From: Candidatus Magasanikbacteria bacterium CG11_big_fil_rev_8_21_14_0_20_39_34
GTDB lineage: Bacteria; Patescibacteriota; Patescibacteriia; Magasanikbacterales; UBA922
Assembly (NCBI GenBank): GCA_002787355.1
Contig: PCWN01000003.1
Location: 8,606 to 72,605 of the forward strand
Direction: 5' to 3'
Length of the DNA: 64,000 nucleotides
Numbering within the stretch: position 1 is the first letter of the stretch; every line of letters starts with the position of its first letter. The position numbers and the translations under genes are program-made. The notes under the pieces were generated by a model. That model was not told the origin of the DNA. It searched no databases and saw only the letters and a program-made list of their open reading frames with translations. Of the stretch, positions 1 to 64,000 are shown piece after piece.

Positions 1-254
1 CTTGTTTTGCATGAAAATCAAGTAACAACTTTTTTGGGTCTTCCGCCCTATACTGATTTTTCTTTTCTTTCTGTACTCTACTTACCAACCCCATTTCCAT
101 AAGATCATCCAGAACAAGATATGCGGTAGGCCTTTTTATCCCTGCATATTTTGCTATATGTGCAACCGAATCTATCCCTAACTGTAAACAAGCAAGATAT
201 ATAAGGGATTGATTTTCAGATAATCCAAGTTTTTGCAAATCTTTTTTAAGATTC
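1..254 (-). CDS. TrmB-like HTH transcriptional regulator (partial, runs off window start)
   Basis: Reverse-complement translation from ATG at 252-254: MNLKKDLQKLGLSENQSLIYLACLQLGIDSVAHIAKYAGIKRPTAYLVLDDLMEMGLV... which is a TrmB/MarR-like N-terminal winged-helix pattern. No stop before position 1. Not in the ORF track because it is truncated. Confidence 0.55.
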
Positions 255-393
255 ATATTCAAAAAGGAATATAAAATACAAATGGTATTCTACCATTTTT
301 TCATTTTTTGTCAATTTTTATAACAACTTTTTTAAATATTTTTATCTAATTTTACTATTTTTTTATAAAAAATTGAATTTTTATAAAGAAATA

Positions 394-422
394 TTGACAT
401 AAAAAATATCAAAGGTTATTAT
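394..422 (+). promoter_or_regulatory. sigma70-type promoter (TTGACA-17nt-TATTAT) for the 464..1018 gene
   Basis: TTGACA at 394-399, a 17-nt spacer, TATTAT at 417-422, and GGAAAG Shine-Dalgarno about 9 nt before the ATG at 464. Confidence 0.5.
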
Positions 423-463
423 CTTATTGGTGTTGACCTATCATCTCCACGGAAAGAAAACCC

Positions 464-1018
464 ATGAAGTACCTAGACCCATTTTACCTTCTTCTTCGTT
501 TTGTCGTTCTGCGCCGCCTCTACAAAGCAAACCTCAGCCCTGCTCAGTTTGCTTTTCTGGAGGACAACACCGGCAAACAACGCCTTTCTCTCTGGGTTAC
601 CCTCATCGTGTCCGTCCCTCTTTACTTTGGTGTGGTTCAAAGTGAGGGAAACCAAGACCGACTCCTGATGGGGATGATTGGTTTCGTCGCTGTCACGGGA
701 TCCGGATGGTATGTCCTGAGCTTTGGAGGGATCCCAGCCAAGCTCCTGGACGCTGCCATGGAGATCACCTTCTACATGTGGACCAGTTTTGTGTGTGCCC
801 TCACAGCCACTCTGCTGGTACTGATCACCATGTTTCCGCCACTGTGCTGGCCTGCCCTTTTCATCATCTATCTGGGTGCCATTTTCTCCGGTATGCAGTA
901 TGACACCACGGACGGAATGAAAATTGGATTGGATGAAACTCTCCAAAGGCATTCCCGTGCAGCACTGCAATACTACAAACGAGAAGGTATCCACCCAGAC
1001 GAAGAACGAAACGAATAG
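464..1018 (+). CDS. hypothetical polytopic membrane protein (G+C-rich island 1)
   Basis: 184-aa ORF with several hydrophobic helices. G+C and GC3 are clearly higher than in the flanks. A C-rich tail (gtgccccacccacgcc) follows the stop. Confidence 0.55.
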   Translation: MKYLDPFYLLLRFVVLRRLYKANLSPAQFAFLEDNTGKQRLSLWVTLIVSVPLYFGVVQSEGNQDRLLMGMIGFVAVTGSGWYVLSFGGIPAKLLDAAMEITFYMWTSFVCALTATLLVLITMFPPLCWPALFIIYLGAIFSGMQYDTTDGMKIGLDETLQRHSRAALQYYKREGIHPDEERNE

Positions 1019-1052
1019 TCTTGTGCGTGCCCCACCCACGCCAAAAATTCCT

Positions 1053-1439
1053 CTATATAGGAATAATATACTTTACCAACTTTACAGAATCAGTATGGTT
1101 GGAAATATAAATACTTATCTGTTCAAATTGAATGGGTGTCCTATCAATATCAATTCCGTATTCTATACAATACTGTTTTGCGGAAAAAAATATATGCTCT
1201 AATTTTTTTTTACCAACAGCTCGCTCTGCACTTCCATTTTCTCCTCTTCGAGTCTTCACCTCTATAAAAGAAAGTGTTTTCTTTTTAAATATTCCTTCTT
1301 TTTTATAGGCAACAATATCTATCTCACCTTTTGAACATTTATAATTTCTTTCCTCTATTTTATATCCCTGCCGAATTAAAAAAAGAGCAGCCTGCTCCTC
1401 ACCCCACGAACCTAAGTGTTGTTTTTTTGTTTGTGTCAT
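1053..1439 (-). CDS. yraN: YraN/UPF0102 family endonuclease-like protein
   Basis: GEIDIVA and FIEVKTRR motifs with YraN-like length and architecture. Confidence 0.7.
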   Translation of the reverse strand: MTQTKKQHLGSWGEEQAALFLIRQGYKIEERNYKCSKGEIDIVAYKKEGIFKKKTLSFIEVKTRRGENGSAERAVGKKKLEHIFFSAKQYCIEYGIDIDRTPIQFEQISIYISNHTDSVKLVKYIIPI

Positions 1440-1456
1440 ACCCCCCCAAAAAAAAT

Positions 1457-1987
1457 CTACTGATTCCTATAGAGAACTATACCACTGTGATAGGGCCCAC
1501 AGATAAATTCTTCTTGAACTACAAACCCACGCATCTTTGCCCAATCCTTTATATCTTGGAAGTCGACAAACCGACCATCCTGTGGACCAAACCGCAGTCC
1601 TTTTTTTGACCAGTCTACAATGATCAGTCGTGCCTTGTCTTTTAACAACCGAGCACACTCCTCCAAAATAGCATGTCGATTATTGGACTGAACCAAAGTA
1701 TTTACCAAAAATCCAACATCCAAACTTTTGTTGGGAATATGCGAAGCCCCAATGCGTTCCAAATCTGCCCATACGGGTTGTACGTTGAAAAAACCATTAT
1801 CTTTTGCCCTTTTATCCACTTCATGAATAATATCTTTCATAATATCCACGGCATACACGATCCCTTTTTCTCCCACTATTCTTGCAGCGGGGAGTACCAC
1901 ATGCGCTGTTCGACCACAACCAAAATCTGCAATATGCATTCCCTGTTGCAGTTGTCCTTTTTCAAAAAGTAGATTGATATCTATCAT
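1457..1987 (-). CDS. class I SAM-dependent methyltransferase
   Basis: IADFGCGRTA (motif I) and a Rossmann-like pattern. The ORF extends to 2059, but that overlaps the neighbouring gene, so the start at MIDINLL (1987) is preferred. Confidence 0.6.
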   Translation of the reverse strand: MIDINLLFEKGQLQQGMHIADFGCGRTAHVVLPAARIVGEKGIVYAVDIMKDIIHEVDKRAKDNGFFNVQPVWADLERIGASHIPNKSLDVGFLVNTLVQSNNRHAILEECARLLKDKARLIIVDWSKKGLRFGPQDGRFVDFQDIKDWAKMRGFVVQEEFICGPYHSGIVLYRNQ

Positions 1988-2009
1988 ATGAAAATGTATG
2001 CTAACTCCC

Positions 2010-2243
2010 CTATGATATCCCAAACATGCTCCCAAATACACCCAAAATAATATCCCCAAGAGCCCCCGTCATCCCAAGGAAAGCAATAATGATTAAAATA
2101 ACGCCAATAAGCTTATAAAAATTGTAACTCCCCATGTGCATCTCTGCCCATTCGCTGGTTCCAAAATTTTGCACAAACCAATGTGTTTTCCAAACCATAA
2201 AAAAACCAACTAAAACCGCTAAGAATCCAAAAAAGTACCCCAT
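2010..2243 (-). CDS. small two-helix membrane protein, hypothetical
   Basis: 77 aa with two hydrophobic segments and no recognisable motif. Confidence 0.4.
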   Translation of the reverse strand: MGYFFGFLAVLVGFFMVWKTHWFVQNFGTSEWAEMHMGSYNFYKLIGVILIIIAFLGMTGALGDIILGVFGSMFGIS

Positions 2244-2285
2244 AAAATTTTATATATATTCAATACGGACATTATATCGTATTTT

Positions 2286-2912
2286 TTATTTTTGGGAAAG
2301 CAATGTAAATTCCAACCCCCAAACAACATGATCCGAAGATTGGCATTTGAAACATACATCTCGATACGGATGATCTTCAAACCGTGCTATAAAGTACGTT
2401 TCAATTTCAGGGATTTTTTGTTTTACCTCTTCTATATTTTCGGCCTTATCATCTATAAAATAAATGTGTTTATATTTTGATATAAGTGGAGATATAACAT
2501 TAACCTTCCTTTCGGTTGAAATAATATACTCATACCCCACTGGAAGATTACTGTGCTCAATTTTTTCTCTTTGAAGTTCCTTATCCCCGTGTGTTGCAAT
2601 GATAATATCAAATCTGTCCATGTGTCTTAAAAAAAATTCTCTCACATCTGGAAAAACACACTCTTTAGCGTGCTCTTTTATAACACTATGCACGGCATGA
2701 TGAAGTTTTTTTGAATCATAACCTAAGAAGGAGTCCACAAAATGGTCAATGTCTATGACATTATTAACCTTTTTAATAAGAGAACGATGCGCATCAAAAT
2801 CTTTTTCTGAGATATGAAAAACTCCACAGAATACTTCCTTTAGCTTTTGCACATATATGGTTGTATTAAAAAGAGTATGATCAAAGTCAATGATAATAAG
2901 ATTCTCTTTCAT
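2286..2912 (-). CDS. HAD-superfamily hydrolase
   Basis: N-terminal IIIDFDHTLF is the DxDxT HAD motif I. Downstream K and DD motifs are present. Confidence 0.65.
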   Translation of the reverse strand: MKENLIIIDFDHTLFNTTIYVQKLKEVFCGVFHISEKDFDAHRSLIKKVNNVIDIDHFVDSFLGYDSKKLHHAVHSVIKEHAKECVFPDVREFFLRHMDRFDIIIATHGDKELQREKIEHSNLPVGYEYIISTERKVNVISPLISKYKHIYFIDDKAENIEEVKQKIPEIETYFIARFEDHPYRDVCFKCQSSDHVVWGLEFTLLSQK

Positions 2913-2928
2913 ATATTCCTTTATTTTT

Positions 2929-3612
2929 TTATTCCTCGCAAAAGAATACGGACAAATTCTTATGCCCCAACAATTTTTTTGATGGAAATTGTAAAAATGG
3001 AATATCTCGATGCATGAAATCTTCCATTACCTGTTTTTTTTGTAGCCCAGATGCCAAAAGCAGCACATGTTTACTGTTCAAAATGGATTTCCATCCCAAG
3101 GTCATTCTGTCTTGAATGGGAGGATTTGGATCAAATGGATTATAGGCATAGAGCACCGAATCCGTTTCATTCTGCACCGCATCTTGCCCACACATCAATG
3201 ATGCTGTATGTCCATCCTCACCAATACCCAAAATACAAAGATCTAAACGTTCAATCGTATCAAATTGGTCTTTATATTCTTGAATACATCTCTCAATGGG
3301 AAGATGTGTATCAAAAAAATGAAAGGCACGTAACTTTCCCTCGAGAGGGGCAATCAATGTTTCTTGAATCATTTTTTGGTTTGAAAGTGGATCATCATGT
3401 GATACATATCTTTCATCAACCATCCAAAATTCCACTTTGGAAAAATCAATATTTTTCTCTTGAGCCAAAGCCTTATACAAAGATTTTGGAGTACTTCCAC
3501 CCGAAAGGGCAATATGTACAGCCTTTTCCGAAGAAATACAAATTTTTTTAATAAGCTGCAAAGAAGCTTGAATATAGGACTGCTGTTCTGAAAATATTTG
3601 ATAATTTGTCAT
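2929..3612 (-). CDS. pgl: 6-phosphogluconolactonase (NagB/Pgl family)
   Basis: GGSTP, WMVDERYV and ILGIGEDGHTASL motifs. Sits adjacent to zwf. Confidence 0.75.
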   Translation of the reverse strand: MTNYQIFSEQQSYIQASLQLIKKICISSEKAVHIALSGGSTPKSLYKALAQEKNIDFSKVEFWMVDERYVSHDDPLSNQKMIQETLIAPLEGKLRAFHFFDTHLPIERCIQEYKDQFDTIERLDLCILGIGEDGHTASLMCGQDAVQNETDSVLYAYNPFDPNPPIQDRMTLGWKSILNSKHVLLLASGLQKKQVMEDFMHRDIPFLQFPSKKLLGHKNLSVFFCEE

Positions 3613-3618
3613 AAATGC

Positions 3619-5034
3619 TTAATGAAGATCATACCATTCAAAACCATCCATCCTTGGAAGCCTGTGCTGTTCTTTGGGTCCTTCACTTCCATCTTCATAG
3701 CGATAAAGTTTCGAACACCGTTCCTTCATCAACATTTTCATTTCATCCACTACACGCCACGCAGAGAGAATTTCTGAAAAGCTTAAAAAATGAAGCCTCT
3801 TCCCATCCAATACATCCAAAAGAAGCGAACCATGTTCAGGGAGACATCCGTCAATATTACAAGCAATTGAGTCCGCAGTCGTAATGGATTGATAACGAGA
3901 AACACCTTCCTGTAGGTTCACCAATTCAATATTGATTCTTGGTTCCGGATGAAATTCAATGATAATTCTATTGGGCTGTTCTTTCTCATCTTGAAAAGGA
4001 AACTTTTTGAGCTCAATAGAAATATATGTATGTTTTTCGTGCAACTTTTTTCCAGTACGTATATATATAGGAACTTTGTACCAATTTTCTTTATCAATAA
4101 ACATGCGTACCGCTGCAAATGTTTCAGTAGTAGAAGTTTTTTTCACTCCCTCTTGAGAACGATAACTTTTGTATTGTCCTAAAACAACATTGTCATCTTC
4201 TGCCGGACAATCAATGGCTTCAATAACGTTGTTTTTTTCCCTTTTGAGACTCTCAGAACTTAACTTATTCGGAATAGTCATAGTGGTAAGCGCAAAAATT
4301 TGCAAAAGGTGTGACTGAATCATATCGCGTACAATACCCACATGCTCAAAATATCCAATTCTGTGTTGTACACCAACCTCTTCAAGCGCAGTTATTTGTA
4401 TATTTGCAATTTCGCTCCCCCGTATAATGTTGGACAAAATTCTATTGGAACGACGCATATTTAAAATAGACTGTACTGAAGATTTCCCTAAATAATGATC
4501 CAATAGATAAAACTGTTCCTCCCCAAAGTGTTCAGACACATAGTGAAAAAGCGCCTCTGCACTCTTGTAGTCATGACCAAAAGGTTTCTCTATAACCAAA
4601 CGGATATCTTCATTTTTATTCTTTCTTGACTTAGAAAGGTTCGTGATAATAGGGTGAAAAACAACGGGCGGAACAGAAAAGTATGCAATATGTGACATCT
4701 CCTTTTTTGAGAGTGATTTCAAAAAAGTTCTATATTCTTGAAAACTTTTTAATTCATTATATTGCCCGGAAAAATAATGAACATGGGAAAGAAGTTCCTT
4801 GAGAACGCTTGGTTTAACATTTTCATTGGTATACTCTTGAATACTCTTCTCAACTTCTTTACGAAATTCGTCTTGTGTCTTCTCTGAACGCGCAAAACCC
4901 ACTATAAAATAATTCTGTGGAAATCTTCCCTGACGCGCCAAGGTATACAATGCTGGAAAAATTTTGATTTTTGCAAGATCTCCGGAAGCGCCAAAGATAG
5001 TGAGAATAAATGATTTTTTTAATTTTGGAATCAT
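3619..5034 (-). CDS. zwf: glucose-6-phosphate 1-dehydrogenase
   Basis: FGASGDLA NADP-binding motif, LDHYLGK active-site motif, 471 aa. Confidence 0.9.
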   Translation of the reverse strand: MIPKLKKSFILTIFGASGDLAKIKIFPALYTLARQGRFPQNYFIVGFARSEKTQDEFRKEVEKSIQEYTNENVKPSVLKELLSHVHYFSGQYNELKSFQEYRTFLKSLSKKEMSHIAYFSVPPVVFHPIITNLSKSRKNKNEDIRLVIEKPFGHDYKSAEALFHYVSEHFGEEQFYLLDHYLGKSSVQSILNMRRSNRILSNIIRGSEIANIQITALEEVGVQHRIGYFEHVGIVRDMIQSHLLQIFALTTMTIPNKLSSESLKREKNNVIEAIDCPAEDDNVVLGQYKSYRSQEGVKKTSTTETFAAVRMFIDKENWYKVPIYIRTGKKLHEKHTYISIELKKFPFQDEKEQPNRIIIEFHPEPRINIELVNLQEGVSRYQSITTADSIACNIDGCLPEHGSLLLDVLDGKRLHFLSFSEILSAWRVVDEMKMLMKERCSKLYRYEDGSEGPKEQHRLPRMDGFEWYDLH

Positions 5035-5061
5035 ATGGAAAGTTATTGAATGGATTGTGTT

Positions 5062-6483
5062 TTATTCCCACTGTGTATGATAAATACCGGGTTTGTCATC
5101 ACGCTCATAGGTATGGGCACCAAAATAGTCTCGTAGTCCTTGTATGAAGTTGGCTGGCATATGTGCAGCTGTCATATATTCATAATAGTATAGTGCAGAA
5201 GAGAATGCAGGGAGTGATACCCCATTTTCACTCATATTTCCAACTAAAAATCGTAAATCCTGAATATTTTTTTTCATAATGCCGGCAATGGACGGAAGAG
5301 CAAAAAGGTGCTGAGACCGATTTTTTGTTTTTTGGTAAGCTTGATTCAATACATGGAGCAATTCTGCTCGAATAATGCATCCACCCTCCCAAATTCTTGA
5401 AACTTCTTTCATATCGATTTTCCACCCTTCCTCTTTTGCTGTTTTTGAGATGAGATGATAGCCCTGAGCATAAGAACTTATCATAGCGGCATACAAAGCA
5501 TTCTCTAAATGTTTTTCAAATTTTTTCCTTGAAACCGCCTTTATTTTTTTCTTTGAGGCATACATTTGAGAAAGAGAAACGCGCAAATCTTTTTCACTTG
5601 AAGTAAATCGAGCAAACACCGCCTCTGTAATAGTTGAGATGGTCACACCACGATCCAGTGCATCCAAAGAAGCCCATTTTCCGGTTCCCTTTTGTGAAGC
5701 CTTATCAAGAATATGATAGACAAGATATGGTGATTTTTTATCAATATCATCTTTTTTCGTCAAAACAGGCACTGCTATTTCAAATAAAAATGATTGAAGT
5801 TTCCCCTTATTATATTTTTGAAAAATTTTTGCAATGTCACCGGAGGAAAGTTTGTATACTGTCCTTAAAATTTCATACGTTTCAGCCATAAATTGCATAA
5901 CCGCATATTCAATTCCATTATGAACCATCTTTACATAATGTCCAGCCGCATCGTTTCCAATATGTGCAACACAGGCCCCACCTGAAAAATCCCGTGCAGC
6001 AATCTTGCTGAGAATAGGCTTTACTGCCTTCCACGCCTCTTTTGAGCCTCCAGGCATCAGTGAAGGTCCATGAAGGGCCCCTTCTTCACCACCGGAGACT
6101 CCACATCCCATAAATAAAATACCCTTTTCTTTCAATGCAGCTTCACGACGTTGCGTGTCTTTATAATAAGAATTCCCTCCGTCGATAATGATATCTCCCT
6201 TTTGCAAAAATGGGAGTAATGATTGGATCACCGCGTCGACAGGATCCCCTGCAGCTACCATTATCATTATTTTTCTTGGTCGATTCAAAGATTTTACAAA
6301 CTTTTGAAGACTCTCAAACCCTTTAAAATTTCCTTTAAATTCTTGTAAAAAATGTTCTGTTTTATCAAAACTTCTATTATAAACAGAAACAGAAAAACCA
6401 CGGGATTCAACATTTCGTGCCAAATTTGATCCCATCACAGCAAGCCCAATGAGACCAAAGTCCGAAAGATTATTTTTTTTCAT
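5062..6483 (-). CDS. gnd: 6-phosphogluconate dehydrogenase (decarboxylating)
   Basis: IGLAVMGSNLARN and HIGNDAAGHYVKMVHNGIEYAVMQ motifs. Start taken at the Met of MKKNNLS; the ORF extends 7 codons further upstream. Confidence 0.9.
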   Translation of the reverse strand: MKKNNLSDFGLIGLAVMGSNLARNVESRGFSVSVYNRSFDKTEHFLQEFKGNFKGFESLQKFVKSLNRPRKIMIMVAAGDPVDAVIQSLLPFLQKGDIIIDGGNSYYKDTQRREAALKEKGILFMGCGVSGGEEGALHGPSLMPGGSKEAWKAVKPILSKIAARDFSGGACVAHIGNDAAGHYVKMVHNGIEYAVMQFMAETYEILRTVYKLSSGDIAKIFQKYNKGKLQSFLFEIAVPVLTKKDDIDKKSPYLVYHILDKASQKGTGKWASLDALDRGVTISTITEAVFARFTSSEKDLRVSLSQMYASKKKIKAVSRKKFEKHLENALYAAMISSYAQGYHLISKTAKEEGWKIDMKEVSRIWEGGCIIRAELLHVLNQAYQKTKNRSQHLFALPSIAGIMKKNIQDLRFLVGNMSENGVSLPAFSSALYYYEYMTAAHMPANFIQGLRDYFGAHTYERDDKPGIYHTQWE

Positions 6484-6500
6484 AAAGTATATAAAATATA

Positions 6501-6842
6501 TCAAGTTCTTTTATAGTCGTCTTCAATTCTTACAATATCATCCTCTCCAAAATATGTTCCTGTTTGAATTTCAATAAAAACCATGGGTTCGTTCCCGAAG
6601 TTTGCTACTCTATGCTTTTGTAAAAGTGCCACATCCACGGAATCACCAGCTCGCTTTGTATATTCTACGTCATCGAGTGTAACGGTAGCCACCCCACTTA
6701 CAATAAACCAATGCTCTGACCTTTTTTGGTGATATTGATAGCTCAGTCTTTGAAGAGGATTTACATGAATTTCTTTTACTTTACATGTTGGTGATGAAAG
6801 CAAGACAAACATGTGTCCCCAGGGTCTTACAATTTTTTCCAT
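6501..6842 (-). CDS. cupin-domain protein (mannose-6-P isomerase-like / cupin_2)
   Basis: 113 aa. Conserved His and Glu spacing of a cupin barrel (HxH...E...H-like pattern: QYHQKRSEHWF...G). Lies between gnd and pgi. Confidence 0.6.
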   Translation of the reverse strand: MEKIVRPWGHMFVLLSSPTCKVKEIHVNPLQRLSYQYHQKRSEHWFIVSGVATVTLDDVEYTKRAGDSVDVALLQKHRVANFGNEPMVFIEIQTGTYFGEDDIVRIEDDYKRT

Positions 6843-6845
6843 ACA

Positions 6846-8141
6846 TTATGCTCGAGATAAATTTTTTCGAGTTAAATTTTTTGCCAACTCTACTCCTGGT
6901 TGGTTGAAGGCATCAATATTATAAAACTCACCCAAAAATGCTATAGATGCTTCAAATAGCATAAATAATGCTCCTACATGATAGGCATCCACCGTATCAA
7001 TATGGATGGTAAGGTTTGGGACATCATATTTTGTATATGCATTACAGGTTGCAATTCTTTCAACATCAATAAGCTTATTAAAACTAGCTCCTTTCATATA
7101 CTGCAATTCAGGTAACTCTTTATGCAGCATAGGAATAGGAACTGTTTTGTGTAAATTTTTTACCGCAAGAACCATAATAAGTTTATCCTTTGGCCCTTCA
7201 TTATACAACTGCGCCTGTGAGTGTTGATCCGTGGTACCGAGAGCCTTTACTGGGGTAATACCAACATTTACCATTTTTCCACTACGAGTTTTCTCTTTCC
7301 CAATACTTTCTGCTAAAAGCTGTCTATACCAATCTGCCATGAAAGCTAACTTTTGTGCATAGGGCATCATTACATTTATGGTCTTTCCCTTTTTCTCCAA
7401 CAGGTATTGTGCACGAGCAAGCTGAAACGGAAGATTCTTCTTTGCATCTGTACTCAAAAAAAGATCCCGCATATCTCTTGCACCTTTCAAAAGTGACTTT
7501 GTATCCATTCCTGCAAACGTTGCAGGAGTAAGCCCAACCGAACTGAGCACAGAAAAACGTCCTCCTACGGGTCCATGAGGAACCATGGGAATCCCTTCTC
7601 TCTCATGAATCTCACGCAAAACTCCCTTTTCGGGATCCGTGATAAATAAAATATGTTTTTCCGGATTCAACTTTGCCTTTTTTATTAAATTTTTAAAATA
7701 CATGTACTGAGAAATGGGCTCAGGAGTGGTGCCCGATTTTGAAACAATGAGAAAAAGTGTTTTGGGAAGGTCTATAACATCCAAAATTTCAACCATCATG
7801 GTTGGATCAATATTGTCCAATATGTAAAGTTGTGGTACTTTTTTACTTTTTCTTTGTTCCTGAAAAAGATGCTGAAGAGACCTTTGTAAACAAATAGTAC
7901 CCAACGCAGACCCACCAATCCCGCAAACCACGACATGTAAAATATCCTTATAATGCGAAGCAACTTCTGCAATTCTTTTCAGTTCATCCGTATCATCCAC
8001 AATAGAATAAAAATTTTGGTTCCGTGAATGGACATCCGATAATAAATTTTGCAAATCTTTTTTAGAGGCTTGTAAATCCTTTTGTGCTAAACCATGTTGT
8101 TTAGCAACTTTGAAAGTATTTTTAAAATCAATGGATAGCAT
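6846..8141 (-). CDS. pgi: glucose-6-phosphate isomerase
   Basis: SKSGTTPEP, PVGGRFSVLSSVG and FNQPGVELAK match both PGI signatures. Confidence 0.85.
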   Translation of the reverse strand: MLSIDFKNTFKVAKQHGLAQKDLQASKKDLQNLLSDVHSRNQNFYSIVDDTDELKRIAEVASHYKDILHVVVCGIGGSALGTICLQRSLQHLFQEQRKSKKVPQLYILDNIDPTMMVEILDVIDLPKTLFLIVSKSGTTPEPISQYMYFKNLIKKAKLNPEKHILFITDPEKGVLREIHEREGIPMVPHGPVGGRFSVLSSVGLTPATFAGMDTKSLLKGARDMRDLFLSTDAKKNLPFQLARAQYLLEKKGKTINVMMPYAQKLAFMADWYRQLLAESIGKEKTRSGKMVNVGITPVKALGTTDQHSQAQLYNEGPKDKLIMVLAVKNLHKTVPIPMLHKELPELQYMKGASFNKLIDVERIATCNAYTKYDVPNLTIHIDTVDAYHVGALFMLFEASIAFLGEFYNIDAFNQPGVELAKNLTRKNLSRA

Positions 8142-8153
8142 ATATTATTATAT

Positions 8154-8408
8154 TTATTCACCAAGTTTTTCCATGAGTTTTCCCTCTGAGTGTAATCTAT
8201 TTAAATCATCAAAACCACCAATCAACTCCTCATCAAAAGTAATTAAGGGAACGGTTTGCCACTGATACCGCTCAATCAGTTCATCTCGAAGTTGAGTATC
8301 TTGTTCTACATCCACTTCCTCAAACGGTACGTGAAGTGCCTTTAAAAGCTCCTTTGCCTTTTTACAATAAGGACAATATGTTGTGGTATAAACTTTTACT
8401 TGTTTCAT
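8154..8408 (-). CDS. glutaredoxin
   Basis: YCPYCKKAK (CPYC) active site, TVP and GGFDDL motifs, 84 aa. Confidence 0.85.
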   Translation of the reverse strand: MKQVKVYTTTYCPYCKKAKELLKALHVPFEEVDVEQDTQLRDELIERYQWQTVPLITFDEELIGGFDDLNRLHSEGKLMEKLGE

Positions 8409-8417
8409 ACAACTGCG

Positions 8418-9119
8418 CTATTTATTAAGAAAACGTATATCTACAAAATAAGATTTTGCATCTTTGGGATCAATAAAAACTTCAATCTCTTTTCCTATCT
8501 CCACATAAGACGATGGATCAAACCATACATGATCACTTTTCCACTGCATATTTTCATTGGTAAGTGGATTCAATCCTTCAACATATATACGATAGGGACT
8601 TTGACCATTTATTTTGTATGTTGTATCCACTTCAATATGATGAACTTTGCCCGAAACCCTTTGACCAAATGAAAACAAATATTCAACTTGTTTTTTTCTT
8701 CTTCGAGTAAAGTAAATCCCCACAAAACCAATTCCCCCAAAAATTAATCCGAAAAGCCCAAAAACCAATGGGAAAGTAAATTTACTTCCAAAGTCATTTA
8801 CACGTGCACCATAGGGTTTATCCTTAGCATATACAACTTCAACTTTATCACCCACTGAATAACTTGAAGGGTTTGAACCGGCATTAGAAACAAAAGTAAT
8901 ACTCTCTCCATCCGTAGTTTTAAACTCAACTTTTGGAGCATAATATACGGTTCCATCCTCTGAATCTTCTCTCGAAACAATTTCAGTAACCTTCCCCGAA
9001 CTATAAATCCCATTCTGAAAAAATGTATAAGTATTCCATGCAACCACCCCCGCAACCCCGAAAAACAATAGACCAAAGAGACTAAAAAGAATAAATATAA
9101 AATTTTTTGATTTTTTCAT
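8418..9119 (-). CDS. membrane-anchored protein with two DUF3592-like beta domains
   Basis: N-terminal TM, a soluble domain, a second TM (FPLVFGLFGLIFGGIGFVGIY), then a second similar domain. Confidence 0.45.
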   Translation of the reverse strand: MKKSKNFIFILFSLFGLLFFGVAGVVAWNTYTFFQNGIYSSGKVTEIVSREDSEDGTVYYAPKVEFKTTDGESITFVSNAGSNPSSYSVGDKVEVVYAKDKPYGARVNDFGSKFTFPLVFGLFGLIFGGIGFVGIYFTRRRKKQVEYLFSFGQRVSGKVHHIEVDTTYKINGQSPYRIYVEGLNPLTNENMQWKSDHVWFDPSSYVEIGKEIEVFIDPKDAKSYFVDIRFLNK

Positions 9120-9124
9120 AAATA

Positions 9125-10000
9125 CTAATTTAAAGCACCAATAAGTTTATTCCAATCATCTGCAAAACGTGCAAGTCCTTTGTCGGTAAGATCATGGTGT
9201 ATATCATACTGGGTCCAATCCTCATCCAACTGGATATCTAAAAAATCAAGATCTTCTCTCTCCTGTGTATCATAGACATAATCTCCACCCGGAATAGGCA
9301 AATCATGTTCCGCCCATGCAAGAAGTATATCTTTTGGAGCGGTAATGATATCTACCCCAAGGGCAAGCGCATACAAAAAGTGATCCAAATTTCGTACACT
9401 TGCAACTAAAATTTCAACATGGCTATCTCCATCACGATACATCTGAATCACATTTTCAATAAGACTCATACCATTTATTCCAATATCATCCAATCGTCCA
9501 ACAAAAGGAGAAAGAAAAACATCCCCTTTTTGTGCACCCACGGTTGCAGCATAAACGGCAGCAGACTGCTGCTGTGAAAATATTAAAGTCATATTTACAC
9601 GTCCATGATCCTCTTGAACAAACTGCTCCGCTGCTTCAAGACCAGCTGAGATAGTGGGAAATTTTATGTGACCATTTGGGATCCAAGTATTCATCTCTCT
9701 AGCTTGAGAAAGCATCTCTTCTGAGGAAGTATCTGCATCTGCGTATACCTCAATAGATACGGATCCTTCTGGTACCATCTTTGAGATTTCTTGTACGACT
9801 CCTTTATAAAAATCATTTACTTCAACACTCGTGAGGCTTTGACCTGATGCTATTTTTTCTTGCATCTGTGGGTTTTTTGCAACCAAAGAAGGGTTGGTTG
9901 TTTGCCCATCCAAAAATCCAAGCTTCTCCATCACTTCTTTGGTATCAAGGGGATCACCACTATCTAAAAAAATTCGTGTTTTAAGGTTTTGTGGACGCAT
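9125..10000 (-). CDS. tal: transaldolase (Fsa/TalC-type) with C-terminal acidic extension
   Basis: FLDSGDP and GQTTNPSLV motifs. Start taken at MRPQNLKTRIF; the ORF runs to 10087. Confidence 0.85.
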   Translation of the reverse strand: MRPQNLKTRIFLDSGDPLDTKEVMEKLGFLDGQTTNPSLVAKNPQMQEKIASGQSLTSVEVNDFYKGVVQEISKMVPEGSVSIEVYADADTSSEEMLSQAREMNTWIPNGHIKFPTISAGLEAAEQFVQEDHGRVNMTLIFSQQQSAAVYAATVGAQKGDVFLSPFVGRLDDIGINGMSLIENVIQMYRDGDSHVEILVASVRNLDHFLYALALGVDIITAPKDILLAWAEHDLPIPGGDYVYDTQEREDLDFLDIQLDEDWTQYDIHHDLTDKGLARFADDWNKLIGALN

Positions 10001-10061
10001 AAACGCACAGTTAAAATAAAATAAATGTATTCCTACTATACAGTAAAATACATTTGAAGTA

Positions 10062-10095
10062 TAGCACAAAGAAAAAAAGGGGCCCACTGTGGAAA
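10062..10095 (-). terminator. rho-independent terminator for the permease gene
   Basis: 9-bp stem AAAAGGGGC/GCCCCTTTT with a 13-nt loop, followed by a T-run on the minus strand. Confidence 0.5.
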
Positions 10096-10124
10096 AGCCC
10101 CTTTTATCCTAGATGCTCACGGTG

Positions 10125-11396
10125 TTAGAAGTACCTGACAAAAACATACGCCGTACAGATAAGCAGTGATACTATGGTCATAGGAAGTGCTACCTTCATG
10201 TACTTTCCAAAGCGAATACATTCTCCTTCTTTTTCTGCAATACCTTTCACTACTAAATTGGCTGAAGCTCCAACAAGCGTTGCATTTCCTCCAATGTCGG
10301 CACCAAGCGCAAGCACCCACCAAAGCACGGTAATATTTGCACCAGTAATAACTCCAATCTCTTTTATAAGAGGGATCATTGTAGCCACGAAAGGAACATT
10401 ATCTACAACCGCAGAAAGAACTGCGGAACCCCATAACACAATGAGAGTTGTAAGTTTTATATTTCCACCTGTTGCAACAATGAGCTTTTGTGCCATCAAT
10501 TCAATTACCCCAACATGTTCTATACCAGAAACCAGAATAAAAAGACCTATGAAAAAGAAAATCGTTATCCATTCAATCTCCTTTAAATGCACTTCAGGAT
10601 CGTGTACGGTCAGTAACAGCAAAAGTGCTGCTCCCCCCATTGCCATGGTTGCGGCTTCAATCCCGGTATAATCATATGTCATAAAACCTATGATAATCAA
10701 ACCAATAACAAATAACGATTTATACAACAATGGCCAGTCAGAGATTGCCTCTTTGGGATTAAACCTCATCACTTTTGCCCTATCTTCGTCGGTTGTCTTG
10801 AGTTCCTTTCTATAAAGGAAAATAAGCAACCCAGCCGCCACAATGCAAACTAAGAAAACAACTGGAGCGAGATTGTACACAAAATCATTGAAAGTCAAAT
10901 TGGCCGCACTTCCAATAAGCGTATTTGGAGGATCCCCAATAAGTGTTGCAGCACCTCCAAAGTTTGAAAAAAGGATAATGCCAACAAGATAGGGATACGG
11001 AGAAACTTTTAGGTTATTGGTAATAACAAAAGTTACCGGAACCATGAGTAACACCACGGTTACATTGTTTAAAAAAGCGGAAAAAATTGCAACAATAAAT
11101 GATAAAAAAATAAAAATTCCAATAGGTTTTCCCTTACAAAATTTCGCAACATACAATGCCATCGCCTGAAAAAAACCAGACTGCCTTGCAATACCCACCA
11201 CGATCATCATTCCCACCAATAGTCCAATAGTATTAAAATCAATTCCGTCAATTGCTTCCTTCTGATTTAATATGCCAAGCATAACCATAAGGACAGCTCC
11301 CGTGATTGAAATAATCGTTCTATGTACCTTTTCTGTAATGATAAAAAGGTATGTGACTATAAAAACAGAAAGAGCAATAATGACAGCAAGGTTCAT
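10125..11396 (-). CDS. ArsB/NhaD-superfamily permease (ion/anion transporter)
   Basis: 423 aa, about 10-12 TM segments, duplicated PNTLIGSAANL and NATLVGASANL motifs. Confidence 0.7.
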   Translation of the reverse strand: MNLAVIIALSVFIVTYLFIITEKVHRTIISITGAVLMVMLGILNQKEAIDGIDFNTIGLLVGMMIVVGIARQSGFFQAMALYVAKFCKGKPIGIFIFLSFIVAIFSAFLNNVTVVLLMVPVTFVITNNLKVSPYPYLVGIILFSNFGGAATLIGDPPNTLIGSAANLTFNDFVYNLAPVVFLVCIVAAGLLIFLYRKELKTTDEDRAKVMRFNPKEAISDWPLLYKSLFVIGLIIIGFMTYDYTGIEAATMAMGGAALLLLLTVHDPEVHLKEIEWITIFFFIGLFILVSGIEHVGVIELMAQKLIVATGGNIKLTTLIVLWGSAVLSAVVDNVPFVATMIPLIKEIGVITGANITVLWWVLALGADIGGNATLVGASANLVVKGIAEKEGECIRFGKYMKVALPMTIVSLLICTAYVFVRYF

Positions 11397-11450
11397 AAAA
11401 TTTTTCCAAATATAAAGCCCTCGCAGAGAAGGAGGGAATGTATTGATATA

Positions 11451-11903
11451 TTATTTTGTTTTTTTACCTTTCAGCACGTCTTCAACGGCTTTTTTAATGT
11501 CTGTTCTGTTTACATATTCATCGTCAACAACAGGCAATTGTCTAATGTGAAATTCAGAAAGAAGGGTAATGGCGACCATAAGACTACAATCTTCCTTTAC
11601 TGTTTTTACTTTTTTGGTCATAAAGTTGGAAATTTTGTCATCCCGAACCGCATGTACCCGTTTTGCAAAAACGTCACTTGCCTCAAAACTTGCCAGATGA
11701 CCATCTTCTTCCAAATAATCCGGTACGATATGTTTTATCATATCCCAACTGGAAAGGATTCCAACAACTTTGTTTTGCTCATCCAATACAACTACACCAT
11801 TGGTTTTTTTACCAATCATAACATGGATAACTTCTTCAACTGTGTTATCCGGATGAACCGTTACCACCTTTTTCTGCATGTAATCTTTTACAATGTATTC
11901 CAT
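11451..11903 (-). CDS. CBS-domain pair protein
   Basis: Two CBS repeats (VVTVHPDNTVEEVIHVM..., GVVVLDEQNKVVGILSSWDMIK). Sits adjacent to the transporter. Confidence 0.85.
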   Translation of the reverse strand: MEYIVKDYMQKKVVTVHPDNTVEEVIHVMIGKKTNGVVVLDEQNKVVGILSSWDMIKHIVPDYLEEDGHLASFEASDVFAKRVHAVRDDKISNFMTKKVKTVKEDCSLMVAITLLSEFHIRQLPVVDDEYVNRTDIKKAVEDVLKGKKTK

Positions 11904-11973
11904 ATTATATGAAATATGACTAATCTTCCAACTGGAAGGGTATCATAGAAAAACATCTTTTTCAAGACCACTT

Positions 11974-13209
11974 TTATTTTCCACGGTTGATATCTCGACG
12001 CATAAAAAGAGATATAGCCCAGTCAACTCCTACCTTTATACGTTGTTTCCAAGTGATAAGTTTCATCCAATAAATCGTTCTCCACACCCACCACATAAAA
12101 GGTCCTTTTAATTTGAGTTTCCCAATGGTTCCGGCGGCATGCAGTTTTCCAAGAGAAAGCAAAATTCCCTTTGAGTGAAAAGAAAAAGGCTGTGGTGCCA
12201 CACCATTGATGAGTGCCACAATATTTTTTGCAGCCTGTTTGGCTTGTACTACGGCAACCTGCGCCAAAGCAGGAAGACATCCATCCTCTGTTGGGAAATA
12301 AGCCATGTCCCCGAGTACAAAGATGTCTTTCTGATTTTTTACTTGTAAAGTGGGTTCTACCACAATTTTTCCCTTCTCTTTTTCTATATCTTGATCAAAA
12401 CCAAGCGAAACAGGAGACACACCAGCTGTCCAAATAGCTGTTTCTGTTTCTATGCAATTTTCTCCAAAAAAAATTCCTTTTTTAGTAATTTTTTCTACTG
12501 GAGTATTTAAAAGAAGTTCAATTTTTTCCCTTTTTAACGCTTTTTCTGCCTCAACACGAACAAAATTGGGGAAACCCGGAAGAATCTGTCCGGTAGCTTG
12601 AATCACAAAAATACGAACATTTTTTATTACTTCAGGTTTATAATAACGTGACAGCGTCCCAAAAATAAATTCAGAAATTTCTGTTGCTAACTCGATTCCT
12701 GTAGGCCCACCACCAATAATGGCATAGGTAAGTAATCTCTTTTTTTCTTCTTTGTCTTCAACTGCGCCTGCTTTTTCAATTGTATCAATAATTTGATTTT
12801 TAAGTGCAAAAGCATCTTCAAGCGTCTTGAGAAAATAGCTGTGCTCAAGAACTCCTGGAATTCCAAAAGAATTCGTCTGTGATCCAAGAGATATAACCAG
12901 ATAATCATAGGATATATCCCCTCCTTTTGTCTTTACTATTTTCTTTTCACATGACACCGATTCCACCTCCGTTTCATGAAACTCTGAAAGACAACACCCA
13001 ATGCTCTCCCGAATAGGATGAACGATGTCATCTGAAGAAATACCACCTGTTGCAACTTCATGTAACAAGGGAGTAAATAAAAAATAACTAGTTTTGTTGA
13101 CTAAAACAAGTTCAATATTCTTATTTTGGTGGAAATATTTATGTAAATACTTATATGTATATATTCCAGCAAACCCTGCCCCCAAAATAACAATCCGTTT
13201 TTTTTGCAT
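11974..13209 (-). CDS. ndh: type II NADH dehydrogenase / FAD-dependent pyridine nucleotide-disulfide oxidoreductase
   Basis: ILGAGFAGIY and IIGGGPTGIELA dinucleotide-binding motifs, 411 aa. Confidence 0.75.
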   Translation of the reverse strand: MQKKRIVILGAGFAGIYTYKYLHKYFHQNKNIELVLVNKTSYFLFTPLLHEVATGGISSDDIVHPIRESIGCCLSEFHETEVESVSCEKKIVKTKGGDISYDYLVISLGSQTNSFGIPGVLEHSYFLKTLEDAFALKNQIIDTIEKAGAVEDKEEKKRLLTYAIIGGGPTGIELATEISEFIFGTLSRYYKPEVIKNVRIFVIQATGQILPGFPNFVRVEAEKALKREKIELLLNTPVEKITKKGIFFGENCIETETAIWTAGVSPVSLGFDQDIEKEKGKIVVEPTLQVKNQKDIFVLGDMAYFPTEDGCLPALAQVAVVQAKQAAKNIVALINGVAPQPFSFHSKGILLSLGKLHAAGTIGKLKLKGPFMWWVWRTIYWMKLITWKQRIKVGVDWAISLFMRRDINRGK

Positions 13210-13213
13210 ATAT

Positions 13214-14200
13214 TTATCTCAAGCCTACCAGTCTATAGACTTCCTTGAGTGTTTTATCGGCCACTTTTTGTGCACCTTTAGCCCCTTCTTTCAATATTGT
13301 AAGAACACGCCTTTGATTAGATAAATATTTTTTTCGTTCCACTCGAAAATCTGAAAATGTATCAGAAATTATTTGCGCCAAATCCTTTTTAAGATTTCCA
13401 TACTGGATTGTCCCATCCTTTTCCTGTTTGAGATACATCTCATACACATCCTTTTCTCCAAATTCTTTCAATAAACCAAGCAGATTTTGCACACCCTGCG
13501 AACCCATGCCTCCCTCACTTGCCGTAACCGCTTTTTTCAGTTTATTTTGAATCACCTCAGGATCATCACAAAGAGCAATATAATTTTTTTCTCCATGACT
13601 CTTACTCATTTTTTTATCTGGTTCCTGCAAACTCTTTACCCTTGGGATATTGGTAAGTACAACCTCAGGAAGCGTAAAGTAGTCACCATACCTACCATTA
13701 AACCAACGAGCAATAGAGCGGGTAAGCTCCACATGTTGTACCTGATCCTCCCCCACGGGAATCCTCTGACTTTGATACAACAAAATATCTGAAGCCATAA
13801 GTGCAGGATACGTCAAAAGTCCTGCGTTAATATTTTTCATTTGTCTTGAAGACTTGTCTTTGAACTGGGTCATCCGTTCAAGTTCTCCAAGCGGTGTAAT
13901 ACAGTTGAACAACCACGCAAGCTCCGTATGACCGGTAACATGTGACTGAACAAATAATGTTGTTTTCTTAGGGTCTATACCCGCGGCTAACAGTTCTATG
14001 GCAAGATTCAGTGTGTTTTTTTTCACTTCTTCTGCTGACTGATTTCCCGTAAGTGCATGTAAATCTACAATACAAATAAACATCCGGTATTTTCCGGAAT
14101 TTTGTAGATCCACCCAATTTTTAACAGCACCCAAATAGTTTCCTATATGTAGATTCCCTGTTGGCTGAATGCCCGATATAAGTATTGGTTTTTTTGTCAT
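13214..14200 (-). CDS. trpS: tryptophan--tRNA ligase
   Basis: GIQPTGNLHIGNYLGA (HIGH region) and KMSKS motifs, 328 aa. Confidence 0.92.
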   Translation of the reverse strand: MTKKPILISGIQPTGNLHIGNYLGAVKNWVDLQNSGKYRMFICIVDLHALTGNQSAEEVKKNTLNLAIELLAAGIDPKKTTLFVQSHVTGHTELAWLFNCITPLGELERMTQFKDKSSRQMKNINAGLLTYPALMASDILLYQSQRIPVGEDQVQHVELTRSIARWFNGRYGDYFTLPEVVLTNIPRVKSLQEPDKKMSKSHGEKNYIALCDDPEVIQNKLKKAVTASEGGMGSQGVQNLLGLLKEFGEKDVYEMYLKQEKDGTIQYGNLKKDLAQIISDTFSDFRVERKKYLSNQRRVLTILKEGAKGAQKVADKTLKEVYRLVGLR

Positions 14201-14254
14201 ATGATATTTTTCTATGCACCAAGAGTATCACAAAAAAAAGCTTCGTTCAAGGAA

Positions 14255-14899
14255 CTACACCAGTTCCTCCAAACTCACTACATTTTGTCCTGCCCACTTA
14301 TGTGCAGGCAAAGCAACCACTCCTTTCCCAACAACAACGATATCTTTTTTTTTCAAATGGTACTCCACAATAATATCCAATAGATAAGTAAGCAAACCAA
14401 ATCTATTTGGTTCGTCCGTGAACTTATCCAGTAAATCATATTTTTCTAACTCTTTTTTTACCGCATCTTGATGGAAAATTTCAATTTTTTTTATCCCTGA
14501 AATACAAAAATCATCCAGTTCATAATCAAGACCATAGATATGATCCACCGCCCCCTGGACGAGAAGTTCCGTATATAAAGCCTTTGGATATGCAGTAAAA
14601 ATAAAAATTTTATCAAACTTTTTTCGTAAACGAGAAAACAGTTCTTTGATATTTTCCCTTTTATTTTCTTCCCAAAAATCAGAACAATTACTCAAAAACT
14701 CCCCCTCTTCTTCTCCTCCTGCGGCTACATCAAAAACTTCTAGAAGGAAATGAGGTCCTCTAAATTTTCCTTCTTCATACTGTCTATCCAAAACCAAAAA
14801 AGAAGAAAGCTTATTCCTTTGCTTTGATAAAAATCCATAGAGATTGGGACTGCCCACCCTCAATAGGGCTGAATTGGAAAATATGGCCAAAACTTTCAT
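14255..14899 (-). CDS. hypothetical protein
   Basis: 214-aa ORF with native composition and no motif I can name. Confidence 0.45.
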   Translation of the reverse strand: MKVLAIFSNSALLRVGSPNLYGFLSKQRNKLSSFLVLDRQYEEGKFRGPHFLLEVFDVAAGGEEEGEFLSNCSDFWEENKRENIKELFSRLRKKFDKIFIFTAYPKALYTELLVQGAVDHIYGLDYELDDFCISGIKKIEIFHQDAVKKELEKYDLLDKFTDEPNRFGLLTYLLDIIVEYHLKKKDIVVVGKGVVALPAHKWAGQNVVSLEELV

Positions 14900-14961
14900 T
14901 TTTTATTGCTTAAAAATCTCTTCACTTATTATAGTACGGACAGAAAAGAAGCATGTCAAGT

Positions 14962-14989
14962 AAAAAAAAACTCCTTTTTCAAGGAGTTT
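14962..14989 (-). terminator. rho-independent terminator after RNase J gene
   Basis: Stem AAACTCCTT/AAGGAGTTT with loop TTTC, followed by a T-run on the minus strand. Confidence 0.5.
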
Positions 14990-15003
14990 TCTCATATAAT
15001 TTT

Positions 15004-16926
15004 TTAGACTTCTATAACCACCGGAAGAACCATTGGTCTTTTTTCCGTACGAGTAAGGATAAATTGTCCTATTTTATCACGGATATCGTTCTTCACTTGA
15101 TTGGTATCTGCCCAAGTCAGTGGATCAGAATGAAGCACTAAATTCTTCACTTTGTGTCGAATATCTTCTATAAGTGTTCGATTATCTTTCAAAAATACAA
15201 ACCCTCGAGAAATAATATCCGGATTTTGAATCAACTTTCCGGTCTTGGTATCAATTGTAGTAATGATAACAATCATGCCATCCTCTGCCAAAACCTGACG
15301 ATCACGCAAAACAATATGCTGAGAATCTGAAATGCCAAGTCCGTCTACAAACACGTACTCTGTTGGAGCTTTTTCTTTCTGAACCTTCATCCCTTTATTT
15401 GAAAATTCAATGATGGTTCCGTTATCTGGCACTACCGTTTTCTGTTCATTAAATCCATTTTTTACTGCCAAACGCTGTGCTTCTTTGAGGAAATAGTGAT
15501 TTGCATAGATTGGAATAAAATAATCTGGTTGTATCATATCAATAACTTCCAAAATATCCTGACGTGTCGCATGCCCTGAAATATGTACATCCATAACATC
15601 ACCATGGTAAACATTATCACACTGTCTATAAATATTATCCTTCAATCTCTGGATGGTTCTTTCATTCCCCGGAATTACGGAAGAAGAAAAAATCACAGAA
15701 TCATTTTTTCTAAACTTAATATTTCTATGTTCTCCACGGACAATTTTTGAAAGAACAGCCCTCTCTTCTCCCTGACCACCGGTACAAATAATAACTACTT
15801 CCGTATCCGGATAGTCATCAATTTTTCGTACATCTATGAGTACTCCTTTTTTGGGGTTCACATATCCAAGCTTTTTTGCAAGTTCAATATTTACCTTCAT
15901 GCTGTATCCATCCAATGCCACTTTTTTCCCAAGTTGACTCGCAGCCTCAATAATCCATCGTACACGTTCTACTTGAGATGCAAAAGTTGCGACCACAATA
16001 CGACCTGGAGCATCTTTGAGGATGTTATAAATATTTTCATACATTTCCTCATAGGTTCCATGACTTTTATTGTTGGTAGCACCAAGACTTTCTAAAAGAA
16101 GAATCCTTGGGCTTTTCAATTTTCGCAAACCGGTATAATCAATGGCATGTTTTCCTTCATTGTCTCTTTCAAGCGTCCAGTCACCCGGATGAATGATCGT
16201 ACCTTGAGGAGATTCAATGATAACTCCCATAGCATCCATAATAGAATGCTCCACCTGAAAAAACTTTACCACCAATTCTCCAAAACGCATGACATCATTG
16301 AGTGATTTTACACGAACGACCTTCAACTTTTGTGCGGTACCTTTTTTATAATCTTCTTGTCTATGCTTGATAAGTGAAAGAGTCAAATCTCGAGCCACAA
16401 TAGGTGGATTTCCTAATTTTTCTAAAATGATTGGGGCAGCCCCAATGTGGTCCAAGTGACCATGAGTAAATATCACTGCACGAATATTTTTTTCCTTTCC
16501 TTCCAAATATTTTGTATTAGGAATTATATAGTCAATTCCTGGCATGTCTTCTTCAGGAAATTGAACCCCAACATCAACAATAATAATATCATTATTGTAT
16601 TCAAAAACGGTCATATTTCGCCCAACCTCTTCACATCCACCAATAGGGACAATTCGAAGAGTGTCTTTTTCTAACTCAGGAAGTTTCTTTTTATTTTTAT
16701 AGGAGAATGAGTGATCTTTTTTGACTCGAGGTCTTTGCATGCGTGAAGAAGATCGTGCTGTGGATGCTTTTGAAGCATGATGGTACACCTTCTTTTGATC
16801 ATCCCCTGTTGTTTCGGTAGACTTTTTCCCCCATGTACGAGTACTTGGAGTACTCGAGGTACTGCTTTTTCTTTTATCATTTGGTTGAGAAGCATAACTT
16901 CTTTTTCCGGAATTTTTTCGGATCAT
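15004..16926 (-). CDS. rnj: ribonuclease J (beta-CASP metallo-beta-lactamase) with basic low-complexity N-terminal tail
   Basis: HGHLDHIGA motif, beta-CASP and C-terminal domains. The first ~100 aa are Ser/Lys/Arg-rich. Confidence 0.88.
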   Translation of the reverse strand: MIRKNSGKRSYASQPNDKRKSSTSSTPSTRTWGKKSTETTGDDQKKVYHHASKASTARSSSRMQRPRVKKDHSFSYKNKKKLPELEKDTLRIVPIGGCEEVGRNMTVFEYNNDIIIVDVGVQFPEEDMPGIDYIIPNTKYLEGKEKNIRAVIFTHGHLDHIGAAPIILEKLGNPPIVARDLTLSLIKHRQEDYKKGTAQKLKVVRVKSLNDVMRFGELVVKFFQVEHSIMDAMGVIIESPQGTIIHPGDWTLERDNEGKHAIDYTGLRKLKSPRILLLESLGATNNKSHGTYEEMYENIYNILKDAPGRIVVATFASQVERVRWIIEAASQLGKKVALDGYSMKVNIELAKKLGYVNPKKGVLIDVRKIDDYPDTEVVIICTGGQGEERAVLSKIVRGEHRNIKFRKNDSVIFSSSVIPGNERTIQRLKDNIYRQCDNVYHGDVMDVHISGHATRQDILEVIDMIQPDYFIPIYANHYFLKEAQRLAVKNGFNEQKTVVPDNGTIIEFSNKGMKVQKEKAPTEYVFVDGLGISDSQHIVLRDRQVLAEDGMIVIITTIDTKTGKLIQNPDIISRGFVFLKDNRTLIEDIRHKVKNLVLHSDPLTWADTNQVKNDIRDKIGQFILTRTEKRPMVLPVVIEV

Positions 16927-17121
16927 AACTTTGTTACTTGTGTATGAATTAAATAAATAATGGTCATGTCGGTAGTATCTCTACGCTCAACATGAACCAT
17001 AAAAGGAATAACAGATAAGGAATTATGAATAAAGATTTTTCATCTCTATATCATCATTCGTAATCTATCATTCAATTTTTGGAGAAGAAGAAAATGTACT
17101 ATGGCTTTGTGATTCAAGCCA

Positions 17122-19110
17122 CTAAAATTGCCATTTCCCTTTTTCCTTTATATACCAAGATGTGACTCCACTGAATCGATCAGATGGTATAAATATACGT
17201 TGAAAGGTATACCCCTGAAGTTTATCCGTTGTGGCATAGGTATAGGTTGGCATGTATAAAAATACTGCCGGTACATCATTGAAAATCTTTTCTTGAATTT
17301 GTTTATAGATGTTTCCATATTCTTCAGGGTCAGAGGTTTCCCGTGCACTTCCAAGAAGTTTGTCCACTTCATCACTGGCATACAAGGAAAGATTCAGCCC
17401 CGGGTACTTTGTCTGTGAGGAATGCCAGAATGGATACAAATCCGGATCACTTCCTACAATCATACGATAAAGGAGAACATCATAGTCTCTATCTTTTAAG
17501 ACGTCCTTTACCATATTTTTTGCTGGAATAAACTCTAGTTTTGTTTTTACTCCTATTCCTTGCCAAAATCCTGCAATCATTTGTGCTGCTTGACGATATT
17601 CTTTGGTATCTGCCGTCACCAGTCGAATCTCCAAAACATTTTCTTTTTTATCCTGCCTATAAAAGGTTTGAGCTTCTTGCAACTCGGTATTCAGTTGATT
17701 TTCGACTTCCTTTTTAGCTTCCTCCCGCAAACTTGCAAGCTCTTCTTCAGTAGATGAACTCGCTTTCTGAGACTTATCCCACTCTTTCAACCGTTCTTCC
17801 AATAACGTTTCACGATACGTATCTCCAGAAATTTTTTCCCATGACTCCTCTAAAAGATCATTAGCTTTTTCCACGGAATAATCCCTCGTTTTCATCTCGT
17901 CTGTGCTATATCCCGGAAATCCTGGCAATATTGGTCCATGAATGACCTGACCATTGTCCCCAATGGTACTTCGCATGATCCTTCTCTTATCAAGAGAAAG
18001 TGCCAGTGCCTCTCGAAGTTTTGAATCTTTGAGAGCTGGTAAATTCTTTTGATTAAAGAAGAGTGCAGTATATTGTGGGAGCTGCAACGTATGCAATACA
18101 ATATGCTTTCGTTCCACCTTATCCTTGAGGTCATATGGAACAAAATCTAATCCATCTACTTTTTGCTCACGCATTGCCTGTATAGCTCCATCCAGACCAT
18201 CATAATCTCCAAAAAATTCAAAAATGAATTCATCAAGGTACGGTTTGGTTGCAAAATAGTTTTCGTTTCTTGCTAAAGTATAACTCAAAATGTATCCAGC
18301 ATCGTTTTTTTTGAGCTTTTCAAATTGAAAAGGCCCCGTTCCAATTGGTTGTAGATTTGATTTTGCCAAACGAATTCTATCTGGCCCCACATCTGACCAG
18401 ATATGTTCTGGAATAATCCCAACAGTAAGACTGGAAAGAAATGGAGCAAATGGTTCACTCAAAGTAAACTGTACCGTTTTTGGATCAGGTGTATCGATAG
18501 CTACTCCTTGAAAACTTACCATCAAGGGGCTATTCACTTGTGCATTTTGAATTGTTTTTATTGCAAACGCGACGTCAGAGCTGGTAAACGGCTCACCATC
18601 ATGCCAAACAACATTGTCTCGAAGAGTAAAGGTATATACTTTTTTATCCTCACTGACTTCATAGCTTTCTGCAAGATCGGTAATCAATTTTTGATTTTCG
18701 TCATATTGCATCAACCCATTAAACACAAGCCTACTAATGTCTGAATCAACATTATTGAGACTTGCAAACAATGGGTTAATCAGTTGTGGTGAACCAACAA
18801 CCGCTTCTCTATACTGACCACCTTGTGCCGCCACATGAACTCTCTTTGAGTCAATGATACCCACCGTAAACCATACCAACCCTACTAAAAAGACAACACT
18901 TGCTATGCGAAAAATAGTTTGCTCAAATGGAGACAAAAGACGCTGAATCTTTCCAAGCTGTTTGAGTGTTGGTACCCTTTTTTTATGAAGCCTCTGTAGA
19001 AGCTTAACATTCACATTATTTTTGTAAATGCTCTTATGGCTCCTCACACGCCTAAAATAGCGTTTCAAATGGTATACCGCCTTTTTGTAAAGATTTTTAA
19101 AAAGGTTCAC
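17122..19110 (-). CDS. ABC transporter substrate-binding protein, family 5 (OppA/DppA-like), N-terminally TM-anchored
   Basis: 662 aa, a TM helix near aa 65-90, and SBP_bac_5-like architecture. Confidence 0.7.
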   Translation of the reverse strand: MNLFKNLYKKAVYHLKRYFRRVRSHKSIYKNNVNVKLLQRLHKKRVPTLKQLGKIQRLLSPFEQTIFRIASVVFLVGLVWFTVGIIDSKRVHVAAQGGQYREAVVGSPQLINPLFASLNNVDSDISRLVFNGLMQYDENQKLITDLAESYEVSEDKKVYTFTLRDNVVWHDGEPFTSSDVAFAIKTIQNAQVNSPLMVSFQGVAIDTPDPKTVQFTLSEPFAPFLSSLTVGIIPEHIWSDVGPDRIRLAKSNLQPIGTGPFQFEKLKKNDAGYILSYTLARNENYFATKPYLDEFIFEFFGDYDGLDGAIQAMREQKVDGLDFVPYDLKDKVERKHIVLHTLQLPQYTALFFNQKNLPALKDSKLREALALSLDKRRIMRSTIGDNGQVIHGPILPGFPGYSTDEMKTRDYSVEKANDLLEESWEKISGDTYRETLLEERLKEWDKSQKASSSTEEELASLREEAKKEVENQLNTELQEAQTFYRQDKKENVLEIRLVTADTKEYRQAAQMIAGFWQGIGVKTKLEFIPAKNMVKDVLKDRDYDVLLYRMIVGSDPDLYPFWHSSQTKYPGLNLSLYASDEVDKLLGSARETSDPEEYGNIYKQIQEKIFNDVPAVFLYMPTYTYATTDKLQGYTFQRIFIPSDRFSGVTSWYIKEKGKWQF

Positions 19111-19167
19111 AAGAGAAACAATAAAAATGTAAAATTTTGAAGAAGAAGATACCTTTGATTCAAAGTC

Positions 19168-19389
19168 TTATGCTAGGAAAAGCATGACAATCCCAATAGC
19201 AAAGAAGACAAGAGCCAAGATAACAGATGCCCTGTGGAGAAACAAATCAACACCTCGCTTGGTAGCGGCAATTCCGCCACCCGTTCCACCAAATCCAGCA
19301 CCTAATCCATCTCCCTTTTGCTGTAAAAGAATTGCAGCAGAGAGTAGTATTCCAACCACGAGTTGTACAATAGTAAGTATCTGATTCAT
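19168..19389 (-). CDS. secG: preprotein translocase subunit SecG
   Basis: MNQILTIVQLVVGILLSAAILLQQKGDGLGAGFGG... is the typical SecG. The ORF extends to 19539, but the Met at 19389 gives a canonical 73-aa SecG. Confidence 0.85.
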   Translation of the reverse strand: MNQILTIVQLVVGILLSAAILLQQKGDGLGAGFGGTGGGIAATKRGVDLFLHRASVILALVFFAIGIVMLFLA

Positions 19390-19492
19390 AGTACGTTTAT
19401 TATACCAAAAAACTTTCAGTATTTCAAAATGTAATTTTTTCTGTGGCCATATAATACCTTTTCTTTCCATTTCTGTCAAGATAGCCCATACC

Positions 19493-19521
19493 TTGACAGG
19501 ACATTTTTTGCTGTGTATAGT
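19493..19521 (+). promoter_or_regulatory. sigma70-type promoter (TTGACA-17-TATAGT) for island-2 gene
   Basis: TTGACA at 19493-19498, a 17-nt spacer, TATAGT at 19516-19521. AGGGAG Shine-Dalgarno lies 8 nt before the ATG at 19554. Confidence 0.5.
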
Positions 19522-19553
19522 GTTTTTTGCATGTAACAACCAGGGAGCAGCAC

Positions 19554-20006
19554 ATGCACGGGCTCATCCTTGTAGTGGTGCTCGTTCTTGGAGCACTCTT
19601 CATGGGGAAGTTCATCTCCCCCATCCTGCATCAAGTCGCCCTCACGAAAACCCTCCTGGCCCACCCGGGGAAGGTACACACCATTTCTCATCCGGGCTCA
19701 TGGAACCCTCGTAACTGGAAGATGCGCTACATTCGCATCCACCCAAATGAAGGACTTCCATTCTCCGGAAGGATCGGCTTCACCTTTCTGGGGAAGACCT
19801 GGTTCTTCGGGAAGTTCGAGGCAGAAGAGGGGGAGGATATCTACCTCCACACCTTCTTTGGACGTGGGAGCACGAGGTTCCTCGTCCACATCGAGATCCA
19901 AGGCGATCAAGAAATCATGATCGGCCTAACGGAGTCCATTGACACGTCCTTCCCTCGACGAGTCATTGAATTTCCCCCCACCATCTTCCAACGCATCGGA
20001 ATCTAG
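19554..20006 (+). CDS. hypothetical protein with N-terminal TM/signal (G+C-rich island 2)
   Basis: 151-aa ORF with very high GC3. The ORF-track start at 19527 is a TTG; the ATG at 19554 has a proper Shine-Dalgarno. Confidence 0.55.
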   Translation: MHGLILVVVLVLGALFMGKFISPILHQVALTKTLLAHPGKVHTISHPGSWNPRNWKMRYIRIHPNEGLPFSGRIGFTFLGKTWFFGKFEAEEGEDIYLHTFFGRGSTRFLVHIEIQGDQEIMIGLTESIDTSFPRRVIEFPPTIFQRIGI

Positions 20007-20046
20007 GTCGAGCCCCCCGACCTTCCACACCCCAACTTGACATCAA

Positions 20047-20075
20047 AAATAATTCTTGCTATAATCGAGCCACTT
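20047..20075 (+). promoter_or_regulatory. sigma70-type promoter (TTGACA-17-TATAAT) for rpmE
   Basis: Perfect -35 and -10 hexamers with a 17-nt spacer. Confidence 0.5.
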
Positions 20076-20093
20076 GAAATAAGGTTATTTCCT

Positions 20094-20432
20094 ATGAAAA
20101 CAGAGACACATCCAGACGTACATCCAGTTGTTTTTATTGATACTTCTTGTGGAGTGGAGTTTATTACAACCTCTACCATGAAGTCAGATGAGACACGAGA
20201 AATTAATGGCGTTACACATTTTGTAATCCCTCTTGAAATTTCTTCTGCATCACATCCTTTTTATACTGGAAAACAAGTCTTTATCGATACCGCTCGCCGT
20301 GTGGAGAAATTCCAAGAAAAGATGAAAAAAGTGGAATCAGCTCAAGGAGAACGCAAAGGAAAAAAAGCAAAGCGAGCAGCAAAAGCAGCCGTAAAAGCGA
20401 AAAAGACTGAAAAAGAAAACGCTGAAGCGTAG
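20094..20432 (+). CDS. rpmE: 50S ribosomal protein L31 with Lys-rich C-terminal extension
   Basis: [12 protein letters not shown]...TSCG...SHPFYTGKQ...DTARRVEKF is the L31 pattern. Start at the internal Met of ORF 20037. Confidence 0.85.
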
Positions 20433-20446
20433 GTACAAACAATAAC

Positions 20447-20476
20447 AAACAGGCTTTTTTCAGCCTGTTTTTGTTT
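20447..20476 (+). terminator. rho-independent terminator after rpmE
   Basis: Stem AAACAGGCT/AGCCTGTTT followed by TTTTTGTTT. Confidence 0.55.
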
Positions 20477-20500
20477 GAAAAAATAATGTATCATAGAGCT

Positions 20501-21556
20501 ATGCTAGAAAAATACAAAGATATCAAAGAAAATTATCTTAAACTCCAAGAACAGCTTTCCGATCCAGCTGTTATTTCAGATAGTAAAAAACTTCAAGAGG
20601 TTTCCAAAGGATATAACGATATCAAGGAAACTGCAGAAAAAATTTCTGAACTTGAAAAAGCAGAGAAACAACTTCTTGAGACCAAAGAAATGATGACTCT
20701 TGATGAGAGTATGCGAGAACTTGGAGAAATAGAAGTTGAAACCCTTCAAAATTCTATTTTCTCTTTGGAAGAAGAACTCCGACAAATGACCCGTCCTACC
20801 GATCCTATGGACAAAAAGAATGTTATTGTGGAAATACGAGCCGGTGCAGGGGGAGATGAAGCAGGACTTTTTGCCGGTGACCTTTTCCGTATGTACTCAC
20901 GTTATGCAGAAAGAAAAAAATGGAAAATTAATCTGATATCTGAAAGCCAAAATGACTCCGGAGGTTACAAAGAAGTTATTTTCTCTGTTGAAGGACAAAA
21001 CATATACCGATATTTAAAGTATGAAATGGGAGTACACAGAGTACAAAGAATTCCAGAAACGGAAAAACAAGGACGCATCCATACCTCTACGGCCAGTGTT
21101 GCGGTATTGCCAGAGATTGAAGAAACAGAATTTGAAATACAAGACAAAGATCTGCGTATAGATACTTTTATGGCAGGTGGGAAAGGAGGACAAAGTGTCA
21201 ATACCACATATTCTGCAGTACGTATAACACATGCCCCAAGTGGAGTTGTGGTACAGTGTCAGGATGAGAGATCTCAACTGCAAAACAAAATTAAAGCCAT
21301 GAATGTTCTGCGAGCAAGACTCTATGAAATGGAACAAGAAAAACAGCAAGCAGAACTCGATGCAAAACGAAAAAGTCAGATTGGTTCTGCAGATCGTTCA
21401 GAAAAAATCCGTACATATAATTATCCTCAGGATAGAATTACCGATCATAGAATAAAAGAAAGCTGGAATAATATTACTTCTATTCTTGATGGTGACCTGG
21501 ATGATATGGTTACGGCTCTTATGCAAGCGGACTACGAAAAGATGGATACTATCTAA
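20501..21556 (+). CDS. prfA: peptide chain release factor 1
   Basis: GGQ motif ([16 protein letters not shown]). The RF1-type tripeptide region reads PET where P[AV]T is usual. N-terminus MLEKYKD.... Confidence 0.9.
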
Positions 21557-21589
21557 TTTTCCTTTCGTTATCAACTTTTTTTCAATCAA

Positions 21590-23044
21590 ATGCTTTTCTT
21601 TATTATCCTCTTGGGATTCCTTCTACGATTTATTTTTCTCATAAACAGAGGAACTTTTTGGTTTGACGAGCTCTTTTCTGTTCACTTCAGTTCACTCCCT
21701 TGGAAGGAAGCACTGCAGATGTGGACCCTTGAGACAAATCCCCCATTCCATACGTTTTTTCTAAGATACTTTATAAAAATATTTTCTGACTCTGAAATAA
21801 TTGTGCGTAGCACCTCTCTCTTTTTTGCATTGATAAGTATTTTTCTTCTTTATAAACTAGCTCTTCACCTTTTTGACAAAAAAACCGCCCTCTTTGCATC
21901 AACTCTTTTAGCGCTCTCGGGCACACATATTTTTGTAAGTACAGAAGCACGTGCCTACAGCCTCATTTTTATGCTCTCTATCTTTTCTTTTTTTCTTTTC
22001 TATACAATTTTTTATAAAGAAAATTTTAAAAAAAATTATTTTTATATATTTTCAATCGTGCAAACCTTGCTTTTCCTTTCTCATCTTACGATACTTCTTG
22101 TTCCTATAATACAGTTCCTTTCTTTGGCATCATTCCAGAAAAAAAAGGAGAACCTCTTACTCTTTTTGAAAGCACATATTTTTCCGATTCTCCTTTTCTT
22201 CATCTGGTTTGTTCCATCGGTCTTGGCTAAATGGAATCTTTCTACATTTAACGGATGGTTCTTCAACTATGATACAAAAATGGCAAATATTTTTACCACG
22301 TTTATTGCCTATTTTGTTGTTTCAGATGTCTCTTCATTTCTCCAAACATTGATAATCCTTTTACTTCTTGGGCTTCTTTTCTTTTTATACCACACTTTTT
22401 TAAGGAAACCCGCTCTGCGTCCGATTCTCGTATCCCTTATCCTTTGGGCATTTTTTCCAGCCTTACTTTCCAATCTTTTGGGTATCTATGTCCCCAAATA
22501 TTCACTTTTTGCACTTCCCGCACTTTATATTCTTATCGGGTATGCGATTTCACACATTGAAAATTCTACTTTACGACGAGCCTTTTTTTTAGTAATTTGT
22601 TTTCTTCATCTGGGTCCCCTGCTTGCACTTGTGTCCACTCCAGTGTATTCCGCATATAAGCATACGCAATACATTGAAAAACATGAAACAGAAAATAGTC
22701 TGGTCATGACGCTTCCTTTTCAAGAATCCCTTGTCCTCTCTCGTTACTTTAAGGGACATTCTCCTGTTATTGGATTTTATCCATACCCTGACCAAATGTC
22801 CCTTAATGAACGAATTGTTCGGCATAATTGGCAGTCGGCACCAATAGATGATGAGAAACTTGATGCGCTCATGAAGAGATACATTGCCAGTAAAAATATT
22901 GTTTTTTATACAACCTATCAAAAGAAAGATGATATGATCTACGACTGGTTTATAAAAAATGGCTGGACTGTTCAAGAAGGACCTGTCGCAGGAAATTACG
23001 TGTCTATATATTTATTTGAATTTCATGCGCCAGAAAACCATTAA
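21590..23044 (+). CDS. GT-C family glycosyltransferase (PMT_2/ArnT-like) integral membrane protein
   Basis: 484 aa, more than 10 TM segments, an N-terminal loop with a DE motif (WFDELFS), and ArnT/PMT-like topology. Confidence 0.6.
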   Translation: MLFFIILLGFLLRFIFLINRGTFWFDELFSVHFSSLPWKEALQMWTLETNPPFHTFFLRYFIKIFSDSEIIVRSTSLFFALISIFLLYKLALHLFDKKTALFASTLLALSGTHIFVSTEARAYSLIFMLSIFSFFLFYTIFYKENFKKNYFYIFSIVQTLLFLSHLTILLVPIIQFLSLASFQKKKENLLLFLKAHIFPILLFFIWFVPSVLAKWNLSTFNGWFFNYDTKMANIFTTFIAYFVVSDVSSFLQTLIILLLLGLLFFLYHTFLRKPALRPILVSLILWAFFPALLSNLLGIYVPKYSLFALPALYILIGYAISHIENSTLRRAFFLVICFLHLGPLLALVSTPVYSAYKHTQYIEKHETENSLVMTLPFQESLVLSRYFKGHSPVIGFYPYPDQMSLNERIVRHNWQSAPIDDEKLDALMKRYIASKNIVFYTTYQKKDDMIYDWFIKNGWTVQEGPVAGNYVSIYLFEFHAPENH

Positions 23045-23915
23045 ACAACTTTTGTCTCAGGCAACCACAAAATTGGATAGGCTAGATGCAGAAATTCTTT
23101 TGGCATTTGTTCTAAAAAAAGATCGTATCTTTCTCTTCACTCATGAAAATGATCCTGTGACTTTTTTTTCAAAATTAAAATTTTCCTCTCTTGTAAAAAA
23201 ACGCTTAAATCATGTTCCTGTTGCACAAATTCTTCAAAAAAAAGAGTTCTATGGAATACCTTTTTTGGTAAATAAACACACACTTATTCCAAGACCAGAA
23301 ACAGAAGAAATGATTGAAATCATTTTCAAAAAGTTCAAAGAAATTCATGAAAAAAAAATATTTTTTTTAGATGTTGGAACGGGCAGTGGATGTATTCCCA
23401 TTGCAGTTTCAAAAACGCTATTCAATGAAGCAGACGCTTTAAAAAAATCTCTTCAATTTTTTGCTTCAGACATTTCAAAAAAAGCACTTGCCCTTGCAGA
23501 GAAAAATTCCAAAATACAGCAAACTCCAATAACTTTTTTTCATGGAGATCTCCTCGATCCGTTTGCAAAACATATCAAACAGAATGATATCACACTTGAA
23601 TCTTCCTTTCTTTTTGTAACCGCGAATCTTCCCTACCTCACAGATGAGCAATTTCACTCTGAAGAATCAATACAAAAAGAACCTAAAAGTGCGCTTGTCG
23701 CAGATGACTCTGGTCTCGCATTCTATAAGAAGCTTCTTTTCCAAATTCATACATTTGTCAACTCCAAACCATGTAGGGTATGGTGTATTATGGAAATAAA
23801 TCCTGAACAAGCAAAACCCCTTGAGATATTTACATCCTCTCTTTTTCCAAATGCCAGAATAAAAATACATAAAGATCTTTCTTCAAATGAGAGATTCCTA
23901 TCCCTTAGCCTGTAG
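23025..23915 (+). CDS. prmC: release factor glutamine N5-methyltransferase
   Basis: VLIPRPETE, DVGTGSGCIPIA and the NLPY (NPPY-type) motif. Overlaps the 3' end of the glycosyltransferase gene. Confidence 0.85.
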   Translation: MRQKTIKQLLSQATTKLDRLDAEILLAFVLKKDRIFLFTHENDPVTFFSKLKFSSLVKKRLNHVPVAQILQKKEFYGIPFLVNKHTLIPRPETEEMIEIIFKKFKEIHEKKIFFLDVGTGSGCIPIAVSKTLFNEADALKKSLQFFASDISKKALALAEKNSKIQQTPITFFHGDLLDPFAKHIKQNDITLESSFLFVTANLPYLTDEQFHSEESIQKEPKSALVADDSGLAFYKKLLFQIHTFVNSKPCRVWCIMEINPEQAKPLEIFTSSLFPNARIKIHKDLSSNERFLSLSL

Positions 23916-23918
23916 TAT

Positions 23919-24389
23919 ATGCCCATATTTTACAATGCTCATTTTGAACAAATAGAAAAACCAAACCATAAGCCAGTACATATTCGTGCAGCAGGATATG
24001 CATTTATAGAACAAGAAGATAGTGTCCTTTTGATGAAACCTACGTGGTCAAAATTTTTTGAATGTCCCGGAGGAGGTATTGACCCAGGTGAATCGGTTAT
24101 TGAGGCTGTTATCCGAGAATGTAGGGAAGAAACAGGATATGATGTAGAAGTCAGCGATATCACTCCATTTACCGCCACAGAAAGTTTTTACGTCTCTCCG
24201 TCAAATGGGGAATTTTACCAAAATTATGGACTTTTTTTTACTGCAAAACTTCTCAACAATATACAAGATAAAACTGCTATTTTTGAATATGAAGTTGATA
24301 TGTTAAAATGGATACCAAAAAAAGATATTACCGAAGATATTATCCATCCAACACATTGGAAGGCACTAAAAATTATACTGAACAAATAA
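23919..24389 (+). CDS. NUDIX hydrolase
   Basis: Nudix box GGGIDPGESVIEAVIRECREETGY. Confidence 0.85.
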   Translation: MPIFYNAHFEQIEKPNHKPVHIRAAGYAFIEQEDSVLLMKPTWSKFFECPGGGIDPGESVIEAVIRECREETGYDVEVSDITPFTATESFYVSPSNGEFYQNYGLFFTAKLLNNIQDKTAIFEYEVDMLKWIPKKDITEDIIHPTHWKALKIILNK

Positions 24390-24399
24390 GAGGAACCCT

Positions 24400-24876
24400 A
24401 TGGCATTTCAACCACGCATGATACGAGGAGAACGTGCTGAACCATTTCCACAAGCAGATGTTGTTCGAGAAACCATTTTTGCAATAAGTGAAATAACTGA
24501 AAAACGCATTTTTACAGAAGCAGAAATACTTGGACTTATTGAACAGATAGCTTCTGAAGAAGGATATAAACTCAAAGACCTCCGTGTCAAACAGAAAGGC
24601 TATGATCAGAATGGAAACCTTGTTACCTTAATTGTTGTAGTCACACCAGAAAAAGCAAGATCACTTGGGGATGGAGAAACCGAATATGGCTATGTTCTTA
24701 AAGGGCGTCATGGTGGAAATTTTTCGGATACAAGTGTTCTCTACCGTACTTATAATATTTCCGATACTGACTACTGTGCAGGAGGAATTGTTGGCGAATA
24801 TATAAATGACGCATGGGTCATTACCCCACACGCCATGTCACATAAAGTTACACTTGAACCTTTAGATGAATCTTGA
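24400..24876 (+). CDS. hypothetical protein
   Basis: 158 aa with native composition and no recognisable motif. Confidence 0.45.
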   Translation: MAFQPRMIRGERAEPFPQADVVRETIFAISEITEKRIFTEAEILGLIEQIASEEGYKLKDLRVKQKGYDQNGNLVTLIVVVTPEKARSLGDGETEYGYVLKGRHGGNFSDTSVLYRTYNISDTDYCAGGIVGEYINDAWVITPHAMSHKVTLEPLDES

Positions 24877-24885
24877 ACAAATATT

Positions 24886-25950
24886 TTACTCAAACTCTAT
24901 GTCTGAAGTTTGAGGAACGATAGTAATCCAAATTTTTCCCGGATGAAGTGCTATTTCTTTGTCCTGTGCATCAAAGAAGCGAGTTCTCTCTTTTCTTCCT
25001 GTCTTTTTCCAAGTCCCCTCAATAACTTTTCCATTTTGGAATATAAGAACGTCTCCCTGACCAATAGTCTCTATTTTAAGACGCCCCACATCATCGATTA
25101 CCTGAGCCTGTACACTCTCTACGATAAGTGTGTCGGCAACAAAGGTTTCAGAATTGCCTTTCTCCGTTCTCTCATAGGTATTTTGGTCTTTTTGATATTC
25201 CCAAATTGGTTTGTAATAGGGTGATGAATACGTAATCTCCAAAGATTGTGCACAATCTTCTAAGCACTCGGTGGTAGAACTCACAGAATTTTTTTCAAAC
25301 ACCCAAGACTCTATGATAGTTTCGGTTTCTCCGCCATATTGCTCCCATGCCTTTTTGAGAAGATCACTTGAAGTGTAGGCATTGTGTGGAGCAAAGCGTG
25401 ATTGTGATCGCCAGAAAAACCATCCACGATAAAATTCATTGAGATCAAAGATTTGATAATTTTCAATGTCAATCAATGCCTCAGGAGATCCACCCACATG
25501 ACCATACAGGGCTCCATCATATTCTGAAATCCAATCAAGATAATAGGGACGCGCACTTCGCACCGGTCCAATCTGATCAACGTCGGTATCCCCCTCAAAA
25601 AGAGCAAGGAAACGAGTTATATTCCCCTCCACTGGAGCCTCATACACGACAGAAGCTTTCTCTAAACCAGAAAGAGGTCTTGCATCAATATGATTTTCTA
25701 TCATGACGGCACTTATGTGTTGTTGTTTTTCTTCAGCAAGACAAACTCCAGTAAGTGAATTCCTCCAAGGACAGCCATCTCCCTCCTGTGTGTTATGAGC
25801 ATCCCCCAATGATACAATCACTCCTTTTTTGGGTGCTGAAGTTCCCATGATAAAGAAATATAAAAGAATACATCCAAAGAAAAAAATAAGTCCTGCAATA
25901 GTGAACAAAACGGTACTTTGGCTTATTTTTTGTGTGGAAATTTTTTTCAT
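24886..25950 (-). CDS. DUF3048-like (YerB-like) secreted/lipoprotein
   Basis: N-terminal TM/signal. IENHIDARPLSGLEKASVVYEAPVEGNITRF matches the DUF3048 core. Confidence 0.55.
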   Translation of the reverse strand: MKKISTQKISQSTVLFTIAGLIFFFGCILLYFFIMGTSAPKKGVIVSLGDAHNTQEGDGCPWRNSLTGVCLAEEKQQHISAVMIENHIDARPLSGLEKASVVYEAPVEGNITRFLALFEGDTDVDQIGPVRSARPYYLDWISEYDGALYGHVGGSPEALIDIENYQIFDLNEFYRGWFFWRSQSRFAPHNAYTSSDLLKKAWEQYGGETETIIESWVFEKNSVSSTTECLEDCAQSLEITYSSPYYKPIWEYQKDQNTYERTEKGNSETFVADTLIVESVQAQVIDDVGRLKIETIGQGDVLIFQNGKVIEGTWKKTGRKERTRFFDAQDKEIALHPGKIWITIVPQTSDIEFE

Positions 25951-26034
25951 AATGTACGAACTATATCATAAAATCATAGAAAAACTCAAGAAAAAAATCC
26001 CGGGGATACCGGGATTTTTTTCTTCAGGCCAATC

Positions 26035-26691
26035 TTATTTCTTGTCCTCTGATTCTTCTTCTTTCTTTCCTTTCTTCTCAACCTCAACGTTCTCTACACT
26101 TGTAACGGCATTTTCACTATCCATAGCATCCAATTGCTCTTGGGTAAGTGGAGGAATCACTTTTGCTACCACTGTATCTGGTGCATCCGTAATAGTAATT
26201 CCTTCTCCGATGTTAATGTCTCCAATTTTAATGACATCATCAAAGGTTGCAAGAGTAGAAAGATCAATCTCAAAACTTGACACCAATGCTGTTGGCAAAC
26301 ATTTCACATTAACCATATCTACACCGGTAATCAAAGTACCACCCAATGTCTTTTCTGCAGGAGCAACTCCCACAAATTCAAGTGAAATACTTGCATGCAT
26401 TTCTTCACCCATCTTAATCTGACGAAAATCTGCATGAATGATCTTATGCTTTACTGGATCCATTTGGATATCCTGGATAAGCACCTTCACAGGTTCCTTT
26501 CCGTCAATACTTAGATCAATCAAGCTTGATTCTCCAGCCTCTTCAAAAAGCTTTTGAAATTCTGCAAATGAAACATCTAAAGAAATGTTTTCAACTCCGT
26601 GACCATACAAAACAGCGGGAATTCTTCCTTCGCTTCGCAATTCTTCAGGTTTAATATCGGTTCGGCTCTTTACTTGAATAGCAAATGTCAT
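26035..26691 (-). CDS. rplY: 50S ribosomal protein L25 / general stress protein Ctc
   Basis: RSEGRIPAVLYG plus beta-barrel and C-terminal domains, with an acidic/Lys-rich tail. Confidence 0.88.
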   Translation of the reverse strand: MTFAIQVKSRTDIKPEELRSEGRIPAVLYGHGVENISLDVSFAEFQKLFEEAGESSLIDLSIDGKEPVKVLIQDIQMDPVKHKIIHADFRQIKMGEEMHASISLEFVGVAPAEKTLGGTLITGVDMVNVKCLPTALVSSFEIDLSTLATFDDVIKIGDINIGEGITITDAPDTVVAKVIPPLTQEQLDAMDSENAVTSVENVEVEKKGKKEEESEDKK

Positions 26692-26693
26692 AC

Positions 26694-27047
26694 TTATTTA
26701 TGAACTAAATGAATAAATTTTGTAGGATTTTGGTCCAAGCACTCCGAGATATCAAGTATCCTATCGAGAGTCACTGGGCCATTTTTTTGTATCCTGAGAA
26801 CATCACTATGTTGAAGGTCTGTAACCAGTCCAAGAGAACTCATCCCTACACTGGAAATGACCACATAGGCCAAAATGGAGCGAGCACAGTCCTGACAACT
26901 CAGATGCAGCAGATTTGCCCCCGGAACCTGTTCCACAATGCGGATCTGCTCGAGTTTGTATTCTTGTGCACATACCGGGCACTCTTTGACTAATTTTAGC
27001 CCCAAGTTCCCTTCTGTCTTCTGAGGACGACTATTTTTATCTTCCAT
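26694..27047 (-). CDS. hypothetical Cys-rich small protein (possible zinc ribbon)
   Basis: CPVC...(24 aa)...CQDC pairs. Confidence 0.4.
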   Translation of the reverse strand: MEDKNSRPQKTEGNLGLKLVKECPVCAQEYKLEQIRIVEQVPGANLLHLSCQDCARSILAYVVISSVGMSSLGLVTDLQHSDVLRIQKNGPVTLDRILDISECLDQNPTKFIHLVHK

Positions 27048-27119
27048 AAAAGTAGCAAAAATATAACAAATACACAGTTCTTTGTCAAGATCTGTACAGA
27101 AAGTATATCATGAATAGAT

Positions 27120-28226
27120 TCAACGTCCAACTTTCCTACACCCCATGGAAATGCTTTCTGCCACAGCAATAAGCCCCATATTTGTAATGAGGGATGACCC
27201 ACCGTAGCTTAAAAATGGGAGAGTGATCCCAGTAAGTGGAAGAACACCCAAAGAAGCCCCAATATTTATTATAATTTGTATCACAAATACAGAAAATATA
27301 CCCAATAAGGTATAGGCCGAAAAATCATCGGAACAAATTTTTGCCAACCATACAATTCGTAAAAGAAGAATAGCATACAAAAAAATAACCATTGCAGCGC
27401 CAAAGAATCCTAATTCCTCACCAATAACCGAAAAAATAAAGTCGGACTGGGCTTCAGGGAGAAAATGTAACTGACTTTGAGACCCAAATCCAAGTCCCCT
27501 ACCAAATCCTTTTCCAGAACCAATTGCAATAATTGACTGCGTTATATTATACCCAGATCCCAAAGGATCCCGATCCGGGTAGAGAAAAGTAAAAAATCGT
27601 TCCTTCTGATATTCTTTAAAAAGAAAAAACCATGCCACCAAAAAAATAAGAAGAACACCCCCTATAAGAAGAAGCATCTTTTTCTTTGGTACTCGTGAAA
27701 ATATAAGAAGTCCAAACCAAATTCCTGAAAGTACAACCGCAGAACCTAAATCCGGTTGTAAAAGCACCAAACCAGCACATACGGCCATAAGCAGACCACT
27801 ATAGATAACAAAGACCCATGTATCATGCCGCCTCCTTTGTCTACTTATCCAATAACTCAAAAATATAATAAGAGCAAACTTTGCAAGCTCTGCCGGCTGA
27901 AAAGAAAATCCAAAAAAACGAAACCATCCCCTTGTTCCACGGATATCAACTCCAAAAAAAAGTACCGCTACCAATGCCAAAACAGCAATTATATAAAAAT
28001 ATTTTGCGTACGATTCGTAAAAAGTTTTATGCAAACTTCCTCCAACAAAAACAAGAATAACTCCTATTCCAATAGATAATGCCTGTGTTGGAAAAAAGGT
28101 AAGTTTATCGGCACGAGAAATATCTATACTATAAACTGCCAAAAGACCAATAATAGAAAGAATACACACCACCAAAAACATTATCCAATCAAACTTGCGT
28201 GCAAACACCAAGAGTTTATTCCACAT
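27120..28226 (-). CDS. SEDS family peptidoglycan glycosyltransferase (RodA/FtsW)
   Basis: 368 aa, about 10 TM segments, signature PEAQSDFIFSVIGEELGF. Confidence 0.88.
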   Translation of the reverse strand: MWNKLLVFARKFDWIMFLVVCILSIIGLLAVYSIDISRADKLTFFPTQALSIGIGVILVFVGGSLHKTFYESYAKYFYIIAVLALVAVLFFGVDIRGTRGWFRFFGFSFQPAELAKFALIIFLSYWISRQRRRHDTWVFVIYSGLLMAVCAGLVLLQPDLGSAVVLSGIWFGLLIFSRVPKKKMLLLIGGVLLIFLVAWFFLFKEYQKERFFTFLYPDRDPLGSGYNITQSIIAIGSGKGFGRGLGFGSQSQLHFLPEAQSDFIFSVIGEELGFFGAAMVIFLYAILLLRIVWLAKICSDDFSAYTLLGIFSVFVIQIIINIGASLGVLPLTGITLPFLSYGGSSLITNMGLIAVAESISMGCRKVGR

Positions 28227-28238
28227 AAGACACCAGAA

Positions 28239-29132
28239 CTACAGATCAATCTTCATGTAAACTGAACCATCAAAGACATTGGTTGTGGGTACAACTTCTA
28301 TATCACTGACTGATGAAATTCCCGTTCCAAAACGAAGATCCAACTCTTTTATTTCAAATGAACGAAAGTTATCAATATACAAGGGAAGGATACCCACAAG
28401 TTGTTCACCATTTAACAACTTAACATAAAATTCTGCTTCGTAAAAACTATATGCAGTTTCATTGGTGACTGAAAAACGTATACTATTATTTTGTAAACCA
28501 CTTCCCTGTGTACCGGCCTGAACAAAATGAAAATCTGAAAGTGAGAATGTATCTCGCGCTTTTGTATATTCAATAGCATCTGGGATATCATGCGGATCAA
28601 CCCGCCTCCATTCTACTTTTTGAATTTCCAGTCTCTCACCAAAAGGGAAAAAATCTTCTTGATGACCAAAAAAAGTTATAAACCTTTCCGCACCTGGAGG
28701 TAGCACTGCCTGAGAAACTTCTGTTGCACCACCGTTGTATACAAAGCGGTAGGTAATGCGTGCAATTTGTTTTTTGTTTGGATTGGTGACTTGTGCAAGA
28801 AAATCATATCGATCCTGTGTATGTGAATAAATTTCAGCCGGACGAATCCGAAGATTTTCTACAACAATTTTGTCATGAAGGGTACTAAAAGACTGAATCT
28901 CTGCAACTTGCAACTGCAAGTTTGTTTTATCTTGGAAATAGCCACTCAAGAAATACACAGCAAATCCCCCAACGCCATATATTCCCGTTACAAGGCAAAA
29001 AAAGATAAGCAAAGAGAGACCAATTTTTTGCAATAAGAGTTTATGACGAACATACCAGGTTGCTGCTTGTAACTCAGCATTGGTAAATTCGCCTGACGGA
29101 TCTTTATATTCTGAAAATTTATTATGAAACAT
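28239..29132 (-). CDS. hypothetical single-pass membrane protein upstream of SEDS gene
   Basis: The ORF runs to 29420, but that would overlap the gyrB promoter and start. The Met at 29132 precedes the TM helix (LSLLIFFCLVTGIYGVGGFAVYFLSGYF). Confidence 0.45.
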   Translation of the reverse strand: MFHNKFSEYKDPSGEFTNAELQAATWYVRHKLLLQKIGLSLLIFFCLVTGIYGVGGFAVYFLSGYFQDKTNLQLQVAEIQSFSTLHDKIVVENLRIRPAEIYSHTQDRYDFLAQVTNPNKKQIARITYRFVYNGGATEVSQAVLPPGAERFITFFGHQEDFFPFGERLEIQKVEWRRVDPHDIPDAIEYTKARDTFSLSDFHFVQAGTQGSGLQNNSIRFSVTNETAYSFYEAEFYVKLLNGEQLVGILPLYIDNFRSFEIKELDLRFGTGISSVSDIEVVPTTNVFDGSVYMKIDL

Positions 29133-29188
29133 TTTTGCAATTATTATCTTGTAATTATTATACCTAAAAATCGCATAAAAACAAAGGG

Positions 29189-29217
29189 TTGATTGTACCC
29201 CCCTTTCATGGTATACT
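29189..29217 (+). promoter_or_regulatory. sigma70-type promoter (TTGATT-17-TATACT) for gyrB
   Basis: Hexamers with a 17-nt spacer, 48 nt upstream of the gyrB ATG. Confidence 0.45.
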
Positions 29218-29243
29218 TTTCCTAGTTTTTCTGAAAAATATAA

Positions 29244-31316
<2,073 letters not shown>

Positions 31317-31340
31317 ATGAGAAAAATTTTATCAAAAAAA

Positions 31341-31366
31341 ATCTCGGGAAACCGAGATTTTTTTAT
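31341..31366 (+). terminator. rho-independent terminator after gyrB
   Basis: Stem ATCTCGG/CCGAGAT with loop GAAA, followed by TTTTTTT. Confidence 0.55.
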
Positions 31367-31370
31367 TCTT

Positions 31371-31411
31371 ACAAAACAATGGATATAAAAATTTTCTATG
31401 CATTGTTTTGT
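31371..31411. repeat. perfect 11-bp inverted repeat (ACAAAACAATG ... CATTGTTTTGT) with 19-nt loop
   Basis: Read directly from the sequence. Sits at the boundary between the gyrB terminator and G+C-rich island 3. Confidence 0.6.
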
Positions 31412-31452
31412 TTTGGTTCGGTGAGGAAAACCACCCTCCTTGTAGGTGGAAT

Positions 31453-31659
31453 TCATACGTTTGAGAAGGGTTCTGATGCAATGCACCAGCACACGGTATA
31501 GACCTCCCCCGTTTGAGGATCAATTTCTTGCCAACATTGAAGCTGCATTTCTTCTTGTGCATGTGCACGAGACATGTACAAGCACAGCACAATGATCATG
31601 ACAAGAATCCACAGCAATGCGCGAAACCATACATGATCAAACCACCGCTTGTTTCCCAC
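31453..31659 (-). CDS. small hypothetical membrane protein (distal gene of island 3)
   Basis: 68 aa with one TM helix. A TTGACA-17-TACTGT element lies upstream on the minus strand. Weakly supported. Confidence 0.3.
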   Translation of the reverse strand: MGNKRWFDHVWFRALLWILVMIIVLCLYMSRAHAQEEMQLQCWQEIDPQTGEVYTVCWCIASEPFSNV

Positions 31660-31833
31660 TGCCCACTCCCCGTTTGAAAATGACTCTCCACAACAGTATC
31701 AAGCGTTCTTGTTGGTGTCAAATTTTTTTCAATAAAAAAAACACAACGCTATATTAAAAAAAAAATTTTCAATACAAGGTTGTGTTTTGCTCGGCCAGAT
31801 GTGGGCGAAATGACCGAGCAGTGGTGGGTTTTT

Positions 31834-34779
31834 TTAAGGAGGCGGGAGGTCCTCATCGTCGGCCTGGTCTACACCGGCGTCCGGAAGGATCATTTTGGGA
31901 ACGTTATCTAGCATTGGTGTGACCACTTCTCCATCCTGGATGAATGGTGGTCCGGGATCCACAGAAGTTGGTTCCACATAGGGTTCCGTTGGTTCGGTAC
32001 CCTCAAGGAAGCACTCCTTTGGTGGATCCGGCTCATCCGTCTCAAGCAACATTCCATGCTCGAAGTCGAATGGGACACACACCACGCCTTCTGGCGGTGG
32101 GCCAAAACCGTTCAGTTCTTCCGGTCTGTCTTCCGTAGAACCGAAGAAACCTGCATTCCACATACTCTCCAGCGCCGACTTTACAATCGGCAGAGCAGCA
32201 GATGCTCCGGTCTCTGCACGACGTGCCCGCCCCTTGAGCGGCGCAGCATTATCAAAGCCCACCCATGAGACCACGACAGCCTCAGGAAGAACTCCGATAA
32301 ACCACGTCGACTTGGACTGGTTCGTCGTACCGGTCTTGCCCGCTACCGGAAGCGGAAAGTTCTTGAGTCTTGCGCCCGATCCGTCTGTCACGACCGAGCG
32401 CATCATGTTGCGCAGTAGCCACATGACCGCCTCGCTGAACTCTCGCTTTCGCACTGATGGAAGAGTCGCCTCAATCTCGATTTCATCTCCACCTAGGCTC
32501 TCGATGTGATCGATGAGCCTCCACTTTGCGTGGATACCACCACTTGCAACGGTGGCATAGGCAGTTGCGAGCTCAAGAGGAGAAACTTCACTTCCACCAA
32601 GAGCGATAGAAGGTCCCTGTGCCAACGCAGAAGTAATCCCAACCCGCCGAAGCGTGTTGGTCACCATCTCATAGCCAATATCCTCATGGCAAATGAGCTG
32701 CGCCGCGATAGAGTTGACCGACCCGGCCAATCCTTCTCGCAAGGTCATGGGGCCTTCCCGGTATTTTCCGCCGTAGTTCCCTGGTGACCATTCCTTCTCA
32801 TCGAATCCCTTTCCGTCTGCCCAGGGTATCCTGTAGTGGCAGGTGTAGGGTTCGTCGATGAGACGCTGCGGTGCAACACGATCCGCCGTACCCCAAGGGG
32901 TGAAGACCTTCATGTCGAGGGCCGTCAGGTACACCCCAAGAGGCTTGAACGTGGAACCGGGTTGCAATGCGGACAGGCACCGGTTGTAACGGGAGAGCGA
33001 GTAGCTGTCGCCGCACACCAGTGCACGAATCTCGTGGGTCTGTGGATCCAGATGAACCATGGCCGCTTGAGGGCCCATTTCGGGGCGAACCCAAACGTGG
33101 TTCTTCTTTCCAGCAACAGGTTCAATGACCTGTGCCTGGATCACATCTCCAGGAGACCAGCGGAAACGCTCCTTCGCAGGTTCCGGCTCAGTCGGCTTTT
33201 CACCAGACTTTGCCTTTGCCTTCTTCTGGGCGCGCTCCCACTTCCGCAAATCCCTCTGCCACTGCTTCTGCGCCTTTTTGTAGGCGTTCCGGTCCTCTTC
33301 CGAGATCCGGTAGTAGCGCGAGAGATTCCGCAAACGAATTTGTCCGGTGAGACCACCCCCAAGATCCAGGTAGAGAAAACCATTTTCCGGGTCATCTTCC
33401 ACCTTTTGGACCTTGGCAAGTACCAGGCTTGCGGGCTTCACGACCTGACTCTGCGGGATAGACTTGTGGAGAGGATCGGCGAACCCCTGTCGCTCATCAA
33501 CTTCTGCAAGCTGGTGAACAATGGCGTCCCGAGCCTCCCTCTGACGCTCGCTATTTATGGTGAGGTAAACTCGGATTCCTCCACGACGGAGCGTATCCTT
33601 GTCCAGACTCTCTTCCAAAATAGAAAGCGCCATGTCCTTGGCCCAACCACCCTCGTCCCCCTCTTGGGGTTGATCGATCAGGTTGAACTCCTCAGACAAA
33701 GCCTCGTCTCGCTGAGCAGTCGTGATGAATCCCTCGTGGTGCATGCGGTTGAGCACATACGCACGACGGACTCGCGCCGCTTCGGGGTGACGATCTGGAC
33801 GCAGGCGTTCCGGGGACTGCACCATACCGGCAAGCATGGCACATTGCGCCAGCGTGAGCTCGCTGAGGTCCTTTCCCCAATAGAACTTGGAGGCCTCGAT
33901 GGGACCAACGCGGCCTCCACCTAGATATGCCCAGTTCCAGTACAGGATCATGATGTCCTGCTTGGAGAACTTGTCCTCGAGCTTCCACGCCAGCAGCCAC
34001 TGGGCCAGCTTGTAGCCCAGCTTGCCCTTCCCCTTCTCCAGGCCAGCGATGTTCTTGACCACCTGCATGGAGATGGTGGAACCGCCGGGCCCGCTGTGCC
34101 TGTGCTTGAGGACGTATACGGCCGCGCGGGCAATTCCCTTGAGGTCCACACCATTGTGTGCGGACACACCATCTCGCTCGAGGAAGTTTTCATCCTCGGA
34201 AGAAATGATGGCCTGCACCAGGTGAGCCGGAAGCTCCTCGTAGCTCACAACCGGCGTGTAATACGTCGGCCGCTGCCAGAGAAGCACCTTGTCATGGGAG
34301 TAAACCTCAAGCGTTCCCGGCTGCTCCACTTCTGAAGCCGCCTGAACATCGGGGAGATCCTGCACGAACTTCGCAGCCACGTGCTCCAGCACAGGGCGGA
34401 AGAACACAAGGACACACAGTGCCCCCATGGCCGCGGTGATAATCCCCGAAAGGAAGATCGCCGTGAAAGGGCGGCGGCGCAGCTTGAAACTAAGGAAGGC
34501 CAGGAACGTCGGCGGCAAGGCCAGTGGCCAGTACAGCCAAAAGCCCAGGCCCATAGCCCCAAGCCATATGAGGATCGCCGGCCAGACGATTCCCCACGTA
34601 AGAGCGCGGCTGAACAAGCCGCGCTCGTCCTTCGGGCGAGATGGTTTTTCTTTCTTTGGCCGGCGCTCCCGCACCGGCCTCGTCTTGTCCCGACCAGCCG
34701 GCCGGGACGAGGTGGTCTTCTTGCTAGGGGGCGTATCATCCCCCCCGAGCTCGAAATCCTCATCCATCCAACTGGCCAT
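31834..34779 (-). CDS. ponA: class A penicillin-binding protein (PBP1A; GT51 transglycosylase + transpeptidase), G+C-rich
   Basis: GT51 motifs (IISSEDENFLERDG, GGSTISMQVVKNI), transpeptidase motifs (STFKP, SVNS, KTGTT), an N-terminal basic cytoplasmic tail with a TM helix, and a Pro/Glu-rich C-terminal tail. By eye the G+C is far above that of the flanking genes. Confidence 0.9.
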   Translation of the reverse strand: MASWMDEDFELGGDDTPPSKKTTSSRPAGRDKTRPVRERRPKKEKPSRPKDERGLFSRALTWGIVWPAILIWLGAMGLGFWLYWPLALPPTFLAFLSFKLRRRPFTAIFLSGIITAAMGALCVLVFFRPVLEHVAAKFVQDLPDVQAASEVEQPGTLEVYSHDKVLLWQRPTYYTPVVSYEELPAHLVQAIISSEDENFLERDGVSAHNGVDLKGIARAAVYVLKHRHSGPGGSTISMQVVKNIAGLEKGKGKLGYKLAQWLLAWKLEDKFSKQDIMILYWNWAYLGGGRVGPIEASKFYWGKDLSELTLAQCAMLAGMVQSPERLRPDRHPEAARVRRAYVLNRMHHEGFITTAQRDEALSEEFNLIDQPQEGDEGGWAKDMALSILEESLDKDTLRRGGIRVYLTINSERQREARDAIVHQLAEVDERQGFADPLHKSIPQSQVVKPASLVLAKVQKVEDDPENGFLYLDLGGGLTGQIRLRNLSRYYRISEEDRNAYKKAQKQWQRDLRKWERAQKKAKAKSGEKPTEPEPAKERFRWSPGDVIQAQVIEPVAGKKNHVWVRPEMGPQAAMVHLDPQTHEIRALVCGDSYSLSRYNRCLSALQPGSTFKPLGVYLTALDMKVFTPWGTADRVAPQRLIDEPYTCHYRIPWADGKGFDEKEWSPGNYGGKYREGPMTLREGLAGSVNSIAAQLICHEDIGYEMVTNTLRRVGITSALAQGPSIALGGSEVSPLELATAYATVASGGIHAKWRLIDHIESLGGDEIEIEATLPSVRKREFSEAVMWLLRNMMRSVVTDGSGARLKNFPLPVAGKTGTTNQSKSTWFIGVLPEAVVVSWVGFDNAAPLKGRARRAETGASAALPIVKSALESMWNAGFFGSTEDRPEELNGFGPPPEGVVCVPFDFEHGMLLETDEPDPPKECFLEGTEPTEPYVEPTSVDPGPPFIQDGEVVTPMLDNVPKMILPDAGVDQADDEDLPPP

Positions 34780-34982
34780 CTGACACCTCCAAAAATTGGA
34801 TTCGTACGAGAAAGGAACGTTCTTCTCTCAAAGAAGTTTCCTTTCTCGTACGAAATTTGTAAAAGAACATTCTCTTTCATTCCTCCCGAATACTTTATCT
34901 CCATTCCATTGATGAAAATAAACTATTTAAAAAGAAGGTTTTTTCTGGACGTTGCGGTGGGAACAACGTCCATGTGGTGGGT

Positions 34983-35816
34983 TTATGGGATGATGCAGCT
35001 CCCAGTCAGCTCCTGTGAAATTCTCTCCACAGACTCGCTGTAGAAAGCATCGACCTTGGGGTAGTCCAATGCCAGGTCACGAACTCGATCTCCTTCTGGC
35101 AGGAGCACAGCGCAGAGTCGAAAGAGTTCGCTTGCATCCAATGAAAGCCCATCTTCAATGGGTTCCACAACATGCAAGCAGGTCCTCACCATGTTCGCCC
35201 CCTTGTAAAAGGCGGCCACGATGAGCTCCTCGCTCCATCCTTCTTCAGCCTCTTGCTCAAAACTGTCGGCAAGGGCATACATGACCCGCCAAGGATCGAG
35301 ACGTTCGTCCTCCACATCGTCGTCCACCGTAAGACCGTATCCCTTTGCTTCCGCAAACGAGAGGGTCAGGAGGCCCCTCCCACCGAGCATGGTCCTCACA
35401 TCGTTTTGCCCTCGAGTCTGAGCAAAGGTGAGGAAGAAGAGCGGGCGGACTACGTTGCTTTGATACCCTTCTTGGACATCCGTGAGCAGCGTGTGGAGGT
35501 ACGCCGCACGCTCGCAGTAAGTGAAGTTCTCGGAGAGCACGTGCTGTGCATCTCCCTCCGGAACTCCATCCGACCAGTTTACCCCCGTAGGATTGGGGGT
35601 GGGTGTGGAAACCTGCTGCGACGGATTTGTTTGTTGGAACTCCCCTGGGCTCCACAGAGACGGGAGCTTGGGGAGCAGATGCCTGGGGACAATCGCGTCC
35701 CCACCCTGGTCCTTCCTCACCGTTTCACCCTGCTGAATACCCGTAGGCATCCAGAGGGCAAAGAGAATCGAGGAAAAGAACAGGGAGAACAGGAACACAA
35801 TGCCAAGACGCTTCAT
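34983..35816 (-). CDS. hypothetical secreted protein co-transcribed with PBP1A (G+C-rich)
   Basis: N-terminal signal/TM (MKRLGIVFLFSLFFSSILFALW), G+C-rich, no recognisable motif. First gene after the 35936-35964 promoter. Confidence 0.5.
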   Translation of the reverse strand: MKRLGIVFLFSLFFSSILFALWMPTGIQQGETVRKDQGGDAIVPRHLLPKLPSLWSPGEFQQTNPSQQVSTPTPNPTGVNWSDGVPEGDAQHVLSENFTYCERAAYLHTLLTDVQEGYQSNVVRPLFFLTFAQTRGQNDVRTMLGGRGLLTLSFAEAKGYGLTVDDDVEDERLDPWRVMYALADSFEQEAEEGWSEELIVAAFYKGANMVRTCLHVVEPIEDGLSLDASELFRLCAVLLPEGDRVRDLALDYPKVDAFYSESVERISQELTGSCIIP

Positions 35817-35935
35817 TTTGAAACCCTTGCAAAAAGAATCCAACAGAGATAAGTCCTCAAAAAAAGCACTCCCCTCTCCTAAATTCTTTATTTTTCTTCT
35901 TATTTTAGCAAAAAAATTTTCTTTTCGAACGGGCC

Positions 35936-35964
35936 ATTATAGCATAAATAAACCATTTTGTCAA
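35936..35964 (-). promoter_or_regulatory. perfect sigma70 consensus promoter (TTGACA-17-TATAAT) driving the island-3 operon
   Basis: Minus-strand TTGACA (35959-35964), a 17-nt spacer, TATAAT (35936-35941). Confidence 0.55.
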
Positions 35965-36036
35965 GTAAGTATTCCCTTTTATTCCTGAAGCTTTCCTCTG
36001 TATACACCAAAGAATTTTCCTTAGGCTGTTATCCAC

Positions 36037-36065
36037 TTGACTTTTTCTTTATTTTCACCTATAAT
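36037..36065 (+). promoter_or_regulatory. sigma70-type promoter (TTGACT-17-TATAAT) for secE-nusG-rplK
   Basis: Hexamers with a 17-nt spacer. The predicted TSS falls at or next to the ATG at 36073. Confidence 0.5.
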
Positions 36066-36114
36066 GCACTCGATGACTGGGCCAAAGGCCTTTTTTAAAT
36101 ACAAAAATTGTCCT

Positions 36115-36303
36115 ATGAATGCCGTACAGAAATTTAAGAACTATTTTGTAGAAGCGTTTGCTGAGGTAAAAAAAGTTACCTGGCCAACAAAGAAACAAAC
36201 CAAAAATTATTCCTTGGTTGTTATTGGTATTACACTTGGGCTTGCTGCCTTTTTTGGAATCCTTGACTATATCTTTAATTTTCTCTTGGGACTTATCGTT
36301 TAA
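36115..36303 (+). CDS. secE: preprotein translocase subunit SecE
   Basis: EVKKVTWPTKKQT conserved motif plus a single C-terminal TM helix. A 62-aa product from the Met at 36115; the ATG at 36073 is an alternative start. Confidence 0.8.
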   Translation: MNAVQKFKNYFVEAFAEVKKVTWPTKKQTKNYSLVVIGITLGLAAFFGILDYIFNFLLGLIV

Positions 36304-36344
36304 CCCCAAACGATATCATTCTTTAAAAGCCCTATTATTTTTCT

Positions 36345-36890
36345 ATGGCTAAACAAACCCTTGATCTTGGACGCAGATGGTACGTACTTCACACCTATAG
36401 CGGGTATGAAGAAAACGTAAAACGAAACCTTGAACAACGTATTGAAACCTTTGCAATGGAAGACAAAATCTTCAAGGTTTTGGTACCAAAAGAAAAAAAG
36501 ATTAAAATTAAAAATGGAAAACGTGTTACCACCGAAGAAAAAATTTATCCCGGTTATGTACTCATTGAAATGATTGTAACAGATGACTCTTGGTATGTAG
36601 TACGAAATACACCAAATGTAACAGGATTTGTGGGAGCCGGAACAACACCAACTCCGGTAGATATAAAAGAAATTACGGATCTACAAAAGCGTATGAGCAG
36701 CGGTGAGCCTATGCACAAGATTGATGTAGAGGTAGATCAACCAGTAAAAATTGTTGACGGGCCATTCAAAAACTTTGAAGGAAAGGTTTCTGCAGTTGAT
36801 GCAGAACGTGGAAAGGTAAAAGTTTTGGTCTCTATGTTTGGAAGAGAAACTCCGGTTGAATTGGATGTATTACAAGTAAAGAAAATGTAA
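36345..36890 (+). CDS. nusG: transcription termination/antitermination protein NusG
   Basis: WYVLHTYSGYEENV NGN domain and a C-terminal KOW (GKVSAVDAERGKVKVLVSMFGRETPVEL). Confidence 0.92.
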   Translation: MAKQTLDLGRRWYVLHTYSGYEENVKRNLEQRIETFAMEDKIFKVLVPKEKKIKIKNGKRVTTEEKIYPGYVLIEMIVTDDSWYVVRNTPNVTGFVGAGTTPTPVDIKEITDLQKRMSSGEPMHKIDVEVDQPVKIVDGPFKNFEGKVSAVDAERGKVKVLVSMFGRETPVELDVLQVKKM

Positions 36891-36956
36891 CAATTAAACA
36901 CATTCTGAGGTGGTCAACAAAAGACGCTTCTCGCCTCACAATAATGAAAAAATGAT

Positions 36957-37379
36957 ATGGCAAAGAAATTAACAACACAAATTAAACTTCAGATTGTAGG
37001 AGGAGCTGCAAACCCAGCACCACCAGTTGGACCAGCACTTGGTCAACATGGTCTCAATATTCAAGATTTTTGTACACAGTTCAACAACGCAACTGCAGAC
37101 AAAAAAGGTGATGTTGTACCAGTAGTTATCAATGTATACGATGACCGAACCTTTGATTTTATCATGAAGGTTGCACCTGCTTCTGAATTGATTAAGAAAG
37201 CAGCTGGACTCAAAAGTGGAAGTGGAAACCCTCTCAAAGAAAAAGTAGGAAAAATCACAAAAGCACAACTCCAAGAAATTGCGGAAAAGAAAATGCCTGA
37301 CCTCAATGCCAATGACATTGAAGCTGCTATGAAGATTATTGCAGGTACCGCAAGACAAATGGGAGTTACCGTTGAATAA
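36957..37379 (+). CDS. rplK: 50S ribosomal protein L11
   Basis: [28 protein letters not shown], 140 aa. Confidence 0.95.
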
Positions 37380-37399
37380 GATACATCAGTAATTAAAAA

Positions 37400-37424
37400 A
37401 ACAGCCTTTTGGCTGTTTTTTTGT
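37400..37424 (+). terminator. rho-independent terminator after rplK
   Basis: Stem AACAGCC/GGCTGTT with loop TTTT, followed by TTTTTGTG. Confidence 0.55.
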
Positions 37425-37451
37425 GCAGTATTTTTGATATTCTGGTATAAT
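37421..37451 (+). promoter_or_regulatory. extended -10 promoter (TGGTATAAT) for the 2-hydroxyacid dehydrogenase gene
   Basis: TGnTATAAT at 37443-37451. The -35 is weak (TTGTGC, 19-nt spacing). Confidence 0.4.
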
Positions 37452-37475
37452 AGAATGACTATCTTTATATAACCT

Positions 37476-38489
37476 ATGAAACCCAAAAAGTATCAGTGCC
37501 AATTTTTTCTCTCTTTAACCCCGGATCTTCGTAAATATATCCGCTCCAAACTTAAAGGACACAGAGTAAGTATCTCTGAGGAAATTCTTTCACTGGACAA
37601 ACTCCATCCTGATACAGAGGTTTTAGGAACATTTGTTGACTCAAAAATAGATAAAAAAGTCTTTGAGAAACTCAAGAAACTCAAGCTCATCATCACCCTT
37701 TCTACCGGTTTTGACCATATAGATTTGCAAACGGCAAAGAAAAAAAAGGTTACGGTTTGCAATGTTCCAACCTATGGGGAAAACACCGTCGCAGAATATG
37801 CTATTGGCATGATGCTTGCACTCTCCAGAAAATTTTTTCAAAGTGTAAAACGTGTAAAACAAGAAGGCATCTATGATTATCACGGTCTGCGTGGTTTTGA
37901 CTTAGCAGGGAAAACCATAGGTGTCATTGGAACCGGAAATATTGGTCAGCATGTGGTAAAGATGCTTCATGGTTTTGATGTAAAAATTATTGCATACGAT
38001 GTTTTTAAAAACCAAAATCTTATTGATAATTATGGTGTAGAATATATGCCGCTCAATAAGTTATTTTCTTTAAGTGATATCATTACACTCCATGTGCCAC
38101 TTTTGGATTCTACACGTTATATGATAAACAAAAAGTCCATAAAAAAAATGAAAAAAGGAGTCTATATTATTAATACGGCACGCGGTGGACTGATTGATTC
38201 TGAAGCACTTCTCTATGGACTCCAACAAGGTATGGTGGCCGGAGCTGGACTTGATGTATTGGATGACGAAGATCTTCTTGAAGACACACTCAAAATTCTG
38301 TGTGCAGAATGTAATCCTCAAAACACACGCAAAAGTCTCATGAACAGTCTCCTGATTGACCATCCCAATACCATTGTTACTCCACATAATGCATTTAATT
38401 CAAATGAAGCAGTGAAAAGAATTATTGATACGAGTGTCGATAACGTCCGACAGTTTGCTTTGGGAAAAGTGCAAAATAAGGTAAACTAA
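37476..38489 (+). CDS. D-isomer-specific 2-hydroxyacid dehydrogenase (NAD-dependent)
   Basis: GKTIGVIGTGNIGQHV NAD-binding motif, ARGGLID, a catalytic His region, 337 aa. Confidence 0.85.
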   Translation: MKPKKYQCQFFLSLTPDLRKYIRSKLKGHRVSISEEILSLDKLHPDTEVLGTFVDSKIDKKVFEKLKKLKLIITLSTGFDHIDLQTAKKKKVTVCNVPTYGENTVAEYAIGMMLALSRKFFQSVKRVKQEGIYDYHGLRGFDLAGKTIGVIGTGNIGQHVVKMLHGFDVKIIAYDVFKNQNLIDNYGVEYMPLNKLFSLSDIITLHVPLLDSTRYMINKKSIKKMKKGVYIINTARGGLIDSEALLYGLQQGMVAGAGLDVLDDEDLLEDTLKILCAECNPQNTRKSLMNSLLIDHPNTIVTPHNAFNSNEAVKRIIDTSVDNVRQFALGKVQNKVN

Positions 38490-38495
38490 TATAAT

Positions 38496-39407
38496 ATGAA
38501 AAGAATTTTTCGTTCATCTTGGTTTCTTGTTCTCCCACTTTTTTTTGGTGGTATGCTTCTCATCTCTGGTTGTGGAAATCAAACTGAAACTCAGCCTTCC
38601 CCTCAAAAGGTATCCAAGCAAACCGTTATCAAACAACCAGACCAAGAACAAACTCCCCTCCAAAAAGCGCTGGAGTATTGTTCAGACCAAGGATATGATA
38701 TTTCTTTTGTGGTAGATGAAAAAAATCAAGAGACACATGCTTTCTGCATTTTTGATGACAACAAAGCCTGTGAAGTGTTGGCCTATCAAGAAGGCATCTG
38801 TACACAAGATAATGGCTCCGGATGGCTTTCCGAGGATGATACCCTTGATGGACAACGAGCTTATAGATATTGTGATACCACCACAAAACCCGTTTGTGGC
38901 GAAGACGGAAAAACCTATGTCAGTGAATGTATTGCCCAAGCAGAAGGAATACATGTAAAACAAGAAGGACCTTGTCCATCTGACGAAAATGGGGCCGTTG
39001 TCTATCTTGATCCCATATATAAGCGCACTCCCACAAAAAAAATCTCTTCTGGAAACACAGGATCAAGTGGAAAAATCTCTCCATCCTCCCCCGCTCCGGC
39101 AACGGCAAATACGGAATCTTCAAAAATTGAAATCACAGATACTCCACAAAAACTGGATGATTGGTTTCAGGTACTGGTAAGTGTTTCGGAATATGAACGA
39201 AAAACTGATAACACACTCTTCATTGAAGAATGTGTTTATAACAAAAAATATTACTACTACAAAGCAAGTTCCCAAAATGGTTTTTCTGTACTCTATAATG
39301 ACAAAGGGACGGCTCTCTGCTTCCCCAACAATAATGTCAACAATTCCTGTCCAAGTTTTTTTGATGTCCTCGACCGAGCAAATATTTGTAAAAAACTTTG
39401 GCCATAA
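38496..39407 (+). CDS. lipoprotein with DUF333-like and Kazal-like Cys-rich domains
   Basis: Lipobox LISGC. A Cys pattern resembling DUF333 (CSDQGYD...AFCIFDDNKACEVLAYQEGIC). A Kazal-like C-x6-CGEDGKTYVSEC-x15-C segment. Confidence 0.55.
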   Translation: MKRIFRSSWFLVLPLFFGGMLLISGCGNQTETQPSPQKVSKQTVIKQPDQEQTPLQKALEYCSDQGYDISFVVDEKNQETHAFCIFDDNKACEVLAYQEGICTQDNGSGWLSEDDTLDGQRAYRYCDTTTKPVCGEDGKTYVSECIAQAEGIHVKQEGPCPSDENGAVVYLDPIYKRTPTKKISSGNTGSSGKISPSSPAPATANTESSKIEITDTPQKLDDWFQVLVSVSEYERKTDNTLFIEECVYNKKYYYYKASSQNGFSVLYNDKGTALCFPNNNVNNSCPSFFDVLDRANICKKLWP

Positions 39408-39408
39408 T

Positions 39409-39768
39409 ATGTTTTTTTCTCCTATCACGAAAAAAAATAGCCTTGAAGTTGAAGCGAGCATTGATTTAGACGTTGATGCAGACTTTGATGAAGTTTCTTT
39501 GCAAGTTCTCAAAGATTCAAGTACGCCTCAAAAATTTCTTGCTATTTATCAGGAATCTCACCGTGGCACATTGGGAACGGAAACCGTATATCATCGAGGA
39601 AGAGATTTTAACATAGATCAGATTTTAAAAATTTTGGACGCTATAAAAAATTCCAATATACCTATACTCAAAAAATTTTATCAAGAAAACAAAAATCTTT
39701 TTTTTGATGCAAGAAGTTTTAAAATTTTACTAGAAGTGGCTCCCTTAGAAGCTGATTTTCTCCTCTAG
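39409..39768 (+). CDS. hypothetical protein
   Basis: 119 aa from the Met at 39409. The ORF-track start at 39181 would overlap the lipoprotein gene. Confidence 0.35.
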   Translation: MFFSPITKKNSLEVEASIDLDVDADFDEVSLQVLKDSSTPQKFLAIYQESHRGTLGTETVYHRGRDFNIDQILKILDAIKNSNIPILKKFYQENKNLFFDARSFKILLEVAPLEADFLL

Positions 39769-39780
39769 AAACTCTAAAAA

Positions 39781-39812
39781 GAGAGATAGATCCCTATCTC
39801 TCTTTTTATTTG
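39781..39812 (+). terminator. rho-independent terminator
   Basis: Perfect 10-bp stem AGAGAGATAG/CTATCTCTCT with loop ATCCC, followed by TTTTTATTTG. Confidence 0.55.
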
Positions 39813-39847
39813 TAAAAATATTCCTTTATAAAAAACATAGACAGATA

Positions 39848-39876
39848 TTGACAAAAAGGCAAAATTGAGCTATATT
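39848..39876 (+). promoter_or_regulatory. sigma70-type promoter (TTGACA-17-TATATT) for island-4 gene
   Basis: Hexamers with a 17-nt spacer. AGGAAAGG Shine-Dalgarno lies 8 nt before the ATG at 39944. Confidence 0.5.
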
Positions 39877-39943
39877 CTCAGGTCAACTTTCGTGAAATTC
39901 TTTACGAAGATGACCTTTTTTGGTTTGTAGGAAAGGCAGAACC

Positions 39944-40354
39944 ATGCGCCGCACCCTGACCATCCTGATCACCGTGACCATCCTCATGACCACCATCTTC
40001 AACCGGGGGGGGTTCTGTGCCCCCGCGGTCTACCGCCCCAAAACGGGCCGTCTCTCGCCCGGAGAGTGGGGCAAGGGGATCTTCGTCGGGGGCCTGGCCC
40101 TCGGCGGATACGCCGTCTACCAGATGGGCAAAGACAACGGGATCAAGGCGGCACCGGAGGTGTTCGCCGTGGGTCTCGTGGCCGTCGTGCTGGGAGGCGT
40201 TCTCGCCTTCGCCGACCCGGAGACGCCCGTGGACCGCTTCCCCAACAACCCTCCAAAAAAGAAGGCCAAACCGGTCTACCACCTCTCACTTTCCCCCGCC
40301 ATGCTCCCAAACGGACATTTGGGAGCAGAAGCCTGTCTTGGCTTCACTTGGTAG
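39944..40354 (+). CDS. hypothetical small membrane/secreted Gly-rich protein (G+C-rich island 4)
   Basis: 136 aa with a signal-like N-terminus (MRRTLTILITVTILMTTIF), a Gly-zipper helix (GIFVGGLALGGYAVY ... AVGLVAVVLGGVLAF) and extreme GC3. Confidence 0.5.
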   Translation: MRRTLTILITVTILMTTIFNRGGFCAPAVYRPKTGRLSPGEWGKGIFVGGLALGGYAVYQMGKDNGIKAAPEVFAVGLVAVVLGGVLAFADPETPVDRFPNNPPKKKAKPVYHLSLSPAMLPNGHLGAEACLGFTW

Positions 40355-40437
40355 GTCCTGCCCCACCCAGGACCAATCCCCCACACTCCCTATCTTAAAA
40401 GAAGGTAATGAGTACCAAGGGATTTTCTGTCTTACCC

Positions 40438-40466
40438 TTGACATTTTTCGCTTATTTGGGTACTAT
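40438..40466 (+). promoter_or_regulatory. sigma70-type promoter (TTGACA-17-TACTAT) for rplA
   Basis: Hexamers with a 17-nt spacer, 127 nt upstream of the rplA ATG. Confidence 0.45.
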
Positions 40467-40592
40467 AGTGCCATTCATACAGAAAGGTCTTTCTTCAAAG
40501 AAAGCCCTGTGGGACCTCTGACCACTCAGAGGGATATCACCACAACTACGGAAGAACAAATATTTTATTTGTCGCCGTATTATCCATTTTTT
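40467..40592 (+). promoter_or_regulatory. structured rplA 5' leader (candidate L1 autoregulatory element)
   Basis: Two hairpins: GGTCTTTCTT-caa-AGAAAGCC, and CTCTGA-ccac-TCAGAG followed by GGGA. L1 mRNA operators mimic the 23S rRNA L1 site. Unverified. Confidence 0.3.
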
Positions 40593-41270
40593 ATGTCAAA
40601 AAGAATGAATGAGCTCTCAGCTCAGGTTGATAAAACCAAAGTTTATTCTATTGCAGAGGCAATTGAACTTGTAAAGAAAACAAGTACCGTGAAATTTGAT
40701 GCCTCAGTTGAAGTTCATGCACGCCTTGGAATTGATCCAAAACAGTCAGACCAACAAATCCGTTCTACCGTAGTACTCCCACATGGAACCGGTAAAACCA
40801 AAAAAATTGCAGCTTTCGTAGGACCAAATGATGAACAAGCAGCAAAAGATGCTGGTGCAGACTTTGTATACGGAGAACAAGAAATCAAAACTATTAAAGA
40901 TACCTCAAAAGTAGATTTTGAAGTTGCCATCGCAACTCCAGAGATGATGCCAAAAATTGCGGTTATTGCGCGACTCTTGGGGCCACGTGGTCTCATGCCA
41001 AACCCAAAGACAGGAACGGTGGGACCAGATGTAAAGAAAATGATTACCGAGTTAAAAGGTGGTAAGATTGCATTTAAAAATGATGCCACTTCAAATGTTC
41101 ACCTGATCATTGGAAAAGTAAGCTTTGAGAATGGAAAACTTGAAGAAAATTTTGCAGCGTTTCTCGATGCACTCAAAAAAGCAAAGCCAACTTCAAAAGG
41201 TACCTATATCAAGTCTCTCTTCCTCACCAGTTCTATGGGACCAAGTGTGAAGCTGGATATCAACCAATAA
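40593..41270 (+). CDS. rplA: 50S ribosomal protein L1
   Basis: 225 aa with the L1 pattern (KFDASVEVHARLGIDPKQSDQQIR, TPEMMPKIA, GPRGLMPNPKTGTV). The ORF-track start at 40017 is a read-through across the G+C-rich island. Confidence 0.93.
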   Translation: MSKRMNELSAQVDKTKVYSIAEAIELVKKTSTVKFDASVEVHARLGIDPKQSDQQIRSTVVLPHGTGKTKKIAAFVGPNDEQAAKDAGADFVYGEQEIKTIKDTSKVDFEVAIATPEMMPKIAVIARLLGPRGLMPNPKTGTVGPDVKKMITELKGGKIAFKNDATSNVHLIIGKVSFENGKLEENFAAFLDALKKAKPTSKGTYIKSLFLTSSMGPSVKLDINQ

Positions 41271-41286
41271 TACTCTATTTCAACAA

Positions 41287-41314
41287 AAAAAACCGGCAAT
41301 GACCGGTTTTTTTA
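41287..41314 (+). terminator. rho-independent terminator after rplA
   Basis: Stem AACCGG/CCGGTT with loop CAATGA, followed by TTTTTTT. Confidence 0.5.
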
Positions 41315-41416
41315 TTTGCGAAAAATTATTCACGTATTGAGTATATTTTCTGTTCAAAATTTGTTTGCTCTTCCGTTTACAATCTGATATAATTGAGAGA
41401 AGTTTTAACTATCCAC

Positions 41417-41908
41417 ATGACACAAGAAGCACACAAAAGACCTACCTGGGATGAATATTTTATGGAAATTGCACGAGCTGTAGCCAAACGTGCTACTTGT
41501 GATCGTGGCAGGTCTGGTTGTGTTATTGCAAAGAACAAACAAATTCTTGTAACTGGCTATGTTGGGGCTCCTTCCGGGCTTGGACATTGCGATGATGTTG
41601 GCCACCAAATGAAAACCGTAACCCATGAAGATGGCCACCAAAGCCAACACTGTGTTCGTACGACCCATGCAGAGCAAAATGCCATAGTTCAGGCAGCAAA
41701 GAATGGGACCCCTATTGACGGAGCAACTCTCTACTGCAAGATGACTCCTTGTACTACTTGTGCCAATATGATTATCAACTCAGGAATTAAGCGTATTGTC
41801 TGCGAAAAGCGTTACCATGCAGGAGAAGACAGTGAAAAAATGTTCCTTACGGTGGGAATGGAAATGCATTATTTACATGATGAAGTAGAAGAGTATGCCA
41901 ACCAATAA
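41417..41908 (+). CDS. dCMP deaminase (ComEB/cytidine-deoxycytidylate deaminase family)
   Basis: HAEQNAI and PCTTCANMI zinc-binding motifs. Confidence 0.85.
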   Translation: MTQEAHKRPTWDEYFMEIARAVAKRATCDRGRSGCVIAKNKQILVTGYVGAPSGLGHCDDVGHQMKTVTHEDGHQSQHCVRTTHAEQNAIVQAAKNGTPIDGATLYCKMTPCTTCANMIINSGIKRIVCEKRYHAGEDSEKMFLTVGMEMHYLHDEVEEYANQ

Positions 41909-42458
41909 GCTTATTTTGGGATTTACGGGTCTTATTTCAAGTGGAAAAGGGACCGCAGCAGAATACCTCCGTGATACTTATTCTGCAAGCATGTATACTT
42001 TTTCCACCATGCTCAAAGACGCCCTGAACAGATTTTATCTCGAGATCAATCGTGATCACCTGATAAAAATTTCCGAAATAATGCGAGGAACATTTGGAGA
42101 AGATGTCATGGCAAAAACAATGGCAAAGGATGTTGCATCAGATCCTAACCCAATTATTATTGTAGATGGTATTCGTCGTCTTGCAGATATAGAGCATCTC
42201 AAACGCCTTGAGGGTTTTGTCATGATAGAAATTTTTGCAGATCCAGAAGTCCGTTACCAAAGACTTATTGCTCGAAGTGAAAAAGCAGACGACAAAACAA
42301 AAACCTACGAACAATTTTTAGAAGACCATAAACGATCCACTGAAGTAAGTATTTTGGAAGTTGCCAAATATGCCACAGAACGCGTAGATAATAATGGTGA
42401 TATTGAAGATTTACATAAACAACTCGATGCACTTATTCAAAAGTATCGTAACAAGTAA
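41895..42458 (+). CDS. P-loop nucleotide kinase (dNMP kinase / CoaE-like fold)
   Basis: Walker A GLISSGKGT near the N-terminus, 187 aa. Sits between the dCMP deaminase and dUTPase genes. Confidence 0.5.
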   Translation: MPTNKLILGFTGLISSGKGTAAEYLRDTYSASMYTFSTMLKDALNRFYLEINRDHLIKISEIMRGTFGEDVMAKTMAKDVASDPNPIIIVDGIRRLADIEHLKRLEGFVMIEIFADPEVRYQRLIARSEKADDKTKTYEQFLEDHKRSTEVSILEVAKYATERVDNNGDIEDLHKQLDALIQKYRNK

Positions 42459-42903
42459 AAAAAACATGCAGGTAAATATTAAACGCATAGATTCCTCTCT
42501 CCCCCTTCCAGAATATCAGACGGAAGGAGCCGTTGCGTTTGATATGTACAGTCGGATTGAAGCAAAAATTCCACCGGGAAAAACAGCTCTCCTTCCCACA
42601 AACCTTATTATCGAGACTCCTCCTGGATACATGCTTATGCTTGCCGCAAGATCAAGCCTTGCAAAAAAACGTGGACTGAAACTTGCAAATGGAGTTGGAA
42701 TCATTGATCAAGATTATTGTGGGGATACCGATGAAATTTATATTCATATGCATAACTTTAGCGAGACCTTGGTAAAAATTTCACCCGGAGATCGCTTAGT
42801 CCAAGGTATGTTTGTCCCTATTGAAAAAGCTACCTGGAAAGAGCAAACCCGTATGAACAAAGAAAGTCGTGGTGGATTTGGAACAACGGGGGATCAAACC
42901 TAA
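42436..42903 (+). CDS. dut: dUTP diphosphatase
   Basis: dUTPase motifs GAVAFDMY, RSSLAKKRG, GIIDQDYCGD, GDRLVQ and RGGFGTTG. Confidence 0.85.
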   Translation, partial: FKSIVTSKKNMQVNIKRIDSSLPLPEYQTEGAVAFDMYSRIEAKIPPGKTALLPTNLIIETPPGYMLMLAARSSLAKKRGLKLANGVGIIDQDYCGDTDEIYIHMHNFSETLVKISPGDRLVQGMFVPIEKATWKEQTRMNKESRGGFGTTGDQT

Positions 42904-42942
42904 AACATTTCCAAAATTTTCAATCATATATTTTCTTGCAGT

Positions 42943-43134
42943 GTGCCTGTCGACCCTCAAAAAATTTTGAACCAATATCTGCAATATGCCAAGCAGCTTT
43001 TTGCCAACTACAAAAATGACATGGATACACTTGAAAAAAGTGAAAGAGCCTATGCAAAAGAACTCTTAGAAACCACGGAAAAAGGAAAAATGCTGAAAAT
43101 TTACAAAAAAATTGATAATATTGAGGATAAGTAA
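42943..43134 (+). CDS. small helical hypothetical protein (GTG start)
   Basis: 63 aa with coiled-coil-like composition. Lies immediately upstream of the giant-operon promoter. Weak support. Confidence 0.3.
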   Translation: MPVDPQKILNQYLQYAKQLFANYKNDMDTLEKSERAYAKELLETTEKGKMLKIYKKIDNIEDK

Positions 43135-43163
43135 TTGACGAATAAAGATCTTTTTAGTATAAT
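43135..43163 (+). promoter_or_regulatory. sigma70-type promoter (TTGACG-17-TATAAT) for the giant-ORF operon
   Basis: Hexamers with a 17-nt spacer, 33 nt upstream of the first giant ORF. Confidence 0.5.
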
Positions 43164-43195
43164 CGCCTGTTAAAATAGTTTTTAACTTTCACCCT

Positions 43196-45961
43196 ATGTG
43201 TCCAGCACCACAATCAGAATCTCAACCCCAATCTGACCCAAAAAAGTGGGAAGTTATTCAAGGAGAGAAACGCGCTGGTGAAGAATATCAACCACCACAC
43301 TACGGTGACCTTTTTTCTCAAGAAAAACAAGATGCTCTACTGGAGAGACTCCAAAGCTCTCAATTAAAATCTCGTGAAAAAATAGCTCACAGAACCAATA
43401 AAGAAATTGCTAAACTTTTACGAGATAACCGAGTCCCAAAAACGGCAAAAAGGTACCTTGAACAAGCGGCCAAAGCCTTAGAAAACGATGATCAATTTTT
43501 AGGAAAGGAACTCATCTACAAAGCAGCCGATACCTCTGCAGAAGACTCATTTGATCTCATTGAATACAAACCTTTCAGAAAAGTTTTGAATTTTCTTCGC
43601 GACCCCCTTGTCATTCCTCAAAGCGGAGCATCTCGTGCAGCAAAAATGGCAGAGTTCTTTGACTATGGTATCCGCGAATTTGTCTGGGGAAGGAAACTTC
43701 CAGATACACGTGCAAAAATCAAACTTACACCGGATCAAGCACGTGCCAAGGAAAAACAGCGAAAAAAAGAGCTTGACGAAGAAACAGCACCAGAATCCCC
43801 CAATCATATACCAGAGAATATCAAAGAACATGGCGAAAATATTCCGCATGTGTTTTTTGCAAAAACAAAACGTGGTATTGAAAATGCTCTTGACTTCACT
43901 CGAAAATTTTTGGGGGATCGAACTTCCTCAGAATATGCCGAAATTGCAAAAAAAGAAGATCGCAAACTCAGTGATATTGAGCTTGCACACGAAAGAAGAA
44001 AAGATAAACTTCCCTCAACATTTGACCGCTGGGCCCAAGAAAATCTAGCTTTAGAGCTCCAAGCAAAACAAGTAAGTGACCGCCTCCTTGAAATTGTACG
44101 TGGAAGCGAAGAGGAAGATCCCCTTACAGGACAAAAACCCGTACTTGGTATTTTTGATAAAGTTCGAGAAGTTGTGAAAGAAGCTCCACTCGTTGCAGAT
44201 AAAGAAAAAAATCCTTACGCTATTGATCCAGATGAATTGGAAGAGCACATTAATATGGTGCGACAACAAGTTGGAAGAAATTATGAAAACCTTACTGCAG
44301 CATTAAGAAACCTTTACTTTGGAGGAGCTGCAAAAAATTCTTCCGAAGAGGAAAAGAAAACAACTCCTTCCCTGATGGAATCTCTTGATAGAAATGGAAT
44401 ATTTATCCCAGAACTGCATAAAGAAAAACGCCTTCTTGAAGGCCTCAAGGAAGTAGATGGTACACACTCTCAAGACCTTTCTCTCATGCGTGAATCTGAA
44501 ATACAAGGTGAGATTTTAATAGTAGAAATTGAAGGTGAATCACCCTCCGTAGTAGAAGTTCTTGCTTACTATCCAGATGAGGATAAACTTGAACTCAAAA
44601 ACCTCTCTTCAAATACTGAAGAAATTTTTTCCATTCACCCCCATGAACATGATGTCCGACAAATTCAAAAAGGTGATTGTATTGAATTGGTAGACCGAAG
44701 TACTGGAGAAAAAACAGAAGCGGAGATTATAGGAGATATAATGGTCCTTGATAAAAAAATCCCGGTTGAAATTACGATGAATGGAGAAAAACAACAATAT
44801 CTTGTATCACTTCAAGATTTTGATGTTCATAAGATATATAAGGATGAAAAAGAACAAATTATAGACCCGTCATCAGAGGCCAGTCCAGAAGAATCCAACG
44901 CGGAATCTTCTACAGGGACTCTTCTCCCTCGTGAACAAAAAGCAGAAAAAGAACCAAAATTGGTCCCCTTTCTTGTTATACCAGAAAGTATTTCAGAATT
45001 TGATCAATTTGTCATGAAAAATTCTGATGGAAAAGAAATACAAGTGGAAGTGTCCAATCTAAGAAATAACGGTCCATATACTCAAGCTTCCATAAGAAAT
45101 CTTAGTGGACGTGAACAACGGTGGGAAGCACAAATTTTAAAAAATGAATCTGATGTATCACTCGATGAATCCGGAGAAAAGGAAGATCATTGGACACTGA
45201 AAGAAAAACTTCGTTCCACCGAATCAAAATCCGATGATCTTGCATCAGATATTTTATATGAATTTGTGGAAAACGAATATCCACAAGAACTTACAAAAAA
45301 AGATAAACAAGGAAAACTGACCCCTACGTATTCTATTCCAAACAGGGACTCTGTAGTATCCTTACTCGAAGAATCTGTAGATACCGGAAAAAAACCTACC
45401 CGGCTACAAAAAGCTTCCCTTTCCTCTCTACACCATCTTGCTGAGGACCCATTGGAAAAAGAAGGACTTGCTGAAAAAATTGCGGAAAAAATCAAAGGGA
45501 AAAAAGAAACACATCCTTTTACTAAGCGAATGCAAAAGTTTGTAGGTAAGTTCAAGAATAGAGAAATGCAGAAACAAATGAAAGATACTTTATTCGATGC
45601 TAGACGTGAGTTAAGAGATAAAATAAACCTTGCAATTTTAGATAATAAAAATTTGATTATCTCCACAGCAGGACAAGAGGCATTTAAAGATGCATTAAAA
45701 ACAGAAACGGTAGGTCTGATGTACCGACTCTGGAGAATGATAGAAATTTTGGAAAATAAACTTCTGGAGATGCATCGTTCTATACGCAACCCCCACGAAC
45801 TTAAAGTGGCAGAGCACATTCTTATTCAGGCAACAAAAAAAGCACTTGATAAAGTTGTTTCAGGAAGTTTAACTCAAGCGGAACAAATTATTAAAACGGT
45901 AAAAGGTGATACAGAGCCCAAACAAAATGACTCTGCATGGTCTTTTGATGACGCAGAGTAG
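43196..45961 (+). CDS. giant hypothetical protein 1 (921 aa, acidic, no signal peptide)
   Basis: Uninterrupted ORF with native AT-rich composition, Lys/Glu-rich, no TM helix, no motif I recognise. Confidence 0.7.
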   Translation: MCPAPQSESQPQSDPKKWEVIQGEKRAGEEYQPPHYGDLFSQEKQDALLERLQSSQLKSREKIAHRTNKEIAKLLRDNRVPKTAKRYLEQAAKALENDDQFLGKELIYKAADTSAEDSFDLIEYKPFRKVLNFLRDPLVIPQSGASRAAKMAEFFDYGIREFVWGRKLPDTRAKIKLTPDQARAKEKQRKKELDEETAPESPNHIPENIKEHGENIPHVFFAKTKRGIENALDFTRKFLGDRTSSEYAEIAKKEDRKLSDIELAHERRKDKLPSTFDRWAQENLALELQAKQVSDRLLEIVRGSEEEDPLTGQKPVLGIFDKVREVVKEAPLVADKEKNPYAIDPDELEEHINMVRQQVGRNYENLTAALRNLYFGGAAKNSSEEEKKTTPSLMESLDRNGIFIPELHKEKRLLEGLKEVDGTHSQDLSLMRESEIQGEILIVEIEGESPSVVEVLAYYPDEDKLELKNLSSNTEEIFSIHPHEHDVRQIQKGDCIELVDRSTGEKTEAEIIGDIMVLDKKIPVEITMNGEKQQYLVSLQDFDVHKIYKDEKEQIIDPSSEASPEESNAESSTGTLLPREQKAEKEPKLVPFLVIPESISEFDQFVMKNSDGKEIQVEVSNLRNNGPYTQASIRNLSGREQRWEAQILKNESDVSLDESGEKEDHWTLKEKLRSTESKSDDLASDILYEFVENEYPQELTKKDKQGKLTPTYSIPNRDSVVSLLEESVDTGKKPTRLQKASLSSLHHLAEDPLEKEGLAEKIAEKIKGKKETHPFTKRMQKFVGKFKNREMQKQMKDTLFDARRELRDKINLAILDNKNLIISTAGQEAFKDALKTETVGLMYRLWRMIEILENKLLEMHRSIRNPHELKVAEHILIQATKKALDKVVSGSLTQAEQIIKTVKGDTEPKQNDSAWSFDDAE

Positions 45962-45982
45962 TTCAGCTATGTAATTTTTTCT

Positions 45983-47737
45983 ATGGCACGAGGTGAATAC
46001 CGAGTCGCAAAACAACTCACACAAGAATCTGTACACAGGCAGGCCAATCTTGATGCACAACAAGGCAAGCGTGTTCGGGGTGGAACAGATGTTATTCGTG
46101 TTCGAAATGCCAGAAAGGTTTCCGGTTATACTTATGAGAAGATAGATCGTAGAGGTGAATACATGGGTATTCATGTGGGTGACCGTGTACAGTTTACTCC
46201 CCTTTCATCTTTTGGTCACAGTCCTGGACTCCTGAGTGGATATGTTGCAGAAGTGCGTGGCCACATGTTCAAAGTACATCTCACACACCCCAAAGGACAT
46301 CCCGATGCTGGAAAATTAACTTCTCCACCAGATTTTGAGTATGTAAACTATGACAATATCGTCAATCATGTTGACCTTTCAACAAAAGCTGAGACACCTG
46401 AAGTTGAAACTCCTCCAGAAGAAACTCCCCCCACCGAAGCGGCGAGAGAAACTGAGGCAGAACCCAAACGAGAACAACTCACCGACTTTATTTCCTGGGA
46501 ACCAAGTACACAAACAGCCAATGTAGCTGGGACAGAAGTGTCCTTTGATCTTGGTGTTCCCCCAGAATGTGTGCTTTTGTCTCAAGAAGATGAAAGCGGA
46601 AATACACGACTTCGTTTTTCCTATAGTGATGAAAATTTTCTTGAGCTCTCAGCACTTGGTACGGATCAATATGCGTTTAGTATTCTCCTGCAAGGACAAA
46701 ATCCTGAAGTTCCAACGGAAGACGGCACAGCTACCATTCCCCTTCTTGGTGTTGAAGTGAAAAAGGAAAACATGGTAAATATTTTTCAACAGTTTGTTCA
46801 TGCAGTAAAAGGTTTGGATATTGTGGCTCCGGAAAGTGAACCTACTCCTTCAATAGAAGGCGAAGAAGAAAATGTAGATGAAGAGCCAAAGGAAGAAGCG
46901 ATTGAACAAAAAAAGGAAAAAAGAAGACCTGATACAGATATTCGTACACACGTAGATGACCTTGTAGCACGACAACTTGGACGTGATATCGTTGGAGCCG
47001 CGGTAGATCAAGAATTGGATCGAATGCAAGAGATTGAAGAAGTGCTTGAAGCACAAATCGAAAGATACAAAAAAGAATTAAAAGAGAGGGTAAATACAGC
47101 AATATTACAACTACAAGCAAAAGATCATGGGAAAAACCGTCTTTGTTGTGATCCTTCTTACTTTGATGAAAAACTTTTAAAAGTTTTACAAGATACAGAA
47201 AAAATTCAAGATCTCCTTTCAATCATAGATGATCCCCAAAATTCAAATCTGTTTCCAACTGATAAAATTGTTTTTACCAGTGAAACCTTTGCAGATAATG
47301 TACTCATGCAGCCAGACACCAAAATGCTTTACATTAATAGAGATGCCACACCAGAAGATCTTAGAAATTTTTATGAGAATTGCAAACAAGCAAAAAATGA
47401 TCGTGAAGCATTTTTTAAGAGTCTTCAAGCATTAAATGCCCCTTTCGTATATTTCACCGATGAGGTTCATCATTTTGATCAAAGTTTTATAGATACCTCC
47501 ATTGGAACAGAAGGCACCAAAGCTATTAAAAAATGTGCCGAATTTATTACCAAAAACCCTGTAAAAGGAACCGTAGAAAAAATAGTTATTTCCGTGAAAG
47601 AAACGGATCAGTTATTTGTGTATGACAAAGAACAAAAATTCCTTATTATAAGCCCAAAGGCAGGTTGGGAAAACTATGAAGACAAACTAAGAGAAGTACT
47701 CCTTATCATAGAACAAACAGCTCCATCCAGATCTTAA
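45983..47737 (+). CDS. giant-operon protein 2 (584 aa, hypothetical; Pro/Glu/Thr-rich linker)
   Basis: 22 nt downstream of ORF1 on the same strand. Linker ETPEVETPPEETPPTEAARETEAEPK. Confidence 0.65.
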   Translation: MARGEYRVAKQLTQESVHRQANLDAQQGKRVRGGTDVIRVRNARKVSGYTYEKIDRRGEYMGIHVGDRVQFTPLSSFGHSPGLLSGYVAEVRGHMFKVHLTHPKGHPDAGKLTSPPDFEYVNYDNIVNHVDLSTKAETPEVETPPEETPPTEAARETEAEPKREQLTDFISWEPSTQTANVAGTEVSFDLGVPPECVLLSQEDESGNTRLRFSYSDENFLELSALGTDQYAFSILLQGQNPEVPTEDGTATIPLLGVEVKKENMVNIFQQFVHAVKGLDIVAPESEPTPSIEGEEENVDEEPKEEAIEQKKEKRRPDTDIRTHVDDLVARQLGRDIVGAAVDQELDRMQEIEEVLEAQIERYKKELKERVNTAILQLQAKDHGKNRLCCDPSYFDEKLLKVLQDTEKIQDLLSIIDDPQNSNLFPTDKIVFTSETFADNVLMQPDTKMLYINRDATPEDLRNFYENCKQAKNDREAFFKSLQALNAPFVYFTDEVHHFDQSFIDTSIGTEGTKAIKKCAEFITKNPVKGTVEKIVISVKETDQLFVYDKEQKFLIISPKAGWENYEDKLREVLLIIEQTAPSRS

Positions 47738-47742
47738 ATCTT

Positions 47743-50100
47743 ATGCATCAAGCCTACGAACGACTGAAAATAGCACTAAACGATGCCCGCAACGTAGTAG
47801 ATACTGCTGGATTTTTTGATATTGCAGAAACAGATCTCGAAAAAGCTGTGGAGAGAATGGACATAACAGACCTAAGGATGACACTTGAAGCATTAAAAGA
47901 AAAAAGAAAAATGGTTGCAGACGCACGCATGGCACTCCCAGAGCGTCCCCCCCGATTTGAAGCAGAAGTCATAGAAGAAGCAAAAAAAGATCCAGACTCC
48001 TTCTTTTCTGCACACCAAAAAGCTTTGAATGCAGCCACAAATGGTGAAGCCATAGGACGTGATGACTTAAACCAAGCTCTCCAAGGTGTGCTGTTAGACC
48101 TAAGTGACGCAACGTTCTTTTTTGAACCTGAAGCCCAAATGAACTTTTTAAAAGAAAAGAAAAAGGAAGAAGAAAGAAGAAAAATTATTTCAGATATACA
48201 AAGCAAATCTCTAGAACGTCCATTTTTTCCCTATACCCTTGCCCCTCTTGGCCGAGAACTAGATTTTATTTCAAACGAGGGACTGGAACTCATCCTCCAA
48301 AATCTTCCAGAGCTTGGGCATATCCTGAAAAAATATGAATTTGTTCCTGATGAAATCCTTCTTGAAGATACAGTACCTGTAGCATTTATAGACACTACCC
48401 CCCTAAATGGTCTCCATCATACCAAACTCCGGATTACACTCAATAATGAATACTGGAAAGAAGAGCTTGGAAAAGAAATTGCCGCCTCTCATCAACCTAC
48501 TACAGAAAGAGAAACAAATAATAACAAAATTCGCTTTATACTTTGGGATACACAGTTTGGAAAGAATCTGCATGCGCGGGTATATATTCAAAACGGATTT
48601 GTAGATGATAGACGTACACCTGCATTCCTTGCAGATACCACAGACACAGGTTTTAGAAACAAGTTATTACAGGTCCAGAGCTGGATAGAAGAATATGCAA
48701 GAGAAATTTTAGAAGATAGTACACTAGACATGTCCATTACAATAACTCAAACATGGAATGCAGGAGGTTCAGGAACTCTTGAAATTCCTATCTTTAAAGA
48801 TGAAGCAACCATTAAACTATTTATTATTGATTACGTAGATGACTACAAAAAATTAAAACTCTTTAACTCTGTTCGAAATACGTTTTCAGAACCAGAAAGA
48901 ATTAGTACTTCTTCTTCTGATATTCCAGACACCATCTCCGAAAACGAAATGCAAAAACGGATAGAAGAAATCCTGAATACCCTTGATCGTGCAGGATTGT
49001 CCAAAGTAAAAGTAGTCAATGCGGGGTACTCTCGGATAGACCTCTCAGATGAAAGTATTTTCGTTTGTTTTTTTGATGATGATTGGAGGGAACAACTCAA
49101 TGCTTGCATTGAAAAGTATACAAGAAAATTAGAAGACGATAGACAAGAGCAAGAGCAAAAAAAAGAACGCTCTGCAGCAATCCTGAGGGTACAAAGACTC
49201 GTTGAAGAATTTAATACTCGATCTGATCAGATAGAAATAATTATACGTGATAATTATTTTACATATCTTCAGACCTCAGAAATCATAGATCATGAACGAG
49301 ATTTGCCACTTATTTTTCGTCAACTCAGAACTGGAGATTATCCCCGCATACAAAAAATTGTTTTTCTCCCAGGTCTCATGCCTTCCTATAAAGATGAACA
49401 TGGTACAACATTTTTGAATATCAAGGGATGTACTTTTCAGGACGTTCAACGTGAATTGGACTTTTTTGGGCACGTCTCTTTTGCTCATAACCATGAAGCA
49501 GAATCGTCTTCATCTGACTGGAACAAAGGGTTCTACTTTAGTGGAAAACTTACAGACTCAAAAAAACGTAATGGTATTGGCACGACCTACTCAGGCACCA
49601 ACCTAAATGATCCCACTGAAGGGGGAGAATACAAAGATAATAGACTCGTGAAAGGAAAGCGCTATGTAGGTGATAATTGTTATATTTACATAACTGAGGA
49701 AACTGACGTATCCTATCAAAACGGAATGGTTGAAAGAATAGAAAATGGACCAGCCACAATTTTTGTTAATGAAAAAAATTCAGAAAAAAACCCCAGAGAA
49801 AATTATGATGTCGTCTTTAGGAATGGAGAAATTCAAGAACTTAAAAGCTCTTCTCACACTGGACAGACACTTCCCCTTACTGTCGGACAGCGCTATGAGT
49901 ATCTCCCCAAAAAAGGTGTCCTATCAAGACTCAAAACAGAAAAAGCGAGAGTTTCCAATATGTATATTTCAAGTCGCGGAGATAATCTACTGTATGTTGA
50001 TATAATTACTCCGGAAAATGAAACCATAACAGTACCCTATAATAAAATTGATAAATATCTAAGAACGCTACCAGAGCCCAAACCCAAAAAAAAATCCTAA
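47743..50100 (+). CDS. giant-operon protein 3 (785 aa, hypothetical; C-terminal MORN-like Gly/Tyr repeats)
   Basis: 5-nt gap from ORF2. C-terminal YFSGKLTDSKKRNGIGTTYSGTNLNDPTEGGEYKDNRLVKGKRYVGDNCYIY resembles MORN repeats. Confidence 0.65.
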   Translation: MHQAYERLKIALNDARNVVDTAGFFDIAETDLEKAVERMDITDLRMTLEALKEKRKMVADARMALPERPPRFEAEVIEEAKKDPDSFFSAHQKALNAATNGEAIGRDDLNQALQGVLLDLSDATFFFEPEAQMNFLKEKKKEEERRKIISDIQSKSLERPFFPYTLAPLGRELDFISNEGLELILQNLPELGHILKKYEFVPDEILLEDTVPVAFIDTTPLNGLHHTKLRITLNNEYWKEELGKEIAASHQPTTERETNNNKIRFILWDTQFGKNLHARVYIQNGFVDDRRTPAFLADTTDTGFRNKLLQVQSWIEEYAREILEDSTLDMSITITQTWNAGGSGTLEIPIFKDEATIKLFIIDYVDDYKKLKLFNSVRNTFSEPERISTSSSDIPDTISENEMQKRIEEILNTLDRAGLSKVKVVNAGYSRIDLSDESIFVCFFDDDWREQLNACIEKYTRKLEDDRQEQEQKKERSAAILRVQRLVEEFNTRSDQIEIIIRDNYFTYLQTSEIIDHERDLPLIFRQLRTGDYPRIQKIVFLPGLMPSYKDEHGTTFLNIKGCTFQDVQRELDFFGHVSFAHNHEAESSSSDWNKGFYFSGKLTDSKKRNGIGTTYSGTNLNDPTEGGEYKDNRLVKGKRYVGDNCYIYITEETDVSYQNGMVERIENGPATIFVNEKNSEKNPRENYDVVFRNGEIQELKSSSHTGQTLPLTVGQRYEYLPKKGVLSRLKTEKARVSNMYISSRGDNLLYVDIITPENETITVPYNKIDKYLRTLPEPKPKKKS

Positions 50101-50106
50101 AATAGT

Positions 50107-53100
50107 ATGCATGAACAATTTCGGGCACTTCCCGAAGCACAACGCAGTGAAGCACTCCTCAATCAAATTGGGGCTCTTGTCCATGTCTCCGGTTTTAAAT
50201 GGAAGGACGTTCTGGATGGAGGAAAACAAGCCTTAAGAGAGGGAAGACTTCATGAGGGAAATCTTTCTGTCTATCATGCCATGATGAGAGAACTTTATAC
50301 CCTCAAAGGAGAACTTGGTACCGCAATCTCAGAACACCCAAAAGAAGCAAAATTTGCTTTTCGTGAAAAAGAAATAGCCGGAAGAACCATACACATTGCA
50401 GAAAATGTTTCAGATATTGATCTTGCACTGCGAGAAGATGATATTGCATCATTTGTTGAATATACAAAAGATCCCCTCTTCTCAAAAGCACCTATAAACA
50501 GACTGGAGATAAGAAAAAAGAATTTTTCGCCCAAAAGAGCTGGTGCCCCCGCAAAAAGGGAAGAAAAAATTATTCTTCGTGTTACCTTTTCTTCAGGATA
50601 TCAAACGGATTTGCCAGATACTACGATTGGTGGATCCTCGCCACTCAAAATAAAATTTGAACATACCGCAAAAAATTCACATAATCCCCCAACACCATTT
50701 AGACTCTATGAAAGTGGTATTGATGAGAAAACTCTTGAAAAAAATCATTGGTCAAGAGATGTGGATGAGACCACAGATCCACCAATAACAACCATTAAAG
50801 ATGCCGCAGGAAGCATCATTCAAAAAGGAACCTTCAATCAAAAAGGAGAACTTTTACAAGGAGTAAGTAATTATAAAATACCTGTTATAGGCACGCAGGG
50901 AATGCGAATTACACAAGATACCCGCCAGGTTGACGGCTCTCTTATCCTTTTGGAAGAGCACATTGAGGACAATCCGGAAAATAAAATATATGCGAACACA
51001 AAATTAGTTGGTTTATTTGAAAAAAAACCAGATGGTGGAAAAGGAGAATCTCTCTCCCCACTTGCCGTGTACGACAAAGATGAAAAACTTATAGCGGTCA
51101 CCAACAGGAAACCACTCCAACGAGGAGAAAAAGAAACTGACTTCTCATTTCTCAAAGGGAGGTTAAGTACAGCGCTTTCTGAAGGAACGGGCTTAAAAAC
51201 ACTTGAAGCCTCTTTTGTAGATGAATACATCCATGGGGATGTTTCCACAGTGGCACAGGAGATCGCTCAGAATATTCTTCATCCAAAGGATTATAAAAGA
51301 GTTCCTGAACTTTCAGTTGCTATTGAACGGACACTTTTCCTCTTTGACTTGTATACAATGAATCCACTTGTAGAAAGTGCAAAAATCTCAACAGATACTT
51401 TGGATACTTTACAAGATGCCATAAATATTCTTCTACAAAATGCCGTCATAGATCTTCATGCAAGAATTGATAGACTGGCACAAGATTATATTGCGCTTGA
51501 CAAAGGAGGGTTCCTACCCGAAGAAAAAATTGGAGAATTTGCCATGCGACTTAAGGAGGAACGCAGACAAGTTGAACATACTTTTCAAACACAAAAAGCA
51601 GAGCTTTTTGAATTTGTCCAGAAAACCGGATCACTTGAAGCCACATTTGAGAATACAGCACTTGCAGTAGACCAAAATGATGGATCTGTTTCTATGGCAG
51701 AATCTGTACAACCAGCTCTTACAGTAATTGATAAAATTTTAGCCGCCATTGATGGTGATTTAGATCCGCCACCTACGCTATCGGAACCAGAGCCGGAGCC
51801 AGAACCTGAGCCAGAACCTGAGCCAGAGCCAGAACCAGAACCAGAGCCAGAACCTGAGCCAGAACCTGAGCCAGAACCTGAGCCTGAACCTGAGCCAGAA
51901 CCAGAGCCAGAACCTGAGCCTGAACCTGAGCCAGAACCTGAGCCAGAACCTGAGCCAATAAAACAAGAAACACTCCTTTCTCCAGAAAAAAAGGCGGAAA
52001 TGGAACGAGTGAAAGAACTCTACAAACCAACGTATCCGGTTACTCTTCTTGATGGAAGTTCAAAGTTTGAGAACTTTTCGTCAAATCCAGATACCAAAGC
52101 ATTTACTGAAATGAAGGAGTATCTTGAAAATGCTCGTCTGGTAGCACTGGAAGATGCCCATGGAAGTGCCTACAAAATTTTTGAACGTGCTATTCTTTCC
52201 GGATTTATCACGCTTCCCGAAGAGAAAGCAAAACGATTTCAAGAGCTCTACCAACAGGCCGTGAAACTTCGTTTTGGTGAATTAAAGACCGTGCCTGCAT
52301 ATGGCGTAATACTTAAAGATCCACTTGATGACCCGGCTTCTTTTGAAAATTTTAAAAAACTTCATGATGAAATGCTTACGATTATTGCTGAAATAGAATG
52401 GACGGGAGAAGATAGAACCTACCTTCTCCTTGGTGATACGGTCTATGACAGAGGCCTCTCAGATACACTCACCCTTGCGCTGATAGAAAAAATGCGCAAA
52501 GAAGGGGGAAAAGTCCCTATACTTGCCTCAAACCACGACCTTTCCGTGTTCTTACAGGACCTCCACATACAAACACTGTATATATCCCACATTACTGCAG
52601 AAAAACTTGGAGAAGATGAAGCGCGCAAAAAAGAATATGTGGCCAATCATGATGTCTTCTATTATGATGCAGAAACACAAAAAATCTTTGCGCATGCTCC
52701 TATAAACCTGGGAGTTATCAATGAGCTAAAAAAAGCTACAGGATTTACGGATGACATAGACCAAAAAAATCTTCCTGAATTTATAGAAAGATGTAATAAG
52801 TGGTACCATGATCTCCTGCACAAATGTCTTGAAGGCCATGTATTTACAAATGAGGAAATAATTCTACTAAAAAATGTTACTTGGAAAAGTGATCCCTACT
52901 CTGACCTGTACATATTTGAAAGAGGCCGTGAACCCGTTCGCCTGAGTGAAGATAACCTCCCAACAGAACAAAGACTGCCACTGAAAGGCGTTGTACGGCA
53001 GTTCATTCATGGACATGATTCTAGTAGTAAAAAAAGTCCATTTGATATACGTCAAAACCATGCGAATACACCAGACTACACAACCGTAAATCTTGATAAT

Positions 53101-53937
53101 GCAACGTACCGAGGTGAACGCGTTGGTGATAGAACGCCAGCCCTCTTCTTTGCTATAGGAGAAAAGAAAGAAGCACCTGAAAAAAAGAAAGAAGAAAATC
53201 CCTATCTCTCAGAATCTATTCTTGGACAACACATCACCCGGGTGGTCCATGACATTGTGGTAAAAACAGGAGACTATTTCCGTTTTTCAAATGATAACGG
53301 AAAAACATGGATCTATGGACGTGTCGCTTCTATCTCGGAAAAAAGAACAGATGCCGACCAAAGCTTTCCTTTTTTCAGAGAAGAAGATGGAAGAGTGATG
53401 TATTTTAATGGTTATAAAAAAAGCATGCACGATATAGGCACCCAGTTTGAAAAACTTGATGAACCTGGTAAACATGCAGAGGCTAAGAAAACACAGGAAG
53501 TGGATTCTGAAAAACTCTTGGCAATCCTCAACGATCTTCAACCATACTTACCAAGTATACAGCCCGAAAAAATTGTACCGACGTGGATTCAAAAAGCCAA
53601 AGAAACATCCAGTATTCCTATGGAAGTCCAAAGGCAAATCATCATCCTTTCTCAGAGAAATCATAAGAATCATGAATACTTTGATTGGTCAGAAGAGAAT
53701 CCACTTGCAACTAAACTCCGCGAATTGGCAGCAGTATTTGGAGTAACTCTTCTTACTTCAGAGGGGCAAATCCCAGATAGAGAGAAACATTATAACCAAA
53801 GAGGCATTGATCACGATGACCTGAAAGCCCAAGGGATAAATATACAACGCAATCGTATTTATAAAACACTTGCCCCAGGTTTTATTGCGTCAAATGGTGA
53901 AGTCATCAGTCAAGAAAATGTTTTGGTAACTTTTTAA
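50107..53937 (+). CDS. giant-operon protein 4 (1276 aa): N-terminal region, (Glu-Pro)x29 linker, calcineurin-like/PPP-type metallophosphatase-like domain
   Basis: EP repeat at aa 560-617. Downstream motifs in canonical order: LEDAHG (GDxHG-like), [11 protein letters not shown] (GDxxDRG) and ILASNHD (GNH[DE]-like), then FIHGHD. Confidence 0.7.
51784..51957 (+). repeat. 29 tandem copies of a 6-nt GAR-CCN unit encoding (Glu-Pro)29
   Basis: Counted codon by codon. The units are imperfect at synonymous positions (gaa/gag, cca/cct/ccg). Confidence 0.9.
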
Positions 53938-53962
53938 TAAAAATATAGTCTAAAATTATTTT

Positions 53963-56900
53963 ATGCCACAAAGCTCCGCATACAAAGAACGAGTACAACA
54001 AGAAGTACTCGGTACCAAAAAAGTACTGCGGGATTTTGGTATTGAAAAAATAAAATCCGATGCAGATCTTTTTAAGGCTTTACGTGCCCTTCGTGATGCA
54101 GGACGACTGGATGAGTTAAAAGCACTGCTTCATGCCCGTCGTGAGGCCATTACCACCGCTCTTGGAAAAACTATTATTCTTGGAGGAAGAGATGGAAAAT
54201 CAAGATATTTTGAAGGAGAAGTTGTGGATGATCTCCCCAATGGAGTTGGACGCATCATAGAGGGCAAGAAAGTAGAAGCAGACGGTGAATTTAAAGATGG
54301 CTACCTTCAGCATGGCATTGCATACAGATATGATGGTGAAACCCTACGATTTACTACCATAGTAGAAGAAGCATATCCAAATGGTAGGGTAAAAAGCGGA
54401 AGTATTATCAACGCAAAAGACGGAAGACGTCTTTCTTCCGAAGCATTTCACGAGGACGGAACCACAGACCAAGGTGAACTTATTGATGAAAATGGTATTG
54501 TGTTAAAAGAAGGTGCTTTTGTAGTTTATGATAAACACCTGCTCCTTTCTTCCGGACAGATTGAGCACTATCCCCACACACATACAGTCCATATTGGGGA
54601 TCAAGATATTCCAATAGTCCGCACAGACGCGAATTCATACCGATTTGAAAAGCAAGCGGATACTTATCAAGAAATGCCGGAAGGCAAAGGAACAACTACC
54701 GATACCAAAGGCCAAGTCTATGAAATTTACTTTGAAGACGGAAAAGACTATAGAGCACAAGGATATGTAAAGGTTTACAAATCAGCGGAAGAGCACAAAC
54801 TTCTCAGAATACTCAATCGTGAAATTTCCTTTGCTCCTCCAGCGCTTGATCAAGATGCTATACAACAAAAACTTGCAGAACTGCGCACCGGTAAGGGTGA
54901 AGAAGCAACTTTGCGAACTGAACTAAGTGATCTCTACAAAACAACTCATGATGCACATACTACCTTCAACAATGAACTGGTTCCCTTTATACAAAAAAAT
55001 TATGTAGATGCATCAGTAGGAGATATACAGAGTAAGCTGAAAATTGGTCATTTTGCTACCAAACTCAATGCAAAAATTACTACGCTCAAAAAACAAGCTA
55101 ACACTGAACCTGATCAAATAACCCTAAAACATGCACTGGATACAATCCGATACCAAGGTTTTACCAAAGGAGCAACGGAAAGCCTAAAAGATCTTCTTGC
55201 AGAATATTGCACTATAGACAATAGTACCGGTGGATTTATCTCTGACTCAAACAAAGATGCCTTCCTTGCAGCCTATTCTGCAAATATGGAAGCAACACTT
55301 GCACAAATTCGAAGCACCCTAGATACAACTGCGGAAGCCTTTTTGGATGAGAAAAAAGCACGTGAAATTACTTCAGGAAATATTCACAAATGGTTTAAAG
55401 AATTAGGTGAGGCAAAAGGATTTTCCTTTTCTGTAGCAGGATCCACCTTTGAATTTCGAGCAAATTTACAACCTGATGGATCTCTTCATGCTCAGTATGA
55501 TGAGGATGAAATGAATATTGTACTCAATGGAGATGCCCTCACTGCAACCGTACGTATTGCAGGAAAAGAATCTCAACGTAGCCTTCCAAATTCAAAAGAA
55601 TCACTAAAACTATTGCTTCTCGGTTTTAAAGCAGAGCTAGAGAAAAAAGAACAAAGCAGAGCCGTTGAAGCTGCTATTCAGACTGCTGCCAATGCACACA
55701 TTTGGCCTTGTTGGGACGAAAAAACCCAATCTCCCGCTTCTCCTGCAAAGCTTGATGAAGATACCGGGAAAAATTTTGATGCTGCCAGACGCAGAGTTCT
55801 CCATACCCTTGATTTTTCTATTGATCGAGATACCTATTTTGAAATTTATACGCAATGGTTTGATGCACATATTGCAGAATATGGAAGCAGTGGTGAATAT
55901 TTTGCAGATGTGTACAAAGGTGATCGAGAAAAGAAATTTCGCATTATTCAACTGCTTGAAAAAGATTCTTTTAATGAAGATGAAAAAGGAGAACTTACTG
56001 AACTTCTTTCTTATTTAGAAAAAGATGTAAAAGGAAACCACGATCTCATGAGTGCTCTTGAGTACTCCTCTGATACATTAAAAGAACAAATAAAAACTCT
56101 TAAAAAGAAACTTGGAATAAAAAAAGAAAAGAAAAGTCCGACTGATGCGCCCAAAAAAGTTGAAGTCACACAGACAGAGCAGTTTCAAAGAGATCTTCAA
56201 GATGCACAGAATGATATTGCGCAAATGCGTACGATTCTTGTAAAAGATTCACTGAGCGAATATGATGAAGCGACCCTGGGTGATTTAGCAGAAACACTAA
56301 GGTTCACCCTTGAGAGACTTGAACAGATTGATCCAACACTCTATGACCAACTTGATACCACAAAGAAAGCACTCTGGGCAGAGCTCAAACTTAATCAAGA
56401 AACAGCAGAACAACCCGGAAACGAATTTGTTCGTGACCATACGGAGACTCCTGAAGACAGTGAACCACGCATGGGTCCCTACGCTGAATATGATACAAAA
56501 AAGATATCTTCTGCAATTCATGCCGTAAAAGAATTAGTCATCCTGTTATCGGAAACTGATGAAGAGTTAGAAGATGCTACCCCCTTCATGGAGTTTGAAA
56601 TGGATTTAATAGCACTCCTTTATCTCACTTCAAATAAAAGTGGTAGAAAAACCGAAGTACTTTCCGCTCTTCATGGAGTCTTTGATAATCCAGGTCAATT
56701 TTTTGAATCTCTCAATAATATAGAAGATGTCATTGCAGATGAGTACCGAGAACGAACCCTTGAATCACCCATTTCAGCAGAAGACAGAGCACTTGCAATG
56801 AATATCTTAAATATCCTCAATAAAGATTCAGATCTTTCTCTTTCAGTATTAGAAAAAAGAGCGTATTATTGTGCAAAGTGCATTGTAGATGAACGGGAAG

Positions 56901-59212
56901 ATACTTTCTTGCGTATCTATAGAAGTACTGTCACCGATACTCCTGACGAATCAATTGAATCCCAAAGAATGCTCGCTCTTGTCGGACAAAAAAATATACC
57001 AGAAGCCCTTACTGCAGAAAAAGTAAATGAAATATTAAAAGGATATTATTACACACGCATAAATGAACATATAGAAAGAATGGAACGTGCGCAAGCTACG
57101 AAAGGAAGGGATTATGCCACACGTATAAAAGGAGTCGCACAACAAAAGTCCGTTTCTGAAATGGATGAAACTGAGCGAACTATCCTTGAATCAGATATAA
57201 ATGTTCTCTTACTTACCCGGGGGAAATCTGAATACAAAAAACAAAAACAAGAGGCAGTTATTGGAGCCTTGAATGGTCAGTTTGAAAATTACGAACAACT
57301 CCTTGAGGCCATATACAAAAAAAATCTTGAACTTGTCATATATAAAAGAGATCACTCTACGGCACTTCCCCCAGATGAATATGCCCTTGTACGTGCACTC
57401 ATTGATGCCAATAATGAAGAGGAAGAAATTGTACATAAAGACCGTCCTGAAGAAAAACAAATAGTGCCTGCAAAACATTCTTTATTTAGAATAGACAAAA
57501 ATATTCGGATGATCCGTGGTATTGTGCGTACTGGTGGAGCACAATGGCTTCGTATTCATCTTGGAGATCCTCTTCGTGTACAAGAAAGAAATGGTACTAT
57601 CACTCTCCCTGCACAAACAGAAAGACGGATTGCAAACCTCAAATCAAAGTATCCAGACCTCTGCAAAGATCCAGAAGGGAATGAAATTTCAGATATAGAA
57701 CTTACCCAAAAGCTTCAAAATCTTTTGGAAGACTATTATTATTTTGAAATAAAAACCAATCGTGCCAATCTAGAAGAAAGAAAAGAAAATGTCTTTGAAC
57801 ATAAAGCCTTTTCTGAGATGTCTCCTTCTGATGAACAACGTTTTGTAAATAATTTGGTATTCTTTGGGGTACACCACATAGAACGTAGACGAATGGTTAT
57901 GGGGATATTTGGTCTTACCCCAGAGGAATATAATGCATTTCTTTTAGAAGTGAAAAAGGTGGATGATGAATATACACGATTCAAAATAGCAAATGCTGAA
58001 AAACCAACCCAAGAAGAAATGTCACTCGCACATGCTCTAAGAAAAGGTAATGAACTTGATCCAAAACTCAAACACATCTTAGATGAACGACAAAAATACC
58101 GAAGAAATAGACGTGCTATCCCGAAAGATTTGGAGCTGAACAGAGACCAGCATAATCAAGTTCGGATGAGTCTCCATGATGTGGAGACACAGTTTATTGA
58201 ATTGCGAAGAGGACTTTTATCTAAAGATGCAGTGCGTTTGTATGCACTTGAACCTATTCTGCGAAAATACGGGGCCATAACAGAAGAAAGAATTAAAAAT
58301 GCACAACAAGCATATACCGGTACTCAAGATGTTTCTTCAATTTCACGACAAACCTGGAATGATGCATACACCAAGCATTTTTATTGGAGACTCAAACAGG
58401 CGCAAGAAAAGAAAATTGCTGATGATGCAGCAAGAGAGAAAAGAGTTCAAACAGGCCAACGCGTCCGTGCTACCGGTGGGACAAGCGATGCACAGCTCGC
58501 AGGAAAACTTGGAGGGCTTTTTGCAAATGTACTTCAAGATGTTGACCTATCCAGGGCACAGTATGCTCCAGAAAAAATAGACGCTATTCTGTCTGGACAC
58601 TCTGAGGTGCTTACCCGTTATGTGAAGGCACGTCCTGGCGCCACCTATACGACAGAATTTCTTACAAAGTATCTGACAAAAGAAAAACTAAAAGCACTTG
58701 AAAAAATTGTGGGAGACAAAAAATATTCTCCACTCTTTGAAGAATTATCTCTTACCATAGTACTTGTTGAACCTAAATTCAATGGAGAAGATGGAGCAGA
58801 CCAAGATATTGAAGGTGAAGAAATTGACTTGGATCTCTCTATTCCAAACTCCCTTGATTCTCTTCGAGAAGCTCTCGAAGACCTGCTCAAAGAACAAGAA
58901 GAGCAAAACGCTGAAGAAAAAATTAATGCCTATATATTAAAATTCTTAGAAAATTATGAGATACAGGGGAATCCCGGAGAAGATAACCTGGAAAACATAT
59001 TCCTGGTTCAAGGGGAGACCAGAATATCCGCAGCTGACTTTGCAACAGAAAAATTTGAGAACCTCTCAAATGAGTTTATAGAAAAGAATATTGCAAAAGG
59101 AGCAAATGTCCTTTCCATTACAGAAGCCTTCATTGATATTGTCAAAAACACCCTTTCTGAGTCAGCAGATGGTGAAGAGGATAATAATACAGAGACGCTT
59201 GACGAAGAATAA
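53963..59212 (+). CDS. giant-operon protein 5 (1749 aa, hypothetical; N-terminal MORN-like repeats, long helical remainder)
   Basis: N-terminal YFEGEVVDDLPNGVGRIIEGKKVEADGEFKDGYLQHGIAYRYDGE repeats. The rest is Glu/Lys/Leu-rich with an acidic C-terminus, no TM helix and no signal peptide. Confidence 0.7.
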   Translation: MPQSSAYKERVQQEVLGTKKVLRDFGIEKIKSDADLFKALRALRDAGRLDELKALLHARREAITTALGKTIILGGRDGKSRYFEGEVVDDLPNGVGRIIEGKKVEADGEFKDGYLQHGIAYRYDGETLRFTTIVEEAYPNGRVKSGSIINAKDGRRLSSEAFHEDGTTDQGELIDENGIVLKEGAFVVYDKHLLLSSGQIEHYPHTHTVHIGDQDIPIVRTDANSYRFEKQADTYQEMPEGKGTTTDTKGQVYEIYFEDGKDYRAQGYVKVYKSAEEHKLLRILNREISFAPPALDQDAIQQKLAELRTGKGEEATLRTELSDLYKTTHDAHTTFNNELVPFIQKNYVDASVGDIQSKLKIGHFATKLNAKITTLKKQANTEPDQITLKHALDTIRYQGFTKGATESLKDLLAEYCTIDNSTGGFISDSNKDAFLAAYSANMEATLAQIRSTLDTTAEAFLDEKKAREITSGNIHKWFKELGEAKGFSFSVAGSTFEFRANLQPDGSLHAQYDEDEMNIVLNGDALTATVRIAGKESQRSLPNSKESLKLLLLGFKAELEKKEQSRAVEAAIQTAANAHIWPCWDEKTQSPASPAKLDEDTGKNFDAARRRVLHTLDFSIDRDTYFEIYTQWFDAHIAEYGSSGEYFADVYKGDREKKFRIIQLLEKDSFNEDEKGELTELLSYLEKDVKGNHDLMSALEYSSDTLKEQIKTLKKKLGIKKEKKSPTDAPKKVEVTQTEQFQRDLQDAQNDIAQMRTILVKDSLSEYDEATLGDLAETLRFTLERLEQIDPTLYDQLDTTKKALWAELKLNQETAEQPGNEFVRDHTETPEDSEPRMGPYAEYDTKKISSAIHAVKELVILLSETDEELEDATPFMEFEMDLIALLYLTSNKSGRKTEVLSALHGVFDNPGQFFESLNNIEDVIADEYRERTLESPISAEDRALAMNILNILNKDSDLSLSVLEKRAYYCAKCIVDEREDTFLRIYRSTVTDTPDESIESQRMLALVGQKNIPEALTAEKVNEILKGYYYTRINEHIERMERAQATKGRDYATRIKGVAQQKSVSEMDETERTILESDINVLLLTRGKSEYKKQKQEAVIGALNGQFENYEQLLEAIYKKNLELVIYKRDHSTALPPDEYALVRALIDANNEEEEIVHKDRPEEKQIVPAKHSLFRIDKNIRMIRGIVRTGGAQWLRIHLGDPLRVQERNGTITLPAQTERRIANLKSKYPDLCKDPEGNEISDIELTQKLQNLLEDYYYFEIKTNRANLEERKENVFEHKAFSEMSPSDEQRFVNNLVFFGVHHIERRRMVMGIFGLTPEEYNAFLLEVKKVDDEYTRFKIANAEKPTQEEMSLAHALRKGNELDPKLKHILDERQKYRRNRRAIPKDLELNRDQHNQVRMSLHDVETQFIELRRGLLSKDAVRLYALEPILRKYGAITEERIKNAQQAYTGTQDVSSISRQTWNDAYTKHFYWRLKQAQEKKIADDAAREKRVQTGQRVRATGGTSDAQLAGKLGGLFANVLQDVDLSRAQYAPEKIDAILSGHSEVLTRYVKARPGATYTTEFLTKYLTKEKLKALEKIVGDKKYSPLFEELSLTIVLVEPKFNGEDGADQDIEGEEIDLDLSIPNSLDSLREALEDLLKEQEEQNAEEKINAYILKFLENYEIQGNPGEDNLENIFLVQGETRISAADFATEKFENLSNEFIEKNIAKGANVLSITEAFIDIVKNTLSESADGEEDNNTETLDEE

Positions 59213-59230
59213 TCCTCTCAAAAAATCGAA

Positions 59231-59262
59231 AAATCCGGTTTGCCAGACCCGGATTTTTTTTA
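59231..59262 (+). terminator. rho-independent terminator ending the giant operon
   Basis: Stem AAATCCGG/CCGGATTT followed by TTTTTTTATAT. Confidence 0.5.
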
Positions 59263-59297
59263 TATACTGAGCACAAGATTATTTGTAATAATACCCT

Positions 59298-60170
59298 ATG
59301 CAGGCATACCTTGATATTGTCAAAAAGATTCTCGAACATGGTGAGGAGAAAGAAAATAGGACCGGAACCAATACCCTATCCATTGCTGGAGTCCTGTTTG
59401 AACATGACATGAGCACAGGGTTTCCACTCCTTACTACCAAAAAAGTCCCCTTTCGTCTCATTGCCTCTGAGTTAGAATTTTTTATCAAAGGGATTACAGA
59501 TAAAGAATGGCTCAAAGAAAGAAATAATCACATCTGGGATGAATGGGCACACCCCCTCAAAGCCCCTTATGGACACGACGAGGCCTCAAAACAACGCATG
59601 ATGGAAGAAAGGGATTTGGGCCCTGTGTATGGCTTCCAGTGGAGACACTACAATGCAGAATATGAAAATTATAACTCAGACTATTCCGGAAAAGGAGTAG
59701 ATCAGCTTGCCAAAATTGTAGACTCACTCAAAAATAATCCCAATGATAGAAGAATGCTCGTGAGTGCATGGAATCCAATACAAATGAACCAAATGGCGTT
59801 GCCACCTTGCCACTACGCCTTTCAGGTAGTGGTAAATAATGGGAAACTCAATCTCATGTGGAACCAACGCTCCGTTGATGTAATGTTAGGACTCCCCTTC
59901 AATATTGCCAGCTATGCATTGCTCCTGCACCTACTTGCCAAAGAGGCAAATCTTCAAGAAGGGAGACTCGTTGGTTTCTTGGGAGACACCCATATCTACA
60001 CCAATCATAGGGATGGTGCACAAGAACAACTCTCACGTGACCCCAAAAAGTATCCCCTTCCACAGATTATAACCGAACCTTTTACCTCAATTTTTGACTG
60101 GTCTTATGAAGACAGTAAAATTGAAAATTATCAAAGTTACCCAAGAATATCCTTTGAAATTGCTGTCTAA
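59298..60170 (+). CDS. thyA: thymidylate synthase (ThyA)
   Basis: Motifs RTGTNT, GPVYGFQWRH, ALPPCH (catalytic Cys), WNQRSVDVMLGLPFNIASYALL (Asn, not Asp, at the dUMP-specificity position) and GDTHIYTNH. Confidence 0.93.
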   Translation: MQAYLDIVKKILEHGEEKENRTGTNTLSIAGVLFEHDMSTGFPLLTTKKVPFRLIASELEFFIKGITDKEWLKERNNHIWDEWAHPLKAPYGHDEASKQRMMEERDLGPVYGFQWRHYNAEYENYNSDYSGKGVDQLAKIVDSLKNNPNDRRMLVSAWNPIQMNQMALPPCHYAFQVVVNNGKLNLMWNQRSVDVMLGLPFNIASYALLLHLLAKEANLQEGRLVGFLGDTHIYTNHRDGAQEQLSRDPKKYPLPQIITEPFTSIFDWSYEDSKIENYQSYPRISFEIAV

Positions 60171-60179
60171 CACATACCT

Positions 60180-60653
60180 ATGATTACTCTCATTGCTGCT
60201 GTATCAGAAAATTTTTGTATAGGAAAAAATGGTGAGCTTCCTTGGAACATCCCTGAAGATCTAAAGCATTTTAAACGTCTTACGGAAGGGCATGTGGTCA
60301 TAATGGGAAGAAAGACATGGGAATCCATCCCCGAAAAATTTCGCCCACTTCCTAAGAGAAAAAATGTTGTCATTACACGGCAAACAAACTATCCGGTTCC
60401 AGAAGGTGTGGAAGTTTTCTCAAACCTCGAAGAGGCGCTTCTTGCCTTCTCTCAACAATCCGTCTTTATTATTGGTGGAGAACAGATTTATTCGGCAACA
60501 ATAGAAAAAGCAGACCAACTTGAAATAACACATATTCAAAAAACCATACCTGATGGTGATGCTTTTTTTCCCGCAATAGACTCAAACCTTTGGGAAAACG
60601 TATCCGAGGAAACACACGAAAATTTTTCTTTTGTGACGTACAAACGCAAATAA
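60180..60653 (+). CDS. folA: dihydrofolate reductase
   Basis: MITLIAAVSENFCIGKNGELPWNIPEDLKHFKRLT and VIMGRKTWESIP, 157 aa. Confidence 0.9.
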   Translation: MITLIAAVSENFCIGKNGELPWNIPEDLKHFKRLTEGHVVIMGRKTWESIPEKFRPLPKRKNVVITRQTNYPVPEGVEVFSNLEEALLAFSQQSVFIIGGEQIYSATIEKADQLEITHIQKTIPDGDAFFPAIDSNLWENVSEETHENFSFVTYKRK

Positions 60654-60703
60654 TTTTGCTCAAAAATCTTATCCCCAGGCTTTCTTTTTTTTCGCCGTTT
60701 TTT

Positions 60704-60733
60704 CAAAAAAATGCCTAAAATAAGCATTTTTTT
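60704..60733 (+). terminator. candidate rho-independent terminator after folA
   Basis: Stem AAATGC/GCATTT with a 9-nt loop, followed by TTTTTTTG. Confidence 0.35.
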
Positions 60734-60795
60734 GAAACTTGAATCTTCTGCTGTGCTCTGTTACAATCAAAGGGCAGATTTAGCCTATTGCGTCT

Positions 60796-61749
60796 ATGCC
60801 ATTTATTGATCTTGTTGTGGGTGGACCGGACATGAGTGGAACCGGAACACAAATTGAAGACATTATTTCTTTTTTTCAAAGTAAAGGGAAAAAAGTTCGT
60901 GATATGCGCAGAACAGAAGTTGATGCGCTTTTTCATGCAGAAATTTTTTCCCATATAAACCAAAACCACGTTAACCTAGGAAGCTTTTTGAGTGATGAAA
61001 GTATAGACCATGATGACAAAATTGCTTTTCTCTGGCAAGCATATGAACTCCTCTCCGGTGGTGGAACCAATGAAGACCTCAAAATTGCATCCTGTGTAAA
61101 AAATTTGGTGAGCAGCTATATAAATCCAAACAGTAGTGACGTATGGATATTTGAAGAACCCACCAAACGCGCAGCCGGGCAAAAAAATAGAGCTATAGAG
61201 CAACACAGAAGCCAGTACGAAAGCGAGACCGACCCAATTGCAGCGGCACTTTCACACCAAAATTATCGGATTGACGAGTTTCTTCGTTTTAGACGAGTCC
61301 TACGTCAAAAAGGAAAAATTATTATTCGCTCCCGTTCCGAAGAGTCTGCTTGTTATCAAATTTATCATCCGCAAAAATTAAAAAATGGAATTTCTCTGAA
61401 AGATTACCTTTCCCTTCCGGGACATAAAATTGCCTTCTCTCACCCCCCAACACATATATTTATTGTATGTGCTCCCAAAAATTGGACTAAAGATGAATAT
61501 CTTGAACTCAAAAAACAACGAAGTGGAAACCGACTCGTAGATGATTATGAGTCAAAAGCGGAATACCAGCTTCTCGTGAACTTTCGCTATGCCTCTTTGT
61601 GGGTAGAGAAACTCTATGAAGTTGGATGTGCACTCTATGGTGCAAAACCCCCTCAAATTATCCGTTTTGATATCTATAAGCCAAAAGAGGTTATAAAATT
61701 GGAAATGCAAAAAGCGCTTGAGACTATTCTTGAAAAATCTTTTGAATAA
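60796..61749 (+). CDS. thymidylate-kinase-like protein with lysine-less P-loop
   Basis: The N-terminal VVGGPDMSGTGTQ aligns to the dTMP-kinase P-loop (GxDGxGKxTQ), but Lys/Ser-Thr are replaced by T-G-T. IIRSRSEESACYQ resembles the DRY..S.AYQ lid region. Confidence 0.4.
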   Translation: MPFIDLVVGGPDMSGTGTQIEDIISFFQSKGKKVRDMRRTEVDALFHAEIFSHINQNHVNLGSFLSDESIDHDDKIAFLWQAYELLSGGGTNEDLKIASCVKNLVSSYINPNSSDVWIFEEPTKRAAGQKNRAIEQHRSQYESETDPIAAALSHQNYRIDEFLRFRRVLRQKGKIIIRSRSEESACYQIYHPQKLKNGISLKDYLSLPGHKIAFSHPPTHIFIVCAPKNWTKDEYLELKKQRSGNRLVDDYESKAEYQLLVNFRYASLWVEKLYEVGCALYGAKPPQIIRFDIYKPKEVIKLEMQKALETILEKSFE

Positions 61750-61856
61750 TAACCACTTTTTTGATATACTAAAAAGGTACGAGAAACACTCTTCAGTAGA
61801 CAGAACGGAATATTTTTTATTGCACTTTGTCTATTGTTCTTTGTAACCTTCCTTGT

Positions 61857-62891
61857 ATGCTTGAAACTTTAAAAAAATACCACCGCTATACCTATGGCAT
61901 AGCTTATGTTTTTTTTATTCTTATTCTCCTTTTGCTTTTGAAATATTTGAGCAGCCAACCAATTGTTTTTTTGGCCCTTTTTATTTATGGAAGTTTTGCT
62001 ATAAACTGGTTTTATGCTCGTTTTCTCAATGTTCCTATCCTCCCCCATGTGCTGGCATCCACTTTTAGTCCTATAGGCTTCTTTTATCTGATGGGTTATT
62101 CCCATGAGCTCCCCAATACTTGGAGCTTTATAAAAGGGACCATAGATCTCTACCGGCACAATATGAAAATTTTTTTGGAATATTCACTTGTATTTTTCAT
62201 CTTTAGTGTAGTCGTAACATCCCTTTCTACCTACATTGAAGTATGGGAAAACCATATTGGGAATACCTCCGGGATACTTTTAGGAATTTTTCTTTTATTC
62301 CGTCTTCTTGTAATTCTTTTTGGTTTTGTGCTCTCTATTGCCTTTTTGCGAGTTGTTGCCGCACGGATTATTGGCGTTGCTCCACATCATATGTCTTCTG
62401 AAATTTTTGATGCCTTTTCTCTCTTCTGGTCTTGTGTCTTTGTGACACTTGTCCTTATGGTACTCCTTTTTGTCCTCAATATTACACAGGCCTTTTTTCC
62501 AATATTTATCTTCCTGGCAATTCTTATTATTTGGTTTATTTTCTCCATCCATGCCGTTGTGATAGAAAATATCCGCGGGTTTTCCGCCTTTGGATATAGT
62601 AAAAAATTAGTCCGTGGAAGAGCCTGGTCCGTTCTCTGGATTCTCGTTGCTTTGACAGGACTCTTTGCCTTTATTGCGTACTTTATACAAGGTATACTGG
62701 TGGCCCCATTTTTTGACATGCTCTTACAGGTGGTCTCAACGGGAAGTAGTTTCTCAATTATTTTGAACAATATTTTTGCTCTTATCAATGCATTTGTTCA
62801 AACCATGCTCATGCCTCTATATGCCTTTATTCCGTCTACCCTTCTTTACTTCCAACTCAAAAGACTCCATGAAGAAAAAAAAGAAGTATGA
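61857..62891 (+). CDS. hypothetical polytopic membrane protein
   Basis: About 8 hydrophobic helices. The ORF-track start at 61827 is a TTG; the Met at 61857 is preferred. Confidence 0.5.
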   Translation: MLETLKKYHRYTYGIAYVFFILILLLLLKYLSSQPIVFLALFIYGSFAINWFYARFLNVPILPHVLASTFSPIGFFYLMGYSHELPNTWSFIKGTIDLYRHNMKIFLEYSLVFFIFSVVVTSLSTYIEVWENHIGNTSGILLGIFLLFRLLVILFGFVLSIAFLRVVAARIIGVAPHHMSSEIFDAFSLFWSCVFVTLVLMVLLFVLNITQAFFPIFIFLAILIIWFIFSIHAVVIENIRGFSAFGYSKKLVRGRAWSVLWILVALTGLFAFIAYFIQGILVAPFFDMLLQVVSTGSSFSIILNNIFALINAFVQTMLMPLYAFIPSTLLYFQLKRLHEEKKEV

Positions 62892-63517
62892 TAGATAGAT
62901 TTCAAAAACCTTCTGCCCCACTTTCAAGTATCATGAGTACCAATACCATTCGTGCAAAAAAATCTTTGTACTCTATTGTTCGAGATGTAAAAAAAACGCT
63001 CCCAGGGGAAAATCTGACGCATAAAAAAATGATTGCAAAAACTATCTATAAACTCAATAATGACCCCCATGCCGTAGTAACCAATAGAATGACCAAAGCA
63101 GCCGTAAAAGCATTGGGTGAGGCTGGGCATCTAAAAGGAAAATGGCACCAAAATGTTGGGGCAGCTATCACGCATGTAAAGCACATGCATGAAAAAACTT
63201 CCTCAAACACCGATACTTCCCACATGTCCCCGGAAGAGCGGTTAAAAAATGCCAAAACCTGGGAAGAAAAAAAAGCCGCACAAAAAGCCGAATCCATTCA
63301 AAGGAGACGACTGGAAGCGCGTGCAAGACAGGCAAGACAAGAAGCAGAGGACCAAGAAAAGGGAACAAAATTAGGACTCAAAGAATGGCAAGAATCTACT
63401 ACCTCCATAGGTGAAGCGGTAAAACAAAAAGAACGAGAACGAAAAAATCAAGCCGAACAAGATATGAGTGAACTGGAGCGACAAAGCAAGCAAATTATAG
63501 ATATGTCCATTGACTAA
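62888..63517 (+). CDS. hypothetical basic protein with Lys/Arg/Glu-rich C-terminus
   Basis: 209 aa. Overlaps the previous stop by 4 nt (ATGA). Confidence 0.45.
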   Translation: MIDRFQKPSAPLSSIMSTNTIRAKKSLYSIVRDVKKTLPGENLTHKKMIAKTIYKLNNDPHAVVTNRMTKAAVKALGEAGHLKGKWHQNVGAAITHVKHMHEKTSSNTDTSHMSPEERLKNAKTWEEKKAAQKAESIQRRRLEARARQARQEAEDQEKGTKLGLKEWQESTTSIGEAVKQKERERKNQAEQDMSELERQSKQIIDMSID

Positions 63518-63530
63518 ATATTCAACACCA

Positions 63531-63563
63531 AAAAAACCCATTAGATAGCTGATGGGTTTTTTA
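63531..63563. terminator. bidirectional rho-independent terminator
   Basis: Stem AAACCCAT/ATGGGTTT with a 10-nt loop, flanked by an A-run and a T-run. Sits between convergent genes. Confidence 0.5.
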
Positions 63564-63583
63564 TTTCTCTTTACCTCATTTTT

Positions 63584-64000
63584 TCATTCCTTCCACTCCA
63601 CTCCCCTTTTTTCAAATTTTTCTTTTAAGTCTTCTTTTAGCATTTCAAACATAGTCTCTATAGGTTCCTTCTTTCCCAGTGCATCACAAAAACTTTTTAC
63701 TGCAAATGCTGGATAATAACTATGGAAAATTTCTAGGGTATATTTTTCTACCCCATGTTCATTCAAATGAATAAAACTCTCTAGCTTATCCAGTGCATTT
63801 ATAAACTTTGCTTCCAAGGTTTTTTGTTCCTTGTATTCTTCCCACAAATCATACATGGTTTGAGAAGAAAAAAAGGTATCACTAAAGTTTCCCATAAAAA
63901 CAGCCTCTTGATGATTTTTTTCTTCACGACTTACTTTTCCATTTAAAACGTCCACCGCATCTTTATCACCCGTGTATACTTCTGGCAAATCATGAACTAA
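63584..64000 (-). CDS. HD-domain phosphohydrolase, YfbR-like 5'-deoxynucleotidase (partial, continues past window end)
   Basis: In-frame upstream codons at the window edge read HDLPEVYTGD, the HD-domain metal motif. No stop before position 64000. The ORF-track Met at 63988 is a TTG. Confidence 0.6.
   Translation of the reverse strand, partial: LVHDLPEVYTGDKDAVDVLNGKVSREEKNHQEAVFMGNFSDTFFSSQTMYDLWEEYKEQKTLEAKFINALDKLESFIHLNEHGVEKYTLEIFHSYYPAFAVKSFCDALGKKEPIETMFEMLKEDLKEKFEKRGVEWKE

Follow-up and report, generated by a model that had tools for sequence, protein, structure and literature searches.

What is a 16-kb block of five large genes doing in the middle of a nucleotide-metabolism operon, and are its genes real, native and functional? 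Orphan genes are common in the genomes of CPR bacteria, and to our knowledge little is understood of how these bacteria recognise their partners and act on them, while the genes specific to their lineages mostly lack annotation. The block belongs to an uncultivated groundwater CPR bacterium represented by a Candidatus Magasanikbacteria MAG from Crystal Geyser, where it interrupts the dcd-kinase-dut-thyA-dhfr gene order, with dUTPase encoded upstream and ThyA and DHFR downstream; the remainder of the 64-kb window (the whole stretch of DNA that was analysed) is occupied by housekeeping genes. Here, we addressed the organization of this locus, its state in related genomes and the properties of its products. 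As a large orphan operon that is natively adapted it makes a clear case, and its insertion point can be fixed to the nucleotide by comparison with dozens of relatives.

Organization of the operon and authenticity of its genes

Five consecutive ORFs of 921, 584, 785, 1276 and 1749 aa, amounting to 5,315 aa, occupy the + strand just as an earlier note on this DNA had described them, and the spacers between them are 21, 5, 6 and 25 nt, the first having been given there as 22 nt. A sigma-70-type promoter-like site, TTGACG-17-TATAAT (43135..43163, + strand), is found 33 nt upstream of the ORF1 ATG, matching the consensus in 11 of 12 positions and scoring highest within 42-61 kb; since the total of promoter-like sites (42) equals that in shuffles (42.3), the single consensus promoter proposed earlier should be taken as suggestive only. 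As to the claimed terminator, 16 nt past the ORF5 stop codon a hairpin of 11 pairs resembling an intrinsic terminator (59228-59259) runs into a U8 tract (59228..59262 in all, + strand), and its predicted RNA fold of -12.9 kcal/mol (z = -3.5) was equalled in stability by 1 of 200 shuffles. The pattern scan flagged it on the - strand only, because the loop on the + strand exceeds the limit of the scan. Overlapping this hairpin, a second promoter-like site, TTGCCA-17-TATACT (59240..59268, + strand; 10 of 12 positions), lies 30 nt upstream of the thyA ATG and could restore the expression of thyA-dhfr after the insertion. The operon reading follows from the short spacers (5-25 nt), from the highest-scoring promoter-like site ahead of ORF1 and from the hairpin and U-run that come after ORF5; the block is a natively adapted, self-contained transcription unit with five genes and perhaps a sixth. 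The sixth candidate, which remains uncertain as a member of the unit, is a 63-aa ORF with a GTG start (42943..43134, + strand) situated between dut and the promoter-like site, that is, within the inserted segment; it is K/E-rich, helical-looking and predicted as a gene in assemblies of JGI, ENA and Logan, gave no family match in profile searches and would find no room in the relatives having a dut-thyA gap of at most 100 nt.

ORF1 and ORF2 share one frame, being separated by one TAG and seven sense codons, and ORF3 and ORF4 likewise stand in the same frame with a single stop between them. Read-through or recent splitting of a longer gene was therefore considered and is not favoured, because two in-frame junctions out of four are unremarkable (p ~0.4) and no assembly differs from the others at these stops.

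ORF1-5 are real genes. The base composition of the block sets the stop-codon probability at 0.067, so that a stop is expected every ~15 codons; the longest open run over 50 shuffles of the block reached 172 codons, and log10 of the probability to stay open over at least 1749 codons is about -53. GC content by codon position is 0.51-0.59, 0.33-0.35 and 0.25-0.29 in ORF1-5, and the native codon usage noticed earlier was confirmed by RSCU correlation with 20 genes of the window (r = 0.90), from which the GC-rich PBP gene of the same window departs while the block does not. In six independent assemblies from different samples, both junctions are identical and so is the entire sequence of the block except for a Glu-Pro-encoding repeat in ORF4, all differences between assemblies being register shifts within this repeat. 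Since the assemblies agree and codon usage matches that of host genes, frameshifted fragments and assembly artefacts, which the earlier note had kept in mind as a way to dissolve the puzzle, do not account for the ORFs.

The dut-thyA junction in related genomes

The gap between dut and thyA measures 16,394 nt here but at most 100 nt in 27 of 43 relatives, and the block is accordingly a lineage-specific insertion into a module that is otherwise contiguous, in agreement with what had been supposed from a single genome. Inspection of the neighbourhood in relatives, which had been recommended, thus supplied the uninterrupted state of the locus but not a single homologue of ORF1-5 at 80 related loci; on sequence comparison, the block occurs in a single Candidatus Magasanikbacteria population. 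That islets of variable content may lie between conserved core genes is a general concept of comparative genomics, and the dut-thyA junction is a recurrent hot spot of this kind, because eight relatives hold at the same place other charged, TM-less and Pfam-less orphan ORFs (205-909 aa) that are unrelated to those of the block. This status was not recognised in the earlier note. The ORFs of the relatives are not homologous to ORF1-5, and only those of L086 and L039 are mutually related; the one of L058 displays a weak match to intermediate-filament (coiled-coil) proteins (E 2.7e-4). Neither an integrase nor a tRNA marks the site. A recurrent hot spot of gene birth or gene turnover is thereby revealed inside a conserved operon.

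Four orphan proteins and a Wip-type phosphatase

None of the five products contains a TM helix or a signal-like hydrophobic stretch, the maximal Kyte-Doolittle mean over 19 residues being 1.11, which bears out the absence of signal peptides and membrane segments suggested before. They were also described as acidic and rich in Lys and Glu. The proteins are acidic indeed (pI 4.9-5.4) and Glu/Asp-rich (Glu 11.0% vs 6.5% in native genes), but Lys is not enriched (8.1 vs 8.0%). Searches in Pfam, NCBIfam, PHROGs, PADLOC and PDB gave no known domain beyond the phosphatase of ORF4.

ORF1 (PIR04423.1, COV59_01080; 43196..45961, + strand) is an acidic, soluble orphan devoid of significant Pfam, PHROG, PADLOC, NCBIfam or PDB matches, and phmmer against 1.84 billion representative proteins retrieved solely its own 231-aa fragment. 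ORF5, the largest orphan (PIR04427.1, COV59_01100; 53963..59212, + strand), has no significant family, PDB, phage or viral-contig match, and a word-indexed search over 5.8 billion proteins returned it alone. Within the reach of these searches, the orphan status of ORF1 and ORF5 is demonstrated. The same 5.8 billion proteins do not include the exact ORF4 of the window, and queries with the full length and with aa 620-1276 of ORF4 retrieved no protein at all, ORF4 included, so that they say nothing about its homologues; with the full length, the EP repeat had probably flooded the candidates. Soluble ORF2 (PIR04424.1; 45983..47737, + strand) is a singleton in 90% clustering and was matched by no family, PDB entry, phage or plasmid, and the exact protein is present on 17 contigs from independent assemblies. 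For soluble ORF3 (PIR04425.1; 47743..50100, + strand), nothing significant emerged from families, PDB, phages, plasmids or viral contigs, and its AlphaFold2 single-sequence model (mean pLDDT 35.0) is unusable for fold discovery. The lack of homologues as such is uninformative with regard to function.

MORN-like repeats, which had been listed among the recognisable features, did not stand up to profile analysis: near aa 80-145 of ORF5 the beta repeats stay below threshold, Pfam (PF02493) reporting one repeat at aa 83-97 with 16.6 bits vs the cut-off of 22.5 and none in ORF3 and ORF4, so that no protein of the block has the several repeats above the gathering threshold expected of the family. 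Comparison of the five proteins by BLASTP, hhalign, phmmer and a hand-seeded HMM disclosed neither paralogy nor a common domain apart from a marginal similarity of Gly-rich beta repeats between ORF3 594-664 and ORF5 78-144 (hhalign E ~0.005). Apparent internal repeats of ORF5, and small beta-barrel-like segments perceived by eye, fell below significance and were rejected. A common N- or C-terminal signal was not found in the five proteins either (Smith-Waterman alignment vs shuffles, z <= 2.5).

ORF4 (50107..53937, + strand) begins with 550 aa assigned to no family, continues through a (Glu-Pro)29 linker at aa 560-617 (51784..51957, + strand) and a phosphatase domain, and ends with ~270 aa again without family. 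The linker is encoded by a 12-nt tandem repeat, the sole part of the block that varies between assemblies, and the length of ORF4 is 1232, 1276 or 1320 aa depending on the assembly; the length variants of the repeat comprise 7, 29 or 51 Glu-Pro units and may be either true alleles or products of assembly. The phosphatase-like segment mentioned in the earlier note could be specified by profile and alignment matches as a Wip-type, PPP-like metallophosphatase domain at aa 660-1010 (52084..53136, + strand), and it is the one domain in the block that can be assigned at this level. Pfam PF21663 WipA_Phos matches with E 2.4e-16 and 60.3 bits, exceeding the gathering cut-off of 27 at domain level, while NCBIfam NF043030 T4SS_Wip, aligned from 16 to 309 of its 330 positions (E 2.7e-23), gives 82.6 bits vs a naming cut-off of 300; ORF4 is accordingly taken as a member of the Wip domain family and not as an orthologue of the Legionella effectors. 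WipB was also the PDB match of the domain (5nny, 8e-5), and BLASTP aligned ORF4 with Legionella WipB over 344 aa at 22% identity (E 5e-11), all catalytic residues being in register.

The motifs defining metallophosphoesterases are DxH, GDxxxDR (in the Wip spacing), NH[E/G/D], a downstream His and GH(D) (PMC5572681, PMC5454105). In ORF4 they read D683-A-H685, G776-D-TVY-D781-R782, N809-H810, H863 and H968-G-H970-D971, so that the presumed catalytic set comprises D683, H685, D777, D781, R782, N809, H810, H863 and H968-G-H970-D971, corresponding in WipB to D32/H34, D118/D122/R123, N150/H151, H231 and HGHD. The Wip-specific spacing of the second motif, GDELVDR in WipB (PMC5572681), takes the form GDTVYDR in ORF4. 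The phosphatase is thus apparently catalytically intact, and the block supplies a testable enzyme from a domain family whose characterised members are translocated Legionella effectors only (PMC5454105, PMC5572681).

Structure prediction added little, since the AlphaFold2 single-sequence model of aa 645-1276 (mean pLDDT 39.6) is unusable for fold discovery. Foldseek ranked WipB and WipA on top for this model (E 1.6e-5), and in view of TM scores of 0.19-0.33 and rmsd of 14 Å the match is considered as driven by sequence. A metagenome pattern scan of low sensitivity based on the alignment of ORF4 with WipA and WipB retrieved only this population itself (L087) along with a contig encoding WipB of Legionella (L088) and, within that low sensitivity, no other Wip-like protein of CPR origin.

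Possible roles and comparison with known systems

The function of the operon we infer from the features above, and our best guess, offered tentatively, is that the block may represent a private partner-interaction or effector-like module. Its proteins would act on or at the cell with which the symbiont lives, ORF4 would dephosphorylate partner proteins phosphorylated on Ser, Thr or Tyr, and the remaining four might be fast-evolving binding, scaffold or effector proteins. The Wip-type domain, as the sole positive functional clue, leans the interpretation towards the effector or host-interaction option; absence of a Sec signal in any of the five implies delivery by a non-Sec route or release upon contact, and rapid turnover of the locus would explain why homologues are not detectable. 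Several observations speak against the proposal. A secretion signal of any kind is absent, as is a shared terminal motif; the 64-kb window contains no secretion apparatus, T4SS genes included; the Wip-like domain accounts for only ~6% of the 5,315 residues, and its NF043030 score is far under the naming cut-off. Bacterial PPP phosphatases also serve purely internal signalling.

The strongest form of the partner-interaction proposal, namely a private arsenal of giant effectors that includes a Wip phosphatase of eukaryote/Legionella type and is delivered into the partner cell independently of Sec, we consider unlikely. Were it true, either CPR bacteria would possess an unrecognised means of protein translocation or the host with which, or in which, this Magasanikbacterium lives would be a eukaryote, an association proposed for some Patescibacteria that occur together with protists (PMC11722414), and the dut-thyA junction would be a hot spot of effector innovation where host-interaction genes are born and replaced. 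The literature search on the biology of Magasanikbacteria and on Legionella-like effectors in Patescibacteria brought nothing specific. Export of the proteins would point to a new route of delivery or to a host that was not expected; if they are not exported, the block shows how much "private" cytoplasmic machinery a genome of roughly 1 Mb can afford.

The latter situation underlies the main rival explanation, which is possible although we hold it doubtful: the five proteins would build a lineage-specific internal structure, for instance an apparatus of attachment or polarity, which the ORF4 phosphatase would regulate through dephosphorylation. Cytoplasm is the default location for products lacking signal peptides and TM helices, tight spacing of the genes suggests roughly stoichiometric co-expression, and the large size and acidity of the proteins together with the acidic Pro-rich (EP)29 tract are consistent with a scaffold, as are the intermediate-filament match at the same junction in L058 and a possible functional analogy with the terminal-organelle cytoskeleton of Mycoplasma pneumoniae. 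A structure encoded by 16 kb would nevertheless be expected in some relatives, yet it was met at none of the 80 loci; the low-confidence AlphaFold2 models indicate mixed alpha/beta, multi-domain proteins and not long coiled coils, and the EAGR box and other terminal-organelle families are absent among Pfam matches of the five proteins.

It is improbable, in our estimation, that the genes are an evolutionary by-product, that is, "proto-genes" or runaway expansions which are expressed, have little or no function, and are tolerated and not selected at a permissive, well-transcribed locus. Orphan status of ORF1 and ORF5 and the presence of different charged, low-hydrophobicity orphan ORFs at this junction in other species fit such an origin, and the population variation by which purifying selection might be displayed is absent, the assemblies differing only in the EP register; but in AT-rich DNA so dense in potential stops selection is required to keep five frames open over 15.9 kb, the phosphatase has kept all nine of its catalytic residues, and reductive pressure on CPR genomes is strong. 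Still less credit is given to an anti-phage or anti-competitor island, in which the hot spot would collect defence genes and the five proteins would form a new system, an option entertained in the earlier note. At defence hot spots, unrelated genes typically replace one another rapidly in a fixed position, and some defence systems exploit nucleotide metabolism, the genes of which adjoin the block, though the best PADLOC-DB 2.0 matches are insignificant (E 0.012, falling on the EP repeat, and 0.09), no P-loop or other NTPase, nuclease, HExxH, kinase or further enzyme motif accompanies the phosphatase, phage-related families were not found, and typical cassettes encode fewer and much smaller proteins. 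An origin from a mobile element or phage, as its cargo or its remnant, or from foreign DNA brought in by faulty assembly or binning, could be imagined from an insertion equipped with its own promoter and terminator among dcd, dNMP-kinase, dut, thyA and dhfr genes resembling a phage nucleotide module, and is largely refuted, since this module is chromosomal and, in dozens of relatives, conserved beside the gene of ribosomal protein L1, PHROG (a library that would include integrase and transposase) gives no significant match to any of the six ORFs within the insertion, no direct or inverted repeats flank the block, IMG/VR, INPHARED and PLSDB give no matches, and codon usage and junctions are those of a native, reproducibly assembled segment.

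Among known systems, the closest likeness of the putative partner-interaction module is offered by WipA, WipB and WipC of Legionella pneumophila, Dot/Icm effectors of PPP fold (PDB 5n6x, 5y9o, 5nny). ORF4 660-1010 aligns over the whole catalytic domain of WipB, keeps DxH, GDxxxDR, NH[D/G], the later His and HGHD, and the architecture is likewise modular, a phosphatase being joined to non-catalytic regions of targeting type. Unlike the Wip proteins, to which it is likened by sequence only, ORF4 is 1276 aa long and 22% identical, includes the (EP)29 linker and ~820 residues without family, and comes from a CPR bacterium with no known Dot/Icm system.

Terminal-organelle cytoskeletal proteins of Mycoplasma pneumoniae are large, acidic, proline-rich and signal-less. 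HMW1, HMW2, HMW3, P65 and P200 may be taken as analogues of the block in that they are lineage-restricted products of clustered genes in a reduced genome, some bearing acidic proline-rich tracts, with a link to control by Ser/Thr phosphorylation. Sequence similarity, an EAGR box or a shared Pfam family is not found between the two sets, long coiled coils are not predicted in the block, and the Mycoplasma set shows conservation in its own clade, while that of the block was found in no relative.

Giant proteins of Omnitrophota exceed 10,000 aa, are extracellular for the most part and carry SecA-like domains besides numerous TM helices (bioRxiv 10.1101/2023.11.21.568195). The block proteins, with 584-1749 aa, no TM helix and no SecA domain in Pfam, are of another type, but share with those giant genes and with other ultra-small predatory or symbiotic bacteria the unusually large coding investment in poorly annotated proteins suspected of interaction with host or prey. 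As regards the locus itself, its occupants differ from those of chromosomal integration hot spots in being all highly charged orphans without recognisable accessory functions, and the overall pattern is the same: a fixed junction, empty in most relatives and holding unrelated occupants in a minority of them.

An intact and natively adapted operon

The block consists of ORF1 (43196-45961, 921 aa), ORF2 (45983-47737, 584 aa), ORF3 (47743-50100, 785 aa), ORF4 (50107-53937, 1276 aa) and ORF5 (53963-59212, 1749 aa), all on the plus strand, and the ORF list reproduces exactly the five frames of the earlier note apart from the first spacer, which is 21 rather than 22 nt and is followed by spacers of 5, 6 and 25 nt. 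The length of these open frames is far beyond chance: base composition of the block implies one stop codon per ~15 codons, 50 shuffles produced no open run beyond 172 codons, and the longest ORF in the five remaining frames of the actual sequence has 210 aa. GC content at codon positions 1, 2 and 3 (0.51-0.59, 0.33-0.35 and 0.25-0.29) displays normal coding periodicity. ORF1 and ORF2 share a reading frame, being separated by TAG and 7 sense codons (45959-45985), as do ORF3 and ORF4 with TAA and 2 sense codons between them (50098-50109), these stops being identical in all assemblies; such arrangement at two of four junctions is compatible with chance, and read-through or recent gene splitting would be possible at both. 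ARAGORN places a 98-nt tRNA-Glu(UUC) opposite ORF3 (48269-48366, minus strand), probably a false positive; no Rfam family, tRNA or otherwise, reaches its gathering threshold anywhere in the 64 kb of the window.

The supposed consensus promoter (TTGACG-17-TATAAT, 43135-43163, plus strand) is indeed the best site within 42-61 kb and is suggestive only, because the number of such sites there equals the shuffle expectation. The terminator predicted to close the operon corresponds to an 11-pair hairpin and U8 tract 3′ of ORF5 (-12.9 kcal/mol, z = -3.5 by RNA folding). A Shine-Dalgarno sequence is absent from all genes examined, native and inserted alike. As had been proposed, none of the five proteins has a signal peptide or TM-compatible hydrophobic stretch (maximal 19-residue hydropathy 1.11), and we are confident in predicting products made without Sec or TM signals. 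Their acidity also stands (pI 4.9-5.4), with Glu/Asp more frequent than in 20 further window genes (Glu 11.0 vs 6.5%), and only the alleged richness in Lys disappears in this comparison.

The block is not an assembly artefact: over its length and both junctions, six retrieved loci agree with the window at 99.8-100% identity, and all differences fall within the (EP)n repeat of ORF4; the ORF2 protein recurs unchanged on 17 contigs of JGI, ENA and Logan assemblies of different samples. In NCBI, ORF1-3 correspond to PIR04423-PIR04425 and ORF5 to PIR04427.1 (COV59_01100), a "hypothetical protein" of the CG11_big_fil_rev MAG of Candidatus Magasanikbacteria, a CPR/Patescibacteria lineage. The native look of composition and codon usage is borne out by comparison with housekeeping genes of the window (RSCU r = 0.90; GC3 0.27 vs 0.31). 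By contrast, the PBP1A gene in a GC-rich island (31834-35900; GC 0.54-0.57 vs ~0.38 elsewhere), a class A penicillin-binding protein of 981 aa with Transgly and Transpeptidase domains (31834-34779, minus strand), looks like a recent horizontal acquisition because its GC3 is 0.66 and its codon usage is anticorrelated with that of host genes (r = -0.25); ORFs at 34.2-35.9 kb of this island have no Pfam match. Otherwise the window has the gene content of an ordinary chromosome, with pentose-phosphate enzymes, GyrB, RF1, RNase J, TrpRS, FtsW, SecE-NusG-L11 and L1. Judged by its sequence, the block is a real, expressed-looking and natively adapted operon.

Gene turnover at the dut-thyA junction

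Scanning for ThyA with one genome per GTDB species gave 80 loci with 10-kb flanks, mostly from Magasanikbacteria and other Parcubacteria, in which, by tblastn, the genes recur in the order L1 - dCMP deaminase - P-loop kinase - dUTPase - ThyA - DHFR. Among 43 loci with a same-strand dut upstream, the dut-thyA gap is at most 100 nt in 27, 100-700 nt in 10 and 848-2818 nt in 6, against 16,394 nt in the window; the block thus does interrupt this module. The earlier note had suggested looking for co-occurring homologues of all five proteins, and tblastn found none of any of them at the 80 loci. Eight relatives, from among other Magasanikbacteria and Parcubacteria, carry one or two plus-strand ORFs each (205-909 aa) at the same junction: L012 (7051-9699), L034 (7268-9997), L058 (7452-9992), L063 (8287-9975), L028 (3117-4361), L086 (7757-9196), L039 (8969-9994) and L022 (9370-9987; a second ORF, 7400-8650, precedes dut and follows the kinase gene). 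These ORFs are highly charged (28-45% D+E+K+R), have neither TM helices nor Pfam domains, and are unrelated to ORF1-5 and to each other, with the sole exception of L086 and L039. Since other orphan ORFs occupy the same junction in relatives, it is a recurrent site of gene gain or turnover, a hot spot inside a conserved operon, and the block is by far its largest occupant. We regard the operon firmly as lineage-specific and located in this hot spot. The site lacks flanking repeats, an integrase and a tRNA. The insertion carries its own promoter-like site and terminator; a further promoter-like site (TTGCCA-17-TATACT, 10/12 positions, 59240-59268), overlapping the terminator 30 nt upstream of thyA, may drive thyA-dhfr and compensate for uncoupling from the upstream genes.

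Elsewhere in the window, the L11-L1 pair is split too (37476-40500). Between the two lie genes for a 2-hydroxyacid dehydrogenase and for a lipoprotein (38496-39407, lipobox LISGC) that has a Kazal-type protease-inhibitor domain, together with two small ORFs lacking an assignment; many relatives have similar genes of ~340 aa after L1 rather than between L11 and L1. The mechanical call of L1 itself (40017-41270, 417 aa from GTG) is an over-extension, as the L1 domain covers residues 219-409 and the protein called in other assemblies has 221 aa and starts about 40605. Downstream of DHFR (60796-63517), three ORFs (317, 354 and 209 aa) lack a Pfam match; for two of these, some relatives show matches, all weak (24-43%).

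Four orphans and a Wip-type phosphatase domain

Outside ORF4 the claimed lack of recognizable domains persists: Pfam, NCBIfam, PHROGs, PADLOC and phmmer against all PDB chains gave nothing significant for ORF1, ORF2, ORF3 and ORF5. ORF5 matched only itself among 5.8 billion proteins, and a full HMMER pass with ORF1 over 1.84 billion cluster representatives returned only a fragment of itself. In 90%-identity clusters ORF2, ORF3 and ORF5 are singletons, ORF1 being grouped with two of its own fragments and no other full-length member. Scans of IMG/VR (ORF1, ORF3, ORF4C, ORF5), INPHARED (ORF2, ORF3, ORF5) and PLSDB (ORF2, ORF3, ORF4C) were empty. The MORN-like repeats reduce to a single sub-threshold repeat. 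ORF1-5 have no detectable paralogy and no common terminal motif, the only similarity within the block being marginal (ORF3 594-664 vs ORF5 78-144). By these searches, four of the five proteins have no family placement. AlphaFold2, run without homologues to align, reached pLDDT of 35 for ORF3 and 39.6 for the C-terminal half of ORF4, and these low-confidence models display mixed alpha/beta structure rather than a long coiled coil.

The phosphatase-like segment of ORF4, in turn, gains a precise identity at aa 660-1010, matched by Pfam WipA_Phos (60.3 bits, cut-off 27), NCBIfam "Dot/Icm T4SS effector Wip" (E 2.7e-23, profile positions 16-309 of 330) and the PDB entries of WipB and WipA; Foldseek with the low-pLDDT model refound only these two, with poor TM-scores. 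Aligned to the Legionella WipB gene retrieved by metagenome scan (22% identity over 344 residues, E 5e-11), ORF4 keeps D683/H685 (DxH), D777/D781/R782, N809/H810, H863 and HGHD968-971, Wip active-site residues established by mutagenesis and structure (PMC5572681, PMC5454105), and its GDTVYDR has the same three-residue spacing as GDELVDR of WipB. Because no generic Metallophos match is reported, the similarity is specifically Wip-like. ORF4 is a carrier of a Wip-type domain, firmly predicted to be intact, and not a Wip orthologue, since its NCBIfam score lies well below the family naming cut-off (300). Before this domain, a 12-nt tandem repeat encodes (Glu-Pro)29 (51784-51957, plus strand, aa 560-617), presumably a stiff acidic spacer. 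Assemblies differ here in steps of 22 EP units, giving ORF4 versions of 1232, 1276 or 1320 aa, which reflect either real length polymorphism or repeat collapse/expansion in assembly.

Possible role of the block

CPR bacteria depend on partner cells, and genes engaged in host-symbiont conflict typically show extreme lineage specificity and locus turnover. Since the block displays both features, and since the only characterized relatives of its enzyme are translocated effectors, we tentatively favour the reading that its proteins might act as a partner-interaction or effector-like module, a reading against which counts that no export signal or apparatus is seen. The lack of signals fits equally well a scaffold in the cytoplasm to which a regulatory phosphatase is tethered, a reading that we consider doubtful yet worth keeping in view. 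The stricter form of the effector-like reading, an arsenal of genuine effectors together with either a delivery route other than Sec or a eukaryotic host, is unlikely, although some Patescibacteria do occur with protists (PMC11722414). Less likely than the effector-like or scaffold readings are tolerated proto-genes (quite improbable for frames of such length), a defence system (more improbable still, PADLOC giving nothing significant for the four orphans) and, last, mobile-element cargo or mis-assembly, for which the chances are slimmest given the unmarked junctions reproduced between assemblies; something else takes the remaining probability. Orphan genes and variable islets are common in CPR genomes. 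While the whole block matches no described system, we rate it, on sequence grounds, as a probable lineage-specific accessory or effector-type islet of a CPR bacterium, combining a Wip-type phosphatase with unusually large orphan proteins.

What the first reader, a model, noticed from the sequence alone, without database searches (positions are those of the whole stretch)
50107..53937. Giant protein 4 combines a (Glu-Pro)29 rigid linker with calcineurin/PPP-type metallophosphatase motifs
A perfect run of 29 EP dipeptides (nt 51784-51957) separates an N-terminal region of about 560 aa from a C-terminal region. That C-terminal region carries, in canonical order, D-x-H-G (LEDAHG), G-D-x-x-D-R-G ([11 protein letters not shown]) and an N-H-D/E motif (ILASNHD), then FIHGHD. 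These are the metal-binding signatures of PPP Ser/Thr phosphatases and of ApaH-like diadenosine tetraphosphatases. The motif I to motif II spacing is unusually long at about 100 aa. EP repeats form extended polyproline-II spacers, as in TonB and procyclins. A tethered phosphatase or Ap4A-hydrolase-like domain inside a giant protein, next to dNTP-metabolism genes, is unusual.
Basis: partly seen in the sequence, partly recalled or inferred. Interest (0 to 1): 0.78.

Follow-up and report, generated by a model that had tools for sequence, protein, structure and literature searches.

The report
Wip-type phosphatase in a CPR giant protein
A 1276-residue protein of an uncultured ultra-small (CPR, Magasanikbacteria-like) bacterium carries an intact phosphatase domain of the WipA/WipB type, so far studied only as Legionella effectors, joined to an unknown N-terminal module by a (Glu-Pro)n spacer and kept at a conserved site among thymidylate-synthesis genes.

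Summary
ORF 50107-53937 (+) encodes 1276 aa with a perfect (EP)29 at aa 560-617, followed by metallophosphatase motifs in canonical order.

- **Host.** The genome is a CPR bacterium. Every close relative that carries a name is a "hypothetical protein" from Candidatus Magasanikbacteria.
- **Context.** In five diverged lineages the Wip-like gene sits inside the dcd-kinase-dut-thyA-folA cluster. Its flanking modules range from 0 to 920 aa and are unrelated. Only this lineage has four extra orphan giant ORFs.
- **EP tract.** Near-identical contigs carry 7, 29 or 51 EP units. Each step is a 132-nt deletion between perfect direct repeats. This may be real variation or assembly collapse.
- **Function.** Most likely a Mn-dependent phosphoprotein phosphatase held on a spacer and targeted by its orphan modules. 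Substrate and secretion route are unknown.
- **Verdict.** A new variant of a known kind, of moderate interest.

The parts
50107..53937 (+). Complete ORF, 1276 aa. It is acidic (net charge -65) and has no signal peptide or TM segment.
50107..51771 (+). N-terminal orphan module (aa 1-555). No relative was found anywhere. Presumed to be a targeting or partner-binding module.
   Evidence: No hits in Pfam, NCBIfam, PHROGs, PADLOC or PDB. The word-indexed homology search found nothing. No similarity to any of the family members held.
51784..51957 (+). (Glu-Pro)29 tract (aa 560-617), preceded by DPPPTLS. It lies exactly at the N-terminal boundary of the phosphatase domain and is read as an extended spacer. 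Other assemblies carry 7 or 51 units.
51982..53151 (+). Wip-family (WipA/WipB-like) binuclear metallophosphatase domain, aa 626-1015.
52147..52164 (+). Motif I, LEDAHG (D683, H685). The family consensus is GDxH[GA]; here the Gly is replaced by Glu.
52165..52416 (+). Helical insert between motifs I and II (aa 687-770). A Wip-family feature that explains the long spacing.
   Evidence: Model helices at domain residues 63-72, 80-98 and 118-135. Alignment to WipB residues 7-134. PMC5454105.
52432..52455 (+). Motif [10 protein letters not shown] (D777, D781, R782). Wip-type GDxxxDRG.
52525..52539 (+). Motif III, ASNHD (N809, H810).
52687..52701 (+). Motif IV, FAHAP (H863). Aligns with SHAG in WipB and SHAP in WipA.
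52888..52962 (+). Lineage-specific, low-confidence insertion (aa ~928-952). It lies between the conserved Trp926 and the Arg939 that the alignment places at the column of WipA Arg369.
   Evidence: pLDDT <50 at model residues 303-327. Alignment gap in all relatives.
53002..53019 (+). Motif V, FIHGHD (H968, G969, H970). Identical to FIHGHD in WipB.
53152..53934 (+). C-terminal orphan module (aa 1016-1276). Absent from all relatives, in which the phosphatase domain is C-terminal.
   Evidence: The exhaustive search found no hit beyond query residue ~400.
43196..50100 (+). Three upstream large acidic orphan ORFs (921, 584 and 785 aa) on the same strand, with 5-21 nt gaps. Together with the Wip protein and the 1749-aa ORF they form one apparent operon.
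53963..59212 (+). Downstream 1749-aa acidic orphan ORF, 25 nt after the Wip protein.
43135..43163 (+). Best sigma-70-like site of the region (TTGACG-17-TATAAT, 11/12), in the 292-nt gap between dut and the first giant ORF.
   Evidence: consensus match only; the overall count is at chance level
41393..42903 (+). dCMP deaminase, P-loop nucleotide kinase and dUTPase. This is the upstream half of the conserved thymidylate cluster.
59298..60653 (+). thyA and folA. This is the downstream half of the conserved thymidylate cluster.

Best explanation
The ORF encodes a soluble, acidic protein in three parts.

Its central domain (aa ~626-1015) is a catalytically intact member of the WipA/WipB family. This family is a distinct branch of the PPP-like (calcineurin-fold) binuclear metallophosphoesterases. 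It is marked by GDxH, GDxxxDRG, SNH[DG], a fourth His, and HGHD, with a helical insert between motifs I and II. By analogy with WipA and WipB, the domain should hydrolyse phosphomonoesters on proteins using Mn2+.

The (EP)n tract sits exactly at the N-terminal edge of this domain. It acts as an extended, acidic polyproline-II-like spacer that holds the enzyme away from an orphan N-terminal module. That module and the orphan C-terminal module most likely supply targeting. [quoted passage not shown]

The gene belongs to a clade found in CPR bacteria, with every named relative from Candidatus Magasanikbacteria. The clade keeps one copy inside the dcd-kinase-dut-thyA-folA cluster. Its catalytic domain evolves about twice as fast as most neighbouring genes, and the appended modules are replaced between lineages. 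I read this as an effector-like, partner-directed phosphoprotein phosphatase of an episymbiotic bacterium.

- Shown here: family membership, an intact active site, the architecture, the host phylum, the synteny and the rapid divergence.
- Inferred: a protein substrate, a targeting role for the flanking modules, the spacer function, and action on a partner cell.
For: **Family and fold**
- PF21663 scores 60.3 bits against a cutoff of 27.
- NF043030 hits at E 2.7e-23 over profile positions 16-309 of 330. It is the only NCBIfam hit for the domain at E<=1.
- All five motifs align one-to-one with WipA and WipB.

**Active site**
- D683, H685, D777, D781, R782, N809, H810, H863 and H970 are invariant in the 18-sequence alignment.
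- They correspond to WipA H32, D180, D184, R185, N212, H213 and H290. Of these, H32A and D180A abolish activity, H213A nearly does, and R185A lowers it by 60-70% (PMC5454105).

**Precedent for modular targeting**
- The WipB C-terminal domain directs it to lysosomes (PMC5572681).
- WipC appears reduced to the catalytic domain, and the authors propose that the grafted parts of WipA and WipB encode targeting (PMC5454105).

**Host phylum**
- GyrB is 77% identical to a 1.23-Mb MAG and 62-63% to Buchananbacteria and Falkowbacteria.
- Every close relative that carries a name is labelled Candidatus Magasanikbacteria, except P0007, which is labelled Kaiserbacteria.

**Rapid evolution**
- Most neighbouring proteins (GyrB, NusG, L1, Dcd, ThyA, FolA) are 50-82% identical between lineages. 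The Wip domain is 28-32% identical.
- N-terminal extensions of 0, 186, 397, 625 and 920 aa share no similarity.
- Several relatives also have Pro/Ala/Ser/Glu-rich linkers just upstream of the domain.

**EP tract**
- Only synonymous differences occur among the units. This indicates selection on the peptide.
Against: - None of the five large proteins has a signal peptide or TM segment.
- The window holds no secretion-system gene and no protein kinase.
- CPR bacteria are not known to have the Dot/Icm system that exports Legionella Wip proteins. The T4SS described in CPR is of the monoderm conjugation type (bioRxiv 10.1101/2025.01.22.634366).
- The gene is tightly packed with housekeeping nucleotide genes in five lineages. 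That fits an internal role as well as, or better than, an effector role.
- The domain scores far below the NCBIfam curated cutoff (82.6 against 300 bits).
- dut (24-53% identity) and the kinase (33-42%) in the same cluster also evolve fast. The rate argument is therefore suggestive, not decisive.
- The substrate class (pTyr, pSer/pThr or a nucleotide) cannot be read from the sequence. The segment holding the WipA-Arg369 equivalent is interrupted by a low-confidence insertion.
Confidence: 0.5

Rival explanations
1. Nucleotide-directed hydrolase coupled to thymidylate synthesis. On this view the Wip-like domain acts on a nucleotide: an ApaH-like Np4N hydrolase, or a phosphatase on dNTP, dNDP or dNMP that feeds or drains the dUMP/dTMP pool. 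It stays in the dcd-kinase-dut-thyA-folA-tmk operon because it works in that pathway.
For: - The gene neighbourhood is conserved in five diverged lineages. Four have dut-Wip-thyA (window, L090, L098, L101) and one has thyA-Wip-folA (L088). Gaps are short or the genes overlap.
- CPR bacteria depend on nucleotide salvage (general knowledge).
Against: - No ApaH or other nucleotidase profile hits at E<=1.
- Appended modules of 0-920 aa that are unrelated between lineages, plus an EP spacer, are not expected for a pathway enzyme.
- Paralogues from Magasanikbacteria-labelled and unlabelled contigs lie in a quite different context, smpB...Wzz-DUF5663-giant protein.
- One Magasanikbacteria MAG carries both a 469-aa and a 2806-aa family member.
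Confidence: 0.2
2. Self-directed cytoplasmic regulatory phosphoprotein phosphatase. The enzyme would dephosphorylate the bacterium's own Ser/Thr/Tyr-phosphorylated proteins, as bacterial PPP-like PrpA/PrpB enzymes do. The large modules would be scaffolds inside the cell.
For: - None of the five large proteins has an export signal.
- No secretion genes lie nearby.
- The gene lies within a housekeeping operon.
Against: - A conserved internal regulator would not be expected to show rapid divergence and wholesale replacement of its appended modules between close lineages.
- The characterised family members, WipA and WipB, are translocated effectors (PMC5454105, PMC5572681).
- No cognate kinase is seen in the window, though the rest of the genome was not available.
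Confidence: 0.22
3. Non-functional or artefactual gene. The ORF would be a decaying remnant or an assembly chimera, and the EP tract an assembly artefact.
For: - The EP copy number differs among assemblies (7, 29, 51). Each step equals the loss of 132 nt between perfect 30- or 59-nt direct repeats, which is what a short-read collapse would give.
- Three contigs begin within or 16 nt upstream of the tract.
Against: - The 3.8-kb ORF is uninterrupted. Outside the tract its protein is identical in three further complete copies, and its DNA is >=99.9% identical on every overlapping contig from six other samples.
- All catalytic residues are intact.
- All tract variants keep the reading frame.
- The 51-unit allele contains unit orders absent from the 29-unit allele, so it needs its own reads.
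- Variation among units is exclusively synonymous.
Confidence: 0.03

Closest known systems
Legionella pneumophila WipA (lpg2718; PDB 5n6x, 5y9o)
   Same: - Same five motifs, including the family-specific GDxxxDRG, SNH and HGHD.
- Helical insertion between motifs I and II.
- Catalytic domain combined with extra parts.
- WipA is Mn2+-dependent (PMC5454105).
   Different: - Only 17-21% identity.
- WipA is a 500-residue-class Dot/Icm effector of a gammaproteobacterium that acts on eukaryotic phosphotyrosine proteins.
- The window protein is 1276 aa, from a CPR bacterium, with an EP spacer, orphan N- and C-terminal modules, and an insert of about 94 aa against about 150 aa in WipA.
- It has SNHD where WipA has SNHG.
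- The segment that should hold the Arg369 equivalent is interrupted by an insertion.
- No IcmSW or Dot/Icm context is known for it.
Legionella pneumophila WipB (PDB 5nny)
   Same: - Motif I-II spacing is similar: 86 aa against 94 aa here.
- FIHGHD is identical.
- Modular design: a phosphatase domain plus a separate targeting domain (PMC5572681).
   Different: [quoted passage not shown]
- In the window protein the catalytic domain is central, and the flanking modules are unrelated to those of WipB.
ApaH (symmetrical Ap4A hydrolase; PDB 9ojd, 2dfj)
   Different: - Much lower structural score than the Wip proteins.
- No ApaH profile hit.
- ApaH lacks the long helical insert between motifs I and II.
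- ApaH is a roughly 270-280-aa stand-alone enzyme.
Canonical PPP phosphatases (PP1, calcineurin/PP2B, PP5, lambda phosphatase) and the Shewanella cold-active PTP (1v73)
   Different: - Motif II is one residue longer.
- SNHD replaces GNHE, and EDAHG replaces GDxHG.
- The generic Metallophos profile does not reach E<=1.
EP and EP/KP proline-rich spacers (TonB, trypanosome procyclin/PARP, SslE/AcfD N-terminus)
   Same: Same dipeptide composition. These produce compositional hits: PF05887 at 22 bits, TonB NF008084 at 37.5 bits, and PDB 23px. Such tracts are regarded as extended, rigid spacers (general knowledge).
   Different: The hits are low-complexity matches far below the family cutoffs, not homology. 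Here the tract links two cytoplasm-type soluble modules rather than spanning a periplasm or coating a cell surface.
Giant proteins of CPR and other episymbiotic or predatory bacteria
   Same: Large, fast-evolving, lineage-specific ORFs in small genomes. They are generally suspected of mediating host interaction (bioRxiv 10.1101/2023.11.21.568195; PMC8080830).
   Different: The five large ORFs here lack signal peptides, TM segments and recognisable adhesin or repeat domains. One of them carries an identifiable enzymatic domain.

Membership tests
Wip family (Pfam PF21663 WipA_Phos; NCBIfam NF043030 Dot/Icm T4SS effector Wip) | Score above the curated Pfam gathering threshold | tested here: met
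   60.3 bits against a cutoff of 27, E 2.4e-16
Wip family (Pfam PF21663 WipA_Phos; NCBIfam NF043030 Dot/Icm T4SS effector Wip) | Score above the NCBIfam curated cutoff (300 bits), which would allow naming it 'Dot/Icm T4SS effector Wip' | tested here: not met
   82.6-87.8 bits, though the match is near full-length (profile positions 16-309 of 330). It is a distant member of the domain family, not an orthologue of the Legionella effectors.
Wip family (Pfam PF21663 WipA_Phos; NCBIfam NF043030 Dot/Icm T4SS effector Wip) | Motif set in order: GDxH[GA], GDxxxDRG, SNH[GD], xHAx, HGHD | tested here: met
   All motifs align one-to-one with WipA and WipB. They are invariant in an 18-sequence alignment and near-universal in the first 70 of the 122 relatives that were listed. 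The one deviation is that the Gly before D683 is Glu.
Wip family (Pfam PF21663 WipA_Phos; NCBIfam NF043030 Dot/Icm T4SS effector Wip) | Fold closest to the solved WipA and WipB structures, with a helical insert between motifs I and II | tested here: met
   [not shown]
Wip family (Pfam PF21663 WipA_Phos; NCBIfam NF043030 Dot/Icm T4SS effector Wip) | Translocation by a Dot/Icm type IVB system (IcmSW-dependent) | not testable with these tools
   No secretion genes occur in the 64-kb window and the rest of the genome was not available. CPR T4SS are described as the monoderm conjugation type (bioRxiv 10.1101/2025.01.22.634366).
Wip family (Pfam PF21663 WipA_Phos; NCBIfam NF043030 Dot/Icm T4SS effector Wip) | Mn2+-dependent phosphoprotein phosphatase activity | not testable with these tools
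   Requires an enzyme assay. All residues whose mutation affects WipA activity (H32, D180, R185, H213) have counterparts here (PMC5454105).
Calcineurin-like metallophosphoesterase superfamily | Beta-sandwich fold with the D/H, D, N/H, H, H metal-ligand set | tested here: met
   [not shown]
Canonical PPP Ser/Thr phosphatases (PP1/PP2A/PP2B) | Exact signatures GDxHG, GDxVDRG and GNHE, and a match to the generic Metallophos profile | tested here: not met
   The sequence has [13 protein letters not shown] (one residue longer) and SNHD. PF00149 is not among the hits at E<=1.
ApaH (bis(5'-nucleosyl)-tetraphosphatase, symmetrical) | Match to ApaH family profiles, and ApaH as the closest structure | tested here: not met
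   [not shown]
TonB / procyclin (PARP) proline-rich proteins | Homology beyond the EP composition, meaning a score above the curated cutoffs or a match to the non-repeat parts | tested here: not met
   PF05887 scores 22.3 against 100 bits and NF008084 scores 37.5 against 315 bits. The hits are confined to aa ~545-644.

The most novel reading that the evidence does not exclude
A lineage of CPR bacteria labelled Candidatus Magasanikbacteria, whose hosts are unknown, has made the Wip phosphatase a standard component of its genome. This domain has so far been characterised only in Legionella Dot/Icm effectors that rewire eukaryotic host phosphosignalling. At least two paralogues occur per genome. 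One is embedded in the thymidylate-synthesis operon. The other forms part of 1800-3500-aa giant proteins next to Wzz and DUF5663 genes.

If these are true effectors, either some CPR bacteria manipulate phosphosignalling in a partner cell, possibly a eukaryote or protist, or the Legionella Wip effectors and the CPR enzymes share a horizontal origin.

The EP tract, with length alleles of 7, 29 and 51 units, would then be a tunable tether that sets the reach of the enzyme.
Probability: 0.2. Interest if true: 0.8.

Novelty: new variant of a known kind. Interest (0 to 1): 0.55.

Why it matters
Almost nothing is known about how CPR bacteria outside Saccharibacteria deal with their partners. Most of their large genes have no recognisable function.

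Here one such large protein carries an enzymatic domain with solved homologues, known catalytic residues and established assays. That makes a dark-matter protein directly testable.

It also extends the Wip family well beyond Legionellales, into a phylum that is not known to have Dot/Icm. This raises two questions: how such enzymes are delivered and what they target, and where the Legionella effectors came from.

The conserved position inside the thymidylate operon is unexplained. It is the kind of association that could point to a new regulatory or metabolic link.

The clean length series of the EP tract offers a natural experiment on spacer length.

Tried and rejected
**Searches that found nothing or failed**
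- Single-sequence AlphaFold gave pLDDT 38.8 and was unusable. It was replaced by the alignment-based model.
- Word-indexed homology searches with aa 620-1276 and with aa 1-555 found nothing.
- The GTDB genome scan with the protein found no relative.
- The first CPR-clade alignment was too diverse for the metagenome scan. A tighter alignment found only 3 loci.
- AFDB50 was unavailable.
- PADLOC and PHROGs gave nothing for any of the five large ORFs.
- Rfam found nothing in the window, so the high-GC island is not rRNA.

**Interpretations rejected**
- Hits to TonB, PARP, SslE, monocarboxylate transporter 8 and circumsporozoite protein are compositional matches to the EP tract.
- The ARAGORN tRNA-Glu inside the 785-aa ORF is an over-long, antisense prediction within coding sequence and probably false.
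- The 290-aa ORF next to P0007 is not ThyA.
- The other four giant ORFs might have been split-off pieces of the N-terminal extensions seen in relatives, for example the 920 aa of L101. No similarity was found.
- The 7/29/51 series cannot be a simple loop-traversal artefact. The 51-unit allele has a diverged second block. Collapse at small k across the 30- and 59-nt perfect repeats still cannot be excluded.
Full report
**1. The observation**

ORF 50107..53937 (+) encodes 1276 aa. A perfect (Glu-Pro)29 lies at aa 560-617, which is nt 51784-51957. TRF reports it as a 12-nt period array with score 279.

At the DNA level the units mix GAA/GAG with CCA/CCT/CCG. Every difference among units is a synonymous third-position change. 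The peptide repeat is therefore perfect while the DNA repeat is about 91% matched. This argues for selection on the peptide rather than a neutral microsatellite.

There are two corrections:
- Motif II has three residues, not two, between its Asp residues.
- A fourth metal ligand, His863 (FAHAP), was missed.

**2. What the domain is**

Sequence evidence:
- Pfam matches PF21663 (WipA-like phosphatase domain) at 60.3 bits against a cutoff of 27. The only other Pfam hit is a compositional match of the EP tract to PARP.
- NCBIfam NF043030 (Dot/Icm T4SS effector Wip) matches aa 677-977 to profile positions 16-309 of 330 at E 2.7e-23. This is far below its 300-bit naming cutoff. It is the only NCBIfam hit for the isolated domain at E<=1.
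- Against PDB sequences, the domain alone finds only WipB (E 2.5e-5) and WipA. The alignments pair LEDAHG with [18 protein letters not shown] with GDELVDRG/GDEVADRG, SNHD with SNHG, FAHAP with FSHAG/YSHAP, and FIHGHD with FIHGHD/YVHGHD.

Structural evidence:
- A single-sequence AlphaFold run failed at pLDDT 38.8.
- With an 18-sequence family alignment the model reached pLDDT 80.9 and pTM 0.86.
- Foldseek ranks WipB (E 3e-12) and WipA (E 2e-10) far ahead of ApaH at 1e-3.

Active site: D683, H685, K690, W765, G776, D777, D781, R782, D786, N809, H810, H863, N897, G969 and H970 are invariant in the family alignment. They include the counterparts of WipA H32, D180, D184, R185, N212, H213 and H290. 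Mutation of H32 or D180 abolishes activity, and WipA needs Mn2+ (PMC5454105).

The 94-aa gap between motifs I and II is the helical insert typical of this family. The equivalent gaps are 86 aa in WipB and 150 aa in WipA (PMC5572681, PMC5454105).

It is sharpened to the Wip family and moved away from ApaH.

**3. Whose genome**

The window is a bacterial chromosome. It carries gyrB, nusG, rplA, trpS, RNase J, prfA, pentose-phosphate genes and rodA.

GyrB is 77% identical to a 1.23-Mb MAG that is labelled Gammaproteobacteria, a label at odds with the other hits. The next hits, at 62-63%, are Candidatus Buchananbacteria and Falkowbacteria.

The nearest relatives of the phosphatase that carry a name are almost all 'hypothetical protein [Candidatus Magasanikbacteria bacterium]'. 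The exception is P0007, labelled Kaiserbacteria. The host is therefore a CPR/Patescibacteria organism close to Magasanikbacteria.

No paper in the searchable library links WipA or WipB with CPR. Nothing is reported there on Magasanikbacteria hosts.

**4. The family at large**

An exhaustive phmmer search of aa 620-1276 against 1.84 billion representatives found only 122 proteins at E<=1e-3. The best is 36-37% identical. Every match is confined to the phosphatase domain. Many of the hits are 1000-3500 aa long. The signatures GDxxxDRG and SNHD are near-universal among the first 70 hits listed.

Average-linkage clustering gives these groups:
- The window protein groups with P0001, P0002, P0005, P0007 and P0014.
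- P0003 and P0004 form a second pair. P0003 is labelled Magasanikbacteria, and the context of P0004 is CPR-like.
- A group of 34 proteins of roughly 370-715 aa (plus one of 1478 aa) includes P0064, which is encoded on a large contig with no CPR-type neighbours.
- A group of 13 includes the annotated Legionella and gammaproteobacterial 'Dot/Icm T4SS effector Wip' proteins.

**5. Conserved context**

In five diverged lineages the Wip-like gene lies inside the thymidylate cluster.

| Locus | Wip protein | Arrangement |
|---|---|---|
| Window | 1276 aa | dcd-kinase-dut-[921, 584, 785, 1276-Wip, 1749]-thyA-folA |
| L090 | 796 aa | dcd-kinase-dut-Wip-thyA-folA-tmk |
| L098 | 608 aa | same as L090; the gene overlaps dut by 32 nt and ends 5 nt before thyA |
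| L101 | 1313 aa | dut-Wip-thyA-folA |
| L088 | 406 aa | dut-thyA-Wip-folA-tmk |

Divergence across these lineages:
- GyrB, NusG, L1, Dcd and ThyA are 66-82% identical and FolA 50-58%. The P-loop kinase is 33-42% and dUTPase 24-53%. The Wip domain is 28-32%.
- The N-terminal extensions (0, 186, 397, 625 and 920 aa) share no detectable similarity.
- Only the window protein has a C-terminal module after the domain.

A second recurrent CPR context is smpB...255-aa and 355-aa ORFs-Wzz-DUF5663-small ORF-giant Wip protein. The giant proteins there are 1819, 2831, 3502 and 2384 aa. One Magasanikbacteria MAG (locus-tag prefix HOE80) holds both a 469-aa and a 2806-aa member.

The window's four other large ORFs are acidic (net charge -26 to -74) and have no signal peptide or TM segment. 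They have no hit in Pfam, NCBIfam, PHROGs or PADLOC and no counterpart in relatives.

The five large ORFs are separated by 5-25 nt. The best promoter-like site of the region (11/12) lies just upstream of the first, and another (10/12) lies upstream of thyA. These are consensus matches only.

**6. The EP tract**

Contigs from six other samples overlap the gene or its surroundings and are >=99.9% identical to the window outside the tract. The tract has these lengths:
- 29 units in the window, L001 and L003.
- 51 units in L002.
- 7 units in L004.

All alleles keep the frame, and the protein is otherwise identical.

The 51-unit allele holds a second, diverged 22-unit block. It is not a repeated traversal of the same sequence.

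Each shorter allele equals the longer one minus a single 132-nt segment bounded by perfect direct repeats. The repeats are 59 nt for 51->29 and 30 nt for 29->7. Real recombination or slippage gives this pattern. A short-read assembler collapsing at small k gives it too. L005 and L006 begin inside the tract, L003 begins 16 nt upstream of it, and L006 has a single-unit SNP.

The robust statements are these:
- The tract is real.
- It is at least 51 units long in one population.
- Its true length in the window's source is uncertain.

At about 3.1 A per residue for a polyproline-II-like chain (general knowledge), 7, 29 and 51 units would span roughly 45, 180 and 315 A.

Several relatives have Pro/Ala/Ser/Glu-rich linkers at the same position. 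A linker in front of the phosphatase domain is therefore a shared design, and (EP)n is its regularised extreme.

**7. Mechanism**

Shown:
- A catalytically complete Wip-type metallophosphatase.
- A tripartite architecture with a spacer at the domain boundary.
- A CPR host.
- Conserved placement in the thymidylate cluster.
- Fast divergence and module swapping.

Inferred:
- It is a Mn2+-dependent phosphoprotein phosphatase.
- The orphan modules provide targeting. In WipB the C-terminal domain does this, and a similar role is proposed for the WipA hairpin (PMC5572681, PMC5454105).
- The spacer sets the enzyme's reach.
- It acts on a partner cell.

Points against the effector reading:
- No export signal.
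- No secretion genes in the window.
- No Dot/Icm known in CPR.
- A housekeeping operon context.

Rivals:
- A nucleotide-directed hydrolase tied to dTMP synthesis. Synteny and ApaH as the next-best fold favour it. The Wip-over-ApaH gap, the variable appendages and the non-nucleotide context of the paralogues weigh against it.
- A self-directed regulatory phosphatase.

Substrate class cannot be decided. The alignment places R939 at the column of WipA Arg369, the residue proposed to favour phosphotyrosine. It does so only across a 12-residue, low-confidence insertion.

**8. Novelty and score**

The catalytic family is known, and Pfam already tags these CPR proteins. The finding is therefore not categorically new.

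Four things are new:
- The host phylum.
- The giant, EP-tethered architecture.
- The two conserved CPR contexts, especially the one within the thymidylate operon.
- The EP length series.

I rate it a new variant of a known kind, with interest 0.55. The most novel reading not excluded is that CPR bacteria use Wip-type enzymes as partner-directed effectors, possibly against eukaryotes, or share their origin with the Legionella effectors. I give that a probability of about 0.2.

Noticed in passing
window 31800-35850: High-GC island (GC 0.53-0.61 against about 0.38 for the rest). It carries a 981-aa class-A PBP (transglycosylase plus transpeptidase) on the minus strand and a 286-aa ORF with no Pfam hit. 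In relative L090 the interval between gyrB and secE/nusG holds only a 161-aa ORF. The island looks like a horizontally acquired insertion, or an assembly chimera.
   Followed up: partly
window 39920-40400: A second, short high-GC island (GC 0.67) lies just upstream of rplA. It holds a 144-aa hydrophobic, Gly-rich ORF with no Pfam hit. It also makes the mechanical rplA ORF appear about 190 aa too long at its N-terminus, since the L1 domain starts at about aa 193-219.
   Followed up: partly
window 60796-61749: In the four relatives whose contigs reach past folA (L088, L090, L098, L101), folA is followed by thymidylate kinase (Pfam Thymidylate_kin in three of them; a 195-aa ORF at that position in L101). 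Here that position is taken by a 317-aa ORF with a degenerate P-loop-like N-terminus (GGPDMSGTGT). It has no hit in Pfam, NCBIfam or PDB and no BLAST similarity to the relatives' Tmk.
   Followed up: partly
window 43196-50100 and 53963-59212: Four further large acidic ORFs (921, 584, 785 and 1749 aa) have no family hit, no signal peptide or TM segment, and no counterpart in related genomes. Together with the Wip protein they form a 16-kb lineage-specific block inserted between dut and thyA. The 785- and 1749-aa proteins share one weak 70-aa motif (31% identity, E 0.003).
   Followed up: partly
window 48269-48366 (-): ARAGORN calls a 98-nt tRNA-Glu(ttc), antisense and inside the coding sequence of the 785-aa ORF. 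It is over-long and probably a false positive. No Rfam family reached gathering score anywhere in the window.
   Followed up: no
window 38496-39407; also L088 4932-5783 and L090 6745-7545: A lipoprotein-like ORF with a Kazal-type serine protease inhibitor domain, a domain typical of eukaryotes, is conserved between the rplK region and rplA in this CPR clade. It splits the usual rplK-rplA pair together with a dehydrogenase gene.
   Followed up: no
L089, L093, L099, L102: A second conserved CPR locus type: smpB ... 255-aa and 355-aa ORFs - Wzz-like - DUF5663 - small (~66 aa) ORF - giant (1819-3502 aa) protein with an internal Wip phosphatase domain. In L099 nearby ORFs have weak Dicty_CTDC hits.
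   Followed up: partly
P0015 and P0033 (NCBI MFN7834346.1, MFN7834438.1): Two large (1478 and 1908 aa) Wip-domain proteins lie on one 168.7-kb contig of a MAG labelled Burkholderiaceae. The domain family therefore also occurs outside both Legionellales and CPR.
   Followed up: no
L008 (OZ246405.1): The closest genome by GyrB (77% identity) is a complete 1.23-Mb chromosome deposited as 'uncultured Gammaproteobacteria bacterium'. Its size and the CPR affinities of the next hits suggest the label is wrong.
   Followed up: no
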